Below the pieces are notes generated by a model. That model had not been told where the DNA came from. It made no database searches and saw only the letters and a list, made by a program, of their open reading frames with translations. The position numbers were made by a program, and so were the translations under genes. This document shows, piece after piece, positions 1-64,000 of a stretch of DNA of 64,000 nt. The stretch lies in the NCBI GenBank assembly GCA_964634935.1, contig CAZWJT010000003.1:52323-116322 (forward strand), given 5' to 3'. This DNA comes from an uncultured Planctomycetia bacterium (GTDB taxonomy: Bacteria; Omnitrophota; Gorgyraeia; Duberdicusellales; Duberdicusellaceae). The number at the start of each line of letters is the position of its first letter. Within the stretch, counting starts at the first letter, position 1.

Positions 1-1
1 C

Positions 2-784
2 ATGAATTGTACCGTCTCCACCGGATGTACCGCCGGAACGGATTCACTAGGGTTTTCCTATGAGTTGATCCGCGACGGTAAACAGGATATTATTATTGCC
101 GGAGCTACCGAGGCGCCGGTATGCCCAATCACATTTGGGGCTTTTGATGTTGTTAACGTTTTGGCCAAGAATAACGATGATCCCCATAAGGCAAGTCGGC
201 CATTTGACAATAAGCGCAATGGGTTTGTTATCTCTGAAGCCGCTGGTATTTTGATACTCGAAGAACTTGAACATGCGAAGAAAAGAAAAGCGAAAATTTA
301 TGGAGAGATTGTTGGCTACGGAACAAGTTGTAACGCATACCACATGACCGATCTTCCCGAAGATGGAGAAGCGATGGAACGGTGCATCAATGATGCCATC
401 GTGGATGCCAAGATTGAGAAAGAAGAGATTGATTATATTAATGCCCATGGTTCCTCTACCCGCCAGAACGATGTTTTTGAAACAAACGCGTATAAGGCGG
501 TTTTTGGAAAGCATGCTTATGCCGTTCCTATCAGTTCCGTGAAATCTATGATTGGACATCCTTTGGCCGCCGCGAACGCCGTGGAGAGCGTACTCTGTGC
601 AATGATCTTTCAACGCGGATATCTTCCGCCCACCATTAATCAGGAGGAGTCAGATCCAAAATGTGATTTAGACTATATCCCGAATGTAAAGCGGGAGGGA
701 AGGCCGCGATATATTTTAAAGACAAGCAGTGGTTTTTCAGGCATTCATTCCTCAATCATCTTTAAACGATGGGAGTGCGTATGA
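2..784 (+). CDS. beta-ketoacyl synthase, KS-alpha-like (5' end outside window)
   Basis: C-terminal two thirds of a KAS I/II fold: GCTAGTDSLG, catalytic His motifs INAHGSST and KSMIGHPLAAANAVE; ORF open at window start; stop overlaps next start (ATGA at 781-784). Confidence 0.85.
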   Translation: MNCTVSTGCTAGTDSLGFSYELIRDGKQDIIIAGATEAPVCPITFGAFDVVNVLAKNNDDPHKASRPFDNKRNGFVISEAAGILILEELEHAKKRKAKIYGEIVGYGTSCNAYHMTDLPEDGEAMERCINDAIVDAKIEKEEIDYINAHGSSTRQNDVFETNAYKAVFGKHAYAVPISSVKSMIGHPLAAANAVESVLCAMIFQRGYLPPTINQEESDPKCDLDYIPNVKREGRPRYILKTSSGFSGIHSSIIFKRWECV

Positions 785-2016
785 ACGAACGAGTTGCCAT
801 AACCGGGATGGGGGTAGTTTCGCCCGCTGGTTTAAAAAAAGAAACTGTCTGGGCAAATTTAAAGCGGGGCAGTTCTTTTGTCGATGAGATTACGAGATTT
901 GATGCAACACTTTATCCTTCCCGGATAGCAGGGCAAGTGCATGAGTTGGACTGTTATTCACATCTGCCCAGCCGGCTGGTGAAAAAGATAGATGTATTTT
1001 CGCATCTGGCTTTAGTGGCGAGCGAACAAGCGTTGCAGGATGCCCGCTTAGACCTTGAGGGAATCGATAAGCGCAGAGTGGGAGCTTTTATGGGAAACGC
1101 TTTGGGCGGCTGGCTTTTTGCTGAGACAGAATTGCGCGATCTTTACATTGAGGGCCGTGAGGGTGTGTCTCCATATATGGCATCCGCGTGGTTTGCCGCT
1201 GCCCCACAAGGGCAAATTACGATTTACTATGGGTTTAAGGGATACAGTAAGACAATAGTGGCGGACCGGGCGTCTTCCGCTTTTGCGATCTGGTATGGAG
1301 CCAGGGTTATCCAGGAAAATAAGAATGATTATGTCCTTGCCGGTGGCATGGAGGCGCCAATTACTCCTTATGCTCTGCTCTGTGCAAACACATGCGGTAA
1401 TCTTTCCAAGAACAACCTTACTCCCAAAAAGGCTTATAAACCCTATGATCTGTACCGAGACGGCTTTGTGTTGGCAGAAGGGGCCGGGATTGTTATGTTA
1501 GAGAAAGAAAGTCATGCTAGTGCCCGCAAGGCGCGGAGTTACGGATATATTTCCGGGGTTGGTTTTTCTTCCGACGGACACCACTATATGCGTCCAAGTC
1601 TTTCTTCCGATGCCCTGGAATATGCGATTGAGGAATGTTTGCGAGATTCCGGATGGAACAAAAAGGACATAGATTATATCTGTTTGGATGGAGAGGCAAC
1701 TCCTTTGGGTGATCTGGTGGAGACCAAGGCATTAAAGGCTGTTTTTGGGAAAGAGTTGAGTCACATTGCGTTAAGCGCCCCAAAGAGCATGTATGGGAAT
1801 CTTTTGGGAGCTCAGGCAGCGTTGGATTTAATCACCACGGTTCTTTCCATGAACAACAGTCTTGTGTTGCCCACGGTGAATTACGAAATGCCAGATCCGG
1901 ATTGTGATTTAGATTATACTCCGCTTAAGGCCCGCGAGAAGAAAATTCAGAAATCGTTGATTCTTACGCGCGGTCGTGGCGGAATAAATGTTGTTCTCGC
2001 TCTTGAGCGCGATTAG
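781..2016 (+). CDS. ketosynthase paralog lacking active-site Cys (chain-length-factor / KS-beta-like)
   Basis: Full-length KS fold (ITGMGVVSPAG N-terminus) but the position aligned to TACSS reads DRASS, no Cys; translationally coupled to the upstream KS; start moved to ATG 781 (GGGAG RBS) rather than 769. Confidence 0.72.
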   Translation: MNERVAITGMGVVSPAGLKKETVWANLKRGSSFVDEITRFDATLYPSRIAGQVHELDCYSHLPSRLVKKIDVFSHLALVASEQALQDARLDLEGIDKRRVGAFMGNALGGWLFAETELRDLYIEGREGVSPYMASAWFAAAPQGQITIYYGFKGYSKTIVADRASSAFAIWYGARVIQENKNDYVLAGGMEAPITPYALLCANTCGNLSKNNLTPKKAYKPYDLYRDGFVLAEGAGIVMLEKESHASARKARSYGYISGVGFSSDGHHYMRPSLSSDALEYAIEECLRDSGWNKKDIDYICLDGEATPLGDLVETKALKAVFGKELSHIALSAPKSMYGNLLGAQAALDLITTVLSMNNSLVLPTVNYEMPDPDCDLDYTPLKAREKKIQKSLILTRGRGGINVVLALERD

Positions 2017-2038
2017 AAGTTTGAAAAAGGAGGAAGGT

Positions 2039-2272
2039 ATGGATTTACGCGATGAAGTACTGCAGAAAATTTGCGAGACTCTGGATGTTGATGAAAAAGA
2101 GCTTACCGTGGACAAAAAACTTTACGATTCTATCGGTGTTGATTCAACGGAAATGGTCGAACTCACCGTTGCTTTAAGTAAGCATTTCGGAGTACAGATT
2201 GCGGCCCATGAAATGACTAAGTTTTCAACCCCCCTTGATATTATTGCGCTGATTGGGAAAAAGAGAGCTTAA
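2039..2272 (+). CDS. acyl carrier protein
   Basis: 78 aa, DSIGVDSTEMVEL phosphopantetheine-attachment Ser motif; AAGGAGGAAGG RBS 5 nt upstream of ATG 2039 (ORF-track start 1988 lacks RBS). Confidence 0.8.
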   Translation: MDLRDEVLQKICETLDVDEKELTVDKKLYDSIGVDSTEMVELTVALSKHFGVQIAAHEMTKFSTPLDIIALIGKKRA

Positions 2273-2275
2273 TCG

Positions 2276-3091
2276 ATGACTTTGATTGACTTAAGTCTTC
2301 CGATCGACGAAAAAGCCTTTGAGGTGCACAAAGTTGAGGTTGAGCGTATTTCGCATGGCGATGGAGTTGAGAAATTCAATCGAGTTATCATGGGGAAAAC
2401 TTTTCAAGGGAAACTGGCTTATTGGTTTGGCAAACGCATTATTCAGAAAAAAGATTTACCTGACGGCGAGTTTCTTTCGTTAGAAATCGTGCATGCCCCT
2501 GTGCACGTTGGCACGCATTTAGACTATACATTTCATTACGGTTCCTCTTCAGAAGAGCGGCCGTCAAAAACAGCTGAAGAGATTCCGCTGGAATGGTGCT
2601 ATCAGAGCGGCGTAAAACTCGATTTTACCCACAAAAAGCCGCAAGAGGTCATTACTGCAGGAGATGTGAAGGCAGCGCTTGAAAAGATCCGGTATACACT
2701 CCGGGATTTTGATATCGTTCTTTTTCATACCGGCGCCAGCGCTCTCTATGGCAGCCCAAGGTATTTTTCTGATTACCCAGGGGTTGATATAACTGCTATT
2801 GATTATCTGCTTGACCGGGGTGTTAAAATTTTTGGCGTTGATACGATGGGTATTGACCGGCCTTACAAATTTATGCTGGGAGAGTTTTTGAAGACGAAGG
2901 ATCCAAAACGATTTTATCCCGCTCATTTCTATGGTCGGAAGCGGGCATTCATCCATATTGAGCGCTTGGCATGTTTGGAAAAACTTCCCAGCTTTGGTTT
3001 CAAGATCATTTGTTTTCCGATCAAGATCAAATGTACGGGAGCTGCCTGGGCTCGCGTGGTGGCGCTCTGTGACTCTTCGGCGTGTCTGTAA
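2276..3091 (+). CDS. cyclase-family protein (kynurenine-formamidase-like 'putative cyclase')
   Basis: HAPVHVGTHLDYTFH = HxGTHxD metal-binding motif of the cyclase family; located directly after KS/CLF/ACP. Confidence 0.7.
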   Translation: MTLIDLSLPIDEKAFEVHKVEVERISHGDGVEKFNRVIMGKTFQGKLAYWFGKRIIQKKDLPDGEFLSLEIVHAPVHVGTHLDYTFHYGSSSEERPSKTAEEIPLEWCYQSGVKLDFTHKKPQEVITAGDVKAALEKIRYTLRDFDIVLFHTGASALYGSPRYFSDYPGVDITAIDYLLDRGVKIFGVDTMGIDRPYKFMLGEFLKTKDPKRFYPAHFYGRKRAFIHIERLACLEKLPSFGFKIICFPIKIKCTGAAWARVVALCDSSACL

Positions 3092-3118
3092 AAGAATTGA
3101 AACAAGGAGGAAAAAGTT

Positions 3119-3559
3119 ATGGCTCATACCGTTAATAGAATCGTGATCGATGCGCCCTATGAAAAAGTATTTGCGATGAGCAACGATATTGCTCGCTGGA
3201 AGGATTTTTTTGATGAATATACTGCGTCCGAAGTGCTTTCTCATGAGGGGAACAAGATTCTTTTTAAGCTTACTCATACCAATGGTACCAGTTGGCAATC
3301 CTACCGCCTGCTTTTTCCCGAAGAAAGATTTACCTATGCCGAACGGCTTACTCCCTTGTTCCCTTTTGCGTATATGAAAATTATCTGGCTGTATCGCCAA
3401 ACTTCCTCGGGAGTTGAGATGACCTGGATCCAAGATTTTACAATGGACAAGCAGGCTAAGTTTACGGATACGCAAGTAGAGGAAATGATGAACAAACATT
3501 CCGGAGAAAATCTGAAACGTTTCAAAGAAATTATCGAGAAAGAGGCGAAAGCGCCATAA
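3119..3559 (+). CDS. SRPBCC-superfamily polyketide cyclase/dehydrase-like protein
   Basis: 146 aa, N-terminus IVIDAPYEKVFAMSNDIARWKDFF typical of Polyketide_cyc2/START fold; strong RBS AAGGAGGAAAAAG upstream. Confidence 0.6.
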   Translation: MAHTVNRIVIDAPYEKVFAMSNDIARWKDFFDEYTASEVLSHEGNKILFKLTHTNGTSWQSYRLLFPEERFTYAERLTPLFPFAYMKIIWLYRQTSSGVEMTWIQDFTMDKQAKFTDTQVEEMMNKHSGENLKRFKEIIEKEAKAP

Positions 3560-4686
3560 TGAAAAAAAGCACTTTTCTTCTTCTCTGTATTGAAGGAGCG
3601 GTGTTGTCTTTTAATGTAGCAGCCTGCGTCGCGCTTATCCCCCAGATTGCGTCAACGTTCCAAGTCGAGCAATTCATCGCGGGCAGACTGACCTGGATTT
3701 ATATGCTTCCTTACGGTGTTGCCGCCTTGGTTTATGGTCCGCTGATTCGGATTGTTGACGCAAAAAAAGTAGAGTGTATTTGTATTCTGTTTTTTGCGTG
3801 CAGTAATTTTTTTGCAGCAACCTCCCAGACAATCGAAGCCCTTTTTATCTCTCGGTTTTTCATGGGCTTGTCCGGTGCGTCGGTTATCCCTCTCGGACTT
3901 ATCCTTATTGCTCAGGAAGTAAAGTCGAGAGAGCGAGGGAAGTATGTCGGCTTTTTTTTCAGCGCGACATTTATCGCTTCATTAATTGGTCTTGTGTTAA
4001 GCGGTTTTGTTCCATGGAGAAATCTTTTCCTTATCCCCGCAGTTTCTGGATTTCTACTCTTTTTTGGCATGGTTTCCTGGTTACCAAATTTTGGCGTACT
4101 ACCGGGACAAAAGGTATTCCGCTATTGGCAGAGCTTTCAGCACAAAGGAGTTCGTCTGGTGTTTTTCTATATTTTTTTTATCAGCATGTTTTACCATGGA
4201 GTTCAGCAATGGCTCGGAGTATATTTTTCGCAGGGATACCTTTTCAATCAAATGACAATCAGCTTACTTGTGACCTTAACGAGTTTTAGCGGTATATTTG
4301 GTGAGGCCATTGGAGGGTATCTCTCCGATCTTATCGGCCGGATACCGACGATTAATCTTGGTATTCTCTGCATGATCGCTGGACTTGTTCTTTTACTGGT
4401 ACGCTTGCCGCTTTTTCTGCTTATACTTCCGATGCTCTTGTGGGGTTTTGGCTGGACGTTGAATCACGCCGGCGTTTCTACTGTGCTTACGGATCTACCC
4501 GGAAATCTTGTCCATGAGGCGGCAAGCCTTAACAGCGGTATTCGATTTTTGTCTGGAGGTATTGGTACGGTTATTGGCGGAATTATTTTACAGAAGAGTT
4601 TTTCACTGGGTTTTCTTCTGTTTGGCGTATGCTTGTTGTTCTTATATATGGCGCACGACCATTTTTTACGCATTCAAAAGGCATAA
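3559..4686 (+). CDS. MFS-type membrane transporter
   Basis: 375 aa, about 10-12 hydrophobic helices, Gly-rich inter-helix loops; ATGA overlap with previous gene. Confidence 0.5.
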   Translation: MKKSTFLLLCIEGAVLSFNVAACVALIPQIASTFQVEQFIAGRLTWIYMLPYGVAALVYGPLIRIVDAKKVECICILFFACSNFFAATSQTIEALFISRFFMGLSGASVIPLGLILIAQEVKSRERGKYVGFFFSATFIASLIGLVLSGFVPWRNLFLIPAVSGFLLFFGMVSWLPNFGVLPGQKVFRYWQSFQHKGVRLVFFYIFFISMFYHGVQQWLGVYFSQGYLFNQMTISLLVTLTSFSGIFGEAIGGYLSDLIGRIPTINLGILCMIAGLVLLLVRLPLFLLILPMLLWGFGWTLNHAGVSTVLTDLPGNLVHEAASLNSGIRFLSGGIGTVIGGIILQKSFSLGFLLFGVCLLFLYMAHDHFLRIQKA

Positions 4687-4704
4687 GCATAATAAGGAGG
4701 GGCT

Positions 4705-5478
4705 ATGGATGAATTACGAGGGAAAGTAGCGATTGTTACCGGAGCAAGCCGCGGCATCGGTAAAGCGCTCGCGTCGACTGCCGCGAGTCTTGGTATTACC
4801 CTAAGTATTGCCGCGCGGCAGGAAAGTCCTCTTCGGGATACCGCAGAAGAAATTTCCAAAAAACATAAGGTGAAAGTGCTTCCTGTTGTCTGCGATGTGA
4901 CCAAGCTTGAGGACTTGGAAAACCTGGTTGCTAAAACCAAAGCAGAGTTCGGCAGGGTTGACATTTTAATCAATAATGCCGGCGTATCAAGCCAATACCC
5001 GTTTCCTCAGCAGCCCCTTGCTGATTTTGAGAAGCTTGCCCACACGAACTATTTAGGATATGTGCGCCTGATCCGTTTAGTTATTGAAGAGATGATTGAG
5101 AGAAAATCTGGCGCGATTATTAATATGGTTTCTGGTTCAACGCTTTGTGATCCTGTTCCCAGGAATTTTATTGTGTATAGCTCTCTCAAAGTGGGTTTAC
5201 GCGCTTTCAGCAAAGGGTTATTCTGGGAATTGCGCGACTGCGGTATCAAAGTAACTTCCATTCTACCTGGGGTTACCGATACGGATCTTACGGGAAAATT
5301 GCAAGAAATAACGGCTGATACAAGCCGTTTGATGACTACAGAAGCGATTGAGAATGCGCTTCGTTTTGCATTGACTGTTCCGGCAAATGTTTGTCCTCTC
5401 GAGATTGCGGTTATTAATCAGCAGACACCTTGGACAAAGCCGGTTATTCCTTATACACAGGCGCATCCAAAACAATAA
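4705..5478 (+). CDS. SDR-family oxidoreductase (ketoreductase-like)
   Basis: TGASRGIGKA Rossmann motif, NNAG, YSSLK catalytic YxxxK. Confidence 0.85.
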   Translation: MDELRGKVAIVTGASRGIGKALASTAASLGITLSIAARQESPLRDTAEEISKKHKVKVLPVVCDVTKLEDLENLVAKTKAEFGRVDILINNAGVSSQYPFPQQPLADFEKLAHTNYLGYVRLIRLVIEEMIERKSGAIINMVSGSTLCDPVPRNFIVYSSLKVGLRAFSKGLFWELRDCGIKVTSILPGVTDTDLTGKLQEITADTSRLMTTEAIENALRFALTVPANVCPLEIAVINQQTPWTKPVIPYTQAHPKQ

Positions 5479-5505
5479 CCAGTTATTCCGAAAATGGAGG
5501 AAGAA

Positions 5506-6966
5506 ATGAAAATTCTATTTGTCATGCCAAAAGTCGGTGCCTGGGCTACTCATGGACAACATCGGGCTCCAAATCAGCTCTACGCACAGTGGGCAGCCTA
5601 TGTGCGAGAAAAAGGATACGATAATCTGGAAGTGCTTGATTGTCGAGCTTTAAATATTTCTCCAGAAGAAATGGTTGAGAAGGTAAAAGCAGCAAAGCCA
5701 ACGATTGTAGTTCTCGGTGACATGCTCCATTCGTACGGCGGCTACGCGATTGTTTGGTATTTTAACGATACTGCGCGGCGAATCAAACAAGCGCTCCCCC
5801 AGGTAACCATTATTATGGGCGGATTATGGTATTCAGCAACACCGCAACAGACTATGGAGGAGAATCCGGCGGTTGACTTTGTGGTTATGGGCGAAGAGGA
5901 ATCATTCTATGATCTGCTTGCGGCTTTGGACAAAAAGAAGAACCTGAAAGATGTGGCAGGGGTGAGCTCCCGGATAGAAGGAAAAGTTTTTCTGGGCCCT
6001 CATAAACCGCTGCTTATGGATTTGAATAGTTTACCGCTTCCAGCTTATGATTTATTCCCGATGGATACTTACGTGGGACACACTCACTGGAAGCCGTTTG
6101 TAGAAATGGTGACTTCCCGGGGTTGCCCTTCTGCGTGTACATTTTGCTACGAATGGGATCAATACGACCCGCGTCATCCGGAAGACTTTCTTAAGTGGCG
6201 GGCTAAATCTCCAGAGCGCGTGATCGAAGAGCTCGAATTACTCCACAAAAAATTCGGCACAAAAGTGGTTGTTATTCAAGATGACAACTTTAACGTAGAT
6301 GCGAAAAGAGTCGAGCGCTTCTGTTTGTTGAAGAAAGAAAAAAATAATCCGATTAAATGGGTTTCGCTCGGTCGGGCGGTTGATTGGATTAACTGTGAAC
6401 AGATTTTGCCACTGATGAAAGAAACAGGCTTATTCACTGGTGTGTTTGGTATTGAAGTTACCACCGAGGAAGAGTTAAAGAAGATTGCAAAAGGGATTAC
6501 CATCGCCCAAATCAAGAAAACCGTAGAAATTTTACGAAAGAATAATGTTGCGGTTGTCGCTGATATCATGATGGGGTTTGACTACGACAATGAACAAATC
6601 ATTAAGCAACGTTTTGAATTTACCGATGAAGTCGATCCAGACATCCTTTGGATTGGGTATGTTACGCCAGCCCCGAATTCTCCAATGTGGAGGATTGGCC
6701 TGAAGAAGGGGTGGATTGATCCGAAGAAGATCGATTTTCTGAAATGGGATTTTTTACATCCAGTAACCCCGACCGACTACCTCTCAACCGAAGATTTGGG
6801 CAGGCTTGGGGCGTGGTGTATGCGGGAATTTTTCTCAAAGCCGGGGAGAATCCAAAGGATTATGACCAGCAATTTTGATCCGCTGGCAAAACTTTGTTTC
6901 CAGGATGTTATGCAGGGAGTGAGCGCCTGGGAAGAAGGAGCAGTCAAAGGAAAAAAACATATCTAG
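5506..6966 (+). CDS. B12-binding-domain radical SAM enzyme
   Basis: N-terminal cobalamin-binding-like domain followed by CPSACTFC (CxxxCxxC) radical SAM cluster motif; GGAGGA RBS favours ATG 5506 over 5494. Confidence 0.8.
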   Translation: MKILFVMPKVGAWATHGQHRAPNQLYAQWAAYVREKGYDNLEVLDCRALNISPEEMVEKVKAAKPTIVVLGDMLHSYGGYAIVWYFNDTARRIKQALPQVTIIMGGLWYSATPQQTMEENPAVDFVVMGEEESFYDLLAALDKKKNLKDVAGVSSRIEGKVFLGPHKPLLMDLNSLPLPAYDLFPMDTYVGHTHWKPFVEMVTSRGCPSACTFCYEWDQYDPRHPEDFLKWRAKSPERVIEELELLHKKFGTKVVVIQDDNFNVDAKRVERFCLLKKEKNNPIKWVSLGRAVDWINCEQILPLMKETGLFTGVFGIEVTTEEELKKIAKGITIAQIKKTVEILRKNNVAVVADIMMGFDYDNEQIIKQRFEFTDEVDPDILWIGYVTPAPNSPMWRIGLKKGWIDPKKIDFLKWDFLHPVTPTDYLSTEDLGRLGAWCMREFFSKPGRIQRIMTSNFDPLAKLCFQDVMQGVSAWEEGAVKGKKHI

Positions 6967-7003
6967 TCAGACAAGAACATATTGATTCAGAGGAACTTTA
7001 TCT

Positions 7004-7918
7004 ATGATTTGTGATTTTCACATACATTTTATTCCTCAGGTTATCGCTGAGCACACATCTTTCTTCCGGGGTGTTTGGTCGGATAAAGCCAGGCTCCTTG
7101 ATTTTTTACGGACGAATAACATCGGGAAAGCTCATCTTGTGTATCCGGCGACGGATGCCCATAGAACACTTGGGGCTGTTGAACTTTGTAAAATTTATAA
7201 CGAAGAGGTGCTGCGCTTTGCCTGCGAAACCGGGGGAGTCGTTCTTCCTTCCGGTATTGTGGATGTTTCACAGGGCGAAGATAAAATTATTTCTGCCATT
7301 GACGAACTCAAGAAGCAAGGTTTTCGAAGCATCTCGCTCGCATCGAGCTATGAAGGGAAATACATCACGGAAAAATTAAAGCTTATTTGTCGCAGGATAG
7401 CCGAACACAACCTTACGCTTTTTGTACATCCCCAGGTTGCCAATCCTGTCGGATTTGATCGGGTACAAGATCCATTGCTCATGCCGGTTCTGGAATATAG
7501 TTTCGATGTTTCCTTGTGTTTTGGCTTATGTATGGTTTCAGGCATTTTTTCCGAAGAACAGAATCCGAAAATAGTTTTTTCTTCGTTAGGCGGAGTCATT
7601 CCATTCTTGCGTGATCGTTTCGACAGCGTCTATATGATGCTCCGCGGCCGGAATATGGTTGAGGATCTAGGAGCGCTTCCTTCGCAGCTCTTAAAGAAAG
7701 CGTATATCGATATTGCGGGCGTGCAGTCTCGCGATATCCTGGCATGTGCGCTCAATCTTTTTTCCGAGGACCACATTCTGTTTGCTTCGGATTATCCAGC
7801 TCAACAAAATATCATGGGCCAGCTGGAGTCTTTCTCTGGACTTTCTCAGGTCGCGCGCGAGAAAATATTAAGCAGAAATTTCTTAAAGTTATTATGCGAT
7901 GATGAAGCTGTACTCTAA
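7004..7918 (+). CDS. amidohydrolase-2 family TIM-barrel metal-dependent hydrolase/decarboxylase
   Basis: N-terminal CDFHIHFIP metal-ligand motif typical of amidohydrolase_2 (ACMSD-like) proteins; about 300 aa. Confidence 0.5.
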   Translation: MICDFHIHFIPQVIAEHTSFFRGVWSDKARLLDFLRTNNIGKAHLVYPATDAHRTLGAVELCKIYNEEVLRFACETGGVVLPSGIVDVSQGEDKIISAIDELKKQGFRSISLASSYEGKYITEKLKLICRRIAEHNLTLFVHPQVANPVGFDRVQDPLLMPVLEYSFDVSLCFGLCMVSGIFSEEQNPKIVFSSLGGVIPFLRDRFDSVYMMLRGRNMVEDLGALPSQLLKKAYIDIAGVQSRDILACALNLFSEDHILFASDYPAQQNIMGQLESFSGLSQVAREKILSRNFLKLLCDDEAVL

Positions 7919-8723
7919 CGGATCTTTTTCCTCCGAAGGCAACCCTAAAGAGCTGCTGGAACCAGGTTTTTTGTTTGGTTGGGGAGTTTTTGAAACCATC
8001 CGCGTTTATCAGCGAAAGCCAGCTTTTCTTTCCGAGCATGTTCAGCGTTTGGAAAAAAGTTGTCGTAAGTTATTCTTGGAGTTTCCTGATTGTTGTATTC
8101 CCTCGATTTTGGAAAAGCTGCTTGATGAAAATCAGCTCGACGACGCGTATTGCCGGGTTACTGTCTATAAAAGACGGGAAGGGGCGGGTATCCTTATTCA
8201 TGTTGCCCCGTTCGCCTATTATCAATCCGGTGAATCTGACCAGGGAGTAAGCGCAGTTATCGCGCCTTTTCGCAGATACTCGGCAAATCCATTCTTAGGG
8301 CTTAAATTGATCAGCTATTGCGAGAACCGGATTGCTTGGAGAATCGCCCAGGATAAAAAGGCTGAAGAGGCACTGATGCTCAACGAGAATGATTTTCTGA
8401 CAGGAGGATCCCGGAGCAGCATATTCTTTGTCAAAGATGGGGTATTATGTACGCCATCTCTTGCCTGCGGGGTATTCCCCGGAATTACCCGGGAGCGCGT
8501 ATTGGCGATCAGTAAAAGAATCGGGCTCTTTTGTAAAGAAGGAGAATTTAAGCCCGAAGATTTAACGAAGGCCCAGGAAGTATTTCTTACGAGTTCTTTG
8601 ATGGAAATTATGCCTCTGGTGTATATCCAAGGCTGCGCTTTTACAGCAAAAAACCCAGGTATTTGGACAAAAAAACTACACTCTTTATATTTGGAAGAAA
8701 TAAACAATGCCCACGCAGTTTAG
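7899..8723 (+). CDS. class IV aminotransferase-fold protein, aminodeoxychorismate-lyase-like
   Basis: 274 aa, GxGVFETIRV N-terminal motif and overall length typical of PabC/ADC lyase rather than BCAT. Confidence 0.6.
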   Translation: MMKLYSNGSFSSEGNPKELLEPGFLFGWGVFETIRVYQRKPAFLSEHVQRLEKSCRKLFLEFPDCCIPSILEKLLDENQLDDAYCRVTVYKRREGAGILIHVAPFAYYQSGESDQGVSAVIAPFRRYSANPFLGLKLISYCENRIAWRIAQDKKAEEALMLNENDFLTGGSRSSIFFVKDGVLCTPSLACGVFPGITRERVLAISKRIGLFCKEGEFKPEDLTKAQEVFLTSSLMEIMPLVYIQGCAFTAKNPGIWTKKLHSLYLEEINNAHAV

Positions 8724-9615
8724 AAGCCCGCTTTTATTTCCGGTTTCAATGAGTCAGGGGATCATCAAGGTGCTTGATGAAACCAAGCTGCCTTTTATCG
8801 AAGAGTACACATGTGTTAAAACCCTTTCTGAGGCTCTGACAGTGCTTGGTTCGATGAAAACTCGTTCCTTGGGACAAGTTCTTCTTTTTTTCTATGCGTG
8901 CGTTGTGCTTGCTGACGCTGATGCGCGGAAGATCGCGCAAGAATTTCATGCAACGCGTCCGACTTTTGACTTTATGACTCTTGCGGAAATTCTTGAGCAA
9001 ATTGAACAAAAGACAAAAAGCCGCCAGAAAGCAGTAGAGTTATTCCTGCACAAGTTCGATCAAGCACGCAAGACGCGGGCGGAGCGGCTTGCCTTTAAAT
9101 TACCAAATCCAGCGAAAGTTTTGACAATTTGCAATATTAACGGAGAGCTGCTCTACCTCGAGCAGGCATTGCGTGCCCAAGGAAAAGAATCCATTTTTTA
9201 TGTTGCAGAAACCAGACCATACTTGCAGGGTAGTCGGCTTTCTTTCTGGGAACTTACGAAAGCTTGCGTTCCTTGTCGTCTTCTCTGCGATAACCAAATT
9301 GCCTGGTGTATGAAGGAGAAAATGGTAAATTGTGTTGTGAGTGGTGCGGACCGAGCCTCCCGGCAAGGCGGAATTGTGAATAAAACCGGGACCTATGCTC
9401 TTGCCGTACTCAGTAAGCATTTTGGCATTCCCTTTTACGCATTCACTCAGTATCCCAAGGATATTGATATCAGTAAGGTGGAAATCGAGGAACGCAACAG
9501 CGAGGAGATTTTTATGTTTTGTGGGGATCTCAAAGTTTCCGATGGGATCTATCCCGCGTTCGATATCATTCCGGGTGAATACGTTACCGAACAGATAATT
9601 CTGGAGGGATTATGA
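8707..9615 (+). CDS. eIF-2B/MtnA-family sugar-phosphate isomerase (methylthioribose-1-P / 5-deoxyribose-1-P isomerase-like)
   Basis: VSGADRASRQGGIVNKTGTYALAVLSKHFGIPFYAF and PAFDIIP C-terminal signature of MtnA/eIF2B family. Confidence 0.75.
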   Translation: MPTQFRSPLLFPVSMSQGIIKVLDETKLPFIEEYTCVKTLSEALTVLGSMKTRSLGQVLLFFYACVVLADADARKIAQEFHATRPTFDFMTLAEILEQIEQKTKSRQKAVELFLHKFDQARKTRAERLAFKLPNPAKVLTICNINGELLYLEQALRAQGKESIFYVAETRPYLQGSRLSFWELTKACVPCRLLCDNQIAWCMKEKMVNCVVSGADRASRQGGIVNKTGTYALAVLSKHFGIPFYAFTQYPKDIDISKVEIEERNSEEIFMFCGDLKVSDGIYPAFDIIPGEYVTEQIILEGL

Positions 9616-10088
9616 AACTAAGAGATCTTCATAATGGAATTATTATTTGGGGCGTGCCCGGGGAAGAGTTATTCCTTTTTTTGGAAACTTGTTCTGGCCT
9701 CTGCATTCTTCCGGAGATGCGCCCTTCCGGTATTGGATTACGGATTAATAGAGAGATATGCAACATCCGGAATATCCCATTCTGCGTTTGTACCGACAAC
9801 ATGCTTGGTAATCTTTTCTTTCAGAAAAAAATAAAGCAGGTAGTCGTGTTTTCTATGAAGGAGGAGAAAGAAAATATTGTTTGTTTTCCGGGTACATTTA
9901 CCCTTTTGATGCTGGCAAGATTGCATTCCGTTCCAGTGAAATTGCTTCCGGCAGGATTGTTTCAAAAAGATGTCCTTATCGATAAAGATGCGCAGACTAT
10001 TTCCGGCAAGCCTCTGGTAGAACAATTGAAGCAGGAGTTTCTTTTTTCTCAGGAATCTGAGATAATATCCCGAAAGGAGTTTGCATGA
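9612..10088 (+). CDS. degenerate eIF-2B/MtnA-like C-terminal domain protein
   Basis: 158 aa; VVVFSMKEEKENIVCFPGTFTLLMLARLHSVPV aligns by eye to the VVVSGADRA...GTYALAVLSKHFGIPF block of the upstream gene but lacks the Asp; ATGA-coupled. Confidence 0.35.
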   Translation: MKLRDLHNGIIIWGVPGEELFLFLETCSGLCILPEMRPSGIGLRINREICNIRNIPFCVCTDNMLGNLFFQKKIKQVVVFSMKEEKENIVCFPGTFTLLMLARLHSVPVKLLPAGLFQKDVLIDKDAQTISGKPLVEQLKQEFLFSQESEIISRKEFA

Positions 10089-11074
10089 AGTTTTCCGAGC
10101 AAAGGAAAGAGTTTATTTTCTGGGCAAAACTTTTAAATGAAAGAGGTTTTGTCACTGCCCGCAGCGGCAATATTTCGTATCGGGTGGGCTCAAATGAATT
10201 GTTAATAACGTCGCACAATAGTTATTTAGGGAGTTTAGCCAACGAGGATATTCTGCTTACGGATATATCCGGAAATCTTCTGGAGGGTCAAGGTGAACCA
10301 ACTTCAGAAAAAGAATTGCACCTTACCCTCTACAGGGTTTTTCCGGATACCCAGGTTGTGTTGCATGCCCATTCCCCTTTTTCTACGGCGTTTTTCTACT
10401 ACCATAAACTTCTTCCTGTATTTTCATTCGAAGCAGAGTTTTATCTCGGGAAAATTCCGGTTGTCGACCAAATAACTCCCACTGTGACAGAACTTACTCC
10501 GGTGCTACAGGCTTTCGGAAAAAATAATATCATTGTATTACGCCGCCATGGGGTTGTAGCAAAAGGGTCAACGTTTCGGGAGGCATTTTCGCTCATTGAG
10601 CTCTTGGAAGAGCAAGCCCGAGTCGGGTTGATGATTTATGCCAGCCGTTCTGGCGTTTTTCCTGATTCATCTCAACCGGCTCAGCAGAGAGAGAAAAAAA
10701 CCTATGTATTATTATCGCAGGAACATATCCAGAAGCTCACGGAGATCATTAATTCGGACAGCGAAGCGCAAGCGCTGGGGAGAAAGTATAATTTAACCAT
10801 GACGTTTGCGATTAAGAATCAGGATACCGGGCAGAGCGCCGGGTTTACCTATGACCAAGGTAAGATTACCAAGACTAGCAGTGGAGAGGATGCCGAGTTT
10901 ATGATTATTGGTTCGGCTGATATTCTGCGCAAAGTATTTAATAGAGAATTAGATCCATTCGTCGCACTCACGCAGGGTAAGGTTCGGTCAAAAGGCGATT
11001 TTTCTAAGATGAGCAAGTGGTATCCAGTGATGGTGCGGACATTCCAGCTTTGGGAACAAGCGCCAGTCGAATAG
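10085..11074 (+). CDS. class II aldolase/adducin-family protein fused to a C-terminal SCP2 sterol-carrier-like domain
   Basis: N-terminal RSGNISYRV...HAHSPFSTAF (MtnB/FucA-type zinc aldolase fold); C-terminal about 110 aa with GKVRSKGDFSKMSKW typical of SCP2. Confidence 0.7.
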   Translation: MKFSEQRKEFIFWAKLLNERGFVTARSGNISYRVGSNELLITSHNSYLGSLANEDILLTDISGNLLEGQGEPTSEKELHLTLYRVFPDTQVVLHAHSPFSTAFFYYHKLLPVFSFEAEFYLGKIPVVDQITPTVTELTPVLQAFGKNNIIVLRRHGVVAKGSTFREAFSLIELLEEQARVGLMIYASRSGVFPDSSQPAQQREKKTYVLLSQEHIQKLTEIINSDSEAQALGRKYNLTMTFAIKNQDTGQSAGFTYDQGKITKTSSGEDAEFMIIGSADILRKVFNRELDPFVALTQGKVRSKGDFSKMSKWYPVMVRTFQLWEQAPVE

Positions 11075-11092
11075 CGTTCATTCAGGAGGATT

Positions 11093-12529
11093 ATGCGCGA
11101 ATATAAATACTATATGGAAGGAAGATTCTTGGGTTCTTCCGAGAAGAGTCTCGTTTTCGACCCATTCTTAGAAGAACCTTTTGCCGAAATTTCTTACACG
11201 CAGATTTCTCAACTGTCGCAGGCTGTGTTTTGTGCGCGTGAAGCTTATCGGCTGTGGTCAAAAAGGTCTTTTGCCGAACGGGCAAAATTATTGAAGGATA
11301 TTGCTCAGATCATTCTCGAGAATCTCCGTGAGCTTGCAGAACTCGAAACAAAAGAAATCGGAAAACCCTTGAAAGAAAGCCTTTTTGTCGATATTCCCCT
11401 CGCCGCCGAAGTTTTTTCTTATTATGCTTCTTTTTTAGAGCGGCTTGAGGAACGCACTCAGCAAACCGGAAGCACGATCGACATTTTTGAATATAAACCA
11501 TACGGCGTATGCGGGATTTATCTGCCGTATAACGTTCCATTAATGATTTTTGGTTTTACTGCGGCTGCGGCGCTTGCCGCCGGAAATGCAGTCATCATCA
11601 AACCTTCAGAATATGCGTCGTTGTCTCTGCTGCGCCTTACGGAATTACTGGATTTGCTTTCTCTTCCTAAGGGGCTTATTCAAGTGGTGACTGGGAGGGG
11701 CGATGAACTTGGACATGCGTTTGCCGAACAGGATATAGATCTTATTTCTTTTACCGGCTCGCGGGAAACATTGGGAAAGGTTGTCGCGGCGTCAGCAAAA
11801 AATCCTAAAAAGATTATCTGCGAACTCGGCGGGGCTAATTGTACTGTTGTATTTCAAGACGCCGATCTTCTCGAAGCGGAACAGAATATTTTAGGTTCGT
11901 CATTCATGAAACAAGGGCAAATTTGTATTGGGACAAGCATCGCCCTAGTTGAAGAAAATATCTATGATTCATTTGTCCCCCGCCTTGTTGAAAAAACAAA
12001 GAAAATTACCCTGGGCAATCCCTTTGAGCCGGCTGTGGGTTTAGGTCCTCTTGTTTCACAACAGCACCGCAGCAATGTTGAACAAAAGGTTGCGCAACTT
12101 CTCAAAACGCAAGGAAAACTTCTCTGCGGAGGCGTGATCCCGAGACAAAAAGGCTATTTTTATCCAGCTACAATTATTGAATTATCCAGCATGCTCTACG
12201 AAGAGTTTTTCGCTCCAGTTCTACTTGTTTATAAATTCAAAGATTACAACGAAGCGCTCAAAATCGTTTCCCAGAATCCTACAGGGCTTGTTTGTCAAAT
12301 CTGGACAAAAGACCTGGAGAAAGCGCGAACGTTTGCTTCAAGTGCTGAAGCCGGGACTGTCTGGATTAATACCTTTGCCCAAATGTCCGCAAAAACACCT
12401 TTTGGTGGTTTTCGGCAGAGTGGTTTTGGCCGGAATTTGGGGGAGGAAGGATTTTTTGAATATGTGCAAACCAAACATACCGGGATTGGATTTGACAAGA
12501 GTCCAGTTTCTGGCTGGTTCGGGTTATGA
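11093..12529 (+). CDS. NAD(P)-dependent aldehyde dehydrogenase
   Basis: ALDH family: ELGGANCTVV (catalytic Cys region), FTGSRETG, GQICIGTS. Confidence 0.85.
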   Translation: MREYKYYMEGRFLGSSEKSLVFDPFLEEPFAEISYTQISQLSQAVFCAREAYRLWSKRSFAERAKLLKDIAQIILENLRELAELETKEIGKPLKESLFVDIPLAAEVFSYYASFLERLEERTQQTGSTIDIFEYKPYGVCGIYLPYNVPLMIFGFTAAAALAAGNAVIIKPSEYASLSLLRLTELLDLLSLPKGLIQVVTGRGDELGHAFAEQDIDLISFTGSRETLGKVVAASAKNPKKIICELGGANCTVVFQDADLLEAEQNILGSSFMKQGQICIGTSIALVEENIYDSFVPRLVEKTKKITLGNPFEPAVGLGPLVSQQHRSNVEQKVAQLLKTQGKLLCGGVIPRQKGYFYPATIIELSSMLYEEFFAPVLLVYKFKDYNEALKIVSQNPTGLVCQIWTKDLEKARTFASSAEAGTVWINTFAQMSAKTPFGGFRQSGFGRNLGEEGFFEYVQTKHTGIGFDKSPVSGWFGL

Positions 12530-12586
12530 GCGAAAAGAGTTGACAAGATAAGATTATTTCATAAAATCTATACTACTTTCTCATAT

Positions 12587-12662
12587 GGGGACGTCGTTTA
12601 GCCCGGTTCAAGACCCCTGCCTGTCACGCAGGTGATCGTGGGTTCAAATCCCATCGTCCCCG
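12587..12662 (+). tRNA. tRNA-Asp (anticodon GTC)
   Basis: 76-nt cloverleaf: acceptor GGGGACG/CGTCCCC, anticodon stem CCTGC/GCAGG with loop CTGTCAC, T-loop GGTTCAAATCC. Confidence 0.85.
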
Positions 12663-12735
12663 TTTATCCGAGATCGATAGAATCTGATAGACTATGGGTT
12701 CGCCATAAACCGCCTAACAGGACGATAGCTCCTAA

Positions 12736-12873
12736 GACCTCCCGGTGGTGGTTGAGTTCGTTGATACCGAAGAAAACCTTGCCAAACTAATGCCATTTCT
12801 TGATCAAGTCGTTGATGGGGGATTGGGTACGCTTGAAAAAGTCAGGATAGTCAAATATCGACATGCCCAGTAA
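12736..12873 (+). pseudogene. remnant of a DUF190 (PII-like, CrcB-associated) gene: C-terminal about 45 codons only
   Basis: Frame translates DLPVVVEFVDTEENLAKLMPFLDQVVDGGLGTLEKVRIVKYRHAQ*, matching the conserved C-terminus of DUF190 proteins; in-frame stop immediately upstream, no start codon. Confidence 0.5.
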
Positions 12874-13366
12874 CCGCTATTCAAAGAAATCCGTGTGTAC
12901 TTTGTTGGCGAACCACAGATGTATTCTTATTATTTTTTTCCTTTTGTGGAGCGGCTGCCATTCGAGCCACACTTCTTCAGGGAGAGTATGCTTTGGAAAG
13001 AATTGTTTTGTAGTCGAGGTTGCCTCTACGAGTCGTGATCGCGCTCAAGGGCTTATGTTCCGTTCCAGTCTTCCGGAAAATCGTGGCATGCTTTTTGTTT
13101 TTCCCCGCGAAAGCCACCAGGGTTTCTGGATGAAAAATATGAAACTACCACTGGATATTATCTGGCTTGATAGCCAGAAGCGGGTAGTTTCTCTTACTGA
13201 AAATGCTCAACCTTGTTTGGAGAGCGATTGTCCTTCTTTTTATCCGGAGAAGAAAATTCGATATGTTTTGGAAATAAGTTCTGGAATGGCACAAAAGAAA
13301 GGTATTTCCGTGGGGAAAAGCGCTCAGTTCCTGAATATAAAAAATATTGGAAAAAATTCCGAGTAG
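12863..13366 (+). CDS. DUF192-domain protein, probable lipoprotein
   Basis: GLMFRSSLPENRGMLFVFP...MKNMKLPLDIIWLD DUF192 core; N-terminal hydrophobic segment ending LLWSGC (lipobox-like). Confidence 0.6.
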   Translation: MPSNRYSKKSVCTLLANHRCILIIFFLLWSGCHSSHTSSGRVCFGKNCFVVEVASTSRDRAQGLMFRSSLPENRGMLFVFPRESHQGFWMKNMKLPLDIIWLDSQKRVVSLTENAQPCLESDCPSFYPEKKIRYVLEISSGMAQKKGISVGKSAQFLNIKNIGKNSE

Positions 13367-13401
13367 GTATATAATAAAAAACTGATTTTAGAAAGATTGC
13401 G

Positions 13402-13779
13402 ATGAAAAAGGAAAGGGTAAAAACGCTTGAAGAACGTCGGAAATTTCCACGTTTGGATACTTCGGTCGATGTTTCATACTCGTTGCTCGATCGGGTCCCT
13501 AAAAAAGCGACTACTTCAAAAAATATCAGCGCCGGCGGCATTTGTCTTATCGTTTATGAGGATGTTCAGTTAGGCGCTGGAATGTCACTTTTAATTAAAA
13601 TACCAGATGAGCCGGATCAGATTCACGTCAAAGGGAAAGTTGTCTGGAAGAACGAATTTAGCGTAAGCACGGATACGCGAAAGCGATACGAACTGGGGAT
13701 TGAGTTTTCCGAAATGGGAATTTTTGATCAAGAAAGATTGCAGCAGCATATTTTTACGTTTCTTCGGAAAAAACCCTGA
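13402..13779 (+). CDS. stand-alone PilZ-domain (c-di-GMP-binding) protein
   Basis: RRKFPRLD (RxxxR) and NISAGGICL (D/NxSxxG) PilZ motifs. Confidence 0.7.
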   Translation: MKKERVKTLEERRKFPRLDTSVDVSYSLLDRVPKKATTSKNISAGGICLIVYEDVQLGAGMSLLIKIPDEPDQIHVKGKVVWKNEFSVSTDTRKRYELGIEFSEMGIFDQERLQQHIFTFLRKKP

Positions 13780-13811
13780 CGATTCGATTTTCCCATCCTC
13801 TTCAAACGTAC

Positions 13812-14945
13812 ATGGCGGATAAAGTAATAACATTGGCAGGCAAGCCGCGAAAAACCACGCTCTATGATCAACATAGATTGTGTGGCGCGAAGATCGTGGA
13901 TTTTCATGGATGGCTTATGCCGGTTGAATATACCGGCATTCTTGAAGAGGCGAAGGCTGTGCGTTCGACCTGCGGTTTGTTTGATATTTCGCACATGGGG
14001 ACAATAGAAGTACGCGGGGCGGAAGCGTGTCGGTATTTACAGTATATTCTTTCAAACGATATTGCGCAGATCGAAGATGGGCAAGTCCAATATAATCTTT
14101 TTTGTGATGCAGATGGCGGGATTATCGACGACTTGATGGTTACCCGTGTATCCGATAAGTTTTTTTGCGTTGTGAACGCTTCAAACAGTAAAGAAGATTT
14201 TTCCTGGATGCTCAAAAACAAGACGGGATTTGATGTGGAGATTATTGATCAAAGCCAAAAGCGGTCTTTCCTTGCATTACAAGGGCCTTTAGCCGAAGTT
14301 ATTTTGAAGCAGTCTCTCAATATCGACGTTCACGGTTTACCGTATATGCATGCGATGGAATGTTCTTGGCAGGGAGCAAAGATTTTTCTTTCTCGCACCG
14401 GATATACCGGGGAAGATGGGTTCGAGTTTTTTGTGGATCATGCTTCTGCTCAAAAGATTTGGGAAATTCTTTTAAGTTTCCAAAGGCGTTCGGAATTAAA
14501 ATTATGCGGTTTGGGGGCGAGAGATATCCTACGACTCGAAATGGGATATACACTTTATGGGAATGAAATCAGTCTTTCCACGAATCCATTTGAAGCCGGC
14601 CTAGGGTGGGCTGTGGCGATGAAGAAAGGAGCGTTTATCGGCCAGGGTGCGCTCTCTTGTATTTTGAAAAAAGGTTTATCCCGGAAGAGAATCGGATTTT
14701 TTATGGAGGAGCGCGGGATGCCCCGGCAAGGGTATCCTTTTGTATCTGATAGTGGTCTTGCGATCGGGACGGTAACGAGCGGCGGTTTTTCTCCAAATCT
14801 TAATAATTTTATTGGCATGGGATATATTGCAAATGAACACCTGCAAAATAATCAGGAAATTTTTGTCTCAATACGCCAGAAAAATCATCAGATCAAAATA
14901 CGCCAACTGCCTTTCTGGGCTGCTCGTACCAGGCATCACGGGTAG
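13812..14945 (+). CDS. gcvT: glycine cleavage system T protein (aminomethyltransferase)
   Basis: Full-length GcvT fold (HMGTIEVRG, TGYTGEDGFE), first of gcvT-H-PA-PB order. Confidence 0.9.
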   Translation: MADKVITLAGKPRKTTLYDQHRLCGAKIVDFHGWLMPVEYTGILEEAKAVRSTCGLFDISHMGTIEVRGAEACRYLQYILSNDIAQIEDGQVQYNLFCDADGGIIDDLMVTRVSDKFFCVVNASNSKEDFSWMLKNKTGFDVEIIDQSQKRSFLALQGPLAEVILKQSLNIDVHGLPYMHAMECSWQGAKIFLSRTGYTGEDGFEFFVDHASAQKIWEILLSFQRRSELKLCGLGARDILRLEMGYTLYGNEISLSTNPFEAGLGWAVAMKKGAFIGQGALSCILKKGLSRKRIGFFMEERGMPRQGYPFVSDSGLAIGTVTSGGFSPNLNNFIGMGYIANEHLQNNQEIFVSIRQKNHQIKIRQLPFWAARTRHHG

Positions 14946-14982
14946 AGAAGGCTTTTTGAAAGAGAATTGAGAAGGAGGATGT

Positions 14983-15357
14983 ATGGTGGAAGGAAATTTT
15001 AAATTCACCAAGACCCATGAATGGGTTAAGGTGGAAAATGGGGTAGCAATCGCTGGTATTACTGCGCATGCCGTAAAAGAATTGGGCGATATTGTTTTTG
15101 TCGAGACAAAAGAATCCGGAGCAGCACTTTCTGCCTCGAAGCAATTTGGAACCATTGAATCTACCAAGGCCGCAAGCGAGTTGTACGCGCCGGTCAGCGG
15201 AGTGCTTCTTGAAGTAAACCAGGAGGTCATCAGCCATCCGCAACTTATCAATGAAAGTCCTTTCGAGAAGGGGTGGCTTGTGAAGATCAAGATGAGCGAT
15301 GAAAAAGAGATTGAAGAACTTCTGGATTTAAAAGAATACGAAGCTTTGGTGCATTAA
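14983..15357 (+). CDS. gcvH: glycine cleavage system H protein
   Basis: 124 aa, lipoyl-lysine motif ESTKAASELYAP. Confidence 0.9.
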   Translation: MVEGNFKFTKTHEWVKVENGVAIAGITAHAVKELGDIVFVETKESGAALSASKQFGTIESTKAASELYAPVSGVLLEVNQEVISHPQLINESPFEKGWLVKIKMSDEKEIEELLDLKEYEALVH

Positions 15358-16697
15358 TGCCGTATACGCCTCATACCCCAGAACAAGTTCAGGAGATGCT
15401 GCGTGCTATTGGGATAGCGTCAGTCGATGAGCTTTTCTCCGGAATCCCTCAAGGAAAACTCTTAGCCCGGAATCTGCGTCTTCCGAATTTCTTGACCGAA
15501 GATAAAATACTGCGCATCATCGATGCTCTTTGTGCCCAGAACATGACTACAAAAGAACTTAATTCTTTCTTGGGTGCCGGTTGTTACGAGCATTTTATTC
15601 CAAGTTTGGTCGGATATATTACCTCAAAGCCAGAATTTTCGACAGCGTACACACCCTATCAACCGGAAGTAAGCCAAGGGACACTGCAGGCGATTTACGA
15701 GTATCAAAGCTTCATTTGTTTGCTTACCGGTATGGATGTTACCTGTGCGTCTTTGTATGATGGAGCTTCTGCTCTTGCTGAAGCTGTGCTTATGGCTTTG
15801 CGCATTCGCGGGCAGAAGAAAATCTATGTTTCGACGCTTGTCCATCCAGAATACCGGCAGGTGCTCGGTACTTACGGAAAAGGAATACCTCTGAAGCTCA
15901 TCGATATTCCATATCAGACGGATGGGACTTTTGACCATGAATATCTGGCAGGAAAGATTGATAACGATACGGCCGCGGTAATTCTCCAGAGGCCAAATTT
16001 TTTTGGTATTATTGAAGATACTAAAAAAATTGCTGAAATTTGTCATCAGTACGGGGCACTCATGATTGAAGTGGTCAATCCTCTGGCGCTTTCAGTTCTG
16101 GGCTTGCCTCAAGAATACGGCGTTGATATCGTAGTTGGAGATGGGCAACCTTTAGGGCAAGGGCTTCATTTTGGCGGTCCTTCGTTTGGATTCTTGGCGA
16201 CAAAAACCGAATTCGTACGGAAAATTCCCGGTCGCGTAGTCGGTCGCACTATTGATAAGGATGGGAAAGAAGGATTTGTGTTAACCTTGCAGGCGCGAGA
16301 ACAGCATATCCGGCGGCAACACGCAACAAGCAATATTTGTTCTAACCAATCTTTGAACGCGCTGGCTGCCTGCGTTTACTTGGCGTGTCTCGGCGAAGAA
16401 GGATTCCGCAATGTAGGAGAAGCTTGTTTACAGAACGCGCACTATTTGATGAAATCTCTCACGCGGATTCCGGGGATACGACTGCCTTTTTCCGGGCCAT
16501 GTTTCAATGAATTCGTAATTTCTTGTGAACAATCAAATTCAATTTATAAAAAATTACTCAGGCGAGGCGTTTTGTTCGGTTTCCCGCTCAGAAAATTTTA
16601 TCCTGAACTAAAAAACCATTTGCTTCTTTCGGTTACGGAACTGAAAACGCAAGAAGCCATGGATAGCGCAATACATATACTCCAGGAGATTCTGTAA
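15357..16697 (+). CDS. gcvPA: glycine dehydrogenase (decarboxylating) subunit 1
   Basis: GcvPA family, ATGA-coupled to gcvH; TAYTPYQPE motif. Confidence 0.9.
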   Translation: MPYTPHTPEQVQEMLRAIGIASVDELFSGIPQGKLLARNLRLPNFLTEDKILRIIDALCAQNMTTKELNSFLGAGCYEHFIPSLVGYITSKPEFSTAYTPYQPEVSQGTLQAIYEYQSFICLLTGMDVTCASLYDGASALAEAVLMALRIRGQKKIYVSTLVHPEYRQVLGTYGKGIPLKLIDIPYQTDGTFDHEYLAGKIDNDTAAVILQRPNFFGIIEDTKKIAEICHQYGALMIEVVNPLALSVLGLPQEYGVDIVVGDGQPLGQGLHFGGPSFGFLATKTEFVRKIPGRVVGRTIDKDGKEGFVLTLQAREQHIRRQHATSNICSNQSLNALAACVYLACLGEEGFRNVGEACLQNAHYLMKSLTRIPGIRLPFSGPCFNEFVISCEQSNSIYKKLLRRGVLFGFPLRKFYPELKNHLLLSVTELKTQEAMDSAIHILQEIL

Positions 16698-16699
16698 TT

Positions 16700-18142
16700 A
16701 TGGAACGGCTCATCTTTGATAAGTCGGTTCAGTCGCGTCCCGGGGTCCCCGTTCCGCAAACGACCGTACCAAGGGATTCGGTATCGTCTTTTATTCCAGA
16801 AAAATTTCTCCGAAGCCTCCCTTTGAATTTCCCTTCTTTAAGTGAGCTTGATGTTGTCCGGCATTATACTGCTCTGGCTCATGCCAATTTCAGTGTCGAC
16901 GCAAATTTTTACCCACTTGGATCTTGCACGATGAAGTACAATCCAAAGCTCAACGAGCTGGCCGCTCAAAAGCAGGGTTTTTCTGAATTGCATCCTTACG
17001 CTCCGGAGGAGCAGGTACAGGGAGCGTTGAAGCTCTTATCGTGTCTTGAACAATTTCTATGCGAAATTACCGGTATGTCTCGGTTTACTTTCCAGCCGGC
17101 AGCTGGGGCCCATGGGGAACTCTGCGGAATACTTATGATCCGTGCTTACCATCATTCCCGCCGTACGAATAAAACCAAAGTTTTAATACCCGATTCAGCT
17201 CATGGAACGAATCCGGCCAGTTGCGCTATGGCTGGGTACGAAGTGGTTGAAATAAAGAGTGGTCCTGACGGGCTCGTGGATATCGATACCCTGAAGAAAC
17301 ATATCAGTGAAGATACAGCCGCTTTGATGTTGACAAACCCAAATACTGTCGGGCTTTTTGAGAAGAAAATTCTTGAGATTGCGGAAATTGTCCATAGCGC
17401 CGGAGCGCTCCTTTACTACGATGGGGCAAATCTTAATGCATTATTGGGAGTAGTGCGGCCAGCAGACATTGGTTTTGATATTATGCACATCAATCTCCAT
17501 AAAACATGCGCCACTCCTCATGGCGGAGGAGGTCCTGGAGCGGGGCCAGTTGGCGTTGTTTCTGAACTCATGCCGTTCCTCCCGGTTCCTCTGGTTGAGC
17601 AGAAAGCGGAAAAGTATTATCTGAATTACGACCTTCCCTACACGATCGGTAAGATGCGGAGTTTTTACGGCAATTTTTCTGTTTGTATCAAGGCCTACAT
17701 ATATCTTTTAAGTCTGGGACAAGAATATATTCGTGATGTGGCACGCTATTCTGTGTTGAACGCGAACTATATACGGGCAAAACTGAAAGATCTATATGAA
17801 CTTGCTTATGACGCATGCTGCATGCACGAGGTTGTCTTCTCGGCAAAAAAAGAGAAAGCACAAGGGGTTTCTGCGTTGGATATAGCCAAGCGGTTGATTG
17901 ATTTTGGAATACATCCACCCACGGTGTATTTCCCTTTGATTGTGAAAGAAGCCTTGATGATTGAACCCACAGAGACTGAAAGCAAGGAAACGTTAGATCG
18001 TTTTATCGAAGTTATGAGACAGATCGCGCACGAGATCAAAACTGAGCCAGGTCTTCTGAAGAATGCTCCGCTCAAAACCGCTCTTTCCCGTCTTGATGAA
18101 GCAAAAGCCGCACGCGAACTAAACTTGCGATGGCGGCCATAA
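16700..18142 (+). CDS. gcvPB: glycine dehydrogenase (decarboxylating) subunit 2
   Basis: GcvPB family, PLP-lysine region HINLHKTCATPHGGGGPG. Confidence 0.9.
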   Translation: MERLIFDKSVQSRPGVPVPQTTVPRDSVSSFIPEKFLRSLPLNFPSLSELDVVRHYTALAHANFSVDANFYPLGSCTMKYNPKLNELAAQKQGFSELHPYAPEEQVQGALKLLSCLEQFLCEITGMSRFTFQPAAGAHGELCGILMIRAYHHSRRTNKTKVLIPDSAHGTNPASCAMAGYEVVEIKSGPDGLVDIDTLKKHISEDTAALMLTNPNTVGLFEKKILEIAEIVHSAGALLYYDGANLNALLGVVRPADIGFDIMHINLHKTCATPHGGGGPGAGPVGVVSELMPFLPVPLVEQKAEKYYLNYDLPYTIGKMRSFYGNFSVCIKAYIYLLSLGQEYIRDVARYSVLNANYIRAKLKDLYELAYDACCMHEVVFSAKKEKAQGVSALDIAKRLIDFGIHPPTVYFPLIVKEALMIEPTETESKETLDRFIEVMRQIAHEIKTEPGLLKNAPLKTALSRLDEAKAARELNLRWRP

Positions 18143-18951
18143 GAAAGTGGTATTTTCTGGATAGCGGGCTTCTCTCCGGTCCTGAAAATATGGCCTTGGA
18201 CGAAGCTTTATTCCGTAGTTATCGCGAGGGAACCTTGCTCTATCCCATCTTTCGCATTTACGGCTGGAATCCTCCCGCTTTTTCTCTCGGGTATAGCCAG
18301 AACCCAACAGAAGAATTCTTCCTTGAAAGATTCCCGGATTTGTGTTTTGTGCGCCGGATCACCGGCGGAGGGATTATTTACCATGAAAATGAGCTTACGT
18401 ATAGTATCGCTGCCAAGATTGAAGATTTTGGAATTTTTTCCTCAGTGAAAGAATCCTACAAGTATATTTGTGCTTTTTTGGTTGCTTTTTACAAACGTTT
18501 AGGACTCCATCCCGCTTTTGCTTGTGAAACGAAGGCTCAGGAGCGATTCGGAGAATTTTCTCCATTCTGTTTTTCCAAGAAAGAGGCATACGATATTACT
18601 ATTGGCGGCAAGAAAATCGGCGGTAACGCCCAACGACGGAAGAAAAACTTCTTACTGCAGCATGGTTCGATACCGCTTTCCATTCATCGGGAAGCAATCA
18701 AAGAAGTTCTTCGGAGCGGCTCGATAGATCTTACCGGGTGCGTTTCTTTGGATGAACTTTTTGGAAAACGCCTGGAGTATCAACAGACCAAGTATTTTCT
18801 GAAACAGGCGTTCCAGGAGACGTTCGGCATTGAGTTTTTCGAATTGGACCCTACGGTGGTACGACCATTCTGGACGGAGATTCTAGAACAAAAATATTTA
18901 TCTCGGGAATGGAATTATCGTCTTGCCAGCGTTTCATTTACCCATGGTTGA
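18130..18951 (+). CDS. lipoate-protein ligase A family protein (catalytic BPL/LPL domain only)
   Basis: RRITGGGIIYHENELTYSI and GGKKIGGNAQRR lipoyl-AMP-binding Lys motif; 273 aa, no C-terminal accessory domain. Confidence 0.75.
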   Translation: MAAIRKWYFLDSGLLSGPENMALDEALFRSYREGTLLYPIFRIYGWNPPAFSLGYSQNPTEEFFLERFPDLCFVRRITGGGIIYHENELTYSIAAKIEDFGIFSSVKESYKYICAFLVAFYKRLGLHPAFACETKAQERFGEFSPFCFSKKEAYDITIGGKKIGGNAQRRKKNFLLQHGSIPLSIHREAIKEVLRSGSIDLTGCVSLDELFGKRLEYQQTKYFLKQAFQETFGIEFFELDPTVVRPFWTEILEQKYLSREWNYRLASVSFTHG

Positions 18952-19816
18952 GTATCATCTCAGGAAACCGCCCTGGCTTTCAAAAAAGATTGATCTGCGC
19001 GAGTGCGCGCGGGTAGACCGCATTTTACATTCTGAGCGTCTATCAACTATTTGCCGGGATGGATTATGCCCGAATATGTCCGAGTGTTTTTCGCGCGGGC
19101 AAGCGACATTTCTTATTTTGGGGGATATCTGCACGCGGCGGTGCAGTTTTTGTGGGGTTAAGAAGGGAACACCTCGCAATGTAGATCCGAATGAACCGAG
19201 GCGTGTCGCTCAAGCCGCGCGGAAATTAAATTTACGTCACGTCGTGGTAACAAGTGTTACCCGGGATGACCTGGCGGATGGAGGAGCTGCGTTATTTGCT
19301 GAAACCATTGCTTGTCTGCGAGCCGCTTTTTCAGGTAAAGTGGCCGTTGAAATTCTAGTTCCTGATTTTCAACTGAACCCAGAATCCTTGGTGGCCTTGG
19401 CAAAAGAACAACCGGATATTTTCGGGCACAACATAGAAACCATTCCTCGATTGTATCCTGCCGTGCGCAGCACATCGAATTACCAAGTAAGTCTTGCGCT
19501 TCTTCGGACAGCAAAGCAGAAGTTTCCGGGGATCTATACAAAATCAGGAATAATGCTTGGACTCGGGGAAACCGAAGAAGAGGTGCGCGCTGTTTTTAAT
19601 GATTTACGTTCAGTGGAGTGTGATTTTCTAAGTATTGGCCAATATCTGCGTCCCTCGTGTTCGCACTATCCCGTACAGGAGTATGTTCCCCCTGCGCAAT
19701 TCGAAAAGTTAAAGCGCGCTGCTTTAGAGTTTGGATTCCGAGCGGTCGAGAGTGGCCCCTATGTCCGAAGTTCATATCTTGCCGAAAAATATATCGATAA
19801 CATAGTCTCAAGATGA
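18944..19816 (+). CDS. lipA: lipoyl synthase
   Basis: CPNMSEC (auxiliary cluster) and CTRRCSFC radical SAM motifs; ATG 18944 overlaps lplA-like stop. Confidence 0.9.
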   Translation: MVEYHLRKPPWLSKKIDLRECARVDRILHSERLSTICRDGLCPNMSECFSRGQATFLILGDICTRRCSFCGVKKGTPRNVDPNEPRRVAQAARKLNLRHVVVTSVTRDDLADGGAALFAETIACLRAAFSGKVAVEILVPDFQLNPESLVALAKEQPDIFGHNIETIPRLYPAVRSTSNYQVSLALLRTAKQKFPGIYTKSGIMLGLGETEEEVRAVFNDLRSVECDFLSIGQYLRPSCSHYPVQEYVPPAQFEKLKRAALEFGFRAVESGPYVRSSYLAEKYIDNIVSR

Positions 19817-19869
19817 ACCCAGAGTTGACACTTAAAATTTAGTGTGTTATAGTAGAAAAAACAATTTCA

Positions 19870-20661
19870 ATGGCTGAGGAAAAGAAAAAGCCGCAAGAAG
19901 AAGCAAAACCAAAAGTTACCAAAGGGAAGCCTAATTCTCTGTTAGGCATTGTTTTCTTCCTCATTTTTGTCCTGCTCGCCCTTTTCACGCTGGTCACTAT
20001 TTTTATCAAGAAAGAAAAAGAAGAAAATAAACGGATTAGCCTCGAGACAGATCTCGGTAAATCCCAGAAGCTGCTTGAGGAGATCCAGGGAAAATTCAAC
20101 GCGCTTGAAACTGAACTCGCTGACGTAAAAGCCGAACGTGATACCCTGAAAGTGGCAAGCGGAGCAGCCGCCCTAGAGAAGAAAGCGCTGGAGGATAAAG
20201 TCAAGGCGACAGAAACCGAGATCGAGCAGCTTAAAAAAAGTATTGCTGAAAAACAAGATGCCAATACGAGTCTTGAAGGAAAACTCACCCAGCTCAATAC
20301 TACGGTTTTAGAAATGGTTGAAAAAATAAATTCTTTAAAAAAGGAGCTTGTGGCGGCAAGACAGGAGGTCGAAAACAACTTGCCGGTGCAGAAAAAAGAT
20401 CCTCCCAAGAGCGCTCCTCCAGTTGAAGGTTTCATCTGGACCACAAACGAGGTGCATAACTTTGTAGTGATCAGCGTTGGAGAAAAAGATAAGGTGAGCG
20501 AAGGAATGTTGTTTGACGTGCTCGATCAGAATAGCAACACGAAGATCGGTAAGATCGAAATCAAGAATATTCGTGAGAGCATGTCGGTCGCGGATATCGT
20601 CGCTAAGACGCAAAAGATCAAGAAAGGTGACAAAGTCCGCTTAAGTCCAGCCGTTCCGTAA
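19870..20661 (+). CDS. bitopic membrane protein with long coiled-coil and C-terminal beta-rich domain
   Basis: Basic N-terminus, one TM helix (LLGIVFFLIFVLLALFTLVTIFI), about 130 aa heptad-like E/K/L-rich segment, C-terminal about 80 aa of unclear fold. Confidence 0.4.
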   Translation: MAEEKKKPQEEAKPKVTKGKPNSLLGIVFFLIFVLLALFTLVTIFIKKEKEENKRISLETDLGKSQKLLEEIQGKFNALETELADVKAERDTLKVASGAAALEKKALEDKVKATETEIEQLKKSIAEKQDANTSLEGKLTQLNTTVLEMVEKINSLKKELVAARQEVENNLPVQKKDPPKSAPPVEGFIWTTNEVHNFVVISVGEKDKVSEGMLFDVLDQNSNTKIGKIEIKNIRESMSVADIVAKTQKIKKGDKVRLSPAVP

Positions 20662-20668
20662 CCATTCT

Positions 20669-22096
20669 ATGCAGTCTCTTCAAAGGCGCTCCGAAGAACA
20701 CAACCGATCTTTAAACTTATTGCTTCTGCTTATTCTCATCGACTCCTTTTTGATTAACATCGCGGAAGTGATCTCATTTGAAATACGGTTTCAGGGCCTA
20801 CTCCCCGAGTATAATTTCGCTGCGTACCAGAACATGATTCTCTTATTAACAGCGACAAGGCTTTCCTGCCTCTACATTTTTCGTGCGTACCACCACATCA
20901 AAACAAAATCAGCGTTCCAATCATTCGTGGAGATTATTAAGGCGAATACGCTCAGTTCCCTGCTCATTATTGTTGCTGCTTTTTTCTTCGGAAACTTCTC
21001 CTATCCGCGTATCGTCATCGTCTATTCTTGGGTTATTACGACTATCTCTTTGTTCGGTTTACGCATCTTGATCCGCAAAGTTACCGCCGCTTTCTTCAAA
21101 ACGGATTATTTCTTTTCAAAAATGATTATCATCGGCACGAATAAAGAGGCCCAGCGTTTGGGCTTGAATCTTATACAGGACAGCTATGAGCAAATTAAGA
21201 TCGTAGGTTTTATAGCGCTCAACGGCGATGATGTCGCCACTCAAGAAGTACTTTTGAACAATTTCCGGATTTTGGGAAAACTCGATCACATCGAGGATAT
21301 TGTGCGGGATATTAACATCGATGAAATTATCGTTGCTGATCGGAGAATCACGGATCGCCAACTGACATTTCTCTTAAGCCGAGTGAACAAGTATGGAATT
21401 GCCGTACGGATTATTCCGAGTCTCTATGAGATGCTTATTGGCGCTACGGTCCGGCATAATGTTGCTATTCCGCTTGTCAAGCTTACTCTTGAGCCGCTTC
21501 GAGGATGGTATCCGGGATTTAAACGTTTGGCAGATGTACTTTTGGCAATTATTGGGCTTCTTGTTTGTTCGCCGATTTTGCTTCTTGCTTTTTTCGCGCT
21601 CAAGCTCGAAAATATGCCTTCGTCCGCACTGTTTAAGCAGGTTCGGGTTGGTCTCGACGGAAAGGAGTTCGTTCTCTATAAATTAAGGACGATGGTTGAT
21701 GATGCCGAGGAAAAGACCGGACCTGTCTGGGCGGAAAAGAATGATCCGCGAGTTACCCGGGTGGGGAGGCTTCTCCGTATCTCACGGATTGATGAATTAC
21801 CTCAATTGATTAACATTCTGCGCGGAGAAATGAGCCTTATAGGACCTCGGCCTGAGCGGCCATTTTTTATCAAGGAGTTGATCGAAAAGATTCCTTGTTA
21901 CGCCGAGCGGTTTAACGTTAAACCAGGTATTACCGGATGGGCCCAGGTTAACTTTAAGTATGCGTCGAGCATTGCTGATAATCAGGAAAAACTCTTATAC
22001 GACCTTTACTATATCCAAAATATGTCGCCAACCCTTGATTTCTTTATCTTTCTGCGTACCTTGGGTCTTATTTTTGGCAGAATAGAAGTTCATTAA
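20669..22096 (+). CDS. polyprenyl-phosphate sugar-1-phosphate transferase (bacterial sugar transferase, WbaP/PglC large type)
   Basis: N-terminal TM bundle, central Rossmann-like domain, C-terminal LKLRTM...PQLINILRGEMSLIGPRPERP sugar-transferase signature. Confidence 0.8.
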   Translation: MQSLQRRSEEHNRSLNLLLLLILIDSFLINIAEVISFEIRFQGLLPEYNFAAYQNMILLLTATRLSCLYIFRAYHHIKTKSAFQSFVEIIKANTLSSLLIIVAAFFFGNFSYPRIVIVYSWVITTISLFGLRILIRKVTAAFFKTDYFFSKMIIIGTNKEAQRLGLNLIQDSYEQIKIVGFIALNGDDVATQEVLLNNFRILGKLDHIEDIVRDINIDEIIVADRRITDRQLTFLLSRVNKYGIAVRIIPSLYEMLIGATVRHNVAIPLVKLTLEPLRGWYPGFKRLADVLLAIIGLLVCSPILLLAFFALKLENMPSSALFKQVRVGLDGKEFVLYKLRTMVDDAEEKTGPVWAEKNDPRVTRVGRLLRISRIDELPQLINILRGEMSLIGPRPERPFFIKELIEKIPCYAERFNVKPGITGWAQVNFKYASSIADNQEKLLYDLYYIQNMSPTLDFFIFLRTLGLIFGRIEVH

Positions 22097-22213
22097 ATCT
22101 TCTTGAGTGCGTCTTTCCTCCATGGTACAATTCTCTGTATCTCGTCATAGGTTAAAGTACAGAAAATCAACCTTTTCCGTACGTTCCGGGCTGGAGAAGA
22201 AAGCGACTAATAT

Positions 22214-22287
22214 GCGCCCGTAGCTCAATTGGATAGAGCGCCTGGCTACGAACCAGAAGGTTGGGTGTTCAATTCACCCCGGGCGCG
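22214..22287 (+). tRNA. tRNA-Arg (anticodon ACG)
   Basis: Acceptor GCGCCCG/CGGGCGC, D-arm GCTCAATTGGATAGAGC, anticodon loop CTACGAA, T-loop GGGTGTTCAATTCACCC; one C-A mismatch at the base of the anticodon stem. Confidence 0.8.
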
Positions 22288-22382
22288 CTATTAGTCTTTG
22301 CGAGACAATAAGATATGCTCCAAAGGCATTCCGCGCAAAAACAAAATTCCCTCCCTACTTATTCTCGCCTTGTTTGTTGCTC

Positions 22383-22412
22383 TTGAAAAAAGCATAGGAT
22401 ATATTCTATACT
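22383..22412 (+). promoter_or_regulatory. candidate sigma70-type promoter (TTGAAA-18nt-TATACT) upstream of PilZ gene
   Basis: Hexamers at 22383-22388 and 22407-22412; downstream GAGGTG RBS and ATG at 22430. Confidence 0.35.
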
Positions 22413-22429
22413 ATGTTGGGTGAGGTGTA

Positions 22430-22798
22430 ATGGATGAAAGGAGGAAGTTTAGACGGGTAGAGTGTAACGCAAGAGGTCGAGCGGAAAATCTTGAGCAAGG
22501 AATTGAATTTGGAATTGTTACCCGCGATATAACCCCTGAAGGAGTGCGCCTTGTTACTGACTATGGACCAAAAATCGGCGATGTACTTGACTTAAAAATC
22601 ACTATTAACGGAAGCACTGTTCAGTGTACGGCAAAGGTCGTATGGATTGATCATGATCCTTCCCATAATAATCGTGAACGTTTCCAGTGCGGTTTGTCTA
22701 TCACTCACATCCCTTACCGTGATTGGTCTGAGATGATCCATTTTTATAGCAAACAAGTTGGACAGCAGTATTTTTCGAACAATTTTTTACCTTCCTAG
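22430..22798 (+). CDS. stand-alone PilZ-domain protein
   Basis: RRKFRRVE (RxxxR) and TRDITPEGVRL (DxSxxG-like) motifs. Confidence 0.6.
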   Translation: MDERRKFRRVECNARGRAENLEQGIEFGIVTRDITPEGVRLVTDYGPKIGDVLDLKITINGSTVQCTAKVVWIDHDPSHNNRERFQCGLSITHIPYRDWSEMIHFYSKQVGQQYFSNNFLPS

Positions 22799-22887
22799 CC
22801 AGCTTCCCCAAAAGATAGAATAAGCCCGCAAATTATGGTATAATCTTTTCCATAGTTTTAACCCCATGTTTGGCATGGGAAAGCCGT

Positions 22888-24060
22888 ATGGAAATCAAGT
22901 TTTGCGATTTACAAAAACAGCACACTCTTTTACGCTCACAGATTGACCAGCGTCTTCAAAAAGTCATTGCTCATACCCAATTCATCAATGGGCCGGAGAT
23001 CGGCGAGCTTGAAGAGAAGTTAAGGGCTTTTTTAGGGGTAAAACACGCGGTATGTGTTTCATCTGGCACGGACGCGCTTTTTTTAAGCTTGCTTGCTCTC
23101 CAGGTACAGCCCGGCGATTTTGTCATCACCACTCCGTTTACCTTTGTTGCGACCGCTGAAGTGATTTCTCTTCTGGGAGCTTATCCTGTTTTTGTTGATA
23201 TCGAGCCTGATACTTTTAATATTTCGCCGGATAAACTTGAACAATTTCTCAAGTTCCCGAAGCTTCCTTGCATAAAAGGGGCGATTTCTCGAGAAAAGAT
23301 AAAAGCCGTTATAGCCGTAGACCTTTTTGGCCAGTGTGCCGATTATGACCAAATTCTGCAGACAGCCAAACACTATGGGCTTTTGGTGATTGAAGACGGC
23401 GCTCAATCGTTCGGCGCACTCTATAAAGAGAGTAAATCCTGCACGCTCGGGGATATAAGCTGTACCTCATTTTTTCCGGCCAAGCCTTTGGGGTGTTTTG
23501 GCGACGGAGGAGCACTATTCACCAATAATGACCCATGGGCAGAGAGGCTTAAGCTTCTACGCAACCACGGGCAGGAAAAACGTTACAACCATTCGTGCAT
23601 TGGGCTGAATGCCCGCCTGGATACGTTGCAGGCGGCAGTATTGCTTGCTAAGTTCGAAACTTTTCTTTCTCAAGAAACAAAGCTCCGTCAGTCTCTTGCT
23701 GAAAAATACTGCACAGAGCTTGCTCCTTTGGCAAGGCAAGGTTTCCTCGCGCTTCCGGTCGTTAAGCCGTTCAACCGTTCCATCTGGGCGCAGTTTTCGA
23801 TATGCACGGAAGGATCGAGAGACTTGCTGAAAGATTTTTTGCAATCAAAAGGGGTGCCTACGGCCGTACATTATCCAAAACCGTTGCATCTCCAAGATGC
23901 TTTCGCCTATCTTGGTTATACAGCGGGAGATTTTCCTGTTGCTGAAGCTGTCGCGCGGAAAATTATCAGTCTTCCATTTCATCCATATCTCAGCGACGAT
24001 GATTTTGGGTATATCTGTTTGCAGCTCAAGAATCATTATTCTCAAGGCAGTTTGCAGTAA
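22888..24060 (+). CDS. DegT/DnrJ/EryC1/StrS-family PLP-dependent sugar aminotransferase
   Basis: FINGPEIGELE, SSGTDAL, DLFGQ and FFPAKPLGCFGDGGA (Schiff-base Lys region) typical of DegT family. Confidence 0.8.
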   Translation: MEIKFCDLQKQHTLLRSQIDQRLQKVIAHTQFINGPEIGELEEKLRAFLGVKHAVCVSSGTDALFLSLLALQVQPGDFVITTPFTFVATAEVISLLGAYPVFVDIEPDTFNISPDKLEQFLKFPKLPCIKGAISREKIKAVIAVDLFGQCADYDQILQTAKHYGLLVIEDGAQSFGALYKESKSCTLGDISCTSFFPAKPLGCFGDGGALFTNNDPWAERLKLLRNHGQEKRYNHSCIGLNARLDTLQAAVLLAKFETFLSQETKLRQSLAEKYCTELAPLARQGFLALPVVKPFNRSIWAQFSICTEGSRDLLKDFLQSKGVPTAVHYPKPLHLQDAFAYLGYTAGDFPVAEAVARKIISLPFHPYLSDDDFGYICLQLKNHYSQGSLQ

Positions 24061-24094
24061 GCATAGATAAGAGAAAAGGGAGGTGCTGTGCGCC

Positions 24095-25399
24095 ATGAAC
24101 ACTCGTCAGGACGATGATTTTTTGGATATCAGCGTTTTTCTTAAGTTTCTTCTCCGGCAAAAAATTGCCATAGCCGTAACTTGTGCCCTGGTTCTTCTCC
24201 TGGCCCTTCCGGGAATTCTGTTTGAGGAGAAACTGTATCAAGCGCAAGCGTCAATCATGATTATTCCTTCCAAGCTCACTTCAGTATTTTCCCCAACGAA
24301 TATCGTTCTTCAAGCTGACCAGAAGGCGAGTGGAGAGTACGTTGGTCCCAGGCCAACGATTTCAATCTCTTCCCATAAAGAACTTTTGAAATCATCAGTA
24401 GTGTTAGACCGCCTCTTAAAGCGCTGTTTCCAGAGAGAAGAACAAGCAAAAACAAAAGCTTCACCGGCTGTCATACCGGGAAATTTCTCGATACGAGAAA
24501 TACCCGATACGAACATTCTTTTGCTTCAGGTACAATCATCAACCCCGGCAAAAGCCCAGGAGGCAGCCAACGCTTGGGCGGAGATTTACGTGCAGTACAG
24601 TCAAGAGCTCATTGCTGGAGAGATTAAAGGAACGGGTGATTTTATCCAGGAACAGTTTGAATTTACCCAAAAAGAGCTTGTCCATGCCGAGGAGCAGGTG
24701 AAAGAATTTCAAGAACGGAATAAAATAGATATCGCGCAGGCGGATCTTGATCTGAAAAAGTCAAAATATAACGATTATAAAAAGATGTTGATCGAGCTCG
24801 ACGCAGATATCAAAGCGAAAGAGAATCAACTGCAACAATTGAAAAAAGAGATCGCATCACAACCGAAATTTATTGTAGTTTCAAAAGCCATTACCGATGA
24901 CGCCCTCTGGCAATCGGTCTCTAAGAAGGCAGACTTAGGGGCGCTTGCAAATCGTAAACTGCAGAGTGAGATACTTAACCCTATCTATAGCGACCTTGCA
25001 TCTCGAATTGTAAATACAGAAATAGAACTCAACACCTTGCGTCCCAAGATGGAATATATCAGGCGGTTACAGCAGCAAACTAGAAGAGAGATTGACGGGT
25101 TATCGATGGTAATCAGCCAATACCAATTTGAGTTAAAACAATTAAACCGGCAAGTTGAGATTGTGCAGAAAGCTTATAACAATCTTTCAGCGAGAATAGA
25201 AGATACTAAATTTGTGAATTCTGCACAACTTGGAGAAGTGCGTATTGTTTCTCCGGCGACGCTTCCTCAAAATCCAATGAGCGTTTCACGGAAAGCAACA
25301 TTTCTGCAGTATGCTGTGTTGGGAATCATATGCGGCATAGTCATTGCGTTCTTGAAAGAAGCGTTTGAGCGGTACGTAAAAAAGAGAGTTTCCATATAG
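24095..25399 (+). CDS. polysaccharide chain-length determinant (Wzz/GumC-like) protein
   Basis: N-terminal TM, long coiled-coil periplasmic region, C-terminal TM (LQYAVLGIICGIVIAF); AAAGGGAGG RBS before ATG 24095. Confidence 0.55.
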   Translation: MNTRQDDDFLDISVFLKFLLRQKIAIAVTCALVLLLALPGILFEEKLYQAQASIMIIPSKLTSVFSPTNIVLQADQKASGEYVGPRPTISISSHKELLKSSVVLDRLLKRCFQREEQAKTKASPAVIPGNFSIREIPDTNILLLQVQSSTPAKAQEAANAWAEIYVQYSQELIAGEIKGTGDFIQEQFEFTQKELVHAEEQVKEFQERNKIDIAQADLDLKKSKYNDYKKMLIELDADIKAKENQLQQLKKEIASQPKFIVVSKAITDDALWQSVSKKADLGALANRKLQSEILNPIYSDLASRIVNTEIELNTLRPKMEYIRRLQQQTRREIDGLSMVISQYQFELKQLNRQVEIVQKAYNNLSARIEDTKFVNSAQLGEVRIVSPATLPQNPMSVSRKATFLQYAVLGIICGIVIAFLKEAFERYVKKRVSI

Positions 25400-25453
25400 T
25401 GCGGCGCAGTAGAACAAAATAAGATACGTTTGGTTTGTCAATGGGTGGATAGC

Positions 25454-26437
25454 GTGAAACCATACAAAGTTCTCGTCATAGGATGTGGTTCGATTGGAAC
25501 GCGGCATGCGCGTATTCTGAAAAGCATTGTTCCCTGTATTATTTTCGCTTTTCGTCCCGTTCTTCACAGGTCCCGCGCTCATTTTGCAGAGGGAATTTTG
25601 AGTGATTGGGGTAGGGTGCAAAAGGAAAAGATAGATTTTGCGGTTATTGCTAATCCTTCAGCGTTACATATGCGACCAGCATTATCGCTTGCCCAGCTCG
25701 GGATCCCTTTTTTGATTGAAAAACCAGTTTCCACCAGCTTAGAGCATACCAAAAAGTTAGCGGATGCCGTTCATTCGAAGCAAATCCCGGTTCTGGTTGG
25801 TTTTAATCTGCGTTACCATATACTGTATCGAAAATTGAAGCACCTCATCGCATCGAAAACGCTCGGCATACCCCTCTTTTTTTCCGCAGAGACAGGATAT
25901 TTTTTGCCATATTGGCGGAACGACGATTATCGGAAAAGTTATTCTGCCCAGAAACTTCTTGGGGGCGGGGTCATTTTTGATCTTACCCATGAACTGGATA
26001 TGGCGGTTGATTTATTCGGTCCAGTCAGTGCAGTTAGCTGTATGAAAGGAAAAATCTCCAATTTACAAATTCAGACAGAAGATATTGCCGAAATCAGTTT
26101 GCGGCATAAGAATAAAAGATTTTCGCACATTCATGTTGATTATCTCCAGAAAAAGTACACCCGGCGGTTTAAGGTGGTTTGCGAACGGGGAGAGATTGTG
26201 TGGGATTATGCACAGGGATGCATTAATGTTTTTCGCGGGAAAACAACAGGCACGGTGGCACAGCCTGCGGATTATCATCGAGATGAAACATTTTATCGAC
26301 AGGCGAAACACTGGCTTTCTGTTTTTCGGGGAAAGGAAGACCCCGAATGCTCTTTGGCTCAAGGAATTTATGTGTCTGCTGTTGCCATCGCGGCTCATCG
26401 TTCGGCAGAGCAGAAAAAATGGGTAACGGTGTCATGA
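25454..26437 (+). CDS. Gfo/Idh/MocA-family oxidoreductase
   Basis: KVLVIGCGSIGTRHA N-terminal Rossmann motif; probable GTG start at 25454 (ORF-track TTG 25430). Confidence 0.65.
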   Translation: MKPYKVLVIGCGSIGTRHARILKSIVPCIIFAFRPVLHRSRAHFAEGILSDWGRVQKEKIDFAVIANPSALHMRPALSLAQLGIPFLIEKPVSTSLEHTKKLADAVHSKQIPVLVGFNLRYHILYRKLKHLIASKTLGIPLFFSAETGYFLPYWRNDDYRKSYSAQKLLGGGVIFDLTHELDMAVDLFGPVSAVSCMKGKISNLQIQTEDIAEISLRHKNKRFSHIHVDYLQKKYTRRFKVVCERGEIVWDYAQGCINVFRGKTTGTVAQPADYHRDETFYRQAKHWLSVFRGKEDPECSLAQGIYVSAVAIAAHRSAEQKKWVTVS

Positions 26438-27138
26438 TAGAAAAAAAACAGATAATCCTTGGAGTTATTCCTGCCCGGGCCGGTTCAAAGGGGATTAAGA
26501 ATAAAAATTTGCAGAGCATCGCAAATGTACCCTTGATCGCTTATACCATCAGACAAGCATTGCGGTATGCAGGTATCGATAGAGTTATTGTCACAACAGA
26601 CAGCAAGAAGATTGCTTTGGTTGCGGTTCGATATGGGGCGGCGGTTCCTTTTCTCCGTCCAAAACAACTGGGTCGCGATCGAACCCCCATGCTTGCTGTA
26701 CTAAAGCATGCTTTGGTTGAGTGCGAGAAATTCTATGCTTGTCGGGTAAAGGGGGTTGTCCTGCTTGATCCAACAAGCCCCGTGCGCGAACCAAAAGAGA
26801 TGGAGACAATGATAAAAATGTTTGTGCGGCATCAACCGGATTTGCTCGTTGCTGTGACACCAAGTAGACGCAGTCCGTATTTTAATATGCTTGTTAAAGA
26901 AACGAACGGGTATGCGCGGCTGATTTCCAAAAAGAAATTTTTCCGGAGGCAGGACGCGCCTCGGGCTTTTGATATTACCAATACCTGTTGGATCTTTTCC
27001 CGGAAAGCGATTCTTCTTAGGCAAAGAATTCCACGGAGAACAGCAGTGTATGAAATAAAAAATCCTTATATTGATATTGATAGAAAAGCGGATCTTGAAC
27101 GGTTCCGGCAGTATCTCGATTCAGGGAGAATACAATGA
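26434..27138 (+). CDS. acylneuraminate (nonulosonate) cytidylyltransferase, NeuA/LegF-like
   Basis: IILGVIPARAGSKGIKNKNL N-terminal motif of CMP-sialate synthetase family; ATGA-coupled start 26434. Confidence 0.8.
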   Translation: MIEKKQIILGVIPARAGSKGIKNKNLQSIANVPLIAYTIRQALRYAGIDRVIVTTDSKKIALVAVRYGAAVPFLRPKQLGRDRTPMLAVLKHALVECEKFYACRVKGVVLLDPTSPVREPKEMETMIKMFVRHQPDLLVAVTPSRRSPYFNMLVKETNGYARLISKKKFFRRQDAPRAFDITNTCWIFSRKAILLRQRIPRRTAVYEIKNPYIDIDRKADLERFRQYLDSGRIQ

Positions 27139-27983
27139 AAAGAGGATCGTCCGTAAAACCACTTATTTCTGTCACAGACTGTTTTTCATTGGCTGGGAAG
27201 AATATCGTTGTTTTTGGCGGCGGCGGGAAAATGGCAGAATCTTTTTCTCGGACTTTTCTTGAAGCCGGCTGCCGAAAACTGATTTTGGTGGACACAGATT
27301 CCCATCGTTTGTTCATGATTCAAGACAGCTTGGCAAAGAGATTTCCCGGAAGTTCCGTGGAGATCTTTCAGGCAGACGTTACCCAAAAGACCGCTGCCAA
27401 AAAAATCGCCTCTTTTCTCCGAACCAAAATCCGCCTGATCGATATATGTGTCTACGCGGTGATGAACAAGCCGCCTCATTACTACGCCCCCTGCGAGGAT
27501 TATTCTCAGAAAACGTGGGACACGGCGCTCTCGGGAAATTTGAGCGGAGCCTTTTTCCTCGTTCAAAAACTCTTGAATTATTTTGCGAATTCATCCAGCA
27601 TTATTTTTATCAGTTCAATTTATGGGATCATTGCTCCAGATTTGCGTATCTATAAAGGGATTCGAGGTAATATCTACGGCGGAAAATATCCACTTACTGT
27701 ACCGCCGGTCTATTCAGCCTCAAAATCTGGCCTGATCGGATTAGGAAAATATTTGGCAGTGTTGCTTTCCGAGCGTAATATACGCGTGAACATATTGGTG
27801 CCGGGAGGAGTGTATGATGGGCAATCTCACAAGTTCTATAAACGCTACGCAGATAGGGTTCCTTTGCGCCGGATGGCGCATTGGTCTGATTATAACGGCC
27901 CGATGCTTTTTCTGGCTTCGGACGCCTCGCGTTATATGACGGGACAACTTTTAATCGTCGATGGTGGTTTAAGTGTCTGGTAA
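27135..27983 (+). CDS. SDR-family oxidoreductase
   Basis: VVFGGGGKMA Rossmann-like motif and YSASK catalytic YxxxK. Confidence 0.65.
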   Translation: MKRGSSVKPLISVTDCFSLAGKNIVVFGGGGKMAESFSRTFLEAGCRKLILVDTDSHRLFMIQDSLAKRFPGSSVEIFQADVTQKTAAKKIASFLRTKIRLIDICVYAVMNKPPHYYAPCEDYSQKTWDTALSGNLSGAFFLVQKLLNYFANSSSIIFISSIYGIIAPDLRIYKGIRGNIYGGKYPLTVPPVYSASKSGLIGLGKYLAVLLSERNIRVNILVPGGVYDGQSHKFYKRYADRVPLRRMAHWSDYNGPMLFLASDASRYMTGQLLIVDGGLSVW

Positions 27984-29049
27984 AAGGAGTCGCCGCATGG
28001 GGCGAAAAGCGAAATCAAGAAAGTCAGAATTTTCTATCGAAAGGCGTAGGATCGGAGAAAATTTTCCGCCTTTCGTGATCGCTGAGGTTGGGATTAACCA
28101 CGAAGGAGATTATAAAAAAGCATTACGTCTTATTGATGCCGCTGTTTGGGCTAAGGCAGATTGCGTCAAATTTCAATGCCATATTACCGATAAAGAAATG
28201 ATTCCTACCGATATGAAACCCGGGAAGATTTCTTCGGAACGCCTCTGGGATATCATACGGCGATGTGAATTGGACGAAGATACAGAAGAAAGGCTCAAAA
28301 AGTATTGTGAAAAGAAAAAGATTATGTACCTTTCTACCCCGTTTTCCCGAGAAGCGGCAGACCGTCTGGATAAACTAGGGGTGAGCGGGTTTAAGATTGG
28401 TTCGGGAGAATGCAACAACTTTCCGCTTGTAGAACATATCGCTCAGAAGAGAAAACCAGTTATTCTTTCAACTGGGATGAACACGGTAGCTTCAATTATG
28501 CAAAGTGTAAAGATCTTGCGATACTTCAAAGTTCCTTTTTTGCTCATGCATTGTGTTTCTCGGTATCCCACGCCTTATCAAGACTTGCGTCTGGGAGCAA
28601 TTCAAGAACTGCAGGATATATTCCGTGTCCCTGTGGGCTTAAGCGACCATTCACACGGTATCTACACATGTTTAGGCGCCGTTGCTTTGGGCGCTTGTGC
28701 GCTCGAAAAACATTTTACTATTACCCGTTCCTGGCCTGGCCCGGACATTCCTCTTTCTATCGAGCCACACGAACTGCAACAATTGGTCATTGGCTCGCGG
28801 GCTGTCTGGCAAGCGCTTGGAGGACATAAGGGTATTCAGAAAGAGGAAAAACCGGTGATCGATTTTGCCTATGCTTCGGTTGTCACGATACGGAAGATTC
28901 AGCAAGGCGAACCGCTCACCTTGGATAATATCTGGGTAAAAAGGCCTGGTACTGGAGATTTCTTGGCCAAAGATTTTTCTCGGATTCTTGGAAGGAAAGC
29001 AAGGCGTCACCTTGAAGAGTCTGTGCAACTCAAGAAGGGCGATGTCTGA
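27973..29049 (+). CDS. nonulosonic acid synthase (NeuB/LegI/PseI family) with C-terminal SAF domain
   Basis: FVIAEVGINHEGD, KFQ, KIGSGE NeuB motifs plus about 70 aa C-terminal antifreeze-like SAF domain. Confidence 0.85.
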   Translation: MSGKRSRRMGRKAKSRKSEFSIERRRIGENFPPFVIAEVGINHEGDYKKALRLIDAAVWAKADCVKFQCHITDKEMIPTDMKPGKISSERLWDIIRRCELDEDTEERLKKYCEKKKIMYLSTPFSREAADRLDKLGVSGFKIGSGECNNFPLVEHIAQKRKPVILSTGMNTVASIMQSVKILRYFKVPFLLMHCVSRYPTPYQDLRLGAIQELQDIFRVPVGLSDHSHGIYTCLGAVALGACALEKHFTITRSWPGPDIPLSIEPHELQQLVIGSRAVWQALGGHKGIQKEEKPVIDFAYASVVTIRKIQQGEPLTLDNIWVKRPGTGDFLAKDFSRILGRKARRHLEESVQLKKGDV

Positions 29050-29959
29050 CAGAACCTGTGTAGTCATTACTGGCAGTTCTGGTTTTCTCGGCCGGAATTT
29101 TATAGATGAATTAATGAGGAGTTCAGATATCGGCATTTTGGCTCTTGACCAAGTCAATAACCTTCCGGTTACGAATCGTAGCGTGCAATATTTCCGGTGT
29201 GATCTTCTCTCTTCCGGGGATATTTCTAACGTTCTTGATTTTCTTCGCAAATCTCAATATAAAGAAATTTATCTCGTCCATCTTGCTGCCGTTACTCATT
29301 CCTCCTGTTACAGCGAGAAAGAGTTGCGTGAGATGAATGTGCGGTTACTGCAAAATACATTGGCGCTTGCATCCCTCAAAGAGGTAAAGAAGTTCGTCTT
29401 TTCTTCATCCGCCCTTGTTTATGGGACAAAGTATCCAGAATGTATTACTGAAGATTTTGCTCTTGCGCCAGAAAATGCATATGCGCAAGCCAAGCGGGAC
29501 TGCGAAGAATATATCCTCGGAAAAAGCGTGAACTTTCCCCAGAGTATCATTCTGCGGTTTACGAATATTTATGGATTAGGCATGAGTCCCTCCAGTGTAA
29601 TTGCCACAGTTGAAAAACAACTACGGAATAACGAGCTTGCTTTACGTGAATATATGAGTGTTCGGGATTTTCTTTACATCCAAGATGCTATTGCTGCGTT
29701 GCGGTTGTCAGTCTTTTCAGCTTGTTCCTTTCAGATATATAATGTTGGTACTGCGCAAGGTCATTCAATTTATGAGCTTGTAAAACTCATGGCTGGACTG
29801 ACAGGCAAACAAAATTTATTTGGCGCTATCCAGAAACCCCTGCAGCATCATGAGAAACTGGTTGTTTCTCATGATCGTATTACTCATGATCTGCGTTGGA
29901 TGCCAGAATATTCCTTGGAACAGGGATTGCAAAAAATGGTACATTCCGCATATGCCTAG
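29042..29959 (+). CDS. NAD-dependent sugar epimerase/dehydratase-family protein
   Basis: VVITGSSGFLGRNF and YAQAK; ATG 29042 overlaps NeuB stop. Confidence 0.7.
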   Translation: MSDRTCVVITGSSGFLGRNFIDELMRSSDIGILALDQVNNLPVTNRSVQYFRCDLLSSGDISNVLDFLRKSQYKEIYLVHLAAVTHSSCYSEKELREMNVRLLQNTLALASLKEVKKFVFSSSALVYGTKYPECITEDFALAPENAYAQAKRDCEEYILGKSVNFPQSIILRFTNIYGLGMSPSSVIATVEKQLRNNELALREYMSVRDFLYIQDAIAALRLSVFSACSFQIYNVGTAQGHSIYELVKLMAGLTGKQNLFGAIQKPLQHHEKLVVSHDRITHDLRWMPEYSLEQGLQKMVHSAYA

Positions 29960-31139
29960 ACGAAAGATAGCAATTTTTACTGGTAACCGCGCTGAGTATG
30001 GGTTGCAATTTCCGATTATCAAAGCGATTTCTCAGAGCAGCAGATTACGTTATTTTCTGTTAGTTTCCGGGGCGCATCTTGATGAAAAATTCGGGTATAC
30101 CAAGCGCGAGATAGAAAAAGATGGATTTTTGGTATATCGTGAAGTACGGGCAGAAGTAAGGGCTGATGATCTTTATTCAGCTACCCAAGCAGTCGGGCAG
30201 ATTATTTTAAGTTTGAGCCGAGTTCTTGCCGAAATCAAGCCGGATATACTCATTGTTTATGCGGATCGTTTTGAAGGATTAGCTGCGGTCGTTGCAGGCA
30301 GCCAGATGGGCATTCCTGTTGCGCATATCGAAGGAGGGGATATTACTGAGGGGGGGGCGCTCGATGATTACGTGAGACATGCGATGACCAAGCTTTCACA
30401 TCTGCATTTTACGACAAACATCCAAGCGGCAGAGCGAATCGCTCGATTAGGAGAAGAAAAATGGAGGATTTTCAATGTGGGTTTTCCGGTAATTGACCTT
30501 ATTCGTCAGAAAAAATTTGCCGCTCCCCAAGAAATTACTGAACGATTTTCCATTATTCCAGAAAAGCCAACAGTACTTTTTACCCAGCATTCAGTTACCA
30601 CAGAACTTGACCAAGTCACCCAACAAATAAGGCCTTCCCTGGATGCGCTTTGTTTCTGGGCACAGAAAGGAATTCAAGTGGTGATAACGTATCCGAATAA
30701 TGATGCCGGTGGCAGGCGCATTATCCATGAGTTAGAAGGGCTTAAGAGGAAAAATATCCCTACGCTCAAAATATATCCACATTTGGGACGTTATTATTAT
30801 CATGGTATACTATATCTCTGCGGTAAAGAAGGCCTTGGGGTTTGTGTCGGTAATTCTTCGAGCGGGATAAAAGAAACCCCGGCATTTGGCTGTCCGTTTG
30901 TTAATATTGGAAGCCGGCAGCAAGGGCGGTTACGTTCGACAAATGTACTTGATGTGGCGTATAGCTCTGCACAGATTAGAAAAGCAATCGGGAAAAGCAT
31001 TTTCGATAAAGAATTTCGTAAAAACTGTGCTCGGTGTAAAAATCCATACGGTACGGGGCATGCTGGAGAGAAAATAACCAACGTGCTGGCGCAGATTTCT
31101 TTAGGCAGGCGATTATTGCAGAAGAAGATTACCTACTAA
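29952..31139 (+). CDS. UDP/GDP-N-acetylglucosamine 2-epimerase (hydrolysing), NeuC/LegG-like
   Basis: KIAIFTGNRAEYGL start, HIEGGD, NIGSRQQGR motifs of NeuC family; start moved to ATG 29952. Confidence 0.8.
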   Translation: MPRRKIAIFTGNRAEYGLQFPIIKAISQSSRLRYFLLVSGAHLDEKFGYTKREIEKDGFLVYREVRAEVRADDLYSATQAVGQIILSLSRVLAEIKPDILIVYADRFEGLAAVVAGSQMGIPVAHIEGGDITEGGALDDYVRHAMTKLSHLHFTTNIQAAERIARLGEEKWRIFNVGFPVIDLIRQKKFAAPQEITERFSIIPEKPTVLFTQHSVTTELDQVTQQIRPSLDALCFWAQKGIQVVITYPNNDAGGRRIIHELEGLKRKNIPTLKIYPHLGRYYYHGILYLCGKEGLGVCVGNSSSGIKETPAFGCPFVNIGSRQQGRLRSTNVLDVAYSSAQIRKAIGKSIFDKEFRKNCARCKNPYGTGHAGEKITNVLAQISLGRRLLQKKITY

Positions 31140-31143
31140 CTCC

Positions 31144-32214
31144 ATGATTCGGATAGAAAAGATTGCGAAATTTATTGTGCGTGAAGATGCTTCTTTACGG
31201 GAAGCCCTCAGGGTCATTGACCAAAATAAAGAAGGGATTGTTCTTGTGGTTGACGCAAAAAACCGTCTCTGTGGGATTATTACTGATGGCGATGTCCGTC
31301 GGTTTATCTTAAAGAACGGGGATATTTCCACGCGGTGTGATACGATTATGAACAAAGAGTACTTTTATAGTACGCATGGTTCGCCCGAAGAAGCGAAAAA
31401 ACTCATGACCCGGCAAAGGATTCGTCATATACCTTATCTGGGTAAAGATAAAAAACTACTTTCACTCTTTATTTCCGATACGATTTATGAATTAAAAGAA
31501 AGCGTAGCCGCCGTGGTGATGGCGGGCGGGGAAGGTGCCAGAGTGCGTGAAATTTCGCAAGGCATTCCTAAGCCGCTGCTGAAAATTAAAGAAAAACCAA
31601 TTCTTGAAGAGGTTTTACTTGGCTTCAAACGGCATCATATCAATCGAATCTTTCTTGCGCTCAACTATCGGGCCAAAGACTTCAAAGATTATTTCCGCGA
31701 TGGGTCATCGCTCGGTTTAGATATTACCTATCTTGAAGAAAAGAAAAAGCTTGGAACAGCAGGGGCTCTTTCGCTGTTACCGAAAGCGTTACCCTATGAA
31801 ACCCTTTTAGTGATGAACGCAGATGTGCTGACTGCAACGAATCTCACAAGTCTTATCCAGTTTTATCGCGACCACCATCTTTTAATGTGTGTTGCGGCCA
31901 AGGAGTATGTTTTTGATATTCCTTTCGGAATTTTTGAAGTAGCGAATGGGCACCTCGTGGGTTTAAAAGAAAAACCTTCTGAGCGGTTTTTTTGTAATGC
32001 AGGTATCTATGTGCTGGATAAACAGGTTCTTGAGTTTATCCCAAAAAATAAACGATATGACATGACAGATTTAATCAAGTTGCTTCTGGGGAAATCGTTA
32101 CCCATTGGTGCTTTCCCGCTCTACGAGTATTGGATTGATATCGGCAACAAGGGAGATTTCCACCGCGCGGGAAATGAATATGACAAAATTTTTAAACGCC
32201 GGGAATATGAGTAA
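31144..32214 (+). CDS. CBS-domain-containing sugar-phosphate nucleotidyltransferase (PtmE-like)
   Basis: Two N-terminal CBS repeats followed by AVVMAGGEGARVREISQGIPKPLL nucleotidyltransferase motif. Confidence 0.75.
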   Translation: MIRIEKIAKFIVREDASLREALRVIDQNKEGIVLVVDAKNRLCGIITDGDVRRFILKNGDISTRCDTIMNKEYFYSTHGSPEEAKKLMTRQRIRHIPYLGKDKKLLSLFISDTIYELKESVAAVVMAGGEGARVREISQGIPKPLLKIKEKPILEEVLLGFKRHHINRIFLALNYRAKDFKDYFRDGSSLGLDITYLEEKKKLGTAGALSLLPKALPYETLLVMNADVLTATNLTSLIQFYRDHHLLMCVAAKEYVFDIPFGIFEVANGHLVGLKEKPSERFFCNAGIYVLDKQVLEFIPKNKRYDMTDLIKLLLGKSLPIGAFPLYEYWIDIGNKGDFHRAGNEYDKIFKRREYE

Positions 32215-33205
32215 CTTTTGGAAAAAAAAGAAAGTTTTTGTTACCGGAGCGGATGGATTTATCGGCTCGCATCTTGTTGAGCGGCTCGTCCAGAATGGTG
32301 CTTCTGTGCGTGCTTTTGTTTTGTATAATTCATTTGGTAACTGGGGTTGGCTGGAATCTTTCCAAAAAAGATGTCTTCAGAAAATTGATGTTTATCCTGG
32401 AGACGTTCGCGACGCAGCTTCACTGGATAAGGCCCTCGGCGGTTCAGAGATCGTTTTCCATCTCGCAAGCTTAATCGCGATTCCTTATAGTTATTCTGCT
32501 CCGGAAAGTTACCTCGATACGAATGTCAAGGGAACTCTGAATATCCTGCAAGCGGTTCGTAAACACGGAGTGCGGCGGGTTATCCATACGTCGACGAGCG
32601 AAGTATATGGGACTGCGCAGTACGTGCCGATTGATGAGCAGCATCCGCTGAATCCCCAGTCTCCCTATGCAGCATCCAAGAGCGCCGCTGACGCGCTTGC
32701 GTTGAGTTTTTATCATTCTTTTGGTGTCCCGGTAGTCATTGCGCGGCCATTCAATACTTTTGGTCCCAGACAATCAGCGCGCGCTGTTATTCCCGCAATT
32801 ATTTCCCAGATTTACGCTGGGAAGAAAACAATTGAACTTGGAAGCCTTGCTCCTACCCGGGATTTCAATTATATTGCTAATACGGTTGATGCGTTTCTCG
32901 CCTTGGGAGAGGCGTCGGCTGGTTTTGGCGAGGTATTCAATATCGGGAGCGGGGGAGAGATATCGATAGGCACCCTTGTATCTCTCATTCAAAATATTAC
33001 CGGTTCCAGAGTCAATATACGTCAGACAAATATGCGCAAGCGCCCTGTGGCGAGTGAAGTCCAGCGCTTGCTTTGTAATGCTGACAAGATAAAAAACTAT
33101 TGCGGTTGGCAGCCAGAGGTGGCGCTCAAAGAAGGACTTACGCGTACCTGCAAGTGGATTCAGCAGAATAGAGAGAAGTTTAAACCGGAAATTTACCATA
33201 CATGA
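32207..33205 (+). CDS. NAD-dependent nucleotide-sugar dehydratase/epimerase
   Basis: VFVTGADGFIGSHL, YAASK; ATG 32207 overlaps previous stop. Confidence 0.75.
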   Translation: MSNFWKKKKVFVTGADGFIGSHLVERLVQNGASVRAFVLYNSFGNWGWLESFQKRCLQKIDVYPGDVRDAASLDKALGGSEIVFHLASLIAIPYSYSAPESYLDTNVKGTLNILQAVRKHGVRRVIHTSTSEVYGTAQYVPIDEQHPLNPQSPYAASKSAADALALSFYHSFGVPVVIARPFNTFGPRQSARAVIPAIISQIYAGKKTIELGSLAPTRDFNYIANTVDAFLALGEASAGFGEVFNIGSGGEISIGTLVSLIQNITGSRVNIRQTNMRKRPVASEVQRLLCNADKIKNYCGWQPEVALKEGLTRTCKWIQQNREKFKPEIYHT

Positions 33206-34758
33206 ACGCGATTATTTTTACTCAATCGGGAACATTGCGCATGTTTTATCCTTTAGCCCTCCGTTTACAACGGGAGAAAGTTCTTGATACGGTTGGTTTT
33301 TATGTAACCAATTCGCTGTATTTCGAGAATTTTTCGCGCGATAATCCAGAGTTTTTGCAGTTTCCGCTACTCAAGGAATGGGAAATTATTCGACACGGGA
33401 AAAGTAAGAAAGTGGATGTAAAGACGCTGCGTATGTATGAGAAGAAATACGGCGATCCTTTCTTGGCAAGCGCCATTGTTGCTGACCGGCGTTTGTATTT
33501 AGGAAAATTCAATAATCTTTACCACGATGAGAAACAAACGTTTACTGATGGTGAACGTATGGGTATCTTGCAGGAATCGCTCGAGCGCCTTGAATCTTTT
33601 TTTGACCAGATAAAACCAAATTTCATATTGAGTTTTATCTGTGTTACCATCGGAGAATACTTAGGTTATAGGATTGCGGCCCAAAGGAAAATCCAGTTTC
33701 TCAATCTTCGTCCTACTCGAATCAAGAATTACATCTACGCAGCAGACACTATTTATGAACCGCCCGCTTCATTCTCGGCTGGGTATGAACGTTTTCGCCT
33801 GAGTGATTGCGCGGTTGAGGTAAAAAAAGAGGCCGAGGATTTTATGAGAGAATTTCAAGTACGAGAAACATTGTATGAAGGAGTAAGTGGTTCCCAGGGC
33901 AAGCCAAAAAGAAGAAAACGATGGTTTCGCGGTCTCAAGAATAAATTCTTGGGATGCGCGCGGCTTTTGAGGAAAGAATTTCATTACCGCTTGGGAAGAT
34001 ACCAGAGCGATACCCACGTGAAAGGATTTATTTTCCCCGCGCTCTATAAGAATATTTTCGTTCCTTTGAGGATATGTAAGATTCACTCTCTCTTGAAAGA
34101 CCGCTATATTCAGGAAGAAAATCTTGCGGATAATCAGTATGCATTTTATCCTTTGCATAAAGAACCCGAAGTAACTCTGCAAGTTTATAATCGGTATTAT
34201 TTGAACCAGATAGAAGTGATCCGGAATATCGCCCAAAGTCTGCCTTGTGGCATGAGGCTATTTGTAAAAGAACATCCTGTGAGCGTCGGGTATCGCGATA
34301 GCGGCTATTATCAAAAGATTCTGTCGATTCCCAACGTTTCTCTTATTCATCCGCAGGTAAAGAGCAGAATCGTCATTGAAAATGCGCAGCTTGTAGTCGT
34401 GCTCGGCGGTACTGTCGGGTTTGAAGCTTTGCTTTTGAAGAAACCGGTTATTGTTTTGGGGAATGCGCTCTATGGATTAATGCGCACTTCCTCGTTACGA
34501 AAAGTAGAGTCCCCAACCGCTTTAAGCAGCGCCATAGTATCACTTTTGGAAACATACCAATATGACCAGCAAGAACTCCTGCGTTACATTTGTTATATCA
34601 TGCATCATGCTACGAGGGTTGATCTCTATGCAAGATTATTGCACAGAAGCGATGCTGCCGCCCCCGACAATAATGAGAACTTTGCAGAACAGATCCAACG
34701 TTTGGCCGGTTACCTTACAGGCAAACTATTGGGGAATAAAGTTTTTATCGGTGGATAG
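33202..34758 (+). CDS. capsule-polysaccharide-biosynthesis (KpsS/KpsC-type) family transferase
   Basis: C-terminal half (YPLHKEPE...LFVKEHP...VVVLGGTVGFEALLLKKPVIVLG) resembles the Capsule_synth family of beta-Kdo transferases. Confidence 0.55.
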   Translation: MNAIIFTQSGTLRMFYPLALRLQREKVLDTVGFYVTNSLYFENFSRDNPEFLQFPLLKEWEIIRHGKSKKVDVKTLRMYEKKYGDPFLASAIVADRRLYLGKFNNLYHDEKQTFTDGERMGILQESLERLESFFDQIKPNFILSFICVTIGEYLGYRIAAQRKIQFLNLRPTRIKNYIYAADTIYEPPASFSAGYERFRLSDCAVEVKKEAEDFMREFQVRETLYEGVSGSQGKPKRRKRWFRGLKNKFLGCARLLRKEFHYRLGRYQSDTHVKGFIFPALYKNIFVPLRICKIHSLLKDRYIQEENLADNQYAFYPLHKEPEVTLQVYNRYYLNQIEVIRNIAQSLPCGMRLFVKEHPVSVGYRDSGYYQKILSIPNVSLIHPQVKSRIVIENAQLVVVLGGTVGFEALLLKKPVIVLGNALYGLMRTSSLRKVESPTALSSAIVSLLETYQYDQQELLRYICYIMHHATRVDLYARLLHRSDAAAPDNNENFAEQIQRLAGYLTGKLLGNKVFIGG

Positions 34759-34765
34759 AGTATCT

Positions 34766-35941
34766 ATGAAAAAGATAGCGATAGTAGTAACATCACGAGC
34801 GAGCTACGCGCGCATCAAGAGCGTGCTCGCAGCGATTAGGGAAAACAAAGATCTCGAGCTTTTTTTAATCGGAGCCGCGTCACTCATACTCGATAAATAC
34901 GGAAATGCTGCGGAGATTGTTGAGCGAGACGGTTTTACTATTCATCAGAAGGTGTATTTGATTATCGAAGGAGAAAACCCCACGACTATGGCAAAAAGCG
35001 TTGGAGTTGGGGTGATGGAGCTTGCTACACTTTTCGACAATGTGAAGCCAAACATTGTTATTTCAATCGCTGACCGGTTCGAAACTATCTGTACCGCTAT
35101 TGCCGCGGCTTATCTCAATATTCCAGTTGCTCACATCCAGGGTGGAGAGCTTTCAGGATCGATTGATGAAAAAGTGCGCCATGCCGTCACAAAATTTTCT
35201 TCCGCCCATTTCGTTGCCAATCAAACAGCCAAACGAAGATTGCAGATGATGGGAGAAGCGGAAAATTCAATATTTATCACCGGTTGTCCCTCGATAGATT
35301 TAGCAAAAGACATACAGAAGAAGCATGCGTATATGACAACGGACTATTTATTTTCAAAGTATGGCGGTTTAGGCGACCAGGTGAATATCGCGGATAATTT
35401 TGTTGTTGTTCTGCAACATCCGGTTACCACGGAAGTTGCGGATGGCTACGAGCAAATGAATCAGACCTTGTACGCGGTGCAGCAAACAGGAATTCCTGCT
35501 ATTATCCTTTGGCCAAACGTTGATGCTGGTTCTGATGCAGTATCCAAGGCAATCCGTAGTTTCCGCGAGCGTGTAAAGCCAAGAAACATGCATTTTTTCA
35601 GGAATCTTACTCCTGAAGATTTTCTTGCCCTCCTGATGCAATCAAGCTGTCTTCTGGGAAATTCCTCGGTGGGAATACGTGAATGTTCTTTCTTGGGTGT
35701 TCCGGTTATCAACATTGGGAGTCGCCAGAGAGACCGCGAGCGAGGCCCGAATGTGATTGATGTGGAGCATAATAAAGATGAGATCATCGAAGCCTTGAAG
35801 AAACAGTTACTCTGCCGAAAGCCGTATTCCCCAGCGTTCATCTATGGAGAGGGTTGCGCCGGGAAAAAGATTGCGCAGATTTTAGCTACTCAAGATTTCG
35901 CAATTGAAAAAAGATTCGTTGATCATATCTGCGGAGAATGA
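34766..35941 (+). CDS. nucleotide-GlcNAc 2-epimerase (hydrolysing), second NeuC-like copy
   Basis: KIAIVVTSRASYARIKSVL, HIQGGE, NIGSRQRDR; start moved to ATG 34766. Confidence 0.8.
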   Translation: MKKIAIVVTSRASYARIKSVLAAIRENKDLELFLIGAASLILDKYGNAAEIVERDGFTIHQKVYLIIEGENPTTMAKSVGVGVMELATLFDNVKPNIVISIADRFETICTAIAAAYLNIPVAHIQGGELSGSIDEKVRHAVTKFSSAHFVANQTAKRRLQMMGEAENSIFITGCPSIDLAKDIQKKHAYMTTDYLFSKYGGLGDQVNIADNFVVVLQHPVTTEVADGYEQMNQTLYAVQQTGIPAIILWPNVDAGSDAVSKAIRSFRERVKPRNMHFFRNLTPEDFLALLMQSSCLLGNSSVGIRECSFLGVPVINIGSRQRDRERGPNVIDVEHNKDEIIEALKKQLLCRKPYSPAFIYGEGCAGKKIAQILATQDFAIEKRFVDHICGE

Positions 35942-35988
35942 CCAAGTTGGCACGAGGTTTTACGGGTAAGGAGATTTTCTAATACAAT

Positions 35989-36720
35989 ATGCAAATTCCC
36001 AAAAATATTCTTGCGATTATCCCGGCGCGCAAAGGCTCAAGAGGTTTGAAGGATAAAAATCTGTCTTTACTGGATAAGCATCCTTTGGTTGTCCATACCT
36101 TTGCTGCAGCAAGATCCTCAAAGTTGCTTACCAGGATGATTATGTCAACCGACGATTGTCGCATCGCTCAATTGGCATTACGACATGGGATAGAAGTTCC
36201 GTTTCTTCGCCCCAAATATCTGGCGTCTGACCGGGCAAAAAGCACAGATGTGGCGTTGCACGCGCTTATGCATGTGCAAAAGCATGAAGATTATTCTCCG
36301 GATCTGATTGTTTTGCTTCAGCCAACAGCACCGCTACGCACAGGAGCGCACATTGATGACGCAATACGGAAATTATGCGCACGCCGGGGCGATTCACTAG
36401 TCAGTCTTTGCAGATTATCCGAGCCGCACCCCTATAAGCTGAAACGCTTGAAAAACGGATTTGTTGTTCCATTCTTGACAGGAACCGACAGCACCGTCCC
36501 TCGCCAGCAGTTGCCAGAGGTGTACCGGCTGAATGGCGCAATTTATATTGTTACCCGCGAGGTTTTGCTCAAAGAGAAAAGTTTTTTTGGCACAAGAGTA
36601 ATCCCGTATTTTATGGAGGAAGATTTTTCCGTGAACATTGATTCCGGTTTTGATTTGCTTCTTGCTGAGGCAATATTAAAAAAAAGAAAGCAACGCCATG
36701 GAAAAAGCGTTTCGGTGTGA
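35989..36720 (+). CDS. nonulosonate cytidylyltransferase, second NeuA-like copy
   Basis: ILAIIPARKGSRGLKDKNL motif. Confidence 0.8.
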   Translation: MQIPKNILAIIPARKGSRGLKDKNLSLLDKHPLVVHTFAAARSSKLLTRMIMSTDDCRIAQLALRHGIEVPFLRPKYLASDRAKSTDVALHALMHVQKHEDYSPDLIVLLQPTAPLRTGAHIDDAIRKLCARRGDSLVSLCRLSEPHPYKLKRLKNGFVVPFLTGTDSTVPRQQLPEVYRLNGAIYIVTREVLLKEKSFFGTRVIPYFMEEDFSVNIDSGFDLLLAEAILKKRKQRHGKSVSV

Positions 36721-37531
36721 AATTATAGCCGAAGTTGCCTCGAATCATTCAGGAAACTTAGCTATTGCCAAAAAATTTATACAGGTTTCTGCGCGCTTGG
36801 GAGTTGATTATGTCAAATTTCAATCTTCTCGCTATGAAGATTTAGTGCGCAAGAACGATCCGCAGGCAGAATGGATAAAACGGACGTCACTCTCCGAGGA
36901 AGATCATCTATTTTTAATAGATGTTTGCAGGCGATCGGGGGTCTCTTTTTTGACAACCTGTTTTAGCTTAAGCAGAGTTTCTTTTCTCGGTTCGCTTGGC
37001 TTACGCGCTATTAAGGTAGCAAGCCCAGATCTTTTAAGCTTTGCGATGATTGAAAAATTGGCGCAATTCTTTCCCCGAATTTTTATTTCAACCGGCATGC
37101 ATTCAATCAAAGAAATCAAAGCCGCTATTAAATTTTTGTTAACCAATAAAATACCCGCAGTGCTTTTGTATACAGTATCCTTGTACCCTACCCCTTTGGA
37201 AAAATGTTTTATGCGTAAATTTCTTTGGCTGAAAGACCACTATCCTTTGGTCGGTTACAGCAACCATACAGCAACCATAACCCCGGCAAAATTTGCCATG
37301 GACCATGGCGCAAGCGTCATTGAAGCGCATATGAAACTCAGTGATTCTGGTCCTGGCAGGGTGACCCCGTGGGATATCAGTCCATCCGATTTTTCCGAGA
37401 TTATCAAGTACCGCGCCATGTTGCGTGAGTTTCTCGGCAATGCGCAGTGGCTTGCCAGTGAAAATTATCTTTTTCCGGAAGAGAGAAAAGCGAAACGGCG
37501 TTTTGTCGGGCGCTGGGGGGATAATGTCTAA
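36698..37531 (+). CDS. NeuB-family synthase lacking the C-terminal SAF domain
   Basis: IIAEVASNHSGN, KFQ, TIM-barrel body only (277 aa vs 358 aa for the upstream NeuB). Confidence 0.6.
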   Translation: MEKAFRCEIIAEVASNHSGNLAIAKKFIQVSARLGVDYVKFQSSRYEDLVRKNDPQAEWIKRTSLSEEDHLFLIDVCRRSGVSFLTTCFSLSRVSFLGSLGLRAIKVASPDLLSFAMIEKLAQFFPRIFISTGMHSIKEIKAAIKFLLTNKIPAVLLYTVSLYPTPLEKCFMRKFLWLKDHYPLVGYSNHTATITPAKFAMDHGASVIEAHMKLSDSGPGRVTPWDISPSDFSEIIKYRAMLREFLGNAQWLASENYLFPEERKAKRRFVGRWGDNV

Positions 37532-37533
37532 CT

Positions 37534-38373
37534 ATGGATTTATCAGATATCCAGAAAGAGCAACAGTTCAGCAGTTTTTCTTTCAGCGCATATCCTGCAA
37601 AAACACGATATCATGGAGATACCGCTGCACACTACAATATCCGCCGGGAGAAAAATCCTAAGTGGCGGAGAGAATTCGCAGCGCTTCGCAATATTCTTTC
37701 CGCCTGTCGTTCCGATTCGTCAATTTTGGACATCCCCGTGGGCACGGGACGTTTCATTCCGCTCTACAACAGCGGTTTTAGGAAAGTTTTCGGTTTTGAT
37801 GTATCTTTGGATATGGTGCGGCAGGCAATCGCTGGATACCCTGCTGGGAAAGTTTATTTCGGGGTAGGGGAAGCAGAAAAGATACCTTTCTGTGATAAAT
37901 CAATAGATTATCTTGTTTCCATCCGTTTCCTAAACTGGATTTCCACGGAGCATCTTCGGCACATCCTGCAGGAATATACACGGGTGGCTCGTCTAGGAAT
38001 TATTGTAAGCATCCGCGTTGAAGAAGCGTCAAAGGGAATAAGTGTTCTTTTCTGGTCTATCTACAATCTGATCCCCGCGGTTGTTCATGGAATTTTTCAG
38101 TTTCGGAAAACATTGTCGCGCTTCAAGAGTAGATTGCGAAAAATGAAATCTGCAGAGGTTTCTTGGGCATCTCAAGAAAACACGAAAATATCAAATGGAT
38201 ACGCGGTCCACAAGGGAGCAGATATTTTAGATATATTTTCTGCCTTGCAGCTTACTATCGAACGAGTTATCGACGTAGATGTTCCTTTTTCATATCGCAC
38301 GCGGACAATAAAACCATATCGATTTTATTTTTTGAAGTTTTCTGATGGTAAAAATTGTTCTTCATTAACATGA
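37534..38373 (+). CDS. class I SAM-dependent methyltransferase
   Basis: ILDIPVGTGRF motif I. Confidence 0.6.
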   Translation: MDLSDIQKEQQFSSFSFSAYPAKTRYHGDTAAHYNIRREKNPKWRREFAALRNILSACRSDSSILDIPVGTGRFIPLYNSGFRKVFGFDVSLDMVRQAIAGYPAGKVYFGVGEAEKIPFCDKSIDYLVSIRFLNWISTEHLRHILQEYTRVARLGIIVSIRVEEASKGISVLFWSIYNLIPAVVHGIFQFRKTLSRFKSRLRKMKSAEVSWASQENTKISNGYAVHKGADILDIFSALQLTIERVIDVDVPFSYRTRTIKPYRFYFLKFSDGKNCSSLT

Positions 38374-39164
38374 TTATTGAGCTTGCGGGTTTGTCCGGAG
38401 CCGGGAAGACAACGGCGTGCCAGATCATTGCTAGGACTCATGCGACAAGCAAGTTTATTCTAACCGCGCAATGGTACCGTTGGCTAAAGAAATTCAAAAT
38501 GGACAAGATTTTTTTAATTTTAACCACGGTTTATTTTCGTAAGATTGTACGGATTTTTTATCTCTACTCGCAACGCATACATCACAAGACTTTTTTTCAG
38601 TGGATTATCCATGTATTCAAAATATGCTTTCGGGCGCGCGCGGACCGTTATCAAAATCAAGCAGAGCCAGTTGCCGATATTCTCTTGCTGCTCAACAGAA
38701 TCATCGTTATCTACAGCATCGGATCATTAGAGACTTTTTTTCGCGGAAAACCTTTGCTGATCGATGATGGATTCATCCAACGAAGCGCAAGCATCTGGTT
38801 GCGTACCCCGCAAGAATTACAATCCGGAGTGCTTTCGGTTTATCGCGACTGTTTGCCATCCAAGATACGCTGTATTTTGATGGATTGTGATCCGGCTGAA
38901 GCCTTACAGAGGTCGAGGATCAGAGGGGACGAGCGCGCAGTCTTTAAGAGTTTCTCACAGAATTTTGAAAAGAAAGATTTATTTGATTCCTATAATGATA
39001 TGGCAGCGGTATTAAACTCATTGCAGACAGCTCGGCGGTTCCGGAACATCTCCCGTATATCGGTAGCAAACTCCGATAGTCCGCAGGTTCAAGCTGAGCT
39101 TGTGTGGAAAGTCGCCCAGCAACTTTCTGGAAACAATGACCTTCTTTGCTGGGCTTGTTGTTGA
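38370..39164 (+). CDS. P-loop NTPase-fold protein (kinase- or sulfotransferase-like), function unknown
   Basis: ELAGLSGAGKTT Walker A near N-terminus; ATGA-coupled start 38370. Confidence 0.35.
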   Translation: MIIELAGLSGAGKTTACQIIARTHATSKFILTAQWYRWLKKFKMDKIFLILTTVYFRKIVRIFYLYSQRIHHKTFFQWIIHVFKICFRARADRYQNQAEPVADILLLLNRIIVIYSIGSLETFFRGKPLLIDDGFIQRSASIWLRTPQELQSGVLSVYRDCLPSKIRCILMDCDPAEALQRSRIRGDERAVFKSFSQNFEKKDLFDSYNDMAAVLNSLQTARRFRNISRISVANSDSPQVQAELVWKVAQQLSGNNDLLCWACC

Positions 39165-39219
39165 CAGGCAGAGATCCGTACCAATGAGTAGCCGTGCATA
39201 GAGAGAAAGGCAATGCATT

Positions 39220-40092
39220 ATGGAACAGTTGCAGACAGTCAGCGTGATTATCCCGACCTTTCACCGTTACAAATATCTGGGGGATCTTCTCACGATGTTA
39301 TCAGATCAGACGGTCAAGCCTCTGGAAATAATTATTGTAGATCAGACGCCGGAGCAGGAGCGTCCAAAAGACTTTTATGAGCAATTTCAGGGGCATCTGC
39401 CGATCCGGAGAATTGATATCCAAAAGGCATCTCTTACGTATCCCAGGAATTTGGCGGCTCTCAGAGCGCTCGGTGCGTTTCTTTTATTTCTCGATGATGA
39501 TATCGTTATCGGGAAAGATTTTATTGAGGCGCATTTGAAGGTTATGAGAGAACAAAACGTTGATGTAGTAAATGGAGCGGTAACCCGAAAAGATCAGTTA
39601 CCTAAGGGTTATCCTTGGAATGTCAATGTACTTGACCCGGTGCGCTTTTTTCTTGCTGCTCCTAACTATCAGTGGGAGGGAATGATGCTAGGAGTTTCTT
39701 CATGCAATGTACTTATCAAGAAAGATTCCTTTCTCGCGGTCGGAGGATTTGATGAATATCTTCCACGGATGGTCGATTTTGAGTTGGGGTATCGTTTATT
39801 CCGGCATGGAGCAAAGATCTATTTTAGCTATAAGCCATTTGCCCGCCATCTGCGCGGGGAAGGGGGAAGCCGAAAGAATCCCAAGCACTATAATAAATTA
39901 GTTTCGGCTTTCTACATCCATTACAAGCATTTTCCTGGCTGGATCACTACGCAGTTTATGCTGAAACATATTATGACCTGGAAAATTTTCTTTAAGCCGT
40001 GGTTTCTGGTTATTCTTTGGATGGCTATGCGGCGGGCCAGGGTGCTCTTGAGGAGTTCAAAGGCCAAAAGAATAGCGGATTTGCATGGTTAA
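39220..40092 (+). CDS. family 2 glycosyltransferase
   Basis: VSVIIPTFHRYKYL and FLDDDI (DxD). Confidence 0.8.
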   Translation: MEQLQTVSVIIPTFHRYKYLGDLLTMLSDQTVKPLEIIIVDQTPEQERPKDFYEQFQGHLPIRRIDIQKASLTYPRNLAALRALGAFLLFLDDDIVIGKDFIEAHLKVMREQNVDVVNGAVTRKDQLPKGYPWNVNVLDPVRFFLAAPNYQWEGMMLGVSSCNVLIKKDSFLAVGGFDEYLPRMVDFELGYRLFRHGAKIYFSYKPFARHLRGEGGSRKNPKHYNKLVSAFYIHYKHFPGWITTQFMLKHIMTWKIFFKPWFLVILWMAMRRARVLLRSSKAKRIADLHG

Positions 40093-41533
40093 GAGCCCTC
40101 AGAAAACAATTCTCATTGCTACGCATCAAGGGTTTACCACGCGGTATCTTCTTCAGACGGATATTTTTCGGTTCCTGAAAAGCTATGGGAATCGAGTGGT
40201 GATTCTTTCTCCGAATAGCACAGATGAGAGTTTTCGCGCTGATTATGGCTCAGCCCAAGTGTCGATAGAACAATTCAATTATGAGGCAATCAACAAGGTT
40301 AGACAAAAGAAGCTTTACGCATTTTTTATTCAAATCAAGCGGTTTATCTTTCCCGGTGGTTGTGATTGTGCTACGCTGCATGATAAAGAAAGAGTCATCC
40401 GTTATCGCGTCAAGCATTTGCCTTGGATAAATCGTATTGGGGCGCTTATGCCTCTTTGGATTGCTTTTTTGTTGCGTAAGAGCGGAATGCTCCGGAAGAT
40501 ATTTCTTGGGCTCGAATCACTCGTTTTTTTTAAAGAATACCATGCAGCAGTATTCAATCGATATAAACCAGATATGCTTATTCTTGCTGATTTAGGAACT
40601 ATCGATATCAGCAATTTCCTCATGTATGAAGCACGGAAAAGGCGCATTCCGATTTTATCAATGATCTTAAGTTGGGATAATCTTACTGCAAAAGGCATAG
40701 GGAGTTTTAAGCCGGATTATGCCGTAGCCTGGAACGCAAACATGCGGCAGGAGCTTATTGCGTATCATGGAGTTTCTCCTCAGAATATTTTTGTTGGAGG
40801 CGTTCCTCATTTCGATGGGTACTTTCGTAAAGACGGTGTTATGCCAGAAGAAAATTTTCGTGAAATTTTCTCTCTCCACAAGACAGAAAAAATCATTTTC
40901 TACGGGACCGCCTCTCCTTCTAGTTTCAAAGAGAATGAGCGGATGGTTTTACTTTTGGCGGACGGCATCAGAAATAAAAAGTTTTCTTTTCCAGCCAAGC
41001 TGATCGTTCGCTTGCATCCGGCATATTTTATGAGAAAAAAAAATGCGCACAATGATGAGTTTGCTTCGATCGAGAAGATTTCACGGGAGCATAGCGACAT
41101 AGTTCGTTTGAATTTTCCCAAACTTATTCCTCGTACGGTGGGGTTTGAGTTACCCATCCAGGACCAGTATCTGTTAGGGTCGATCTTGCGATACTCGAAT
41201 ATTCTTATCACGCAATTTTCAACGCTTATGTTGGAAGCCGCTATTTTTGATACTCCGATTGTGAATATCGGGTTCGATAATTTTAGGAACATCGAAATGA
41301 AAAGTTCGGAGCTCTATTGGCGGAATCACCTGCGAAGAGTCCTCGAAACCGGTTTTGCCCGTACGGCAGAAACCGAAAAAGAGCTTATCGACCTTATCAA
41401 TCTATACGTAAGAGACCCGCAGCTTGACAGCGAAAAGCGTAAATTGATTTGTGAGCAGGAATGCAGCGTTTATGCGGGTAAAGCGGGGGAGACGATTGCT
41501 TCGTATATACAGCTGCTTCTGTCAGAAATGTAA
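40085..41533 (+). CDS. large GT-B-like transferase of uncertain family (TagF/glycerophosphotransferase-like?)
   Basis: 482 aa, no TM; weak resemblance to CDP-glycerol glycerophosphotransferase C-terminal region. Confidence 0.3.
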   Translation: MVKSPQKTILIATHQGFTTRYLLQTDIFRFLKSYGNRVVILSPNSTDESFRADYGSAQVSIEQFNYEAINKVRQKKLYAFFIQIKRFIFPGGCDCATLHDKERVIRYRVKHLPWINRIGALMPLWIAFLLRKSGMLRKIFLGLESLVFFKEYHAAVFNRYKPDMLILADLGTIDISNFLMYEARKRRIPILSMILSWDNLTAKGIGSFKPDYAVAWNANMRQELIAYHGVSPQNIFVGGVPHFDGYFRKDGVMPEENFREIFSLHKTEKIIFYGTASPSSFKENERMVLLLADGIRNKKFSFPAKLIVRLHPAYFMRKKNAHNDEFASIEKISREHSDIVRLNFPKLIPRTVGFELPIQDQYLLGSILRYSNILITQFSTLMLEAAIFDTPIVNIGFDNFRNIEMKSSELYWRNHLRRVLETGFARTAETEKELIDLINLYVRDPQLDSEKRKLICEQECSVYAGKAGETIASYIQLLLSEM

Positions 41534-41544
41534 ACTCGGAAGCC

Positions 41545-42132
41545 ATGGAAAGATTTCTGAATCATTCATACGATACAAAAAAAAGGCTATTTTCTTATTG
41601 GCATCAGATGGATGAAATAGAAAAAACGCAGCCTGAGAGTGTTCTTGAGATAGGCATAGGCAGTGGTTTTTTAAAGAAGTACTTGGATGGAAAATACAAG
41701 TATCATACGCTTGATATCGCGCAAGATCTCCATCCTGATTGTGTCGGATCAGTTCTTCATTTGCCGTTTCTTAGCCAGAGTTTTTCGGTTGTTCTGTGCT
41801 GTGAAGTGTTGGAGCACTTGTCCTTTGATCTTTTTCCTTCTTCGTTGCAAGAATTACGCCGGGTAGCGCGGAAAAGAATTATACTCTCTCTGCCTGACCG
41901 GCGTCCATTCCTTTCTCTACAGCTGCCACTTTTGGGAAAACAGGCCATTTACTCCCCATTCTTTACTCCTCCGCACACTGTTTCCATCCGTGAGCATCAG
42001 TGGGAAGTCAATACGCGGAAGGTTTCACTACAAGATATCATCGTATGTTTCGAGCAGGCGCGCCTGAAGCTGATAAGAACCTACCAGGTATTTGAAAATT
42101 ACAAACATAGGTTTTTTATATTGGAAACGTAG
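41545..42132 (+). CDS. class I SAM-dependent methyltransferase
   Basis: VLEIGIGSGFL motif I, Methyltransf_11-like length. Confidence 0.65.
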   Translation: MERFLNHSYDTKKRLFSYWHQMDEIEKTQPESVLEIGIGSGFLKKYLDGKYKYHTLDIAQDLHPDCVGSVLHLPFLSQSFSVVLCCEVLEHLSFDLFPSSLQELRRVARKRIILSLPDRRPFLSLQLPLLGKQAIYSPFFTPPHTVSIREHQWEVNTRKVSLQDIIVCFEQARLKLIRTYQVFENYKHRFFILET

Positions 42133-42148
42133 CGCTCCCAAAGAGTCT

Positions 42149-43492
42149 ATGAATATCATTTTTTTTATCAGAAGGTTTAACGACATCGATCATATTGTTC
42201 CCATTGTCTATCGGATTGCGAAGGATCGTTCCGCAATTCCGTATGTATTTTCGCTCAATCCCGCACTCGATATCGAGCATGATTTTCGGCTACGGTTTTT
42301 ACAAGATCAATATCAGGTCAAGGTTGATTTTGTCTACAATGCGTATCGGGATAGTTTTTGCTATGCGCTTGGGTCATTTTTAGTATCGAGCCGGTTTGTC
42401 CGGATGCGCATGGCGGATTGGTCAATGTGTCTGAAAAAAATATTTATAAAGCAATGTTTAGATTCTTATTTTAAAAATTTATTTTTCATATTTCTCTTCC
42501 CTTGCTGGTTGTTATACAACAAGACGCTGTATCCTTTTTTCTGCAGGCAGGGGCTTACAAGAATCTTTTCTGGAAACTGGGGCATAAAAATTCTCAAGAA
42601 GTACCAGCCCAAAGTTCTTGTTTTTGATCGGGTTAAGAAAGAACAGTATGTGACACAGTCTCTTGTCGATGCCGCAAAAAAATTAAAAATTCCTCTGATT
42701 GCCGTTCCGCATGGCTTAAATCTTATTGTCAACCTCCTGCAGCGGGATAGCGATGTCCAGAGAAACGAACCGACTGACTATGGCGAGAAATCAGGATTTT
42801 TTGATTTTCTTATTGTTCAATTTGCTGCTTACAAGAATTTGCTTGTTCAGGCAGGGATTGATCCGCAAAGAATAAAAGTATTGGGTAGTACGCGTTTTTG
42901 CCGCGAGTGGAGGAAAGTATATCATAGCATCGCCCCGGCATATGAAAATGTTCTTCCTTCTTCTCCGGGAAAACTGAAGGTCGTATTTATGGAGTACCCG
43001 TACATGTATCGTATCCATAAAGACGTGGTTGCTGAGACCATGCTTTCTGTATCAAAGCTGCCATTTATCCATCTCGTCATAAAACCACACACCCGCTCAA
43101 ATAAACTCTATGCGCAGGAATTTGAGTCAGGCGGTAAGATAACGATTGCTTACGATATTCCTTCCGTTACGCTGTGCACATGGGCTGATGTGGTGGTTGG
43201 TACTACCTCAAGTATTTTGTTAGAGCCCTTGTTAAATAATAAAGTTTTGTTGTATCCAAAGTTTTTTCATGAGAATATAATGTTGTTTGAAAAGATGAGA
43301 GCTTGTTGGGTTGTTCAGACGGCTCAGGAACTGCTCCAGGCACTCAAGGAGCTCTCTCGGGATTCGCGCCAACGCCCCTACTTACAAACAGACGTTGATT
43401 CGTTCATTACCGAGGTTGTGTACGGCGGGGTACAAAAGCGGGATGTTTTGGGTGAGTATGTGGATTTTATCCGGGCTGTCGCAGAACCGTAG
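42149..43492 (+). CDS. hypothetical protein, possible GT-B-like transferase
   Basis: About 448 aa; C-terminal region (VVVGTTSSILLEPLLNNKVLLY) resembles GT-B C-domains; start uncertain (42092 or 42149). Confidence 0.3.
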   Translation: MNIIFFIRRFNDIDHIVPIVYRIAKDRSAIPYVFSLNPALDIEHDFRLRFLQDQYQVKVDFVYNAYRDSFCYALGSFLVSSRFVRMRMADWSMCLKKIFIKQCLDSYFKNLFFIFLFPCWLLYNKTLYPFFCRQGLTRIFSGNWGIKILKKYQPKVLVFDRVKKEQYVTQSLVDAAKKLKIPLIAVPHGLNLIVNLLQRDSDVQRNEPTDYGEKSGFFDFLIVQFAAYKNLLVQAGIDPQRIKVLGSTRFCREWRKVYHSIAPAYENVLPSSPGKLKVVFMEYPYMYRIHKDVVAETMLSVSKLPFIHLVIKPHTRSNKLYAQEFESGGKITIAYDIPSVTLCTWADVVVGTTSSILLEPLLNNKVLLYPKFFHENIMLFEKMRACWVVQTAQELLQALKELSRDSRQRPYLQTDVDSFITEVVYGGVQKRDVLGEYVDFIRAVAEP

Positions 43493-43503
43493 AGCAGAGG
43501 AGG

Positions 43504-44292
43504 ATGATGATGAAAGTAGTAATTCTTTGCGGAGGATTGGGGACTCGCCTTCGAGAAGAAACAGAATTCCGTCCTAAGCCGATGATAGAGATAGGCGGGA
43601 AACCGATTCTTTGGCATATTATGCGCATCTATAGCCATTTTGGCTTTAAGGAGTTTATCCTCTGCTTGGGGTATAAAGGCGAGATGATCAAAGAGTACTT
43701 TTATAACTATGAGATTTTGAGCAACGATTTTACGATTGAACTTGGGAAAAGAGAAAGCATCGAGATGCATGCTGCGTCACGCGAGGTGGGATGGAAGATT
43801 ACCTTTGCCGATACAGGAGACGCAGCATTGAAGGGGGCTCGGTTAAAGCGCATTGAAAAATATATCACCGGTGATACGTTTATGGTTACCTATGGAGATG
43901 GTCTTGCGGATGTCGATATCCCTGGGCTTCTTAAATTTCACAAACGGCATAAGAAGATTGCTACAGTGACCGGCGTAAATGCGGCTGCCCGTTTTGGAGA
44001 ACTTAAAATTCAGAACGGCCGTGTTGCGAAATTCTTTGAGAAACGCACTGCGCATAAAGAATTTATCAATGGTGGTTTTTTTGTATTCGATAAAAGAATA
44101 TTCCGGTATCTTGAAGATAAAGATTCTTGCGATCTCGAGTACGGCATTCTTGAACAACTTGCCGCTCGGCAGGAACTAGTCGCTTATTTACACCGTGGTT
44201 TCTGGGCATGTATGGATACCTTGCGAGACGTGGAATATCTGAATCAGTTATGGCATAAGAATCGAGCTGACTGGAAAGTATGGGATGGGTAA
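43504..44292 (+). CDS. rfbF: glucose-1-phosphate cytidylyltransferase
   Basis: KVVILCGGLGTRLREETEFRPKPMIEIGGKPILWHIM classic RfbF/DdhA N-terminus. Confidence 0.9.
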   Translation: MMMKVVILCGGLGTRLREETEFRPKPMIEIGGKPILWHIMRIYSHFGFKEFILCLGYKGEMIKEYFYNYEILSNDFTIELGKRESIEMHAASREVGWKITFADTGDAALKGARLKRIEKYITGDTFMVTYGDGLADVDIPGLLKFHKRHKKIATVTGVNAAARFGELKIQNGRVAKFFEKRTAHKEFINGGFFVFDKRIFRYLEDKDSCDLEYGILEQLAARQELVAYLHRGFWACMDTLRDVEYLNQLWHKNRADWKVWDG

Positions 44293-45368
44293 TGGAGCAT
44301 TTAGCGGCTTTTTATCGGGGCAGGCGCGTTCTCATTACTGGGCATACTGGTTTTAAGGGGGCTTGGCTTTCATTCTTGCTAAAGCATTTGAAAGCCGAAG
44401 TCATCGGGTATGCGCTTCCTCCCCCAACAAATCCAAATTTATTCTCCATTCTTCATTTGGAAGGTAAGATGCATTCAGTTCTCGGAGACGTCTGCGACTG
44501 TAAAAATCTTTTCAAGATGATCAGGCGATATAAGCCGGAATTAATCTTTCATATGGCGGCGCAGTCATTAGTCAAACGGTCATATCTTGCGCCACGCGCA
44601 ACTTTCGCGACAAATATTATGGGCACTGTCCATGTCTGTGAAGCGGTGCGTATGTATCAGTTTATTCGCGCCCTTGTGGTAGTGACAAGCGATAAATGTT
44701 ATGAGCAATCTTCCGGTAAAAAAATATTTTCTGAAGAGGATTCTATGGGTGGATTTGATCCCTATAGTTCAAGCAAAGGTTGTGCCGAACTTGTTGTACG
44801 AGCTTATGAGCGTTCTTATTTTTCAAAGGTTTCCACAGTTTCTGGAGCAATAGCTTCAGCGCGTGCCGGAAATGTTATAGGCGGCGGAGACTGGGCCGTC
44901 GATCGGATTATTCCAGATTGCGTCCGAGCGTTTCTCAAGAACAAACCCATTGTCGTTCGGTGTCCTGATTCTGTGCGTCCCTGGCAGCATGTGTTCGATC
45001 CTCTTTATGGATATCTTCTTCTTGGGAAAAACCTTCTTGAATCTGGAAAGAAGTTTAGCGGGGGATGGAATTTTGGGCCCTGTGAAGGCCGGAAAACCGT
45101 CAAGTGGCTTGTTACATATATGATACGCTTGTGGGGTAGAACCAGCGGCTGGATACCAGATAAAACAACACATCCCCATGAAGCGGAATATCTGCGGCTT
45201 AATTGTCAAAAAGCAAACAAAAAATTACGTTGGTTTGCATCGTGGAACATTACCAGAGCCGTGCGAGAGACGATGGCATGGTACAAGGCTTATTATGCCA
45301 AGGTTGATATGTGGGATTTCTCGTTGGGACAGTTGAGCCAATATATCGCAGGAAGGGTGAAGCGATGA
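44292..45368 (+). CDS. rfbG: CDP-glucose 4,6-dehydratase
   Basis: FYRGRRVLITGHTGFKGAWL, YSSSK; TAATG overlap with rfbF. Confidence 0.85.
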   Translation: MEHLAAFYRGRRVLITGHTGFKGAWLSFLLKHLKAEVIGYALPPPTNPNLFSILHLEGKMHSVLGDVCDCKNLFKMIRRYKPELIFHMAAQSLVKRSYLAPRATFATNIMGTVHVCEAVRMYQFIRALVVVTSDKCYEQSSGKKIFSEEDSMGGFDPYSSSKGCAELVVRAYERSYFSKVSTVSGAIASARAGNVIGGGDWAVDRIIPDCVRAFLKNKPIVVRCPDSVRPWQHVFDPLYGYLLLGKNLLESGKKFSGGWNFGPCEGRKTVKWLVTYMIRLWGRTSGWIPDKTTHPHEAEYLRLNCQKANKKLRWFASWNITRAVRETMAWYKAYYAKVDMWDFSLGQLSQYIAGRVKR

Positions 45369-46588
45369 ATTGCAGGTTTTGTGATACTCCATTGAACTTT
45401 CTTTTTATTTCTTTAGGTTTTTCCCCACTCGCCAATGCGTATCTCTCTGAAGAAGATCTCGGGCGCAAAGAATCATTCTATCCGCTGGATGTTTATATCT
45501 GCCACAACTGTTTTCTTGTCCAATTAGCTGAGTTTGAGGATCCGCAAGCGATCTTCCGCACGTACGCCTATTTTTCTTCGTATGCTGATGCCTGGCTTGA
45601 GCATGCAAAGATGTATGTTGATTCGATAGTCCCTTTTTTAGGCTTGCGTCCGTCTTCCTGTGTCGTTGAGATCGCCAGTAACGATGGCTATCTTCTGCAG
45701 TATTTTGTAGAGAAAAACATACCGGTATTAGGAATAGAACCAGCAGAAAATATTGCCAAGGTTGCACAAGAAAAAGGCATACCTACGGAGATTGCTTTTT
45801 TTGGAAGTTCCTATGCTCAAAGGCTTGTTGAACAGGGGAAATCTGCTGATCTTATCGTGGGGAATAATGTTCTTGCTCATGTTCCCAAATTGAATGATTT
45901 TGTTTGCGGCCTTAAGATTCTTCTGAAACCCCGCGGGGTTATTACTATGGAATTTCCTCATCTTCTGAAGCTCATTGAGGGGCTGCAGTTTGATACTATC
46001 TATCACGAGCATTTTTCTTATTTTTCTTTTTCGACAGTGCGTCGTATTTTCGATACCGCAGGACTTAAGATTTTCCGCGTGGAAGAAATTCCCACCCACG
46101 GGGGATCGTTACGTATTTACGCCGCGCATAAGGAGAATCAAGAGCGGTCCATAGAACGATCCGTTGAACTTTTAAACGAAAAAGAACTTTTAAATGGATA
46201 TCATGAAGTTAAGAAATACCTTCTTTTTGCTGAACAGGTAAGGGCATTAAAATACGCTTCGCTGCAATTTTTCATCGAGGCAAAACGGCAAGGGAAGAAA
46301 ATCGTAGGTTATGGGGCTGCTGCCAAGGGCAATACTTTTCTTAATTACTGCGGCATCGGACGAGATTTTCTCGATTATACCGTCGATAAAAATATGTATA
46401 AACAGGGGAAATTTCTTCCGGGAACTCATGTTCCGATTGTAGCTCCGGAAATGTTAAAAAAGACAAAACCAGATTATATTTTTATACTAGCCTGGAATTT
46501 GAAAGAAGAAATTATCAAGCAGCTTGGTTATGTGCGTTCATGGGGCGGTAAATTTGTAACGGCAGTTCCTTCAATGACGGTTCTCTAG
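45365..46588 (+). CDS. TylC3-type NDP-hexose C-methyltransferase family protein
   Basis: N-terminal CRFC...CHNC zinc-ribbon, VVEIASNDGYL SAM motif, C-terminal C-methyltransferase-type domain. Confidence 0.65.
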   Translation: MNCRFCDTPLNFLFISLGFSPLANAYLSEEDLGRKESFYPLDVYICHNCFLVQLAEFEDPQAIFRTYAYFSSYADAWLEHAKMYVDSIVPFLGLRPSSCVVEIASNDGYLLQYFVEKNIPVLGIEPAENIAKVAQEKGIPTEIAFFGSSYAQRLVEQGKSADLIVGNNVLAHVPKLNDFVCGLKILLKPRGVITMEFPHLLKLIEGLQFDTIYHEHFSYFSFSTVRRIFDTAGLKIFRVEEIPTHGGSLRIYAAHKENQERSIERSVELLNEKELLNGYHEVKKYLLFAEQVRALKYASLQFFIEAKRQGKKIVGYGAAAKGNTFLNYCGIGRDFLDYTVDKNMYKQGKFLPGTHVPIVAPEMLKKTKPDYIFILAWNLKEEIIKQLGYVRSWGGKFVTAVPSMTVL

Positions 46589-46589
46589 T

Positions 46590-47126
46590 ATGAAGTTTCT
46601 TCCGTCCACAATCCCCGGCGTGTTCTCGATTGAAAAAGAAGCTTTTCAAGACGAGAGGGGTTTTTTCTTAAGAACGTTCTGTCAGGAAGAATTTCGGAAG
46701 CATCACATTGATTTTACGGTTCGGCAAACGAACCTGTCTTATAATCGGATCAAGGGAACCTTGAGGGGTTTACATTACCAAAGAGAGCCGTTTCAAGAAG
46801 ACAAGCTTGTTGAATGTATCCGTGGTTCTTTTTATGATGTAATTCTTGATTTGCGGAGAGATTCTCCCGCGTACGGTACCTGGGTTGCTTTTTCGCTTAC
46901 CTGCTGTAAGCCAACAATGATTTATGTTCCGCGCGGATGCGCACACGGCTTTCAAACACTCGAAAACGAAACTTTTCTTTTATACCATATGTCCGAGTTT
47001 TATCATTCGCAGCACGCAACCGGTATCCGATGGAATGATCCTTTTTTCCGTATTTCTTGGCCGCTTCCGAATCCTTTGGTATCTGATCGCGACTCGCAAT
47101 ACCCAGATTTTGAAAGATCAACATGA
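46590..47126 (+). CDS. NDP-4-keto-6-deoxyhexose 3,5-epimerase (cupin, RfbC-like)
   Basis: 178 aa cupin with RGLHYQ and HGFQTLE motifs of RmlC family. Confidence 0.8.
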   Translation: MKFLPSTIPGVFSIEKEAFQDERGFFLRTFCQEEFRKHHIDFTVRQTNLSYNRIKGTLRGLHYQREPFQEDKLVECIRGSFYDVILDLRRDSPAYGTWVAFSLTCCKPTMIYVPRGCAHGFQTLENETFLLYHMSEFYHSQHATGIRWNDPFFRISWPLPNPLVSDRDSQYPDFERST

Positions 47127-48043
47127 ATAAAACGGTGTTGGTGAGCGGAGCGAATGGTTTTATCGGCCGGCACACGCTCCCTCTTTTATTGGAGCGGGGA
47201 TATAATGTGCATGCGCTTCTGTATCCTTCCTGTGACAATTCTCTTAAGGTTTTCCCTTGTCAGTACCATGTATGTGATCTTTTCGATTTTGCGGCACAGA
47301 AAAAAATATTTGAGCAAATCCGTCCTGTGTATCTTATACATTTTGCCTGGATTACAACTCCAAAAATTTATTGGACATCGTTCGATAATTTTCGTTGGGT
47401 TCAGGCGAGTCTCGAGCTTTTCCGGAATTTTATAGAATGTGGGGGTAAACGCATTCTCTGCAGCGGCACTTGCGCTGAATATGACTGGGTAAATGAGCGC
47501 TTATCAGAAACCACTTCTTCTCTGGTTCCTCGTACGTTTTATGGAATATGTAAACGCAGCCTTTCCGAGTTACTTTTTGCCGTTAGCCGGCAAACCAAGG
47601 TTAGCAGCGCCTGGGGGAGGATTTTTTTTGTCTATGGTCCGCATGAACATAAAGAACGGCTCGTCCCTTCTGCGATCCACGCGCTCTTAGGCGGGAACAA
47701 TTTTCGCTGTTTTTCTGGAGAACAAAAGCGGGACTTCCTTTTCGTAGAAGACGTCGCCGCTGCTTTTGTTGCTTTATTGGAAAGTCAGGTTGAAGGAGCG
47801 GTGAATATCGCATCGGGTGCCGCAATTCCTATTCGGGAGTTACTGGAGACACTCAGGCGCACGATTGCTACGACGGGAGTTATCGAGTTTTTCCAGGAAT
47901 CAAAGAATAATCAAGAACCACCGGCGTTGGTTGCCGACATAAAACGGTTAGAACAAGAAGTGCATTGGCGTCCGCGATGGACAATTGAAGAGGGATTAAG
48001 AAAAACTGTTCAATGGCACAGAGAGGTTTTTGGTAATCTATGA
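47123..48043 (+). CDS. NAD(P)-dependent NDP-sugar reductase/epimerase
   Basis: VLVSGANGFIGRH, YGICK. Confidence 0.7.
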   Translation: MNKTVLVSGANGFIGRHTLPLLLERGYNVHALLYPSCDNSLKVFPCQYHVCDLFDFAAQKKIFEQIRPVYLIHFAWITTPKIYWTSFDNFRWVQASLELFRNFIECGGKRILCSGTCAEYDWVNERLSETTSSLVPRTFYGICKRSLSELLFAVSRQTKVSSAWGRIFFVYGPHEHKERLVPSAIHALLGGNNFRCFSGEQKRDFLFVEDVAAAFVALLESQVEGAVNIASGAAIPIRELLETLRRTIATTGVIEFFQESKNNQEPPALVADIKRLEQEVHWRPRWTIEEGLRKTVQWHREVFGNL

Positions 48044-49185
48044 AATGTCCTGTTTGTTCTGCGCATACCACCACACGATTCTTGGTAAGATCAAACATTC
48101 CCGTGCACCAGAATCTTCTCTATAGGAGCCTGAAAGCTGCGCAGCAGGCCGTTCGGGGAGATCTGGTTTTAAGAAGATGCCCGCATTGCGATTTTGTTTT
48201 TAACAGTTCGTTTAATCAGTCGTTGCTTTCCTACGGGAGCGATTATGAGAATACACAAATGCACTCAAAATATTTTGCCCGGCATATCCAATCGCTTCTT
48301 AGATATTTTGTGGGAAAAAGGCAAGCTACCCATAAGCGTATCGTAGAGGTAGGGTGCGGGGAAGGATATTTCTTAAGACTACTCTGCACACAGGGTAAAA
48401 ACGTTGGCGTGGGTTTTGATCCAGCCTATCAAGGACCTTTGTCTGTGGCTGATGGCAGGATTATTTTTCATCGTTCCTTCTTTAATCCGCGCTTGCTTCA
48501 GGAAGTCCCAGATGTCATTGTCTGCCGGCATCTCATAGAGCACATTATCTCTCCTCGAAAGTTTTTAGAGGAGCTGAAGACTATTTCCAAGCAATTCTCA
48601 GGTTGGATGTTTTTTGAAACCCCTTCTCTTGAATGGATTCTACAGCACCATGCCTTCTGGGATTTTTTCTATGAACACAGCTCGTATTTTTGTCAAAGGT
48701 CCTTGGAGGTTTTGTTCGCCGAAGCTGGTTTTCGAGTTATGAGTTGTCAAAGCGTTTTTGGGGGCCAGTATTTTTGGATAGAAATAGCGGGGGCACAGGG
48801 CATATCAAACGAAAGTAAACATAAACGCATTCCGAATGCGTGGTTTGCAAGTTACCAAGACAAAGAGAATGAGCTTGTGCGGTATTGGAGAGAGCGTATT
48901 GAAAAAATAAAGAAAAATGGTAGAGTAGCTCTCTGGGGAGCTGCGGCAAAGGGTACGACTTTTGTCAATCTTATCGACCCTGATAGGGTGCTGATTGATT
49001 GTATTGTTGATCTCAACCCTCGCAAGCAAGGGATGTTTATCCCGGGAACCGGCCATCGTATTATTTCATACGCAGAACTACTGAAGCAGGGTGGAATACA
49101 ATCCGTTTTTGTTATGAACAGGAACTATTATCGAGAAATAAAAGATCTCACAAGGCGAAGTAAACTCAAGCTTTTCTGCTTATGA
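48040..49185 (+). CDS. second TylC3-type C-methyltransferase family protein
   Basis: CPVC...CPHC zinc-ribbon, IVEVGCGEGYF SAM motif, C-terminal domain similar to 45365-46588. Confidence 0.6.
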   Translation: MKCPVCSAHTTTRFLVRSNIPVHQNLLYRSLKAAQQAVRGDLVLRRCPHCDFVFNSSFNQSLLSYGSDYENTQMHSKYFARHIQSLLRYFVGKRQATHKRIVEVGCGEGYFLRLLCTQGKNVGVGFDPAYQGPLSVADGRIIFHRSFFNPRLLQEVPDVIVCRHLIEHIISPRKFLEELKTISKQFSGWMFFETPSLEWILQHHAFWDFFYEHSSYFCQRSLEVLFAEAGFRVMSCQSVFGGQYFWIEIAGAQGISNESKHKRIPNAWFASYQDKENELVRYWRERIEKIKKNGRVALWGAAAKGTTFVNLIDPDRVLIDCIVDLNPRKQGMFIPGTGHRIISYAELLKQGGIQSVFVMNRNYYREIKDLTRRSKLKLFCL

Positions 49186-49195
49186 GAGGTATAAG

Positions 49196-49963
49196 ATGAA
49201 ACTGGTAATTGATACAAAAAAGGAAATTTTAGTAAAAGAAGAAAATGGGAAAAGGGCAGTTTTCAACCTTTACTCGCCCAAGGCATTTGAGATACTGAGT
49301 CAGCAGTGGCTTAAGGTTGGATGGGACCAGAAATATTCTTATTCCTATACTTGGTTGAACCGCCCGGTTATCCAATTGCCTGATGATCTACTCCGGATGC
49401 AGGAAGTTTTATGTACGGTGCGGCCAACCGTGGTTATTGAGACCGGCATTGCGCATGGAGGATCCCTTATTTTTTACGCGAGTATCTTAACGCTTCTGGG
49501 TGAGGGCAGAGTCATAGGCATCGATATTGCAATTAAACCACCTAACCGCAAGGCCATAGAAGCTCATAAGCTTTCTTCGAGAATTTCATTAGTAGAAGGA
49601 AGTTCTACCGAAATTTCGGTGCGGAAAGCAGTCGAACAGATGATAAAGAAGAACGACAGAGTGTTGGTGGTTTTAGACTCATGCCATACAAAAAGGCATG
49701 TTGAAGAAGAGCTTAACGCATACTATAAGCTTGTTACAAAAGGTTCCTATCTTGTCGCTACCGACGGCATTATGAAGGATTTATCAGATACTCCCCGGGG
49801 GAAAAAAGAATGGATTTTTGATAATCCTGTTTGCGCAGTAAGAAAATTTTTAAAGCAACATCCTGAATTTCGGCTGGAACGCCCACCCAGGATTTTTAAT
49901 GAAAGTAAGTTGCCCAAAGATATCACTTATTGGCCGAGCGCGTACCTGAAGCGTATTTCATAA
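49196..49963 (+). CDS. CmcI/cephalosporin-hydroxylase-family methyltransferase (sugar O-methyltransferase-like)
   Basis: WLNRPVIQLPDDLLRMQE...VVIETGIAHGGSL typical of CmcI family. Confidence 0.65.
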   Translation: MKLVIDTKKEILVKEENGKRAVFNLYSPKAFEILSQQWLKVGWDQKYSYSYTWLNRPVIQLPDDLLRMQEVLCTVRPTVVIETGIAHGGSLIFYASILTLLGEGRVIGIDIAIKPPNRKAIEAHKLSSRISLVEGSSTEISVRKAVEQMIKKNDRVLVVLDSCHTKRHVEEELNAYYKLVTKGSYLVATDGIMKDLSDTPRGKKEWIFDNPVCAVRKFLKQHPEFRLERPPRIFNESKLPKDITYWPSAYLKRIS

Positions 49964-49974
49964 TAATCTGCTCT

Positions 49975-51006
49975 ATGCCGACAGTGACTCTTACAAATCA
50001 AGCCCTCAGTTTTCTCACCCCGTATTTGGAGTATTTTGAAAGTGTTTCCTGCCCTCTTTGCAAAAAAGACGACGCAACTGTCATTGGGAGAAATAGTCGA
50101 GGCGGCATTCAGATTAATACCGTAATCTGTAATACCTGCACGCTTATTTATCTCAACCCGCGCCTTTCGCAAAAGAAATATAAAGAGTTTTACGCAACGG
50201 GGGATTATTTAAAATTTTTACAAGTTGTGAAAGGCAGAAAGTCAGAAGAGAGTGATTCAAAAGAAGAAAGCGATCATAAATTCTTGCGGCGTAAAGAAGC
50301 CGGCTGTTTTATCGCTAAGAAATATTTTAAAGATTTTTTGTCTACCCGGGATATTTATTTTGATATTGGATGTGGTTTTGGGGGCATACTCGCAGGCGTT
50401 CGGGATGTTTGTCAATGTGAGATTGCCGGGAATGAGCCGGCGCTTTTTTGTGCCGAGTATGCTCAAAAAAGATTAAACGCGCCTATTGTACAGTGTGCCG
50501 TTGAAGATTTAGAGCAAAAAGAAGGGGAAGCTTATTGGCATAAATGTAAACTCGTTTCGATCTTGAGTACATTGCGGCATGTGGACAATCCTTGTTTGTG
50601 TCTTATGGTTGCAAATAAGTTATTGATGGAAGGCGGGTATCTTTATATTGAGGTCGCCGATCTCATACGGAAAATGGCATTAACAGGAAAAACTCTCGAG
50701 AGTTTTTCCACTATTGATCACCCGTACAATTATCATAACTATAACTTGCAATACTTACTGAGTATGTGTGGGTTTAGCGTAGTCCGGTTTACGTACAAAA
50801 GCAAAACATCCAGCATGATGGAGGTGTTGGCCCGAAAGGAAAAAGGGATAAGCACCAGCATAGGCTGTGGCCCAGCGCAAATCATTGCACAAATTATTTC
50901 TTTAGATACCAGTATACGGACAGCAAGGAGAAGTAATTGGTTTTCGGTTGTGAAATTCTTCCATTGGGCAAAAAAAATGAAGAGTAGATTGTGTCGTGCA
51001 TGGTAA
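49975..51006 (+). CDS. class I SAM-dependent methyltransferase with N-terminal Cys-rich region
   Basis: CPLC...CNTC then YFDIGCGFGG motif I. Confidence 0.55.
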   Translation: MPTVTLTNQALSFLTPYLEYFESVSCPLCKKDDATVIGRNSRGGIQINTVICNTCTLIYLNPRLSQKKYKEFYATGDYLKFLQVVKGRKSEESDSKEESDHKFLRRKEAGCFIAKKYFKDFLSTRDIYFDIGCGFGGILAGVRDVCQCEIAGNEPALFCAEYAQKRLNAPIVQCAVEDLEQKEGEAYWHKCKLVSILSTLRHVDNPCLCLMVANKLLMEGGYLYIEVADLIRKMALTGKTLESFSTIDHPYNYHNYNLQYLLSMCGFSVVRFTYKSKTSSMMEVLARKEKGISTSIGCGPAQIIAQIISLDTSIRTARRSNWFSVVKFFHWAKKMKSRLCRAW

Positions 51007-51031
51007 GATTGAGCAATAACGCGGAAGAAAT

Positions 51032-51913
51032 ATGGAAAAAGTAAGCATTGGATTACCTGTTTATAATGGGCAGGCATACTTAAAATACGCTCTCGAAGCT
51101 CTTTTGCGTCAAGATTATTCCAATATTGAGCTGATCATTTCCGATAATGCCTCTACAGATGATACTCCAGCAATCTGTCATGAATATAGCATGCGTCATA
51201 GCAGATTGCGATACGAAAGAAATGCTACAACTACGAATGTTTTTCTTAATTTCCGCAAAGTCTTCGAGCTTTCTACGGGTGAATACTTTATGTGGGCAAG
51301 TTCAGATGACCTATGGGCGAATAACTATGTTTCAGCGCTTGTTGAACTTTTGCAGGCATATTCTCATGCGGTTTTAGCTTTTTCTCCGGTACAGAGGATT
51401 GACCAATTTGGCAGACAATTGGGGAAACCTACGCAAGCCAGGAGTGATCATCCGAGGACGAACGCCGTTGGAAGGGTGATAAAGAATCTCCAGCGTAACT
51501 CCTGCAGTATTTTTTATGGTTTATTCCGGCGGCAGATACTTGAGAAAACTTCAGTCTTTCCGGAGCTAGGAATTCCGCCAGACCTTGCTTTATTAGCAGA
51601 GATTTCTTGTTACGGTTCGTTCGCTGGAACGAGCAAGACGATTTTTTATCGCCGGAAACACACTCAACAGGTAAATCGGCTGAGAGATGACGTTGAGCAT
51701 AACCAAGCTATCGTATTAAAATGGTGTTTGGATAGGAGAACCCAGCAATGGATCAATTCTTTGTATCTTTCAGGACCAGAAAGGAAGAAAGTCGAGAGGG
51801 TTCTTGCCAAGGAGATTTTCCTCCATAATAAAGGAGGGTCTTTTGTGCGAAAAGCAGTACGCGCGTTGAAACGAAAAAAGCAATTTTTCATGAAACCTTC
51901 ATTTATTTCTTAA
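51032..51913 (+). CDS. family 2 glycosyltransferase
   Basis: VSIGLPVYNGQAYL, ISDNASTD. Confidence 0.8.
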   Translation: MEKVSIGLPVYNGQAYLKYALEALLRQDYSNIELIISDNASTDDTPAICHEYSMRHSRLRYERNATTTNVFLNFRKVFELSTGEYFMWASSDDLWANNYVSALVELLQAYSHAVLAFSPVQRIDQFGRQLGKPTQARSDHPRTNAVGRVIKNLQRNSCSIFYGLFRRQILEKTSVFPELGIPPDLALLAEISCYGSFAGTSKTIFYRRKHTQQVNRLRDDVEHNQAIVLKWCLDRRTQQWINSLYLSGPERKKVERVLAKEIFLHNKGGSFVRKAVRALKRKKQFFMKPSFIS

Positions 51914-52014
51914 GCGAACCCGATTTTCAGCCTAAAAAAACACTATCTCCAAGTAAACAGCTAGCGTATAATATATGATACTGAGTAAATGATATTTTTG
52001 AAGGAGTGGAGGAT

Positions 52015-52776
52015 ATGCGACACAATACACTGAAGCAATCGATGTTTCGGCGTCGCTATACGGTCGGCTCTTGGATCACCCAGGCTGAACCCTCGATAGC
52101 GGAAATTATGGTAGACGCTGGATTTGAATGGTTGGTCGTTGATATGGAGCATTCAGCGATTACTTTTGCACAAGCCCAGGATCTCGTACGGGTTATTTCT
52201 CGAGCCGGGAGCATACCTCTTGTGCGGGTAGGTGAGAATAGCCAAAATTTTATCAAGCGAGCAATGGATATAGGAGCATATGGAGTAGTGGTGCCGATGG
52301 TTAATACTGCTTCTGATGCCCAACGTGCAGTCGAATCGGTAAAATATCCTCCGTGGGGGAAGCGAGGGGTTGGGCTTGCTCGGGCTCAAGGTTATGGGTT
52401 AAGTTTTGAAACGTACAAACGATGGGTAAACAAAGAAACCGTTGTTATTGCGCAAATCGAACATATTGAGGCTGTTCGGAATCTGGAAGAAATTTTATCA
52501 ATTCGCGGAATTGACGGAACTATCATCGGACCATATGATCTTTCTGCTTCTCTGGGGGTTCCCGGTGATTTTCAGCACCCAGAATTTACAAAAGCCGTGT
52601 CCCATTATGAGAGTACTTGTAGAACGATGAAAAAACCAGCAGGATTCCATGTAGTCAGACCGGATGTGCTCCAAGTGCGGCTGCGCCGCAAACATGGATA
52701 CTGTTTTATAGCCGTTGGATTAGATACGCTTTATTTAGGAGAAAAATGCCGAGAAATTCTACGAAAGATCCGTTAA
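52015..52776 (+). CDS. HpcH/HpaI-family class II pyruvate (2-keto-3-deoxy acid) aldolase
   Basis: WLVVDMEHS, PLVRV, VVPMVNTASDA motifs; AAGGAG RBS 8 nt before ATG 52015. Confidence 0.75.
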   Translation: MRHNTLKQSMFRRRYTVGSWITQAEPSIAEIMVDAGFEWLVVDMEHSAITFAQAQDLVRVISRAGSIPLVRVGENSQNFIKRAMDIGAYGVVVPMVNTASDAQRAVESVKYPPWGKRGVGLARAQGYGLSFETYKRWVNKETVVIAQIEHIEAVRNLEEILSIRGIDGTIIGPYDLSASLGVPGDFQHPEFTKAVSHYESTCRTMKKPAGFHVVRPDVLQVRLRRKHGYCFIAVGLDTLYLGEKCREILRKIR

Positions 52777-53759
52777 ATAATTATGATGCCATGCGTCCGC
52801 AAGACCTTTATGCTGAAGTGTTGCGTCAGCGGGAAACTGATGGGCAAGCTTTTTTTGCTCTCTACCACGATAAATTTGTGGAGGTTGCGTGTCCCGTATG
52901 CGGGAATAATGGCATATTCTCCTTTGTAAAGTATGGTTTTTTACATCGGACCTGCGGTGAATGTCATACTTTGTTTTGTTCCCCTCGACCCCCGGAAGAC
53001 TTACTCTCTTTATATTATACCCAGTATAAAGCTCCCCAACTCTGGACGGAGCTTGTTATAAAAACAGATGCTCTCCGCAAATCCGTTCAATATCTACCCC
53101 GAGTTGAAGCAATTCTGGCGATTATAAAACAGCAAGGTGTTTCTCAGGGCGGACGGGCATTAGACATAGGAGCGGGGAGCGGGGCTTTTTCCCTTTGTCT
53201 TAAAAATACAAAATTTTTCCACCAGGTTATTGCGCTTGATATTTCCGAACCATGCGTACACGCCTGCCAGTCGCAGGGGTTAGAAGCACAATTGGGAACC
53301 ATTTTTGACATAGCCGACGATTCTTTTGATTTTGTTTGCACAAATGATTTTATTGAGCATTTATTCGATCCGGGTATTTTTTTAGAACAATGCTTCCGGA
53401 TTTTGCGCAAAGGCGGTTATTTATCAATAGCAACCCCGAACGGCGAGGGTTTCGATTTCAAGATTTTGAGAGAAAAAACCAACAATATTACTCCTCCAGA
53501 GCATCTTACCTATTTGAACCCCGTTTCCTTAAGTTTTCTGCTCAAGCGCACAGGTTTTTCTCCGGTTAGTATTCTGACTCCCGGAAAGCTGGATGTTGAG
53601 ATTATACAGAAAGAAAAAGCATCAGGGTATCCTCTCGCGGATAAAAATCAATACATAGATTATCTTTTAGGTCTGGACGAGCAAACTGTATGTAATTTCC
53701 AGAAATTTCTTGTAGAAAACGGGCTTTCAAGTCACATGGTGGCTGTTGCTCATAAATAA
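52746..53759 (+). CDS. class I SAM-dependent methyltransferase with N-terminal zinc-ribbon
   Basis: CPVCGNNG...CGEC and ALDIGAGSGAF motif I. Confidence 0.6.
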   Translation: MPRNSTKDPLNNYDAMRPQDLYAEVLRQRETDGQAFFALYHDKFVEVACPVCGNNGIFSFVKYGFLHRTCGECHTLFCSPRPPEDLLSLYYTQYKAPQLWTELVIKTDALRKSVQYLPRVEAILAIIKQQGVSQGGRALDIGAGSGAFSLCLKNTKFFHQVIALDISEPCVHACQSQGLEAQLGTIFDIADDSFDFVCTNDFIEHLFDPGIFLEQCFRILRKGGYLSIATPNGEGFDFKILREKTNNITPPEHLTYLNPVSLSFLLKRTGFSPVSILTPGKLDVEIIQKEKASGYPLADKNQYIDYLLGLDEQTVCNFQKFLVENGLSSHMVAVAHK

Positions 53760-53768
53760 GGAGAAATC

Positions 53769-54554
53769 ATGAATATTGTCGGTATTATTCCTGCCCGGAT
53801 GGGATCCAGTCGGTTCCCCGGTAAACCTTTAATGCCCATATGCGGGATACCGATGATTGGTCATGTATATTTACGAAGTAAAATGTGTAAGGCGCTCTCT
53901 GCGGTCTATGTTGCTACCTGTGATACCGAAATAGAACAGTATCTTCATTCAATCAATGGAAACGTGATTATGACTTCTTCAGCTCATGAGCGAGCCTCAG
54001 ATAGAACAGCAGAAGCTCTTTTAAAGATTGAGGAAACTCGGAAAGAAAAAATAGACATAGTCGTTATGATTCAAGGCGATGAACCTATGCTTGTGCCTGA
54101 AATGATTGAGCAGGCAGTGAGACCTCTGTATGAAGATCAGTCATGCCATGTCGTTAATCTTATGGCTTGTTTAACCTCAGAAGATGAACAAAAAGACCAG
54201 AATGAAATAAAAGTTGTGGTGGATCTCAAGAATTTCGCTCTCTATTTTTCTCGTAGCCCAATTCCCTATCGGAAAAAAGACGCTCCGCCCACCCCTGTTT
54301 ATAAGCAGGTATGTATTATTCCGTTCCGGAGAAATTTTCTTCTCGAATACAATAATCTTGCAACCACCCCTCTAGAGAAGGCAGAATCGATTGACATGTT
54401 GCGTGTTCTTGAGCATGGTCATAAAGTGAAGATGGTTTTGACTTCCTTTGTGACCTACAGCGTTGATACGCCTGATGATCTTCGGGAGGTTGAAGAAGTG
54501 ATGAAGGGGGATTCTTTGATTTCTTCATATCAAAAGGGCGCGGCAAAAAGATGA
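53769..54554 (+). CDS. KdsB-type 3-deoxy-ulosonate cytidylyltransferase
   Basis: IVGIIPARMGSSRFPGKPL...GIPMIGHV is the KdsB (CMP-Kdo synthetase) N-terminal signature, distinct from the two NeuA-type genes. Confidence 0.8.
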   Translation: MNIVGIIPARMGSSRFPGKPLMPICGIPMIGHVYLRSKMCKALSAVYVATCDTEIEQYLHSINGNVIMTSSAHERASDRTAEALLKIEETRKEKIDIVVMIQGDEPMLVPEMIEQAVRPLYEDQSCHVVNLMACLTSEDEQKDQNEIKVVVDLKNFALYFSRSPIPYRKKDAPPTPVYKQVCIIPFRRNFLLEYNNLATTPLEKAESIDMLRVLEHGHKVKMVLTSFVTYSVDTPDDLREVEEVMKGDSLISSYQKGAAKR

Positions 54555-55471
54555 AGATAGCCATCACAACGACATCATTCGGCGTGCACGATGATGCGCC
54601 GCTTGCGAAGCTGCGCGCCAAGAATTGTGAAGTTGTTTTGAATCCTTACAAGCGCACCATCACCACCCAGGAACTCATCCAGCTGGCCTCTGATGTCGAA
54701 GGTTTGATTGCTGGTACTGAGCCGATTACAGAAGAAGCGCTTGAGCAAATGCGGAATTTGCGGGTCATTTCCCGTTGCGGTGTTGGTGTTGATTCTATCG
54801 ATGTCATCGCGGCTTCAACAAAGGGAATAGCGGTATTGAATACCCCCCAAGCTCCGACCGTTGCCGTAGCTGAATTGACCGTTGGATTTATGATCATGCT
54901 TCTTCGGCGCGTCGCAACGATGAACCAAAACATACGCCAGGGTATTTGGAATAAGATGATGGGGAATCTTCTTTGCCGCAAACGGGTGGGGATAGTGGGT
55001 TTTGGAAACATAGGAAAGAAAGTAGCTACTCTGCTAGGGTCGTTTGGAGTTGAAATAAGATACTACGATCTTTCCAAGAGCCAGGTTAATCCAGGTTGCC
55101 AATTTATGGATTTTGATCCTTTGCTCCAATGGGCGGATATTATTACCATACATGCATCGAGCAAGAATAAAAAAATGATCCTTGGAGCGCGTGAATTTGC
55201 TTTGATGAGGCAAGGAGCATGGCTCGTCAACGTTTCTCGGGGCGGGTTAGTAGATGAAGATGCTCTCTATGCTGCGGTGGCAAACAAGCATCTTGCTGGT
55301 GCAGCGTGCGATGTATTTATGCAAGAACCGTATACGGGGCCTTTGGCTAGGCTGGATAATATTATTCTTACTCCCCATATCGGTTCTTATGCTGTTGAAG
55401 CGAGAATAGCTATGGAAATGCAGGCAGTTGATAATCTCCTTGAAGTATTGGAACACAATAAAAGTAAGTAA
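54551..55471 (+). CDS. D-isomer-specific 2-hydroxyacid dehydrogenase
   Basis: VGIVGFGNIGKKVA NAD motif, catalytic domain layout of PGDH/GDH-like family. Confidence 0.85.
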   Translation: MKIAITTTSFGVHDDAPLAKLRAKNCEVVLNPYKRTITTQELIQLASDVEGLIAGTEPITEEALEQMRNLRVISRCGVGVDSIDVIAASTKGIAVLNTPQAPTVAVAELTVGFMIMLLRRVATMNQNIRQGIWNKMMGNLLCRKRVGIVGFGNIGKKVATLLGSFGVEIRYYDLSKSQVNPGCQFMDFDPLLQWADIITIHASSKNKKMILGAREFALMRQGAWLVNVSRGGLVDEDALYAAVANKHLAGAACDVFMQEPYTGPLARLDNIILTPHIGSYAVEARIAMEMQAVDNLLEVLEHNKSK

Positions 55472-55484
55472 TTTGGTAATTCCC

Positions 55485-56174
55485 ATGACTGTCTATCTGT
55501 CGCATGTGTTAACTCGGCACATTCCTGTGTATGGGGTTCCTAGACAGCGATTGAGCATCAAGAAAACTGAACGGGGTAGTCGCAATAATTTCTGCCAGAC
55601 ACATTGGTTTGGCATGGAAAATCATTGGGGAACTCATGTTGATTGTCCGGCCCATTTTTTCCGTCGGGGACAATGTGTCGCAGATTATCCGTCTGATTTC
55701 TGGTTTTTTCAACATCCTCAAGTACTGCATCTGGATCTTGCTCTTGGCCAGATTCTTCGGCAGCAGGATATTCCGGGCAGGGTAGATATGAGTACGGATT
55801 TGCTACTTCTTTGTTCTGGCTTAAGTCGATTGCGTGGAAGTACAGCGTATAGCCGCAATAATCCTGGATTACATCCCGAGATTGGTTTTTGGTTACGAAA
55901 ACACTATCCCAACTTGCGAGCAATAGGAATTGATTGGATATCGATTTCTTCTTTTCAGCAGCGGGATTTAGGTAAAAAGGCACATCAGGCATTCTTAAAT
56001 CCTAAGGCTCCGGGTCATCCGATTTTGATCGTGGAAGACATGAATCTTTCCGGTGGCTTAAAACAGCTTAAGCAAGCGTTGATCATTCCATTAATCATAG
56101 AGGGCATCGATAGCGCTCCCTGTACGGCAATCGGCGTTTTAAAGCGGAGAAGCGCTTCAATGAAGGAGGGATAG
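55485..56174 (+). CDS. cyclase-family (kynurenine-formamidase-like) protein
   Basis: NHWGTHVDCPAHF HxGTHxD motif; start set to ATG 55485 after upstream stop. Confidence 0.5.
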   Translation: MTVYLSHVLTRHIPVYGVPRQRLSIKKTERGSRNNFCQTHWFGMENHWGTHVDCPAHFFRRGQCVADYPSDFWFFQHPQVLHLDLALGQILRQQDIPGRVDMSTDLLLLCSGLSRLRGSTAYSRNNPGLHPEIGFWLRKHYPNLRAIGIDWISISSFQQRDLGKKAHQAFLNPKAPGHPILIVEDMNLSGGLKQLKQALIIPLIIEGIDSAPCTAIGVLKRRSASMKEG

Positions 56175-56178
56175 TTTC

Positions 56179-57096
56179 ATGAAAGCAATAGTTTTTGGTG
56201 GTTCTGGATTCCTGGGCAGCCATGTTGCTGATGCGCTTACTGAGCGAGGATTTTCTGTTACTATTTACGATCGCAATCCATCAGCGTATCGCCGGGATAC
56301 CCAGAAGATGATTATCGGGGATATCCTTGACGTGAAATCCGTCAGCACTGCAATACAGGGGAACGCCTATGTCTATAATTTTGCTGGAATCGCCGATATA
56401 AAAGAGGCGTGTACTGATCCGCGAAAGACGGTAGAAGTGAATATTCTCGGGAGTACAAATATTTTGGAAGCGTGCCGCTTACACCAGGTAAAAAGGTACA
56501 TTTTTGCAAGCTCAATCTACGTGTACAGCGATATAGCGCCATTTTACCGGAGCAGTAAGCAGTCTTGTGAGTTTATTACTGAGGATTATTACAATCTTTT
56601 CGGGCTAGACTATACAATTCTGCGCTATGGATCGCTTTACGGGAAAAGAGCAAATCAGTTTAATTTTATCTACCGGACGATACAGGAAGCAATCGTAACG
56701 GGAAAGATTACACGGAAAGGCGACGGAGAAGAAATTCGCGATTATATCAATGTGCTTGATGCTGCCAGATGCAGCGTGGATATTTTGTCTGAAGAATACA
56801 AGAACCAGTATGTTTTGTTGACCGGGGCCCAATCAGTCAAAGTAAAAGATCTTTTAATTATGATTCAGGAGATTTTTCAGGGCAAGATTAAAATCGAATA
56901 TCATTCTGAGTCTGACAAGGATCATTATGAAATTACCCCTTATGCTTTTCGCCCTCGCCCGGCAAAAAAGATTGCGCTTAAGGAATATTATGATTTAGGG
57001 CAAGGGATTCTTGATGTCATCTACGAAGTATATTCGAACTCTGCTGACGCCACAAAAGAACTATCTTTTCTCAAGAAAATCTTCGATACGCCGTGA
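56179..57096 (+). CDS. NAD-dependent sugar epimerase/dehydratase
   Basis: AIVFGGSGFLGSHV, YRSSK. Confidence 0.75.
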   Translation: MKAIVFGGSGFLGSHVADALTERGFSVTIYDRNPSAYRRDTQKMIIGDILDVKSVSTAIQGNAYVYNFAGIADIKEACTDPRKTVEVNILGSTNILEACRLHQVKRYIFASSIYVYSDIAPFYRSSKQSCEFITEDYYNLFGLDYTILRYGSLYGKRANQFNFIYRTIQEAIVTGKITRKGDGEEIRDYINVLDAARCSVDILSEEYKNQYVLLTGAQSVKVKDLLIMIQEIFQGKIKIEYHSESDKDHYEITPYAFRPRPAKKIALKEYYDLGQGILDVIYEVYSNSADATKELSFLKKIFDTP

Positions 57097-57740
57097 TTAT
57101 GCGAAGGCCAAGGGTTTTGCTCCTCGATTTCGACGGGGTTATCCTAGAAACAGTCGGCCTTAAAGGGCTGGTGTTTCGGGAGCTTTTTGCCAAATATCCA
57201 GAACACGTAGAAAAAATTGTCGCTTATCATCTTGCCAACGGAGGCATATCGCGGTTTCAAAAATTTCGCTCGATTTACAAACACATTCTTGAGAAACCTC
57301 TTTCAACAAGCGAGTTTAATTCTCTTTGCAATCGGTTCTCAAAGCTCGCATACCGAAAAGTGCTCAACGCCGATTTCGTTCCCGGAGCGAAGGAATTTCT
57401 GGAAAGTACCTATACGCATACTCCTTTGTTTATTGTTTCCGGAACTCCAGAGGATGAAATACGGAGGATTGTGAAACAACGGAAGCTTGCACGGTACTTT
57501 CACGGCGTTTTTGGAGCTCCTCGGAGTAAATCTTTTTTAATCAGGAAGATTCTTCGTCAATGGAGGTTTTCAGCAAAAGAAGCAATCTTTGTCGGCGATG
57601 CGATGAGCGACTGGGACGCTGCACAAAGAACAGGGATCCGTTTTATCGCCAGAGTAACAGAGCAAGATATTTTTAAGAAAGTAAAGGTATACAAAAAAAT
57701 GAACGATCTTTTCGCGCTGCGAAAAATCTTTCAAGGATAA
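57093..57740 (+). CDS. HAD-superfamily phosphatase
   Basis: LLLDFDGVI (DxDG motif I), GDAMSD motif IV. Confidence 0.7.
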   Translation: MIMRRPRVLLLDFDGVILETVGLKGLVFRELFAKYPEHVEKIVAYHLANGGISRFQKFRSIYKHILEKPLSTSEFNSLCNRFSKLAYRKVLNADFVPGAKEFLESTYTHTPLFIVSGTPEDEIRRIVKQRKLARYFHGVFGAPRSKSFLIRKILRQWRFSAKEAIFVGDAMSDWDAAQRTGIRFIARVTEQDIFKKVKVYKKMNDLFALRKIFQG

Positions 57741-57751
57741 TCCAGACTATC

Positions 57752-59491
57752 ATGAGATACTTTTGGCATTTTCTCCGCAATTATAAAAAAGAGACGACGG
57801 TTCTTTTTTTCTTCGTTATGCTCAATACCGCTGCAGAGAGCATCGGTTTAGGGATGCTGCTACCTTTTTTCCAGACAGTATTTTCTGCTTCTCTACCCCA
57901 AGAAAAAGCTTCTGTTTTTTTAAAACCATTCCTAGATTTTTTCCCCGCAGAGCACCAGATTTATATCATTGGGGGAGGTATTTTGGCATTGTTAATTTTT
58001 AAAAGTCTCTTTACTCTTGTCCAAACTGCCTATGCCGCACACTTTGAATGGAGAGTGCTTCGTGAATGGTCTACGGGCATTATGGAGCGATATATGCGTT
58101 CTCCATACTCATTCGTCATTTCCCGTACGCAGGGTTTGTTGCTTAACAATGTTATCGCTGAACCACCCAACGCGATTAAATTTATAGAAGTTGCCCTGTT
58201 ACTCACGTCTCGGTTATTGCTTATGCTCGGGTTGTATCTAATTCTTTTTCTTGTTCATTGGCAGATGACAGTCGCTATAAGCATTATCGCAATTATTATC
58301 GTGATGCTTGTTTATCGGATAACGCGCACAATAGCAACGACATATGGCACGATCAAGCTCCAATGGAATCAGCAACTCCACGCAAACGCTGCCGAAAATA
58401 TCAGTGCGGTACGTCAGATAAAAACATTCTCTCTCGAAGAGCGCGTATGCAAGCGATTCGGCGGTATTTTAGCTAACATCTCCAAACTCGTGATACGCTT
58501 CAAGATTATCCAAGTGTTTCCTGACATGCTCGCAGAAATACCGATAGCTTTTTTTTCAATAGGAGCAATCATATATCTTTTTACCAGCCAAGGCCCGAAA
58601 GCATTGTCGTATGTTCCGACTATTGCGCTTTTTGCGGTTATTGGGTTACGATTATTCAGCTGCGCCTCAATCATCATAAAGAACCGGCTTTTATTCTTCT
58701 CATTACTTGCTTCATTGAAAGTTATCTTCGAGAATACAACAAGAAAGGCTGAGTTTGAAATTCTTGATAAAGGTATTTCTGTGGGTAATCTTGAAACAGA
58801 TATTGTTGTTGAAAACTTAAGCTTTTCTTACGGTGCCAGGAAAGCATTATTCAACAATCTGAATATGCGGATACCTTTTCAAAAAGCAACTGCGATCATC
58901 GGCGGCTCTGGATCCGGGAAGTCCACGTTCGCAGACTTACTTATTGGCTTATACCAGCCGGATGCAGGGAAAATTCTTATTAATCATCAAGATCTCCAGA
59001 CTCTCCAACTGAGTTCCTGGCGGAAACAAGTTGGTTTTGTAAGCCAAGATACACTGTTATTTCATGCGAGCATCAGAGAAAATATTTTAGCGGGTAAACC
59101 TGAGGCATCTGATGAAGAAGTAATCGCGGCGGCGAAGAAGGCGAGAGCCCACGAGTTTATTCAACATTTTCCGAGAGGATATGAAACTATCGTTGGGGAT
59201 AGGGGTTTGGCTCTTTCAGGGGGCCAGCGGCAACGTATTGCTATTGCGCGGGCGATGATCCGTAACCCTCACTTTTTCATCTTTGATGAAGCGACAAGTT
59301 CTTTAGACTATGAAACCGAGAAGCTCATTCAGCAGACAATAATGTCCTTTGCGGAAGAGAAAACAGTTTTGATTATTACCCATCGCCTGCTCAGTATTGC
59401 AAATGTGGAACTGATCTATAGATTAGAGAACGGGATCATTGTACAATCGGGGACAGCTAAAGAAATTTTTAAACAGGGTTTTTCAGATTAA
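57752..59491 (+). CDS. ABC exporter, fused permease/ATPase (MsbA/PglK-like)
   Basis: Six N-terminal TM helices; GGSGSGKST Walker A, LSGGQRQR signature, IFDEATSSLD Walker B. Confidence 0.85.
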   Translation: MRYFWHFLRNYKKETTVLFFFVMLNTAAESIGLGMLLPFFQTVFSASLPQEKASVFLKPFLDFFPAEHQIYIIGGGILALLIFKSLFTLVQTAYAAHFEWRVLREWSTGIMERYMRSPYSFVISRTQGLLLNNVIAEPPNAIKFIEVALLLTSRLLLMLGLYLILFLVHWQMTVAISIIAIIIVMLVYRITRTIATTYGTIKLQWNQQLHANAAENISAVRQIKTFSLEERVCKRFGGILANISKLVIRFKIIQVFPDMLAEIPIAFFSIGAIIYLFTSQGPKALSYVPTIALFAVIGLRLFSCASIIIKNRLLFFSLLASLKVIFENTTRKAEFEILDKGISVGNLETDIVVENLSFSYGARKALFNNLNMRIPFQKATAIIGGSGSGKSTFADLLIGLYQPDAGKILINHQDLQTLQLSSWRKQVGFVSQDTLLFHASIRENILAGKPEASDEEVIAAAKKARAHEFIQHFPRGYETIVGDRGLALSGGQRQRIAIARAMIRNPHFFIFDEATSSLDYETEKLIQQTIMSFAEEKTVLIITHRLLSIANVELIYRLENGIIVQSGTAKEIFKQGFSD

Positions 59492-59564
59492 GCATAAGCC
59501 GATTGTTAAAAACTGAGATGAATATGTCTGCGGCTGTGAATCGTAACCACACCTAAAGGAACGG

Positions 59565-60836
59565 ATGTATCCTATTGACAAGATTCTTGTATGGTTTTTT
59601 ATTATTGGTGATCTTTCTGCCTCTGCGTTACAAAAAAAAGTTCCGGCGCCAACGGTTACCGGCTTTAGGTTTTTCGCTGAAGCATGCCTTGGTATTTTGC
59701 TTGGTATTGTATGCTATAGATTTTTACTCAAAAAATATATTTATCCAAAACGCATTCTCATCGGCCTTGTAGGAATACTTTTTCTCACGATGCTACAGAA
59801 ATTCTTCCTGCATCTTGAAACAAAGGATCTGATTTATGGTTTAAGGAGTTACCTGAAATATCCTCTCTTTTTTCTTGTGTTAGTGAACGTATTCCTGTCT
59901 TACAAAGACTATCGGGTCATTTTTATCTTTTTTCGCTGGCTTATTCTTTTTTCGATACCGCTTACAGTTTTTGAATATTTTTTTCTTCAATGGGGATCAG
60001 ATCAAGCAGGAGGAATTTTTTCTTCCGGGGAAGTGGCAGTGTTCGGTGTATTTATGTTTTTCTTGGAATTATCACTCGGGGTATTGACCAGGAAGGTCGA
60101 ACATTTTTTCATGCTTTTGGGTATTCTTCTTATTTTTCTTACCGCTGAAACTAAAGTCAGCTTTTTTCTGGTTCCTGCAGGGTTAGTGTTTTTGCTTTTT
60201 AGAATAAGAACAAAACTGGCTTTTGGAGTGATAGGCTGTGCATTTTTCGCGATTATCTGTGGGGTTTTACTTTCGGATACTTTTGTTCAGAGAAGCGATC
60301 TGAAGGGGCTATTTTTATATCCTTCAAAAGCAGTTCACTATCTTATTTCCGACAAATGTGTTGCAACTAAAAATTTATTTAGCCCCCGGGAATATTCTCT
60401 CTGTGTCGAAAAAAACAACGCGGGAAAATTAAACCGAATTCCGAGTATTCTCTTTGCCTGGCATGAGATTAAGCAGACTTTATTTTCATCATTTTTGGGT
60501 AAAGGTATAGGGGTGGCAACGGAGTATGCGCAGAAAGATAACAAGTATTTACAGCTGCATCTTCAAAGTACGCAGCTCAGTAAAGGCCTCATTGAGCTTG
60601 GGTTACTCGGTTTCTTTCTATATCTTTTGTTTATCGTACACCAAATTAAATTTCCCGTTTTTTTGAATAAGAGCATGACCCACCCATTGGATCAAGCGAT
60701 GATTTTTTTGCTTCTTCCAGTAACCGCCTGTTACTTCGCGGCGGTTATTTATAACCAGGTTTTTTATGTCAGCAGCAGTGCGATATTCTTCTGGTCGCTT
60801 ATTGGATATGGCAATAAGATTCAAGAATCTGGATAA
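59565..60836 (+). CDS. O-antigen polymerase/ligase-family (Wzy/WaaL-like) polytopic membrane protein
   Basis: 423 aa, about 10-12 TM helices with a larger loop near the C-terminal third. Confidence 0.5.
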   Translation: MYPIDKILVWFFIIGDLSASALQKKVPAPTVTGFRFFAEACLGILLGIVCYRFLLKKYIYPKRILIGLVGILFLTMLQKFFLHLETKDLIYGLRSYLKYPLFFLVLVNVFLSYKDYRVIFIFFRWLILFSIPLTVFEYFFLQWGSDQAGGIFSSGEVAVFGVFMFFLELSLGVLTRKVEHFFMLLGILLIFLTAETKVSFFLVPAGLVFLLFRIRTKLAFGVIGCAFFAIICGVLLSDTFVQRSDLKGLFLYPSKAVHYLISDKCVATKNLFSPREYSLCVEKNNAGKLNRIPSILFAWHEIKQTLFSSFLGKGIGVATEYAQKDNKYLQLHLQSTQLSKGLIELGLLGFFLYLLFIVHQIKFPVFLNKSMTHPLDQAMIFLLLPVTACYFAAVIYNQVFYVSSSAIFFWSLIGYGNKIQESG

Positions 60837-60860
60837 AAATTTGCTTCTTTGTATTCCCAT

Positions 60861-60889
60861 TTCTCATAAGTTGGTAAAATTGCTATAAT
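60861..60889 (+). promoter_or_regulatory. candidate promoter (TTCTCA-17nt-TATAAT) ahead of 60980 gene
   Basis: Perfect -10 hexamer at 60884-60889 in 143-nt intergenic gap; weak -35. Confidence 0.3.
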
Positions 60890-60979
60890 ATTACAAGAAA
60901 GATGAATGAGCCTCATGATTTATACAGACAAAAATAAGGGACCATTGCAACTCATTGTGGAAAACCGTCTTTTCGGTGA

Positions 60980-62164
60980 ATGAGTATTTTAGGCAAGATT
61001 TCTCAGGTAGATCTTTTGGAATGGTTAGGAAAACTGCGCTCTGGAGAGAAGAGCGCAGGCTATAAGTTTAGTGCATCCCAAGGTGCGACAGCCTTTAGCG
61101 CTTGTTTTGCTTTATTTTTAATCGATTTGTTTCGGGGAGTTGAAAAGTTTACGCAGCAGGAGCGGGAAGAATGGATTTCTTATATCCAAAGCTTCCAGAA
61201 TAAAGAATACGGCTATTTTGAGCCAGGAGATTATTTTCTCGGAGAGCAAGAAAGAACCCGATACCAGCTTACAAGCTTTTGTTTAAGCGCGTTTCGTATC
61301 CTATCCGCTTCTCCAAAATATCCATTACAATTTGTGCGGCAATGGCAGACGCCTCACGATATTCAAAAATATTTATACCAAGAGGGATGCCATATTGGAA
61401 GGGGTGGTTCAGGAAATAAGGCTATGTTTTTAGCTATCTTTCTCACCCACGAATATGAACGGACTAAGGATCAAGAATTTTTGCAGCTTTTAGACGCTTG
61501 GTTTGCATTCCATGACCAGGCACAAAATCAAGCGGGCTTCTGGGGGCGTTATTATTCCGCTTATCACTACAAAGGTTTCCAAAACGGGTTTCATCAATTG
61601 CTGGTTTATTTTTATTGGCGCAAAAAAGTAAATAAATTTGAACGTATCGTTGATTTACTTTTAAAAATTCAGAATAAGAACGGATCTTTTACCCCGAGTC
61701 CATTTTGCGGCATGTGTTGGGAATACGATGCAGCGCATATTTTGCTCAACGCTTTCTCCCGGTTGGATTATCGGCGGGATGAGATCAAAAAAAGCCTGCA
61801 GCAAATATCTTTTGCGATCCGCAGTCGATATAAGAAAGGTGAAGGATTTTGTCAATCTCGATATTATCCGAGAAATCTTGAGGGGATTTGCCAAAGCCTT
61901 TCCTGTTTGATCGGTGGCTTCGGTGGCCCAGTCTGGTTTTATAGACTTAAAGATATCCTGAGTTATATACTCAAAAAGCGCGATATGGTTTTAACCAGCT
62001 GGACAAAAACTCCAAGGCGTCTTGATGAGGCGAATCTATGGGATACATGGCTTGCTTGTTTAACTTTGGCGGAGATTTCCACATTCGTACATACTGGATT
62101 TGATTTTCCATCTGAGAATATTCGGTTTCACGAGCATATCGGCATTGGATATTTTAACCCTTAA
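60980..62164 (+). CDS. hypothetical soluble protein, 394 aa
   Basis: Long ORF with good coding look, aromatic-rich, no TM, no recognisable catalytic motif. Confidence 0.3.
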   Translation: MSILGKISQVDLLEWLGKLRSGEKSAGYKFSASQGATAFSACFALFLIDLFRGVEKFTQQEREEWISYIQSFQNKEYGYFEPGDYFLGEQERTRYQLTSFCLSAFRILSASPKYPLQFVRQWQTPHDIQKYLYQEGCHIGRGGSGNKAMFLAIFLTHEYERTKDQEFLQLLDAWFAFHDQAQNQAGFWGRYYSAYHYKGFQNGFHQLLVYFYWRKKVNKFERIVDLLLKIQNKNGSFTPSPFCGMCWEYDAAHILLNAFSRLDYRRDEIKKSLQQISFAIRSRYKKGEGFCQSRYYPRNLEGICQSLSCLIGGFGGPVWFYRLKDILSYILKKRDMVLTSWTKTPRRLDEANLWDTWLACLTLAEISTFVHTGFDFPSENIRFHEHIGIGYFNP

Positions 62165-62172
62165 GCAAACAA

Positions 62173-62844
62173 ATGAATGCATGGAGCAGGGAACAAGTAA
62201 AAGCGTATATTGCGAGCGAAGATTGGTACCAGGATATTTCTCTGAGTAATGGACTTCGGACTGCCGGTAAGAATGCTTGTTCGAAGCGGCTTGTTTTTCT
62301 GCCGCAGGAAGAAATGGAAAATAGCTCCGTTCTTGATATTGGATGTAATTCTGGATTTTATTGTCTCTGGGCAAAAAGGAATGGGGCACGCTGTGTGTAT
62401 GGTATCGATATTGATGAACAACGGATTCAGCAAGCAAAGACCTTAAGTATGTTTGAAAATCTAACCATTGAATATCAAAAGAAGAGTCTTTTTGAACTTG
62501 ACAGTACTCAGCGTTTTGATGTCGTATTCTGCTTCGCTGTATTAACCGAGATTCAGAATTTGCTTGGCGCGCTTGCGGTTATCAAGAACATTATCGGAAA
62601 GAAAGCCTACATAGAGCTTGCTCTGGCAAGAAGATTTTTTTACTTTTCTTTTTCCAGAAGGTACCTGAAAGATCTTCTGGCGCGCCGGACTTTTTCCAAT
62701 ATAGGGGAAATCCGGCATACGGATGCCGGTTGGATGTTCGTTCCTAGTTTATCGGTTATTCGGGATATTTTTGGACCAAATTTTATTATCCGTGATCTCG
62801 GAAGAGGCCTAAAATATCAAATGATTTTGATTGAAAGAAAGTAA
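62173..62844 (+). CDS. class I SAM-dependent methyltransferase
   Basis: VLDIGCNSGFY motif I. Confidence 0.6.
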   Translation: MNAWSREQVKAYIASEDWYQDISLSNGLRTAGKNACSKRLVFLPQEEMENSSVLDIGCNSGFYCLWAKRNGARCVYGIDIDEQRIQQAKTLSMFENLTIEYQKKSLFELDSTQRFDVVFCFAVLTEIQNLLGALAVIKNIIGKKAYIELALARRFFYFSFSRRYLKDLLARRTFSNIGEIRHTDAGWMFVPSLSVIRDIFGPNFIIRDLGRGLKYQMILIERK

Positions 62845-63472
62845 GAGGCGCATGACAAATCTTTTATGCTTGTTGCTCCGAACCAGCTTAACCAGCATAC
62901 CAATTTCTTTGATGACAACAGAAGCTACCACGGTTTCCAAAGACGAAGGCTGGGGCGGTAAAAGTATCCACTATTTTCCGCCGTATATTTTTTATTCGCT
63001 CTATCAAGATGGGAAAAGAGACCACGCCCATGAGCTTATGCTGGAATGGTATTACAACCGGTTTATGAAGAATAAGCTCTACAGCGTTTCTAAAAGAATA
63101 GGGGGGATGAAAAATGGTTCTTTGTTTCGGCTGGTGCGGACTATGCATCGGGCCTCGGGGATCATTCTATGCGACGACTTGAGTAATGCAGATACAAACT
63201 TAATCTTAGAAGGTATCCGGACCAGGGTCAAAGAGCGTTTTCAACTCTTTGAAGCTATCCAGGGGAAGCAGTACGATGATTCCATTAATTTTATCTCACT
63301 CAAGAAAGATAAAGATCATTTTAGTATCGTTGATGGACATCATCGAATTGCCGCTTTCGCGCTTTGCGGTTATTCAGCAGTATCAGGAGTATTAATAAAT
63401 AATTCTGCAAAATTTTTATTGCGGGTTTATTCTATCGTACGAAAGCATGGGTTTTGCTGTGCCTCTCAATAG
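62831..63472 (+). CDS. ParB/Srx-fold (DGHHR motif) protein
   Basis: IVDGHHRIAAFALCG resembles the ParB/sulfiredoxin-fold nucleotide-binding motif. Confidence 0.4.
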   Translation: MKESKRRMTNLLCLLLRTSLTSIPISLMTTEATTVSKDEGWGGKSIHYFPPYIFYSLYQDGKRDHAHELMLEWYYNRFMKNKLYSVSKRIGGMKNGSLFRLVRTMHRASGIILCDDLSNADTNLILEGIRTRVKERFQLFEAIQGKQYDDSINFISLKKDKDHFSIVDGHHRIAAFALCGYSAVSGVLINNSAKFLLRVYSIVRKHGFCCASQ

Positions 63473-63518
63473 AATATGGGTGATTTACGAAGACGGTAAG
63501 TTTCAGTAGAGAAAATTT

Positions 63519-64000
63519 ATGAAAATATGCTGTCCTGTTTTTGCTGTTTTCCCGAGTCGCTCGGCACATGCGGTAAATATTCTTGAAATGTGCGATGCTT
63601 TCGCGACCCATGGTCATTCCGTTGTTTGCCTTACTCCTTTTCTTGCCGGTACTCAAGCTGAAATTTTACGTCTCTATGGGGTCGAGGGAAATTTTCTCAT
63701 ACACCAATTGCCTTGGAAGATTCCCTTTCGCGGAAAATATTTTTTTTCTTTGCCGTTTGTTTCCTATATGAAGCGTTCTTTGTGTCCGGATATTGTATAT
63801 ACTCGGTTTCTCAGCATTGCCTTTTGGTCTGTTGTCCAAAAGATGCCCGTTTTCTTAGAAATGCATCGTCCCGTAGAATCTATCGTAGAGCGAGAGCGGT
63901 TGAAATTCTTCTTAAACAGTAAATATTGTTTAGGCTTAATCGTTATCAGTAAATATTTGGAGGGATTCTACCGGCGATATACGGAGAAAGTTTTTCTGCT
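63519..64000 (+). CDS. family 4 glycosyltransferase (3' end outside window)
   Basis: ORF with no stop to window end; SAHAVNILEMCDAFATHGHSVVCL matches GT4 N-terminal domain start; not listed in ORF track because unterminated. Confidence 0.6.
   Translation, partial: MKICCPVFAVFPSRSAHAVNILEMCDAFATHGHSVVCLTPFLAGTQAEILRLYGVEGNFLIHQLPWKIPFRGKYFFSLPFVSYMKRSLCPDIVYTRFLSIAFWSVVQKMPVFLEMHRPVESIVERERLKFFLNSKYCLGLIVISKYLEGFYRRYTEKVFL

Follow-up and report, generated by a model that had tools for sequence, protein, structure and literature searches.

Described relatives of the locus

The actinorhodin (act) KS/CLF pair (1TQY) is the textbook minimal type II polyketide synthase (PKS), and canonical CLFs carry a Gln at the position of the ketosynthase (KS) Cys. 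The fluoroacetate route of Streptomyces cattleya uses the same phosphorylase, isomerase, aldolase and aldehyde dehydrogenase logic as the gene module described below. Among aromatase/cyclases, TcmN forms part of a fusion with an O-methyltransferase, and WhiE functions in spore pigment synthesis. Outside the actinomycetes, the clusters for dendrubin (den), AQ-256 (ant) and pyxidicycline (pcy) have the same core of KS, CLF, acyl carrier protein (ACP), TcmN-type and OxyN-type cyclases and oxidoreductase as our locus (PMC7693217). The DHAP shunt, which acts on methylthioadenosine (MTA) or 5′-deoxyadenosine, has been described in PMC10986504 and PMC12632272. KS-CLF pairs of Omnitrophica were catalogued already in 2023.

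Among cultured bacteria, the closest locus belongs to Clostridium beijerinckii and C. puniceum, anaerobes that produce clostrubin; it too encodes a type II PKS. Judged by species identity rather than by accession, it is probably the published clr cluster. Shared with our locus are the KS (45% identity to C. beijerinckii), the Cys-less partner KS with Arg at the Cys column (40%), a TIGR04076-like protein (37%), a PF04199 cyclase adjoining the KS pair (45%), a TcmN-like protein (40%) and an Amidohydro_2 protein (25%). The clostridial locus adds dedicated phosphopantetheinyl transferases, a KSIII, a further ACP and FrsA-like hydrolases, whereas the nucleoside-cleaving module, AMP-ligase, ApbA-like reductase and B12-radical SAM enzyme of our locus are absent from it within 10 kb.

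Extent of the operon

The window (the whole 64,000-nucleotide stretch analyzed) opens inside a tightly packed operon of 19 genes and ~17.2 kb, of which the region studied here is the 3′ three-quarters (Table 1). The operon starts ~4.7 kb upstream of the window and ends at position 12529. The missing 5′ end, with five additional genes, was taken from contig L001, which is almost the same in sequence (2 mismatches over 12,016 nt). Because intergenic gaps are at most 65 nt throughout, overlaps are frequent, a promoter-like site (TTGACT-17-TAAAAT) lies 5′ of the first gene and a tRNA-Asp gene (12586–12663) follows the last, we consider the 19 genes to be a single operon. The best promoter-like site of the region lies at 12540–12567, and the genes 3′ of the aldehyde dehydrogenase (DUF192, glycine cleavage) are essentially non-syntenic elsewhere, DUF192 recurring in one locus and GcvT in none.

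The original prediction, which took positions 1–5478 as the unit, correctly placed the 5′ end of the cluster outside the window, but the cluster proves to be about three times larger than it described. All the genes and motifs that it quoted lie at the positions given, with the Pfam domains listed in Table 1. The GC content (0.44–0.47) agrees with the ~45% estimated, and the host, thought not to be an actinomycete, is Candidatus Omnitrophota. We consider it likely that the region is most of an operon for an old-lineage, aromatic type II PKS of this phylum, including the chemistry proposed below except for its priming step.

Table 1. Genes of the operon, with window coordinates
Feature	Position	Strand	Support
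AMP-ligase, nucleoside phosphorylase, DUF2621-like protein, ApbA-like reductase, TIGR04076 protein (five 5′ genes, outside the window)			from L001
KS1 (KS-alpha), C-terminal 260 aa of 417 aa	2..784	+	ketoacyl-synt + Ketoacyl-synt_C (Pfam), 1e-35
KS2, Cys-less partner ketosynthase (CLF-like)	781..2016 (alternative start 769)	+	full KS domains, 2e-43 + 1e-26
Acyl carrier protein	2039..2272	+	PP-binding 4.5e-13; Asp-Ser attachment motif invariant, 74/74 orthologs
PF04199 Cyclase-family protein	2276..3091	+	PF04199 1.5e-29
Single-domain TcmN/WhiE-type aromatase/cyclase, SRPBCC fold, 146 aa	3119..3559	+	Polyketide_cyc + Polyketide_cyc2
MFS transporter	3559..4686	+	MFS_1 5e-35
Short-chain dehydrogenase/reductase (SDR)	4705..5478	+	adh_short 2e-50; KR domain 8e-9
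B12-binding radical SAM enzyme, BchE/HpnJ-like	5494..6966	+	B12-binding + Radical_SAM
Amidohydro_2 protein, decarboxylase branch (ACMSD/IDCase/LigW-like)	7004..7918	+	PF04909
Class IV aminotransferase/aminodeoxychorismate-lyase-like protein	7899..8723	+	Aminotran_4 6e-51
MtnA-like (5-substituted) ribose-1-phosphate isomerase	8707..9615	+	IF-2B family 4e-35
158-aa protein, weakly related to MtnA C-terminal half	9612..10088	+	weak NCBIfam match alone
Class II (FucA/DrdA/MtnB-family) aldolase + C-terminal SCP2 lipid-binding domain	10085..11074	+	Aldolase_II 1.4e-36; SCP2 4e-6
NAD(P)-dependent aldehyde dehydrogenase, last operon gene	11093..12529	+	Aldedh 2e-132

The ketosynthase pair

The N terminus of KS1 lies outside the window, the full gene occupying 8763–10016 of L001. 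Its stop is coupled to KS2 through an ATGA at 781–784, with a Shine-Dalgarno-like GGGAG at 771–775. We read the catalytic columns from an alignment of 76 KS1 and 81 KS2 orthologs. Cys-His-Lys-His is retained in every KS1, while KS2 reads Arg/Lys-Asp-Lys-Asn throughout: the Cys position holds Arg in 48 orthologs and Lys in 33, the first His is Asp and the second Asn in all 81, and the Lys is kept. With its triad gone, KS2 therefore cannot condense. These residues strongly support, at the level of sequence, KS1 as a catalytically intact ketosynthase and KS2 as its translationally coupled, obligate-looking partner. The loss of the nucleophilic Cys that had been noted in KS2 thus extends to the entire Cys-His-His triad, and an ordinary FabF/FabB duplication is not supported.

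The top PDB matches of KS1 are the actinorhodin KS-alpha (1TQY_A, 347.6 bits) and AntD (6SMO_B, ~347 bits), followed by FabF at 334; AntD, through this PDB entry, is the one sequence that stands for the den, ant and pcy systems in the comparison. KS2 is nearer to the act CLF than to the act KS-alpha (187 bits). Two features of KS2 speak against a type II reading: FabF (278 bits) outscores the act CLF (221 bits) as its match, and it has Arg or Lys rather than the canonical Gln. In a neighbor-joining tree, which contained no actinobacterial KS/CLF reference sequences, KS2 falls in a clade of Cys-less ketosynthases (200/200 bootstraps) together with the partner KS of C. beijerinckii/puniceum, Ktedonobacter and Archangium. 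For the KS-alpha clade the figure is 100/100, and the two clades share one branching order of Clostridium, Nitrospirota-type and Omnitrophota. Members of this old CLF clade from outside the actinobacteria normally have Arg or Lys in place of Cys. The clostridial partner KS differs from KS2 in retaining the second His (R-E-K-H versus R-D-K-N). The type II assignment of the original prediction is supported by the nearness of KS1 to act KS-alpha and AntD and by the position of KS2 among Cys-less partners.

Cyclases and tailoring enzymes

A discrete ACP, a PF04199 cyclase and a pocket-intact TcmN/WhiE-type aromatase/cyclase following the KS pair are strongly supported. The mechanical ORF of the ACP, in which the PP-binding domain of the predicted carrier protein was found (1988–2272), opens at 1988; orthologs are 77–90 aa long, and the true start is probably 2039 (MDLRDE...). 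The PF04199 protein carries HxGTHxD, and HxG(T/S)HxD is invariant across 74 orthologs. We take the protein that the dendrubin study calls OxyN, in its account of ancestral type II PKSs, to be of this family. The only significant PDB matches of the SRPBCC protein are the TcmN and WhiE aromatase/cyclases (2RER, 3TVQ, 3TVR, 2KF2), over its full length and with E values around 1e-25 (4e-25 to 3e-24). It has equivalents of TcmN W28, F32, Y35, W63/65, S67, R69, R82, M91, W95, W108 and Q110, most of them at least 95% conserved among 71 orthologs. These exclusive matches and retained pocket residues strengthen the aromatic reading that had been drawn from the cyclase pair. Unlike den, ant and pcy, which have a duplicated two-domain TcmN, the Omnitrophota operon encodes a single domain, and its cyclases come in a different order, PF04199 first and TcmN-type second.

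The genes that the original prediction called KR and exporter hold at the family level only (adh_short, MFS_1). The top NCBIfam match of the SDR is a 3-ketoacyl-ACP reductase, under cutoff; it is present in 31 of the 33 loci with full flanks at 53–85% identity, and it may act as a ketoreductase. An SDR fits poorly with a single-domain TcmN-type cyclase, which is normally of non-reducing systems. The MFS protein, found in 30 of 33, has weak matches to drug-efflux families. The B12-radical SAM enzyme (31 of 33; between KS2 and ACP in one gene order) scores 185 bits against BchE and 144 against HpnJ, both under cutoff. The Amidohydro_2 protein matches uracil-5-carboxylate, ACMS and 5-carboxyvanillate decarboxylases in the PDB, and its HxH...D metal motif is conserved. 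The aminotransferase-like protein, for which the ADC lyase and BCAT models are both under cutoff, is a variable member (13 of 33), as is the 158-aa protein (7 of 33), which invariably lies between isomerase and aldolase.

A fatty-acid or lipid system, whether through duplication of FabF or as a reducing type II PKS like those for aryl polyenes or ladderanes, is very improbable. Both KS score well against FabF models, the B12-radical SAM enzyme weakly matches a ladderane-associated "lipid biosynthesis B12-binding/radical SAM" model (75 bits; cutoff, 360), and "Ladderane" calls are known from Omnitrophota MAGs (PMC9902471). However, domain and family profile searches of the 19 genes found neither dehydratase nor enoyl reductase, extending the predicted absence of a dehydratase to the five upstream genes. 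Moreover, the KS2 triad is wholly absent, two aromatic-polyketide cyclases with intact motifs lie immediately 3′ of the ACP, and the nearest locus of cultured bacteria is the type II PKS locus of clostridia that make clostrubin.

In the aromatic type II PKS that we favor, a KS1/KS2 heterodimer would assemble a poly-β-keto chain on the ACP from malonyl units. Malonyl-CoA:ACP transacylase and phosphopantetheinyl transferase, neither of which is encoded in the operon, would come from elsewhere. Both cyclases would fold and aromatize the chain into a polycyclic phenol, from which the Amidohydro_2 enzyme may strip a carboxyl group; the BchE-like enzyme may carry out an oxygen-independent C-methylation or oxidation, the SDR would reduce a carbonyl, and the MFS protein would export the product.

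The predicted nucleoside-cleaving module

The operon further contains an AMP-ligase, a nucleoside phosphorylase, an MtnA-like isomerase, an aldolase-SCP2 fusion and an aldehyde dehydrogenase, which form one overlapping gene string in one gene order. All NCBIfam equivalog scores of this module are under cutoff. The nearest structural relative of the phosphorylase is the S. solfataricus MTA phosphorylase, and the top PDB matches of the isomerase are methylthioribose-1-phosphate isomerases; the Cys of its TxCN, its ETRPxxQG motif and Asp215 of its G(A/S)D motif are invariant (n = 44 orthologs). Fuculose-phosphate aldolases, 6BTD among them, match the aldolase, in which Glu75, His94, His96 and His155 are invariant (n = 38). 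Judged by these residues, the module is catalytically intact. Its enzymes have the families and order of the DHAP shunt (PMC10986504) and share its logic: nucleoside to sugar-1-phosphate to ketose-1-phosphate to DHAP plus X-CH2-CHO, and then to X-CH2-COOH. Unlike the shunt and the fluoroacetate route, the module sits in a PKS operon, has an SCP2-fused aldolase and is preceded or followed by an AMP-ligase; it also has no halogenase.

Tentatively, and as the most speculative step, the module may convert a 5′-substituted or 5′-deoxy purine nucleoside into DHAP and a two-carbon aldehyde, whose acid would be adenylated to prime the synthase. Candidate substrates are 5′-deoxyadenosine from the cluster's own radical SAM enzyme and MTA. 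A dedicated primer route would fit a partner such as KS2, which is devoid of the Gln and His residues thought to aid decarboxylative priming. Somewhat less likely, the operon joins two separate units, an aromatic type II PKS and an ordinary DHAP shunt with no priming role, which would at most remove a by-product of the radical SAM enzyme. Three core enzymes of canonical shunt families with intact active-site residues (PMC10986504, PMC12632272) and a 5′-deoxyadenosine-releasing B12-radical SAM enzyme in the same operon favor such a shunt, as do Nitrospirota-type sister clusters that do without the module. Against it, the module has remained with the PKS genes despite three rearrangements, lying to one side or the other or split around them, in 32 of the 33 loci with full flanks (phosphorylase, isomerase, aldolase and dehydrogenase are all missing in the other). 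The ligase is FadD/MenE-like rather than an acetyl-CoA synthetase and is translationally linked to the phosphorylase, and the aldolase bears a lineage-specific lipid-binding domain: orthologs of ~330 aa are long enough to cover the SCP2 part, and named homologs of the fusion are exclusively from Omnitrophota. Neither priming nor plain salvage accounts for the SCP2 fusion.

Distribution and likely product

The operon genes co-occur, in three gene orders, in 80 or more species representatives of Omnitrophota, one of them with a genome of 1.28 Mb, and KS1 and KS2 are 55–86% identical across them; the cluster is conserved through the phylum, not sporadic. Because the whole set is kept together in three orders across so many species, we regard it as functionally linked. 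Sister clusters in Nitrospirota and metagenome lineages (L082–L086, L088) share, in the same order, the DUF2621-like protein, ApbA-like reductase, TIGR04076 protein (two genes), KS, partner KS, ACP, both cyclases and Amidohydro_2. Neither the nucleoside module and AMP-ligase nor the SDR and MFS protein occur in them, so this type of PKS can do without the module. In place of these genes they have one for a U32 protein, two for amine-oxidase-like flavoproteins, and one each for an FMN reductase and an aldehyde:ferredoxin oxidoreductase.

Comparison with clostrubin, which anaerobes make, suggests that the operon probably yields a redox-active pigment, a polyphenol or a quinone-like compound. That its product is instead a core redox cofactor or electron carrier of the phylum, a quinone or polyphenol of polyketide origin formed without oxygen and not a dispensable secondary metabolite, seems unlikely. 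The high KS identities and retention in a 1.28-Mb genome would suit such a role, as would the FMN reductase, the aldehyde:ferredoxin oxidoreductase and the U32 protein of the sister clusters, the last belonging to the UbiU/UbiV family of oxygen-independent hydroxylases (PMC6747719). SCP2 domains of UbiT and UbiJ work in quinone biosynthesis (PMC6747719), and where Omnitrophota obtain their quinone head group is, according to PMC10066038, not settled. Yet no prenyltransferase occurs within or beside the conserved set, the conserved MFS transporter suggests export, and a complete-genome locus (L033) has the core genes alone, the tailoring set being absent around them.

Neither the conserved operon nor its nucleoside-cleaving module seems to have been described before. 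The operon joins an old-style aromatic type II PKS with enzymes predicted to degrade a nucleoside to a two-carbon acid.

Extent and composition of the operon

All of the open reading frames named in the original prediction are present and carry the expected Pfam domains at strong E-values, far beyond chance, and the GC content of about 45% stated there measures 0.44–0.47. The prediction placed a cluster at 1–5478 with its 5′ end outside the window; the missing 5′ end is borne out, and the 3′ end has to be moved to 12529. An exact look-up of KS2, the Cys-less partner ketosynthase, retrieved a near-identical contig, L001 (2 mismatched bases in 12,016 overlapping), which adds five co-directional genes 5′ of the Cys-containing ketosynthase KS1, as well as the full sequence of KS1 itself. 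Seven further genes, equally tightly packed, follow the short-chain dehydrogenase (SDR). Across all 19 genes the intergenic gaps are at most 65 nt, with many overlaps. A TTGACT-17-TAAAAT site lies 5′ of the first gene, and the region's best promoter-like site (11/12) falls between the last gene and a tRNA-Asp that bounds the operon directly on its 3′ side; overall counts in the promoter and terminator scans are at chance level. Rfam and tRNA scans detected two tRNAs and no other RNA elements. Given the tight packing, the promoter-like site before the genes and the tRNA after them, the unit therefore spans ~17.2 kb, beginning ~4.7 kb before the window.

Features of the operon, its surroundings and related loci (window positions unless a contig or locus is named)
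Feature	Position	Strand	Remarks
Lycopene-cyclase-domain gene, polyprenyl synthase, Pyr_redox_2 flavoprotein	L001 1–3336		5′ of operon
AMP-ligase	5′ of KS1, L001	co-directional	FadD/MenE-like, not acetyl-CoA-synthetase-like
Nucleoside phosphorylase	5′ of KS1, L001	co-directional	PNP_UDP_1
DUF2621-like protein	L001 6872–7144	co-directional with KS1	90 aa
ApbA/PanE-like reductase	5′ of KS1, L001	co-directional	
Tandem TIGR04076 protein	5′ of KS1, L001	co-directional	194 aa
KS1, ketosynthase	2–784, truncated at window edge	+	Pfam; full length 417 aa in L001
KS2, second full ketosynthase	769/781–2016	+	Pfam
MFS transporter, then SDR	after the cyclases, within 1–5478	+	Pfam
B12-binding radical SAM enzyme, Amidohydro_2 protein, class IV aminotransferase-like protein, MtnA-like isomerase, 158-aa fragment-like isomerase paralog, class II aldolase-SCP2, aldehyde dehydrogenase	3′ of SDR, to 12529		in this order
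158-aa ORF	9612–10088		between isomerase and aldolase
tRNA-Asp(GTC)	12586–12663		
tRNA-Arg(ACG)	22214–22288		
Surface-glycan island	20669–59491		sugar transferase, DegT-type aminotransferase, GNVR chain-length protein, NeuB-type nonulosonic acid synthase, two cytidylyltransferases, two UDP-GlcNAc 2-epimerases, several epimerase/dehydratases, sugar C-methyltransferases, glycerophosphotransferase, ABC exporter
~145–170-aa protein	L052 6934–7449; L035 6635–7087; L082 3970–4404		
U32 protein of a sister cluster	L082 2549–3973		

The 158-residue ORF is weakly related to MtnA, to its C-terminal half, and a minority of genomes have it in the same place. Elsewhere in the window we observe a very large surface-glycan island. 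All ORFs of at least 150 residues examined over 1–64000 lie on the forward strand apart from two, both of which overlap forward-strand ORFs; GC skew is positive almost throughout, its cumulative value climbing from 0.14 to 2.69, and the co-directional stretch is unusually long.

The partner ketosynthase lacks the Cys-His-His triad

The genes for KS1 and KS2 share an ATGA at 781–784, six bases 3′ of a GGGAG, in keeping with the predicted coupling. When 76 KS1 and 81 KS2 orthologs are aligned, every KS1 retains the Cys, His, Lys and His, and every KS2 replaces the Cys by Arg (48 sequences) or Lys (33) and the two His by Asp and Asn, leaving the Lys unchanged. The predicted loss of the nucleophilic Cys thus holds throughout the family and, with Arg or Lys, Asp and Asn in its Cys/His/His columns, KS2, judged by these residues, cannot act as a condensing enzyme. 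Gln, the canonical chain-length factor (CLF) residue at the former Cys position, occurs in none of the 81. The top PDB matches of KS1 are the actinorhodin KS-alpha and Photorhabdus AntD (347 bits; best FabF, 334); KS2 scores 278 bits with FabF, 221 with the actinorhodin CLF and 187 with the actinorhodin KS-alpha.

When 1.8 billion representative proteins were searched exhaustively, the Omnitrophota KS2 family fell into one 50% cluster. Its next-nearest relatives share 38–43% identity and mostly have Arg or Lys where the Cys would be, as do the nearest Cys-less relatives, including the three that are named: Clostridium beijerinckii/C. puniceum, Ktedonobacter and Archangium. Because these relatives also have Arg or Lys, Gln would appear to mark the actinobacterial CLFs and not the older clade to which KS2 belongs.

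A neighbour-joining tree built without actinobacterial reference sequences places all 18 Cys-less proteins in one clade (200/200 bootstraps) and the KS1-type proteins in another (100/100). The branching order of Clostridium, the Nitrospirota-type lineages and Omnitrophota is identical in both, which argues that the pair is old and co-inherited. A recent FabF duplication is ruled out, since KS2 clusters away from KS1, among further Cys-less proteins. Some metagenomic proteins of ~800–870 residues (P0242, P0246, P0250 and similar) fuse a Cys-containing to a Cys-less ketosynthase, one with D-R-A-S in its second half; by sequence, these are KS-CLF pairs in a single polypeptide.

Carrier protein and cyclases of a predicted aromatic synthase

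The acyl carrier protein (ACP; PP-binding, 4.5e-13) has an Asp-Ser attachment site that is invariant in 74/74 orthologs. The 146-residue SRPBCC protein (Polyketide_cyc) returns eight PDB matches in total at E up to 1, seven of which are TcmN or WhiE aromatase/cyclases, full length at ~1e-25. Its equivalents of TcmN residues are W28, F32, Y35, W63/65, S67, R69, R82, M91, W95, W108 and Q110, and across 71 orthologs most of these pocket positions reach at least 95% conservation. The PF04199 “Cyclase” protein keeps HxG(T/S)HxD in all 74 of its orthologs. The parts described for ancestral type II PKSs of non-actinomycetes, KS-CLF-ACP with TcmN-type and OxyN-type cyclases and an oxidoreductase (PMC7693217), all have counterparts in the window. 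No dehydratase or enoyl reductase family is represented among the 19 operon proteins, and no FabZ/FabA-type dehydratase or enoyl reductase occurs near the ketosynthase genes, in the operon or the 10 kb upstream, where finding one would have indicated a fatty-acid or related lipid system.

The operon therefore combines a KS-alpha with its triad, a Cys-less partner, a discrete ACP and aromatase/cyclases without dehydratase or enoyl reductase; a dehydratase beside the ketosynthase, the mark of reducing type II systems (FAS, aryl polyene, ladderane type), is absent. At every point that sequence can address except the canonical CLF Gln, whose absence is common to the whole KS2 clade, it matches a type II aromatic polyketide synthase (PKS). 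NCBIfam cutoffs are passed by just TIGR04076, the ApbA/PanE model and one FabF subfamily model (KS1), and no operon protein reaches an equivalog cutoff.

Conservation across Omnitrophota

All named KS2 homologs belong to Candidatus Omnitrophota, in line with the expectation that the host is not an actinomycete. Scanning a single genome for each species gave relatives in 94 places, of which 80 were fetched and compared with the 19 proteins in a tblastn matrix; one carrier, L010, is a 1.28-Mb chromosome. The same gene set appears in three orders (A–E, the five genes 5′ of KS1, with B the phosphorylase; P, isomerase; R, aldolase; S, dehydrogenase): A-B-C-D-E-KS1-KS2-ACP-Cyc-ARO-MFS-SDR-rSAM-Amidohydrolase-(AT)-P-(Q)-R-S; A-B-P-(Q)-R-S-rSAM-C-D-KS1-KS2...; and C-D-E-KS1-KS2-rSAM-ACP-...-B-P-R-S. 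Among the 33 loci with ~10 kb on each side of KS2, the ApbA-like gene is present in 32, the radical SAM and SDR genes in 31 each, the phosphorylase and amidohydrolase in 29 each and the isomerase in 28. Since the flank does not span the whole cluster, the figures for the outermost genes are minimum values. All four genes of the nucleoside module (phosphorylase, isomerase, aldolase-SCP2, aldehyde dehydrogenase) are missing from a single locus. That the genes stay together through rearrangement is good evidence, at the level of sequence, for one functional unit.

Compared with other Omnitrophota loci (L003–L009 and L010/L022/L023), the operon at 1–12529 is a mosaic. KS1, KS2, TIGR04076, SDR and the MFS protein have their closest counterparts in one genome group (~80–85% identity; MFS protein, 58%), whereas a second group is nearest for the TcmN-like cyclase, isomerase, aldolase and dehydrogenase (53–73% vs 35–61% in the first). 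This split suggests that sub-blocks may have been exchanged within the phylum. In 17 Omnitrophota loci a gene for a protein of ~145–170 residues, missing in the window's operon, separates the DUF2621-like from the ApbA-like gene; it turns up again 3′ of the U32 gene in the sister clusters described below.

One contig with an operon copy 75% identical (L032) was deposited as “Methanosarcinales archaeon”, and many others (L016, L020, L021 and more) carry the label “uncultured Planctomycetia/Planctomycetales”. These appear to be Omnitrophota contigs that were wrongly binned or labelled, which bears on reports of type II PKS matches in archaea or planctomycetes.

Clostridial and sister clusters

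Within ~9 kb, a C. beijerinckii locus holds, not all adjoining, a ketosynthase, partner ketosynthase, TIGR04076-like protein, PF04199 cyclase, TcmN-like protein and Amidohydro_2 protein. C. beijerinckii and C. puniceum both produce clostrubin (PMC7693217), so the locus, judged by species identity, is very probably the clr cluster.

Nearer than the clostridial locus are sister clusters from Nitrospirota and other metagenome lineages (L082–L086, L088). They share the DUF2621-like protein, ApbA-like reductase, both ketosynthases, ACP, both cyclases and Amidohydro_2 protein, with TIGR04076 as two single-domain genes, but lack the nucleoside module, ligase, SDR and MFS protein. Instead, they encode a U32 protein, an aldehyde:ferredoxin oxidoreductase, an FMN reductase and two amine-oxidase-like flavoproteins. 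An aldehyde-oxidising enzyme is common to Omnitrophota and sister clusters, and two Omnitrophota loci have the ferredoxin-dependent form. Among the members of the U32 family are UbiU/UbiV, which carry out oxygen-independent hydroxylation in ubiquinone synthesis and whose partner is the SCP2 protein UbiT (PMC6747719).

The DUF2621-like protein shows homology to the C-terminal tail of the sister-cluster U32 protein (24% over 62 residues, E 4e-5) and weakly matches the PCP_red domain of protochlorophyllide reductase; it may be a detached partner domain.

Nucleoside module and starter unit

The phosphorylase (PNP_UDP_1, 2e-32) has the S. solfataricus MTA phosphorylase as its best PDB match (1e-24) and falls far below the NCBIfam equivalog cutoffs. 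The best PDB matches of the isomerase are MTR-1-phosphate isomerases (mtnA equivalog score 144, cutoff 279); its Cys142 and Asp215, which we take to be the catalytic residues of MtnA, are invariant in 44 orthologs. The aldolase (Aldolase_II, 1.4e-36), whose PDB matches include fuculose-phosphate-type class II aldolases such as 6BTD, has the Zn-binding His triad and catalytic Glu, with Glu75, His94, His96 and His155 invariant in orthologs. Ligase, phosphorylase, isomerase, aldolase and dehydrogenase form a single overlapping gene string in one gene order.

A phosphorylase, isomerase and aldolase joined by a dehydrogenase underlie the fluoroacetate route. The first three steps share the enzyme logic of the DHAP shunt (PMC10986504, PMC12632272), from which the SCP2 domain on the aldolase is absent. 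A word-index search found 172 homologs of the aldolase-SCP2 fusion, all named ones from Omnitrophota; the fusion appears conserved and, so far, phylum-specific. By this logic, a nucleoside would be converted to a sugar 1-phosphate, then to a ketose 1-phosphate, which would be cleaved to DHAP and X-CH2-CHO, and the aldehyde oxidised to X-CH2-COOH.

We tentatively prefer a reading in which this acid is adenylated and then primes the PKS. Its main rival, that the module simply disposes of a by-product of the radical SAM enzyme, we consider a little less likely; the conserved SCP2 fusion is accounted for by neither disposal nor priming.

Product and significance

A redox-active polyphenol is the product suggested by the analogy with clostrubin and by the redox enzymes that the sister clusters encode; a core-cofactor role for it is possible. 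An isoprenoid-quinone reading was dropped: the polyprenyl synthase and Pyr_redox_2 genes upstream in L001 are syntenic in no other genome, and neither these nor the lycopene-cyclase-domain gene show synteny in the other 80 loci. The fullest proposal, which we regard as a long shot, is a polyketide-derived, oxygen-independently tailored quinone or polyphenol that would draw its starter from the ribose of a SAM-derived nucleoside and serve as a core redox carrier or oxygen-protection factor in Omnitrophota, and likewise in hosts of the U32/AFOR/FMN-reductase Nitrospirota-type clusters.

A 2023 CLF catalogue lists “Candidatus Omnitrophica” among 14 phyla with KS-CLF pairs, without further analysis (PMC10132072), and beyond this we found no paper tying Omnitrophota to the cluster; polyketides, radical SAM and acyl carrier proteins all go unmentioned in the Omnitrophota genomics paper. 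For TIGR04076 we found neither functional work nor a relative of solved structure, and a literature search on PF04199 was uninformative. We came across no earlier account of the nucleoside module or of the conserved 19-gene operon, nor of the operon's homology with the clostridial locus or its accessory set of TIGR04076, ApbA and DUF2621 proteins.

To our knowledge, almost all known type II PKSs come from actinomycetes. The few “ancestral” ones of anaerobes have unusual chemistry and biology. Omnitrophota are an uncultured phylum, mostly tiny, genome-reduced and probably host-dependent. Clostrubin lets strict anaerobes survive in air, protected from oxygen (PMC5321127). The system offers concrete biochemistry to test in a partner ketosynthase whose Cys-His is replaced by Arg/Lys-Asp, in three uncharacterised families (TIGR04076, DUF2621-like and ApbA-like) that accompany such synthases in lineages from Clostridium to Nitrospirota, and in a nucleoside-to-C2-acid module that may prime the synthase; with 19 genes on one strand in 17 kb, it lends itself to synthesis and heterologous expression. 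An old PKS core is fixed phylum-wide in Omnitrophota, a retention unusual for a secondary-metabolite cluster, which suggests that the product matters to their way of life. If the fullest proposal is true, it would represent a previously unknown priming of a type II PKS and a new class of anaerobic cofactor biosynthesis.

Follow-up and report, generated by a model that had tools for sequence, protein, structure and literature searches.

Cobalamin-type radical SAM enzymes have been described from several pathways. Characterised members of class B, in which an N-terminal Rossmann-type cobalamin-binding domain precedes the radical SAM core, are mostly methyltransferases; CysS and TokK/ThnK, like the lipid methylases HpnP/HpnR, act on carrier-bound or lipidic substrates, which fits a pathway with an acyl carrier protein (ACP). 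BchE, the anaerobic Mg-protoporphyrin IX monomethyl ester oxidative cyclase, likewise carries a B12-type domain at the N-terminus, ahead of its radical SAM core; an oxygenase counterpart exists for BchE, which itself works without O2 and consumes several SAM for each product. In AprD4, a radical SAM 1,2-diol dehydratase of apramycin biosynthesis, the B12-like domain is not known to bind cobalamin.

The Photorhabdus Ant cluster is a non-actinobacterial type II polyketide synthase (PKS) for anthraquinone. The fluoroacetate pathway and the HpnH-HpnG and MqnE-MqnB pairs, which adenosylate and then trim, offer a chemical logic that would also be open to the present cluster, namely that a 5'-substituted 5'-deoxyadenosine passes through phosphorylase, isomerase, aldolase and aldehyde dehydrogenase (ALDH) to X-CH2-COOH; in the two pairs a PNP_UDP_1 enzyme comes after the radical SAM enzyme, as it does here. 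For 5'-deoxyadenosine the DHAP shunt is an established route, with the enzyme sets MtnP-MtnA-Ald2 and DrdK-DrdI-DrdA (PMC6079011).

A B12-type radical SAM enzyme (rSAM) was studied in an Omnitrophota operon of about 18 kb that is cut by the start of the window, the whole stretch of 64,000 nucleotides that was analysed (Table 1). No paper describing this cluster or the rSAM was found in the literature. A KS-CLF catalogue has a clade including Candidatus Omnitrophica, with KS-CLF matches given without characterisation (PMC10132072), a survey of biosynthetic gene clusters names Omnitrophica/Omnitrophota (PMC9902471), and an Omnitrophota genomics paper leaves radical SAM and ketoacyl genes unmentioned.

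Table 1. Features of the operon, in window positions, with the basis of each assignment.
Feature	Position	Strand	Basis
KS-alpha, C-terminal part, FabF-like, predicted active ketosynthase, cut by window start	2..784	+	Pfam ketoacyl-synt, Ketoacyl-synt_C
KS-beta, predicted dead ketosynthase partner, chain-length-factor-like	769..2016	+	Pfam KS domains, alignment to KS-alpha
Acyl carrier protein	2003..2272	+	PP-binding 49.7 bits; gene call in L004 at 6510-6779
Metal-dependent cyclase/hydrolase (PF04199)	2276..3091	+	Pfam Cyclase 103 bits
SRPBCC / polyketide cyclase-aromatase-like	3119..3559	+	Polyketide_cyc, Polyketide_cyc2 above cut-off
MFS transporter	3559..4686	+	MFS_1 121 bits; in 50/80 loci
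SDR ketoreductase, FabG-like	4705..5478	+	adh_short 171 bits and KR domain; median identity 81%
B12-type radical SAM enzyme (rSAM), class B architecture, 486 aa	5506..6966	+	domains, motif, fold, synteny
Amidohydro_2 protein	7004..7918	+	Pfam 52 bits
Class IV aminotransferase / ADC-lyase-like, accessory	7899..8723	+	Aminotran_4 174 bits; in 17/80 loci
MtnA-like sugar-1-phosphate isomerase (IF-2B family)	8707..9615	+	IF-2B 122 bits
158-aa IF-2B-fragment-like protein	9612..10088	+	weak IF-2B and MtnA similarity
Class II metal aldolase (FucA/DrdA-type) with C-terminal SCP2 lipid-binding-type domain	10085..11074	+	Aldolase_II 126.5 bits, SCP2 27.4 bits (cut-off 21.3)
Non-acylating NAD(P)+ aldehyde dehydrogenase (ALDH), last operon gene	11093..12529	+	Aldedh 442 bits

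The open reading frame of the rSAM spans 5494..6966 on the forward strand, and the start at 5506 is better than the one at 5494: a GGAGG Shine-Dalgarno sequence at 5496-5500 lies 5 nt ahead of the ATG at 5506, and nearly all homologues have 485-486 residues and begin with MKILF or MQILF. Residues are numbered below in the 490-residue frame that begins at 5494. A cobalamin-binding-like N-terminal domain followed by CPSACTFC had been read from the letters in an initial annotation of this DNA, and the domain search that it proposed bears this out, with B12-binding (PF02310) at residues 34-138 (44.7 bits, Pfam cut-off 32.1) and Radical_SAM (PF04055) at residues 205-375 (81.3 bits, cut-off 29.5). 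The motif corresponds to C211-x3-C215-x2-C218 (CxxxCxxC), and the three cysteines are invariant in an alignment of 40 sequences with identities down to 26%. The product is a member of the radical SAM superfamily with the class B layout; its use of cobalamin is suggested by the Pfam match and the fold.

The AlphaFold2 model of the rSAM has a mean pLDDT of 94.0 and a pTM of 0.92, and its best 17 Foldseek matches in the PDB are all B12-type radical SAM enzymes (AprD4, CysS, TsrM, MgmA, OxsB, TokK). The closest solved structure is AprD4 (PDB 6fd2; sequence E = 1.5e-12, TM 0.71/0.76), which has a similar size and three-domain layout. However, the identity is about 19-20%, the sequence match covers only rSAM residues 169-440 (core and C-terminus), and the rSAM cluster has neither an aminoglycoside context nor an AprD3-like partner. 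CysS and TokK/ThnK also have the fold in common with the rSAM, and here the sequence likeness extends into the cobalamin domain (TokK 87-223, CysS 102-334), but these methyltransferases are 130-250 residues longer and the rSAM cluster has no SAH-handling gene.

No named family could be assigned, every NCBIfam equivalog cut-off being missed. The best-scoring curated profile was that of BchE (TIGR02026), with 185.5 bits over residues 7-435 against a cut-off of 481, and HpnJ (TIGR03471) gave 144.1 bits (cut-off 577.6). Lower scores were obtained with the models for Sden_1168 (108, cut-off 575), PhpK (101 bits, cut-off 600), HpnR (96, cut-off 650), RiPP C-methyltransferases (87, cut-off 282), KedN5 (71, cut-off 700) and the MCR glutamine C-methyltransferase (59, cut-off 360). 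Membership in a characterised class B methyltransferase family was rejected on these curated cut-offs, as were the ladderane-type lipid B12 radical SAM family (TIGR04072; 74.7 bits, cut-off 360) and, given also the PKS operon context, AprD4 (NF033070; 64 bits, cut-off 500). BchE and HpnJ identities were rejected on score and gene context: more than 90 inspected rSAM loci contained no tetrapyrrole or hopanoid genes, squalene-hopene cyclase and hpn genes included. Some relatives carry the JGI label 'anaerobic magnesium-protoporphyrin IX monomethyl ester cyclase'. Search scores run from 571 to 356 bits for four 50%-identity clusters and then drop sharply to a generic B12-rSAM background of about 260-180 bits. 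Judged by these scores, the rSAM is a tight, discrete, uncharacterised subfamily outside all named families. BchE, also from anaerobes, is a plausible model for an oxidation or ring closure that needs no O2; in contrast to it, the rSAM has no DUF4070 tail (Pfam) and is part of an operon that contains KS, ACP and shunt-like genes.

The rSAM gene had been described as embedded in a PKS-like cluster, between the ketoreductase and the amidohydrolase, and both statements hold (Table 1). When its co-occurrence with KS/CLF genes was examined, as proposed, a KS pair was found linked to the rSAM in 58 of the 59 loci with enough sequence, through three different gene orders and down to 50% rSAM identity (L132). 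In type B loci the rSAM gene sits inside the minimal PKS, with the KS partner on one side and the ACP on the other. The neighbour set is far more than chance would provide. The full KS-alpha, 417 residues long in L004, keeps the active-site Cys (TGCTAG) and both His, and scores 428 bits against the NCBIfam FabF subfamily PRK07314 (cut-off 387). Aligned to it, KS-beta has Arg in place of the active-site Cys and Asp in place of the His of HGSST; it appears to be an inactive partner and a non-canonical CLF, the canonical residue at the Cys position being Gln. The Cys-His-His set of KS-alpha and the ACP would make up a minimal type II PKS.

Among the other proteins of this block, the PF04199 protein (median identity 72% across loci) has isatin hydrolase and other metal hydrolases as PDB relatives. 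Those of the Amidohydro_2 protein are nearly all ACMSD-family decarboxylases, which makes non-oxidative decarboxylation, as by ACMSD, LigW or IDCase, its probable activity. The class IV aminotransferase-like protein missed all NCBIfam cut-offs. An ApbA-type reductase is also encoded, together with a double TIGR04076 protein that gave no Pfam match and no PDB sequence relative. The Ant cluster has a matching set of KS and partner, ACP, KR, PF04199 cyclase, SRPBCC, CoA-ligase-type enzyme and hydrolase/decarboxylase. Compared with Ant, the KS is FabF-like and its partner carries Arg, not Gln; beside the rSAM and the shunt-like block, proteins of the ApbA, TIGR04076 and PCP_red-like kinds are extra, and the organism is an anaerobe with a reduced genome.

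A DHAP-shunt-like module 2 kb downstream had also been noticed, and this observation is well supported: the isomerase and aldolase are linked to the rSAM in 45 of 49 loci, usually in company with a PNP homologue, ALDH and an acyl-AMP ligase. The order of families (phosphorylase, MtnA-like isomerase, class II aldolase) is that of the DHAP shunt. The PNP_UDP_1 protein (MTAP/DeoD-like), a candidate phosphorylase for 5'-deoxyadenosine or MTA, is encoded shortly before the window begins (L004 1398-2132); among PDB entries it is closest to the S. solfataricus MTA phosphorylase 1jds (90 bits), and all NCBIfam cut-offs were missed. The isomerase reached 144-157 bits against MtnA equivalog cut-offs of 271-279 (NCBIfam), and all three enzymes, the aldolase included, stay under curated cut-offs. 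Catalytic residues are kept, namely Cys (TICN) and Asp (GADR) in the isomerase aligned to 1t9k, and the Glu and three Zn-binding His (PTSE, HAHSP and RHG motifs) in the aldolase, as expected for a putative DHAP-shunt isomerase and class II aldolase.

The AF2 model of the aldolase (pLDDT 88) shows a folded C-terminal alpha/beta domain at 212-323, and its Foldseek matches include FucA and the 5-deoxyribulose-1-P aldolase DrdA (6btd), with TM 0.83; the SCP2 assignment rests on Pfam and this predicted domain, the Foldseek list being taken up by aldolase-domain matches. Homologues of the IF-2B-fragment protein follow the isomerase in L090, L098, L130, L131 and L132. The best NCBIfam matches of the ALDH are betaine-, aminobutyr-, phenylacet- and lactaldehyde dehydrogenases. 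A promoter-like site follows its gene at 12540-12567. The ligase is found throughout together with the phosphorylase. In its pocket motif it has WGxTE where acetyl-CoA synthetase has WWQTE, so that acetate recycling is not its obvious job and, as a role, finds no support in the motif.

Relative to the DHAP shunt, the block has an SCP2 domain on the aldolase, the IF-2B-fragment gene, ALDH and the ligase in addition, and it forms a fixed part of a biosynthetic operon, next to one specific radical SAM enzyme. It differs from the fluoroacetate pathway in having no fluorinase or SalL-type enzyme, and from the HpnH and MqnE systems, whose radical SAM enzymes, unlike the rSAM, have no B12-type domain; against HpnG the phosphorylase scores 31 bits (cut-off 187). 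That the module might be a generic neighbour was for the most part rejected, since it accompanies the rSAM through several rearrangements and in loci without a PKS; in L131, however, it stands alone. A reverse, anabolic route from aldehyde and DHAP to a nucleoside is unlikely, the ALDH being of a non-acylating, irreversible type.

A PCP_red-like protein of 90 residues is a further companion. It is fused to the C-terminus of the rSAM in L130 (37% identity, E = 8e-18) and encoded directly after it in L007, L092 and L132. Variant loci were also found. In a sister clade, type C, the rSAM is 47% identical and occurs on 7 contigs, linked to phosphorylase, isomerase, aldolase, ALDH and ligase genes and to lipid exporter genes (MMPL transporter, LolA-like/DUF1329 and DUF1302 proteins), with no KS within 10 kb. 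Linkage to non-PKS genes and housekeeping homologs of the BchE type had been named as points that would tell against a PKS role; the former is seen in part, in type C, and a tetrapyrrole role finds no support. In some PKS-containing relatives shunt genes were not found within 21 kb; one of these loci, L110, has an aldehyde:ferredoxin oxidoreductase gene adjoining the rSAM.

Among GTDB species at least 563 encode a relative of the rSAM, and nearly all of them belong to the Omnitrophota. These bacteria are widespread, uncultured and ultra-small, and their genomes are reduced; a complete one that carries the cluster measures 1.275 Mb. The operon is conserved throughout the phylum, and at least one Thermodesulfobacteriota genome also carries it. 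Over the best 80 loci the rSAM is 74-84% identical, while the other cluster proteins have median identities of 36-81% across loci and the housekeeping AccA is about 68-80% identical across Omnitrophota. No other protein of the cluster is as uniformly conserved as the rSAM, whose conservation is comparable to that of AccA.

The best explanation, to which we give about an even chance, is that the rSAM is a dedicated tailoring enzyme of a three-part operon, coupling an oxygen-independent radical step to built-in salvage of 5'-deoxyadenosine. The PKS-like block would extend a ligase-loaded acyl starter by a few malonyl units, followed by cyclisation and decarboxylation, most plausibly to a lipid-like aromatic polyketide. 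The rSAM, working with its PCP_red-like partner, would reductively cleave SAM at a [4Fe-4S] cluster on C211/C215/C218, and the 5'-deoxyadenosyl radical would take a hydrogen from an unactivated carbon of an acyl or polyketide intermediate. The cobalamin-type N-terminal domain may then resolve the substrate radical without O2, by methyl transfer or by BchE-like hydroxyl transfer, oxidation or ring closure. Every turnover would free 5'-deoxyadenosine, which phosphorylase, isomerase and aldolase may convert to DHAP and acetaldehyde, with ALDH taking acetaldehyde to acetate; a BchE-like use of several SAM per product would account for the need of a salvage route with high capacity. The initial annotation had suggested that the module fits salvage of this by-product. 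The suggestion is reasonable in view of the conserved linkage and intact residues, but the module is tied to the rSAM more tightly than plain salvage requires. For the disposal of a by-product, five co-translated genes is a large number, and simple cleavage of 5-deoxyribulose-1-P needs no SCP2 domain.

A different, rather doubtful reading takes the adenosyl group as a building block, with the logic of the fluoroacetate pathway and of HpnH-HpnG and MqnE-MqnB. Rather than abstract a hydrogen, the rSAM would add 5'-deoxyadenosyl to a lipidic X, or make a 5'-substituted 5'-deoxyadenosine, that is later trimmed to a C2 carboxymethyl unit. With similarly low probability, the phosphorylase would remove adenine, the isomerase form the ribulose-1-phosphate and the aldolase-SCP2 release DHAP and X-CH2-CHO. 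It is no more probable that ALDH then yields X-CH2-COOH for activation by the acyl-AMP ligase, for example as PKS starter, and equally unlikely that the C2 unit goes into a polyketide or outer-membrane lipid made throughout the Omnitrophota. The genes for ligase, phosphorylase, isomerase, aldolase and ALDH make up a single mobile block, which can be read as a linear pathway that starts from a nucleoside and ends in an activated acid, and type C loci consist essentially of this block with the rSAM and lipid exporters, the rSAM and phosphorylase genes overlapping. The aldolase-SCP2 fusion, a small family specific to such clusters, the ligase pocket, which is not ACS-like, and the non-acylating ALDH, by which flow runs from aldehyde to acid, point the same way. 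In L131 the isomerase-fragment-aldolase-ALDH module sits in an arsenic operon, which fits the processing of a ribose substituted at C5, for example that of DDMAA, the product of ArsS; ArsS carries out adenosylation (PMC13598754). Yet no rSAM is nearby in L131, so the module can act on a general metabolite; some loci with PKS and rSAM have no module nearby, and the DHAP shunt is promiscuous at the 5-substituent, so presence of the module demands no special substrate. The reading also leaves the cobalamin-type domain of the rSAM unexplained, and we know of no adenosylating radical SAM enzyme (HpnH, MqnE, ArsS) with such a domain.

The rSAM may also be a classical C-methyltransferase: a substrate radical, in the aromatic core or a side chain of the polyketide, would receive the methyl group of methylcobalamin, SAH and 5'-deoxyadenosine would be released, and the shunt would salvage the latter. 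Most characterised class B enzymes are methyltransferases, but this too is an outside prospect. By sequence, the N-terminal domain aligns with the genuine cobalamin domains of TokK, CysS and OxsB, not with that of AprD4; CysS, TsrM, MgmA and TokK are among the Foldseek matches, and type A and B clusters contained no other C-methyltransferase. Against this, the scores of all methyltransferase models lie far under their cut-offs and are exceeded by those of BchE and HpnJ; AprD4, which does not methylate, is the closest PDB entry in sequence as well as in structure, and a separate SAM methyltransferase is found in addition in type C clusters. Of the earlier proposal of C-methylation or an unusual tailoring step on the polyketide, the methylation half is thus weakened, the nearest relatives (BchE, HpnJ, AprD4) being non-methylating, and the class B enzyme in a PKS cluster stands. 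That type C has rSAM and shunt-like genes without a nearby KS means that the polyketide core may not be the substrate. A ligase-activated fatty-acyl or lipid unit, serving as PKS starter where a PKS is present, might be tailored instead, with ligase, rSAM and exporters as the core and an outer-membrane lipid as product; we consider this quite improbable. It would suit the type C exporters, the MarR, MMPL, DUF1329 and DUF1302 genes added at the Thermodesulfobacteriota locus, the two ligases and DUF374 acyltransferase-like gene upstream in L110, a KS partner without the malonyl-priming Gln (which fits a non-acetate starter) and the pantetheine-bound substrates of CysS and TokK (PDB entry titles). 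However, type B places the rSAM gene inside the minimal PKS, the type C enzyme may have a different substrate at its level of identity, and the PKS of type C organisms could lie elsewhere in the genome. That the rSAM is a housekeeping BchE/HpnJ-type enzyme or a chance neighbour of PKS genes, as the JGI label and the top NCBIfam profile might suggest, is hardly credible and was refuted by the BchE and HpnJ score thresholds, the missing DUF4070, the gene context of the inspected loci and the KS-pair synteny.

The preferred reading remains that of a dedicated tailoring enzyme, one of a large uncharacterised branch of cobalamin-type radical SAM enzymes with two unusual fixed partners, the PCP_red-like subunit and a full nucleoside-to-aldehyde-to-acid module with an aldolase-SCP2. 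If the module serves salvage, it is the clearest case known to us of 5'-deoxyadenosine disposal built into a biosynthetic operon; if not, it points to new SAM chemistry, and if the adenosyl group is a building block, to a radical SAM 'adenosylase' with a cobalamin domain and a new use of SAM as C2 donor. The cluster is a clean target for heterologous expression, which would give the first polyketide of the phylum and an example of oxygen-free polyketide tailoring. Since an operon of this size has an rSAM as conserved as acetyl-CoA carboxylase, its product is likely central to Omnitrophota biology; it might be a lipid of the membrane or outer membrane, an aromatic compound with redox activity or a molecule deployed against hosts.

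The open reading frame of the cobalamin-type radical SAM enzyme (rSAM), as called on the window, spans 5494..6966 on the + strand. A start at 5506 is better than one at 5494, because a GGAGG at 5496-5500 lies 5 nt 5' of the ATG and homologues of 485-486 aa begin with MKILF; residues are numbered here in the 490-aa frame. Pfam searches placed a B12-binding domain at residues 34-138 (44.7 bits, cut-off 32.1) and a Radical_SAM domain at residues 205-375 (81.3 bits, cut-off 29.5), and the CPSACTFC motif (C211-x3-C215-x2-C218) was invariant down to 26% identity in a 40-sequence alignment. Both domains and the motif, read by eye in the initial annotation, are thus borne out, and the neighbours described there were all found. 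An AlphaFold2 model built on the 40-sequence alignment gave a mean pLDDT of 94 and a pTM of 0.92, and all 17 best Foldseek matches in the PDB were B12-type radical SAM enzymes (AprD4, CysS, TsrM, MgmA, OxsB and TokK). Its fold and motif are suited to reductive SAM cleavage, and rSAM carries an N-terminal cobalamin-type domain.

NCBIfam profiles were employed to compare rSAM with BchE-type, methyltransferase and other named families, and it stayed below every equivalog cut-off. It scored 185.5 bits against the BchE model (cut-off 481), 144 against HpnJ (578), 111 against ApyD (750), 101-108 against P-methyltransferase models (575-600), 96 against HpnR (650), 94 against BzaD (450), 75 against ladderane-type TIGR04072 (360), 71 against KedN5 (700) and 64 against AprD4 (500). 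The solved protein nearest by sequence is AprD4 (E = 1.5e-12), which aligns over the core and C-terminus only, whereas the alignments with TokK, CysS and OxsB extend into the N-terminal domain. The pipeline names 'anaerobic Mg-protoporphyrin IX monomethyl ester cyclase' and 'YgiQ' found on relatives are similarity artefacts.

When 1.84 billion cluster representatives were searched exhaustively with HMMER, only four close clusters emerged (50, 48, 39 and 38% identity; 571-356 bits), followed by the generic B12-rSAM background at 260-180 bits. Sequence comparison thus indicates a discrete, very conserved subfamily. With one genome per GTDB species, at least 600 stretches matched and at least 563 were confirmed as rSAM relatives, the best 80 of which are 74-84% identical. 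Among the matches listed, carriers are almost all Omnitrophota MAGs, one of which is a complete chromosome of 1.275 Mb; one 3.3 Mb Thermodesulfobacteriota contig holds a close copy (76%). The operon is present, for example, in CP070684.1 and at the Thermodesulfobacteriota locus with WAC06374.1. Across 80 related loci rSAM is the most uniformly conserved cluster protein (median identity 76%, minimum 74%). Medians are 81% for the SDR, 76% for the TIGR04076 protein (the third most conserved), 72% for the cyclase, 64% for KS-alpha, 40% for the decarboxylase, 37% for the isomerase and 36% for the aldolase; housekeeping AccA, for comparison, is ~68-80% identical across Omnitrophota. Near-identical clusters occur in MAGs labelled Methanosarcinales archaeon, Planctomycetia, Pseudomonadota or Patescibacteria (loci L010, L015, L017-L019, L029, L089 and others), and the cluster itself and its identity levels suggest mis-binned or mislabelled Omnitrophota contigs. 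In MAG CAZOGI01 the cluster lies on two contigs (L073, L077).

Genes of the operon were assigned from the gene calls of L004, the locus containing the window, with Pfam, NCBIfam and PDB comparisons; upstream genes are taken from L004. They overlap or lie only a few bases apart. A near-consensus sigma-70-like promoter (TTGACA, 16 nt, TAAAAT; 11/12 matches) begins 11 nt past the ALDH stop and likely marks the operon's 3' end; no intrinsic terminator was found.

Features of the operon, in L004 order, and of related and downstream regions
No.	Feature	Coordinates	Remarks
1	Acyl-AMP ligase		
2	MTAP/DeoD-like phosphorylase		
3	DUF2621/PCP_red-like protein, 90 aa	L004 2147-2419	
4	ApbA-type reductase		
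5	Double TIGR04076 protein, 194 aa	L004 3433-4017	Just upstream of window
6	KS-alpha, FabF-like		Cys-His-His intact
7	KS-beta	Window 769-2016	Cys to Arg, one catalytic His gone
8	ACP		
9	PF04199 cyclase		
10	SRPBCC protein		
11	MFS transporter		
12	SDR/KR		
13	rSAM	Window 5506-6966 (+)	
14	ACMSD-type Amidohydro_2		
15	Class IV aminotransferase/ADC-lyase-like	Window 7899-8723	Accessory, 17/80 loci
16	MtnA-like isomerase		Catalytic Cys and Asp kept
17	IF-2B-fragment protein, 158 aa	Window 9612-10088	
18	Class II aldolase-SCP2 fusion		Glu and Zn-binding His kept
19	ALDH, non-acylating		
	Promoter-like site	Window 12540-12567	
	Glycine cleavage region	Window 12863-19816	3' of operon
	Polysaccharide/nonulosonic-acid locus	Window 20669-59491	~35-40 kb, all + strand
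	rSAM orthologue, 574 aa	L130 9946-11670	ENA ERZ28669879 contig
	Aldehyde:ferredoxin oxidoreductase	L110 11477-13342	Directly 3' of rSAM
	Aldehyde:ferredoxin oxidoreductase	L130 11689-13572	Directly 3' of rSAM
	Isomerase-to-ALDH module	L131 8310-12549	JGI 3300013138 contig

In KS-beta the active Cys of KS-alpha is replaced by Arg, at a position occupied by Gln in canonical chain length factors. This Arg and the lost His therefore indicate an inactive partner without the usual priming by malonyl decarboxylation, and since the priming Gln is missing, the starter is probably ligase-loaded. The PKS block also includes a KR, two cyclase-type proteins, an ACMSD-family decarboxylase and exporters, and a phenolic-lipid-like product fits it. 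The double TIGR04076 protein had no Pfam match and no PDB sequence relative; a DUF4440/SnoaL-like protein replaces it in the P0121 clade. The class IV aminotransferase gene, wedged between decarboxylase and isomerase and overlapping both, may add an amino group in the window lineage. Directly 3' of the isomerase, the IF-2B-fragment protein shows only faint IF-2B/MtnA similarity. Homologues of 152-169 aa also follow the isomerase in related loci L090, L098, L130, L131 and L132, making it a conserved companion of the isomerase, possibly a second subunit.

Linkage was examined by tBLASTn of the L004 proteins against the 80 related loci. The KS pair accompanies rSAM in 58 of the 59 loci with enough upstream sequence, a co-occurrence that the initial annotation had proposed to look for; the placement given there is supported, and rSAM belongs to the KS/ACP pathway. 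Isomerase and aldolase are present in 45 of the 49 loci with enough downstream sequence, and their catalytic residues are kept, which supports the shunt idea put forward at the same time. In the window (type A) rSAM follows the SDR; in the 54 type B loci, including the single Thermodesulfobacteriota locus, it lies between KS-beta and ACP, with the phosphorylase beside the isomerase. In two loci (L042, L076) the block running ligase-phosphorylase-isomerase-aldolase-ALDH has moved upstream in one piece, and in L132, whose rSAM is 50% identical, this block lies 5' of rSAM and the PKS block 3'. From these several gene orders the operon therefore resolves into three parts, namely the PKS block, rSAM with a small partner, and a nucleoside to aldehyde to acid block; rSAM is at the join.

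More distant loci separate these parts. Type C (7 contigs, rSAM 47% identical; Omnitrophota by AccA) carries PadR, a SAM methyltransferase, ligase, rSAM, phosphorylase, isomerase, the fragment, aldolase-SCP2, ALDH, MMPL, LolA-like/DUF1329 and DUF1302, with no KS within 10 kb. Type D (L106-L108 and L110, rSAM 57% identical) combines ligases, flavoproteins, rSAM, an aldehyde:ferredoxin oxidoreductase and the PKS block, with no shunt genes within 21 kb, and L092 has the PKS block and two rSAM paralogues without shunt genes nearby. The oxidoreductase, of tungsten type, replaces the shunt-like genes in L110 and accompanies them in L130, which has all operon parts; rSAM is therefore paired with an aldehyde-oxidising enzyme in every shunt- or oxidoreductase-carrying type. 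L131 holds isomerase, a 164-aa fragment, aldolase-SCP2 and ALDH alone, without rSAM. Its module sits in an operon of arsenic type (with ArsP, a methyltransferase, thioredoxin and a DsbD-like protein), where it overlaps the end of an SBF/Acr3-type gene, and might, speculatively, convert 5-substituted arsenosugar-type riboses (for instance riboses derived from DDMAA, the ArsS product) to dimethylarsinoylacetate. Comparison of the distant loci thus leaves rSAM as the shared element, with both its PKS and shunt associations real and neither absolute.

The small partner is a PCP_red-like protein, whose gene lies directly 3' of rSAM in L007, L092 and L132. In the L130 orthologue the C-terminal ~85 residues are a homologue of the Omnitrophota 90-aa protein (37% identity, E = 8e-18). 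Their fusion there implies a physical partnership, and the two probably work together.

In the best reading of these data, a 5'-deoxyadenosyl radical would take H from an unactivated carbon of an acyl or polyketide intermediate, and the substrate radical would be resolved via the cobalamin domain without O2. Phosphorylase, isomerase and aldolase would then split 5'-deoxyadenosine into DHAP and acetaldehyde, to be oxidised by ALDH. This route to DHAP and acetaldehyde is established (PMC6079011), and the co-encoded DHAP-shunt-family enzymes are apparently active. C-methylation, as initially proposed, is not preferred to an oxidation or ring closure of the BchE kind, since none of the closest characterised enzymes (BchE, HpnJ and AprD4) is a methylase. 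Use of several SAM per product, as by BchE, would account for built-in salvage. By analogy, a BchE-like enzyme in an anaerobe could replace the oxygenases tailoring aromatic polyketides in aerobes.

The aldolase carries an SCP2 fusion, in a small family specific to clusters of this kind (172 matches), and the pocket motif of the ligase, WGxTE, is not of the ACS type. Type C loci hold little besides rSAM and nucleoside-to-acid genes, with rSAM and phosphorylase translationally coupled. Plain salvage requires none of these features, and they speak for the main alternative, an adenosyl unit used as building block. Ligase, phosphorylase, isomerase, aldolase and ALDH would then act in line, converting a 5'-substituted 5'-deoxyadenosine into X-CH2-CO~, an activated acid. 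Comparable logic is found in fluoroacetate biosynthesis and in the radical SAM and PNP_UDP_1 pairs HpnH/HpnG and MqnE/MqnB. Such a route is nevertheless unlikely: the B12-type domain would be unaccounted for in an adenosylating enzyme (we know of no adenosylating radical SAM enzyme with one), the module also occurs without rSAM in L131, and some loci with PKS and rSAM do without the module.

Downstream of the operon, the glycine cleavage region comprises DUF192 and PilZ genes, the set for glycine cleavage proteins T, H, P1 and P2, and a gene resembling lipoate-protein ligase. It also encodes a radical SAM protein of 297 aa, which may be a lipoyl synthase and, if so, a further source of 5'-deoxyadenosine. 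The polysaccharide/nonulosonic-acid locus encodes a sugar transferase, DegT aminotransferase, NeuB, two UDP-GlcNAc 2-epimerases, a capsule synthesis protein, a glycerophosphotransferase, two sugar C-methyltransferases (PF08421/PF08484) and an ABC exporter.

In the literature searched, this uncharacterised operon appears only as a match in a KS-CLF catalogue, under Candidatus Omnitrophica (PMC10132072). rSAM adds to a known enzyme class a branch that is new and uncharacterised. What is new is its fixed association with a DHAP-shunt-like module, its PCP_red-like partner, and its phylum-wide, housekeeping-level conservation in genome-reduced bacteria.

Follow-up and report, generated by a model that had tools for sequence, protein, structure and literature searches.

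A sugar-phosphate gene module with an SCP2-fused aldolase closes a conserved radical SAM operon in Omnitrophota

What do sugar-phosphate genes do at the end of a lipid/polyketide operon? The question is raised by a 64,000-nucleotide stretch of Omnitrophota DNA (the window), in which the initial annotation saw, at positions 8707-12529, an overlapping + strand trio encoding an MtnA-family isomerase, a class II aldolase and an aldehyde dehydrogenase (ALDH). These families are indeed present, with Pfam placing PF01008 IF-2B in 8707-9615 (122 bits, E 3.8e-35), PF00596 Aldolase_II in 10085-11074 (126.5 bits, E 1.4e-36) and PF00171 Aldedh in 11093-12529 (442 bits, E 2.3e-132). However, the interval is filled by four co-directional, tightly packed genes rather than three, the overlooked one lying at 9612-10088, and the class II aldolase carries a C-terminal SCP2 domain that had also been missed. 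The strand and the 4-nt overlaps hold for the IF2B_L/IF2B_S and IF2B_S/aldolase junctions, whereas the ALDH gene follows after an 18-nt gap. The features of the module are as follows.

8707..9615, + strand: IF2B_L, predicted catalytic MtnA-like aldose-1-phosphate/ketose-1-phosphate isomerase of a short-loop clade, 302 aa
9130-9132 and 9349-9351, + strand: IF2B_L catalytic codons for Cys142 and Asp215
9612..10088, + strand: IF2B_S, non-catalytic half-size IF-2B paralog and partner of IF2B_L, 158 aa
10085..10654, + strand: class II (metal-dependent) aldolase domain of the AldII-SCP2 fusion, with E75, H94, H96 and H155
10694..11074, + strand: SCP2 lipid-binding domain of the AldII-SCP2 fusion, residues 204-329 plus stop codon
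11093..12529, + strand: predicted NAD(P)-dependent, acid-forming ALDH with ELGG Glu and GQICIG Cys motifs, the terminal gene of the operon

IF2B_L keeps all catalytic and phosphate-binding motifs of MtnA, with C142, D215, R53, RPT, ETRPYLQG and NKxGTY invariant. Its scores of 157 and 144 bits against MtnA models, versus 82 for ribose-1,5-bisphosphate isomerase and 44-47 for eIF2B, set it apart from both of the latter families. The MtnA-family assignment thus stands as far as motifs and scores go, but the protein is not a canonical MtnA, since it belongs to a clade of its own (NJ bootstrap 95/100), whose hallmark is the loss of 7 residues from the active-site loop beside the catalytic Cys. IF2B_S is a truncated IF-2B paralog (hhalign 96% probability against IF2B_L residues 163-249) that comprises the Rossmann half only and has lost the Asp of the GADR motif. 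In other lineages, the two proteins are fused into single chains of 467-511 aa. Across the module, scores fall far short of every NCBIfam equivalog cutoff, those for MtnA, MtnB and FucA included.

The aldolase has kept the metal-binding residues of class II enzymes together with the acid/base Glu (N29, E75, H94, H96 and H155 are invariant), and the fold of its aldolase domain has DrdA among its nearest matches, at an rmsd of 2.2 A and a TMt of 0.83. The SCP2 assignment rests on a Pfam score of 27.4 bits against a cutoff of 21.3 and on an AF2 model whose top 46 PDB fold matches are all SCP2 domains (TM 0.83 to 2CX7). This domain is the best-conserved portion of the protein, and all family members share the fusion, down to 32% identity. 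An SCP2 fold may serve a purely structural role, as in Eis, which would count against a lipid-borne substrate. The ALDH, which follows the aldolase gene in 22 of the 27 loci, carries the hydrolytic signature of an ELGG general-base Glu and a GQICIG nucleophile Cys, and this fits a direction of flux in which the aldolase produces the aldehyde.

These genes are the 3' end of an operon that begins upstream of the window and ends at 12529, and they close a large lipid/polyketide operon that is conserved across the uncultured phylum Omnitrophota. Its remaining members and its boundary are listed below.

2..784, + strand: 3' part of a FabF-like ketosynthase (KS alpha; Pfam ketoacyl-synt, Ketoacyl-synt_C), gene start upstream of the window
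769..2016, + strand: chain-length-factor-like KS partner (CLF; Pfam), catalytic Cys, His and His aligned to Arg, Asp and Asn
1988..2272, + strand: acyl carrier protein (PF00550)
2276..3091, + strand: PF04199 "putative cyclase" (Pfam), syntenic in sister loci
3119..3559, + strand: SRPBCC polyketide cyclase/dehydrase-like protein (Pfam), syntenic in sister loci
3559..4686, + strand: MFS transporter (Pfam)
4705..5478, + strand: SDR ketoreductase (Pfam)
5494..6966, + strand: B12-binding radical SAM enzyme of an uncharacterised family (PF02310 and PF04055)
7004..7918, + strand: Amidohydro_2 protein, weakly similar to the non-oxidative (hetero)aromatic/dienoate decarboxylases IDCase, ACMSD and LigW
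7899..8723, + strand: fold-type IV PLP enzyme (class IV aminotransferase), BCAT/D-amino-acid transaminase/ADC-lyase-like
12540-12567, + strand: promoter-like TTGACA-16-TAAAAT, marking the operon boundary
12586-12663, + strand: tRNA-Asp(GTC), completing the boundary region 12540..12663

By active-site alignment, KS alpha keeps its catalytic Cys-His-His, and the full-length ketosynthase (L001 825-2078) passes the NCBIfam PRK07314 cutoff of 387 bits with a score of 428. The B12-radical-SAM gene is co-directional with the module and belongs to the same series of closely spaced genes. Its best NCBIfam match is BchE (185 bits against a cutoff of 481), and its family holds 75-84% identity over more than 120 clusters. 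Of 24 informative loci, 18 have a member of this family no more than about 5 kb away from the module, and the linkage is kept through at least four different gene orders. The module had been described as placed next to a B12-radical-SAM cluster; the enzyme is there, but "next to" is too weak for a module embedded in, and co-inherited with, lipid, polyketide and export genes. The other six informative loci, such as L024 and L026, have the module without the radical SAM enzyme, which indicates that it can function, or at least be inherited, alone and speaks against a lipid-borne substrate. Even module loci lacking that enzyme lie beside lptF/G, lptC/B, ydbH-like, LpxL-like or ArnT-like genes.

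The gene set recurs in 27 species-representative genomes, nearly all Candidatus Omnitrophota, in several arrangements, and the synteny comparison indicates that gene order recurring at about 50-60% protein identity is more than chance. In 11 of the 27 loci, a PNP_UDP_1 phosphorylase lies directly upstream of the isomerase, an adjacency also seen in L032, L036, L038, L040 and L041; in the window, the fold-type IV PLP gene fills this slot. The best solved relative of the phosphorylase is the hexameric MTA phosphorylase of Sulfolobus (1JDS, 97 bits), and the protein is also DeoD-like (105 bits). As had been noted, the window has neither a kinase nor a phosphorylase among the ORFs scanned, which were all but four of 215-261 aa (52006-52776, 53769-54554, 55428-56174 and 57093-57740), and tblastn with the cassette-type phosphorylase found no match over the 64 kb; this argues against a lipid-borne substrate. 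Many sister loci also encode a FadD-like ligase (435 bits on the long-chain model versus 255 on acetate-CoA ligase), and MMPL/sterol-sensing, LolA-like and DUF1302 genes then follow in at least 15 loci. The four genes are best read as the sugar-phosphate branch of one conserved operon, which in other loci is associated with genes for the export of envelope lipids.

The direct observations comprise the genes present and their synteny, the catalytic residues and fold, and the clades and fusions; from these we infer every enzymatic step, which way flux runs and what the 5'-substituent X is. The B12-radical-SAM enzyme, the presumed source of the 5'-deoxyadenosyl moiety, would consume SAM to give a 5'-substituted 5'-deoxyadenosine, which the MTA-phosphorylase-like PNP of the sister loci would convert to 5-substituted 5-deoxyribose-1-phosphate. 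IF2B_L, with IF2B_S as its non-catalytic half-subunit, would isomerise this to the ribulose-1-phosphate, the aldolase would split that into DHAP and an aldehyde X-CH2-CHO, and the ALDH would form X-CH2-COOH, an acid that the FadD-like ligase may activate. The kept active-site residues, and the upstream phosphorylase that completes the phosphorylase/isomerase/aldolase/ALDH set in sister arrangements, support the chemistry originally proposed, and it is probable that the module performs it on a SAM-derived pentose-1-phosphate. Free 5-deoxyribose-1-P and MTR-1-P are candidate substrates.

The same four-enzyme logic would be shared with two known routes. With the DHAP shunt of Rhodospirillum rubrum and extraintestinal E. 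coli (MtnP or MtnK, MtnA, Ald2), the module would have in common three reaction types, namely a phosphorylase, a Cys/Asp isomerase of aldose-1-P to ketose-1-P and a class II aldolase yielding DHAP and an aldehyde, as well as SAM-derived 5'-deoxynucleosides as input. The Streptomyces cattleya fluoroacetate pathway (fluorinase, FlB phosphorylase, 5-FDRP isomerase, fuculose-P-type aldolase, fluoroacetaldehyde dehydrogenase) has the same four enzyme types as the PNP-containing sister loci, including the ALDH, and likewise runs from 5'-X-5'-deoxyadenosine to DHAP and X-CH2-CHO, then X-CH2-COOH, being pathway-specific rather than housekeeping; the pathway is mentioned in PMC6079011. It belongs to other organisms and clades; no fluorinase/chlorinase-type enzyme was seen among the ORFs scanned, and here a radical SAM enzyme would supply the substituted adenosine. 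The DrdK-DrdI-DrdA system for 5-deoxyribose disposal in Bacillus thuringiensis (PMC6079011) shares the isomerase and class II aldolase logic, and the Glu76/His metal site of DrdA (6BTD) corresponds to E75/H94/H96/H155, but identity to DrdA is only 22%, no kinase is present here, and Drd clusters have no SCP2 fusion, heteromeric isomerase, ALDH or lipid context. Membership of a canonical, stand-alone DHAP shunt or Drd system is not supported, given the missed equivalog cutoffs, the short-loop clade with its half-size partner, the aldolase-SCP2 fusion, the attached ALDH and often FadD-like ligase, the location inside a KS/CLF-radical SAM lipid operon and a window with no phosphorylase or kinase among its scanned ORFs.

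We know of two characterised cases in which a PF01048 enzyme acts together with a radical SAM enzyme encoded beside it, HpnH/HpnG and the futalosine pair MqnE/MqnB, and the adenosylating enzymes known to us, HpnH and MqnE, have no B12 domain, unlike the B12-binding, class B type enzyme here. In both cases, the radical SAM partner adenosylates its substrate (diploptene for HpnH) and the adenosyl ribose enters the product of a lipid or quinone pathway; MMPL/HpnN-like export is shared with the HpnH/HpnG system (PMC13459092). Against the HpnG cutoff of 187 bits, the phosphorylase here scores only 38, and neither of those pathways has anything that corresponds to the downstream isomerase, aldolase and ALDH. 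The operon's upstream half is built on the plan of anammox "ladderane" cluster I (amxACP, the FabF2/FabF-mut KS-CLF-like heterodimer and a B12-radical-SAM enzyme), both combining a FabF-derived KS and its inactive partner with an ACP of their own and a B12-radical-SAM enzyme, although the TIGR04072 score is 75 bits against a cutoff of 360. Surveys of biosynthetic gene clusters list "ladderane"-type clusters in Omnitrophota MAGs, which may include the present one (PMC9902471; bioRxiv 10.64898/2026.05.19.726425), and a term search of the latter preprint returned no phosphorylase, isomerase or aldolase.

As to X, we tentatively suggest a hydrophobic group, the module trimming an adenosylated lipid made by the radical SAM enzyme. 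Pointers to such a substrate are the invariable SCP2 fusion, the FadD-like ligase and the envelope-lipid neighbours, and in both PF01048 precedents the radical SAM partner is an adenosylating enzyme; the lack of a B12 domain in HpnH and MqnE counts against it. In the preferred form, the radical SAM enzyme would, in the manner of HpnH and MqnE, attach 5'-deoxyadenosyl to a carbon of a lipid or polyketide, ribose trimming would leave a two-carbon (carboxymethyl) extension and SCP2 would hold the lipid tail. We slightly favour this over the salvage proposed in the initial annotation, which is a real possibility in the form of a lineage-specific DHAP shunt clearing free 5'-deoxyadenosine and perhaps MTA. 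Its products would be adenine, DHAP and acetaldehyde, the last oxidised to acetate, or DHAP and acetyl-CoA through an ADH/LsrF-like side branch. Class B radical SAM enzymes are mostly methylases that release free 5'-deoxyadenosine. This by-product inhibits those enzymes (PMC6079011), and salvage has its phosphorylase, MtnA-like isomerase and class II aldolase in place, DrdA as a close aldolase fold and stand-alone module loci (L024, L026, L028). Moreover, six sister loci pair a Zn-ADH with a DeoC-family protein that exceeds the LsrF equivalog cutoff (362 against 297 bits). The known substrate of LsrF is, by our own reasoning, constitutionally a C4-oxidised 5-deoxyribulose-1-P, which fits X = H rather than a lipid. 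Salvage nevertheless gives no role to the invariably fused SCP2 and misses the equivalog models; nor does it account for a FadD-like rather than Acs-like ligase, for the isomerase's own clade, loop deletion and extra subunit, or for the persistent tie to one radical SAM family and envelope-lipid transport genes through rearrangements.

The same genes could be read as nucleoside or pentose catabolism, an abbreviated version of the non-carboxylating pentose bisphosphate route of halophilic archaea, in which the PNP yields ribose-1-P and, through ribulose-1-P, DHAP and glycolaldehyde, then glycolate. The DeoD-like score of the PNP, whose solved relatives take adenosine and inosine, a weak aldolase match to ribulose-1-phosphate aldolase (57 bits) and the small genomes of Omnitrophota (three closed chromosomes of 1.28-1.82 Mb), which make scavenging plausible, are in its favour; yet that aldolase model has a cutoff of 300 bits, the isomerase scores far higher on MtnA models than on ribose-1,5-bisphosphate isomerase, and SCP2 and the radical SAM and lipid-export links are unaccounted for, making it improbable. 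It is very unlikely that an MtnB-type dehydratase acts on methylthioribulose-1-P, with the class IV enzyme performing the final transamination to methionine. The adjacent aminotransferase is BCAT-like, among solved structures the N-terminal half of the aldolase domain comes closest to the MtnB-like Aquifex aq_1979 (75 bits), and NCBIfam MtnB NF006672 gives 78 bits over residues 2-103, but these are half-domain matches below the MtnB cutoffs (65 vs 137 and 78 vs 226 bits). Enolase-phosphatase, RLP and dioxygenase are missing, the aminotransferase is absent from PNP-containing arrangements, and the ALDH of 22 of 27 loci would be unneeded. Class II aldolases and PNPs are reversible, and SCP2 and the envelope-lipid neighbours suit a lipid substrate, so an anabolic direction can also be imagined, in which the aldolase joins DHAP to a lipid aldehyde, after which a 5-alkyl pentose-1-P, or a lipid head group resembling a nucleoside, is built by the isomerase and PNP. 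This is highly improbable given a conserved acid-forming, hydrolytic ALDH downstream of the aldolase, a module with no conserved aldehyde-forming reductase, and known precedents that run from SAM to DHAP.

We found no published description of this module in the literature searched. Unlike the canonical shunt, the isomerase/aldolase/ALDH set here is lipid-linked, and on the strength of its sequences and their context, the module appears to process the SAM sugar remnant left by the operon's radical enzyme, in an unusual, lipid-adapted form.

The stretch from 8707 to 12529 holds four plus-strand ORFs, where the initial annotation had counted three genes, a DHAP-shunt trio of MtnA-family isomerase, class II aldolase and aldehyde dehydrogenase. 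Its families and coordinates stand, but a fourth gene (IF2B_S), an SCP2 domain fused to the aldolase and the operon context had been missed.

Genes of the module (window coordinates)
8707-9615, + strand: IF2B_L, 302 aa, Pfam IF-2B at 122 bits
9612-10088, + strand: IF2B_S, 158 aa, no Pfam family
10085-11074, + strand: AldII-SCP2, 329 aa, Pfam Aldolase_II at 126.5 bits, with a C-terminal SCP2 domain at 27.4 bits (cutoff 21.3)
11093-12529, + strand: ALDH, 478 aa, Pfam Aldedh at 442 bits

Neighboring genes share 4 nt, or 17-20 nt farther upstream, and are otherwise spaced by 18 nt. The module had been placed next to a B12-radical-SAM cluster; it is in fact the 3' end of the same packed operon. The run opens with a FabF-like ketosynthase (KS), truncated by the window edge and complete in locus L001, followed by a second, chain-length-factor-like (CLF) KS, an ACP, a PF04199 cyclase, an SRPBCC cyclase/dehydrase, an MFS transporter, an SDR ketoreductase (KR), the B12-binding radical SAM enzyme (rSAM, 5494-6966), an Amidohydro_2 protein and a class IV aminotransferase, after which the module begins. 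In the second KS (769-2016), Arg, Asp and Asn stand at the positions of the catalytic Cys, His and His; by these residues it is a chain-length-factor-like partner, and it resembles the amxFabF-mut protein of anammox bacteria. An aromatic, actinorhodin-type PKS context was considered and rejected because the KS is FabF-like (428 bits on PRK07314) and its partner an inactive CLF-like protein, and on the same residues and scores the upstream cluster is classed as type II PKS-like/FAS-like and not as a classical aromatic PKS. The run ends at the ALDH stop codon, where a promoter-like TTGACA-16-TAAAAT (12540-12567, 11 of 12 consensus matches) and then tRNA-Asp(GTC) (12586-12663) mark the end of the operon. 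No terminator was found 3' of ALDH, just the promoter-like site and the tRNA, and an Rfam search of seven loci at gathering thresholds returned only tRNAs and one group I intron (RF00028, 103 bits), which is flanked by a tRNA gene and thyA on the contig of a bacterial MAG (L038, 5069-5290).

The rest of the window carries DUF192, PilZ, glycine cleavage/lipoylation genes and surface-glycan genes. Two small PilZ proteins are encoded (13402-13779 and 22430-22798), as is a complete glycine cleavage set (gcvT, gcvH, split gcvPA/gcvPB) followed by lipoate-protein ligase and lipoyl synthase (13812-19816). From about 20600 to 63500 runs a single long plus-strand surface-glycan locus with two NeuB, two CMP-cytidylyltransferases, two UDP-GlcNAc 2-epimerases, deoxysugar enzymes, GT2s, an ABC exporter and at least eight methyltransferases, sugar C-methyltransferases among them, which suggests heavily methylated nonulosonic-acid glycans.

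Within the module, IF2B_L is closest to MtnA and yet distinct from it. The motifs around C142 (T-x-C-N/THCN), D215 (GADR), R53, R84-P-T, E168-T-R-P-Y-x-Q-G (ETRPYLQG) and N225-K-x-G-T-Y are invariant in 17 aligned sequences including T. maritima MtnA, and by this alignment IF2B_L retains all residues that define MtnA catalysis and phosphate binding. MtnA is its best-scoring IF-2B subfamily, although IF2B_L stays below the NCBIfam cutoffs (TIGR00512, 144 vs. 279 bits; PRK05720, 157 vs. 271 bits), as does its ortholog in L008. Scores are far lower on the ribose-1,5-bisphosphate isomerase model TIGR00511 (82 bits, cutoff 314) and on eIF2B alpha and delta (47 and 44 bits, cutoffs 339 and 249), so that the grouping with either family, named in advance as evidence against the original proposal, was not seen. 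HMMER, run exhaustively against 1.84 billion cluster representatives, gave 1519 relatives at E <= 1e-10 and just 27 at E <= 1e-30. The window protein and the best-scoring representatives have a 7-residue deletion right after the catalytic Cys. Counted from the T-x-C-N motif, 2 residues ahead of that Cys, to ETRP, the spacing is 28 residues wherever the motif could be located among the top representatives (20 of the top 23; THCN[VI]SGE), whereas those that score lower almost all show the canonical CN[AT]GxLATxxxGTALG and spacings of 33-41, mostly 35; the exception, also at 28, is P0395, a truncated 271-aa protein. In a neighbor-joining tree of 102 sequences, this short-loop clade, including the window protein, the L008, L023 and L032 proteins and fused forms, is monophyletic and separate from T. 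maritima MtnA in 95 of 100 bootstraps. The isomerase is thus nearest to MtnA by score but outside the canonical MtnA clade. Omnitrophota isomerases are marked by two further deletions, of 3 and 18 residues.

Homology links the half-size partner IF2B_S to the Rossmann half of IF2B_L (hhalign probability 96%, residues 30-115 against 163-249); in IF2B_S the GADR aspartate is no longer present, and the Cys region is missing as a whole. One-chain fusions of the two, 467-511 aa long, occur in other lineages (P0361, P0363, P0364, P0367, P0369, P0375), and since such fused proteins exist, IF2B_L and IF2B_S probably act as one enzyme (Rosetta-stone evidence). That the 158-aa ORF is spurious was rejected on this fusion, its homology and its retention in 24 of 27 loci. 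On these sequence features, we assign IF2B_L/IF2B_S to a new subfamily, built of two parts, among the MtnA-like isomerases and not to MtnA proper.

A comparable picture emerges for AldII-SCP2. N29 (phosphate binding), E75 (acid/base and metal ligand) and the metal ligands H94, H96 and H155 are invariant in 35 sequences, and E75 and the three histidines correspond to Glu76 and the His triad of DrdA (PMC6079011). An AlphaFold (AF2) model (pLDDT 89.6, pTM 0.81) has two domains joined by a disordered linker (191-203). The nearest folds to the aldolase domain (Foldseek, E 1e-13 to 1e-15) are FucA 2OPI, Aquifex aq_1979 2IRP and DrdA 6BTD, the last at an rmsd of 2.2 A, TMt 0.83 and 22% identity. By motif and fold, the domain can be assigned to the class II metal-dependent superfamily (FucA/DrdA/Ald2 type). 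It scores below the cutoff of every characterized subfamily among its NCBIfam matches, which include none named for Ald2 or DrdA: FucA_Meth (116 vs. 250 bits), MtnB (65 vs. 137), FucA (41 vs. 400), OtnC (90 vs. 250) and ribulose-1-P aldolase (57 vs. 300). The SCP2 domain passes the Pfam gathering score of PF02036 (27.4 vs. 21.3 bits), and PF02036 is precomputed for most family members. The C-terminal 126 residues are the best-conserved portion of the protein, and no family member lacks the SCP2 part, not even the L032 protein at 32% identity. Modeled alone (pLDDT 91.3), the domain has SCP2 domains as its top 46 PDB fold matches, led by T. thermophilus SCP2 2CX7 (TM 0.83) and including UbiJ, alkylsulfatase SCP2 domains and MFE-2 SCP-2L. 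For the solved SCP2 examples known to us, the ligands are sterols, fatty acids, quinone intermediates or alkyl chains. The C-terminal domain is accordingly modeled as an SCP2 sterol/lipid carrier fold, for which ligand binding is predicted. In ALDH, the ELGG general-base Glu and the GQICIG nucleophile Cys are typical of acid-forming enzymes, and NCBIfam scores single out no one substrate. Because this hydrolytic ALDH stands downstream of the aldolase, the flux would run from sugar phosphate to aldehyde to acid.

The module recurs well beyond the window. The best 120 IF2B_L relatives (290-323 aa) are 51-61% identical, and the named sources among them are Candidatus Omnitrophota MAGs and one Desulfofervidaceae. 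A scan of one genome per GTDB species, with patterns from the aldolase-SCP2 alignment and at most one locus per isolate, yielded 27 loci, nearly all in Omnitrophota, onto which all cassette proteins were mapped by tblastn. IF2B_L adjoins the aldolase in 25 of the 27, IF2B_S is present in 24 and ALDH lies downstream in 22; the same rSAM family is encoded up to about 5 kb upstream in 18 of the 24 loci whose contigs reach far enough. Two arrangements dominate. Type A, that of the window, reads TIGR04076 protein, KS, CLF, ACP, cyclase, SRPBCC, MFS, KR, rSAM, Amidohydro_2, aminotransferase IV, IF2B_L, IF2B_S, AldII-SCP2, ALDH. Type B reads FadD-like AMP ligase, rSAM (45% identical to the type A enzyme), PNP_UDP_1, IF2B_L, IF2B_S, AldII-SCP2, ALDH, MMPL (sterol-sensing), LolA-like/DUF1329, DUF1302; its MMPL/LolA-like/DUF1302 exporter trio also stands 3' of several type A loci, and its first seven genes, from ligase to ALDH, form a minimal arrangement. 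On a 1.6-Mb contig whose protein is labeled Thermodesulfobacteriota by NCBI (L032), the order is MarR, MMPL, ApbA, TIGR04076, KS, CLF, rSAM, ACP, cyclase, SRPBCC, MFS, KR, Amidohydro_2, PNP, IF-2B, AldII-SCP2, LolA-like, DUF1302, and L038 has PadR, rhodanese, AMP ligase, PNP, IF2B_L, IF2B_S, AldII-SCP2, ALDH, ApbA, TIGR04076, KS, CLF, rSAM, ACP, cyclase. Shorter versions are rSAM, PNP, fused IF-2B (L036) and fused IF-2B, AldII, AMP ligase (L035). Because the genes remain linked in four or more different orders, with proteins 32-60% identical, the neighborhood of the module is not chance. The module is widespread in Omnitrophota, with relatives in MAGs labeled Thermodesulfobacteriota or Desulfofervidaceae.

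In six of the 24 informative loci (L014, L022, L024, L026, L028, L031), the module stands apart from the rSAM gene. One of these, L031 (5979-11113), has a different radical SAM gene (444 aa, without a B12 domain) and an M48 peptidase between IF2B_L and IF2B_S. In L014 (24-2693) and L028 (9260-10996), a phosphorylase is followed directly by aldolase-SCP2 and the IF-2B pair is absent, so either these genomes encode the isomerase at another site or they can do without it; a radical SAM gene is likewise missing from L014. Mobile elements were observed inside the cassette at two loci, namely IS200-like transposases on both sides of the MMPL/LolA-like/DUF1302 block (L005, 11039-17530) and a phage-type integrase with small ORFs between IF2B_S and the aldolase (L017, 4481-9726). 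A contig labeled Methanosarcinales archaeon (L023, JAIWAR010000017.1) has an Omnitrophota-type cassette with an 81%-identical rSAM and is probably mis-binned; some Omnitrophota have been reported attached to methanogens. Distant short-loop IF-2B relatives form PNP/isomerase pairs beside an LpxL-like lipid A acyltransferase (L040, 263-2922) and beside a PaaK-like ligase and an ArnT/PMT_2-like transferase (L041, 23-4988).

The entry step is where the window and its sister loci differ. As the initial annotation had noted, there is no kinase or phosphorylase among the window ORFs scanned. The entry step must therefore come from elsewhere in the genome, or differ. A PNP_UDP_1 (PF01048) phosphorylase, PNP, is encoded immediately 5' of the isomerase gene in 11 of the 27 loci as well as in L032, L036, L038, L040 and L041. 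The type B protein, 246 aa and encoded between the rSAM gene and IF2B_L, is DeoD-like (105 bits, under the NCBIfam cutoff) and scores 38 bits on the HpnG model against a cutoff of 187; among solved structures, the hexameric 5'-methylthioadenosine phosphorylase from Sulfolobus solfataricus (1JDS, 97 bits) is its closest relative. A BCAT-like aminotransferase holds this position in the window, and the idea that the Amidohydro_2 and class IV aminotransferase genes replace PNP was rejected, as L032 has both Amidohydro_2 and PNP. With PNP, the cassette comprises phosphorylase, isomerase, class II aldolase and ALDH. For a 5'-X-5'-deoxyadenosine, where X is the 5'-substituent, PNP would release adenine and 5-X-ribose-1-P, the isomerase would convert the latter to 5-X-ribulose-1-P, the aldolase would cleave this to DHAP and X-CH2-CHO, and ALDH would oxidize the aldehyde to X-CH2-COOH. 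The chemistry originally proposed thus appears sound, to judge from the catalytic residues kept in isomerase and aldolase and from PNP upstream of the isomerase in sister loci.

This enzyme sequence is shared with the DHAP shunt, whose kinase or phosphorylase the window lacks and the sister loci have, and, ALDH included, with the fluoroacetate route of Streptomyces cattleya. In that organism 5'-fluoro-5'-deoxyadenosine is converted to fluoroacetate, with an ALDH as part of the route; no SAM-dependent fluorinase/chlorinase domain was found among the ORFs scanned in the window, L008, L028, L032 and L038. The Drd pathway shares the sequence of enzymes as well (PMC6079011). By analogy, the module would work like a DHAP shunt or a fluoroacetate-type route. 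Membership in MtnA, DrdI, Ald2, DrdA, FucA or MtnB is not demonstrated, because thresholds and loop signature fail, and the canonical pathway assignment could not be upheld for an aldolase and isomerase that miss the MtnB, FucA and MtnA cutoffs, the latter in a short-loop clade. The upstream half of the operon shares with anammox "ladderane" cluster I the KS/CLF-like FabF pair, a dedicated ACP and a B12-radical-SAM enzyme. "Ladderane"-type clusters in Omnitrophota MAGs have been listed in BGC-mining surveys, which may include that of the window (PMC9902471). A term search of the anammox preprint turned up no phosphorylase, isomerase or aldolase (bioRxiv 10.64898/2026.05.19.726425), and the module is not described in the literature searched, which included a 2026 review of lipid-modifying radical SAM enzymes and the topics of Omnitrophota polyketides, LsrF with 5-deoxyribose, and ladderane with MMPL. 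New here are the two-part short-loop MtnA-like isomerase with its SCP2-fused class II aldolase, and the hard-wiring of this module to a B12-radical-SAM/KS-CLF lipid operon.

In six loci, the genes beside ALDH bear on what X may be. They encode an LsrF-like protein of the DeoC family, which at 362 bits exceeds the NCBIfam equivalog cutoff of 297 for LsrF (P-HPD thiolase), and a Tdh-like Zn-ADH, located between aldolase and ALDH or just 3' of ALDH.

LsrF-like and Zn-ADH gene pairs (coordinates within each locus)
L003, 12449-14287
L002, 14195-16071
L017, 11118-12950
L024, 7931-9771
L026, 6938-8788

The identity of X decides between the main readings. We tentatively hold, at somewhat below an even chance, that X is hydrophobic and the substrate lipid-borne. 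This is favored by an SCP2 fusion that is invariant and strongly conserved, by a ligase that is FadD-like (435 bits on the long-chain model, 255 on acetate-CoA ligase) and by the persistent MMPL, LolA-like and DUF1302 neighbors. It is also favored because module loci without the rSAM gene still adjoin envelope-lipid genes: lptF/G (L022), lptC/lptB (L028), ydbH-like and DUF1318 (L024, L026), the LpxL-like acyltransferase (L040) and the ArnT/PMT_2-like transferase (L041). A remodeled isomerase loop and an extra subunit would be unexpected for substrates that canonical MtnA/DrdI already handle, and salvage would use four to five of the ten minimal type B genes where a single biosynthetic route would use all ten. 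To our knowledge, HpnH/HpnG and MqnE/MqnB are the two characterized pairings of a PF01048 enzyme with a neighboring radical SAM enzyme, and adenosylation in both again favors a hydrophobic X. In these pairs, the radical SAM enzyme adenosylates its substrate and the ribose is retained on the product (PMC13459092, and in part general knowledge). The likeness is in logic only, however, since HpnH and MqnE have no B12 domain whereas the window rSAM has one, and PNP falls well short of the HpnG cutoff. The best NCBIfam matches of this rSAM, BchE and HpnJ, are both far under cutoff, and its solved-structure matches are distant class B relatives only (AprD4, TokK, CysS); we know of no adenosylating class B radical SAM enzyme. 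A full version of the lipid-borne route is rather unlikely: the rSAM would place the 5'-deoxyadenosyl group of SAM on a lipid or polyketide carbon, and PNP, IF2B_L/S, SCP2-aldolase and ALDH would trim the ribose to DHAP and a lipid acid. An envelope lipid would thereby be extended by two SAM-derived carbons (carboxymethyl homologation) and then leave through MMPL, LolA-like and DUF1302 proteins. An adenosyl-cobalamin intermediate is conceivable for the adenosyl transfer, on the model of how class B methylases transfer methyl groups.

Plain salvage, in which X is H or SCH3 as the initial annotation had it, is a serious possibility, if on the whole a doubtful one. Its enzyme set is complete, the 5'-deoxyadenosine released by class B radical SAM enzymes is inhibitory (PMC6079011), and the module is found away from the rSAM gene in a quarter of the informative loci. 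The six loci that add Zn-ADH and the LsrF-like protein speak for it as well. C4-oxidized 5-deoxyribulose-1-P has what we take to be the constitution of 3-hydroxy-5-phosphonooxypentane-2,4-dione, the substrate of LsrF, and by this analogy ADH and LsrF could form an undescribed route from 5-deoxyribose to DHAP and acetyl-CoA. What probability the lipid-borne and salvage readings leave is shared by ordinary nucleoside catabolism, an MtnB-type dehydratase route and the anabolic direction.

Under either reading, the module offers a concrete handle on the uncharacterized "ladderane-like" KS/CLF and B12-radical-SAM clusters that recur in genome mining of anoxic environments, with a seven-gene minimal arrangement compact enough for expression and assay. 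If salvage is correct, a whole candidate phylum of small-genome anaerobes would have a disposal route for the toxic radical SAM by-product 5'-deoxyadenosine, built on a structurally distinct two-part short-loop MtnA relative and an SCP2-fused aldolase, which define new subfamilies now annotated as "hypothetical," "MTR-1-P isomerase" or "fuculose-P aldolase." If the substrate is lipid-borne, hopanoids and futalosine, the two known cases in which the ribose of SAM is built into a product, would be joined by a third, and DHAP-shunt enzymes would have their first biosynthetic role; adenosyl transfer by the rSAM would further be a type of reaction new to class B radical SAM enzymes.
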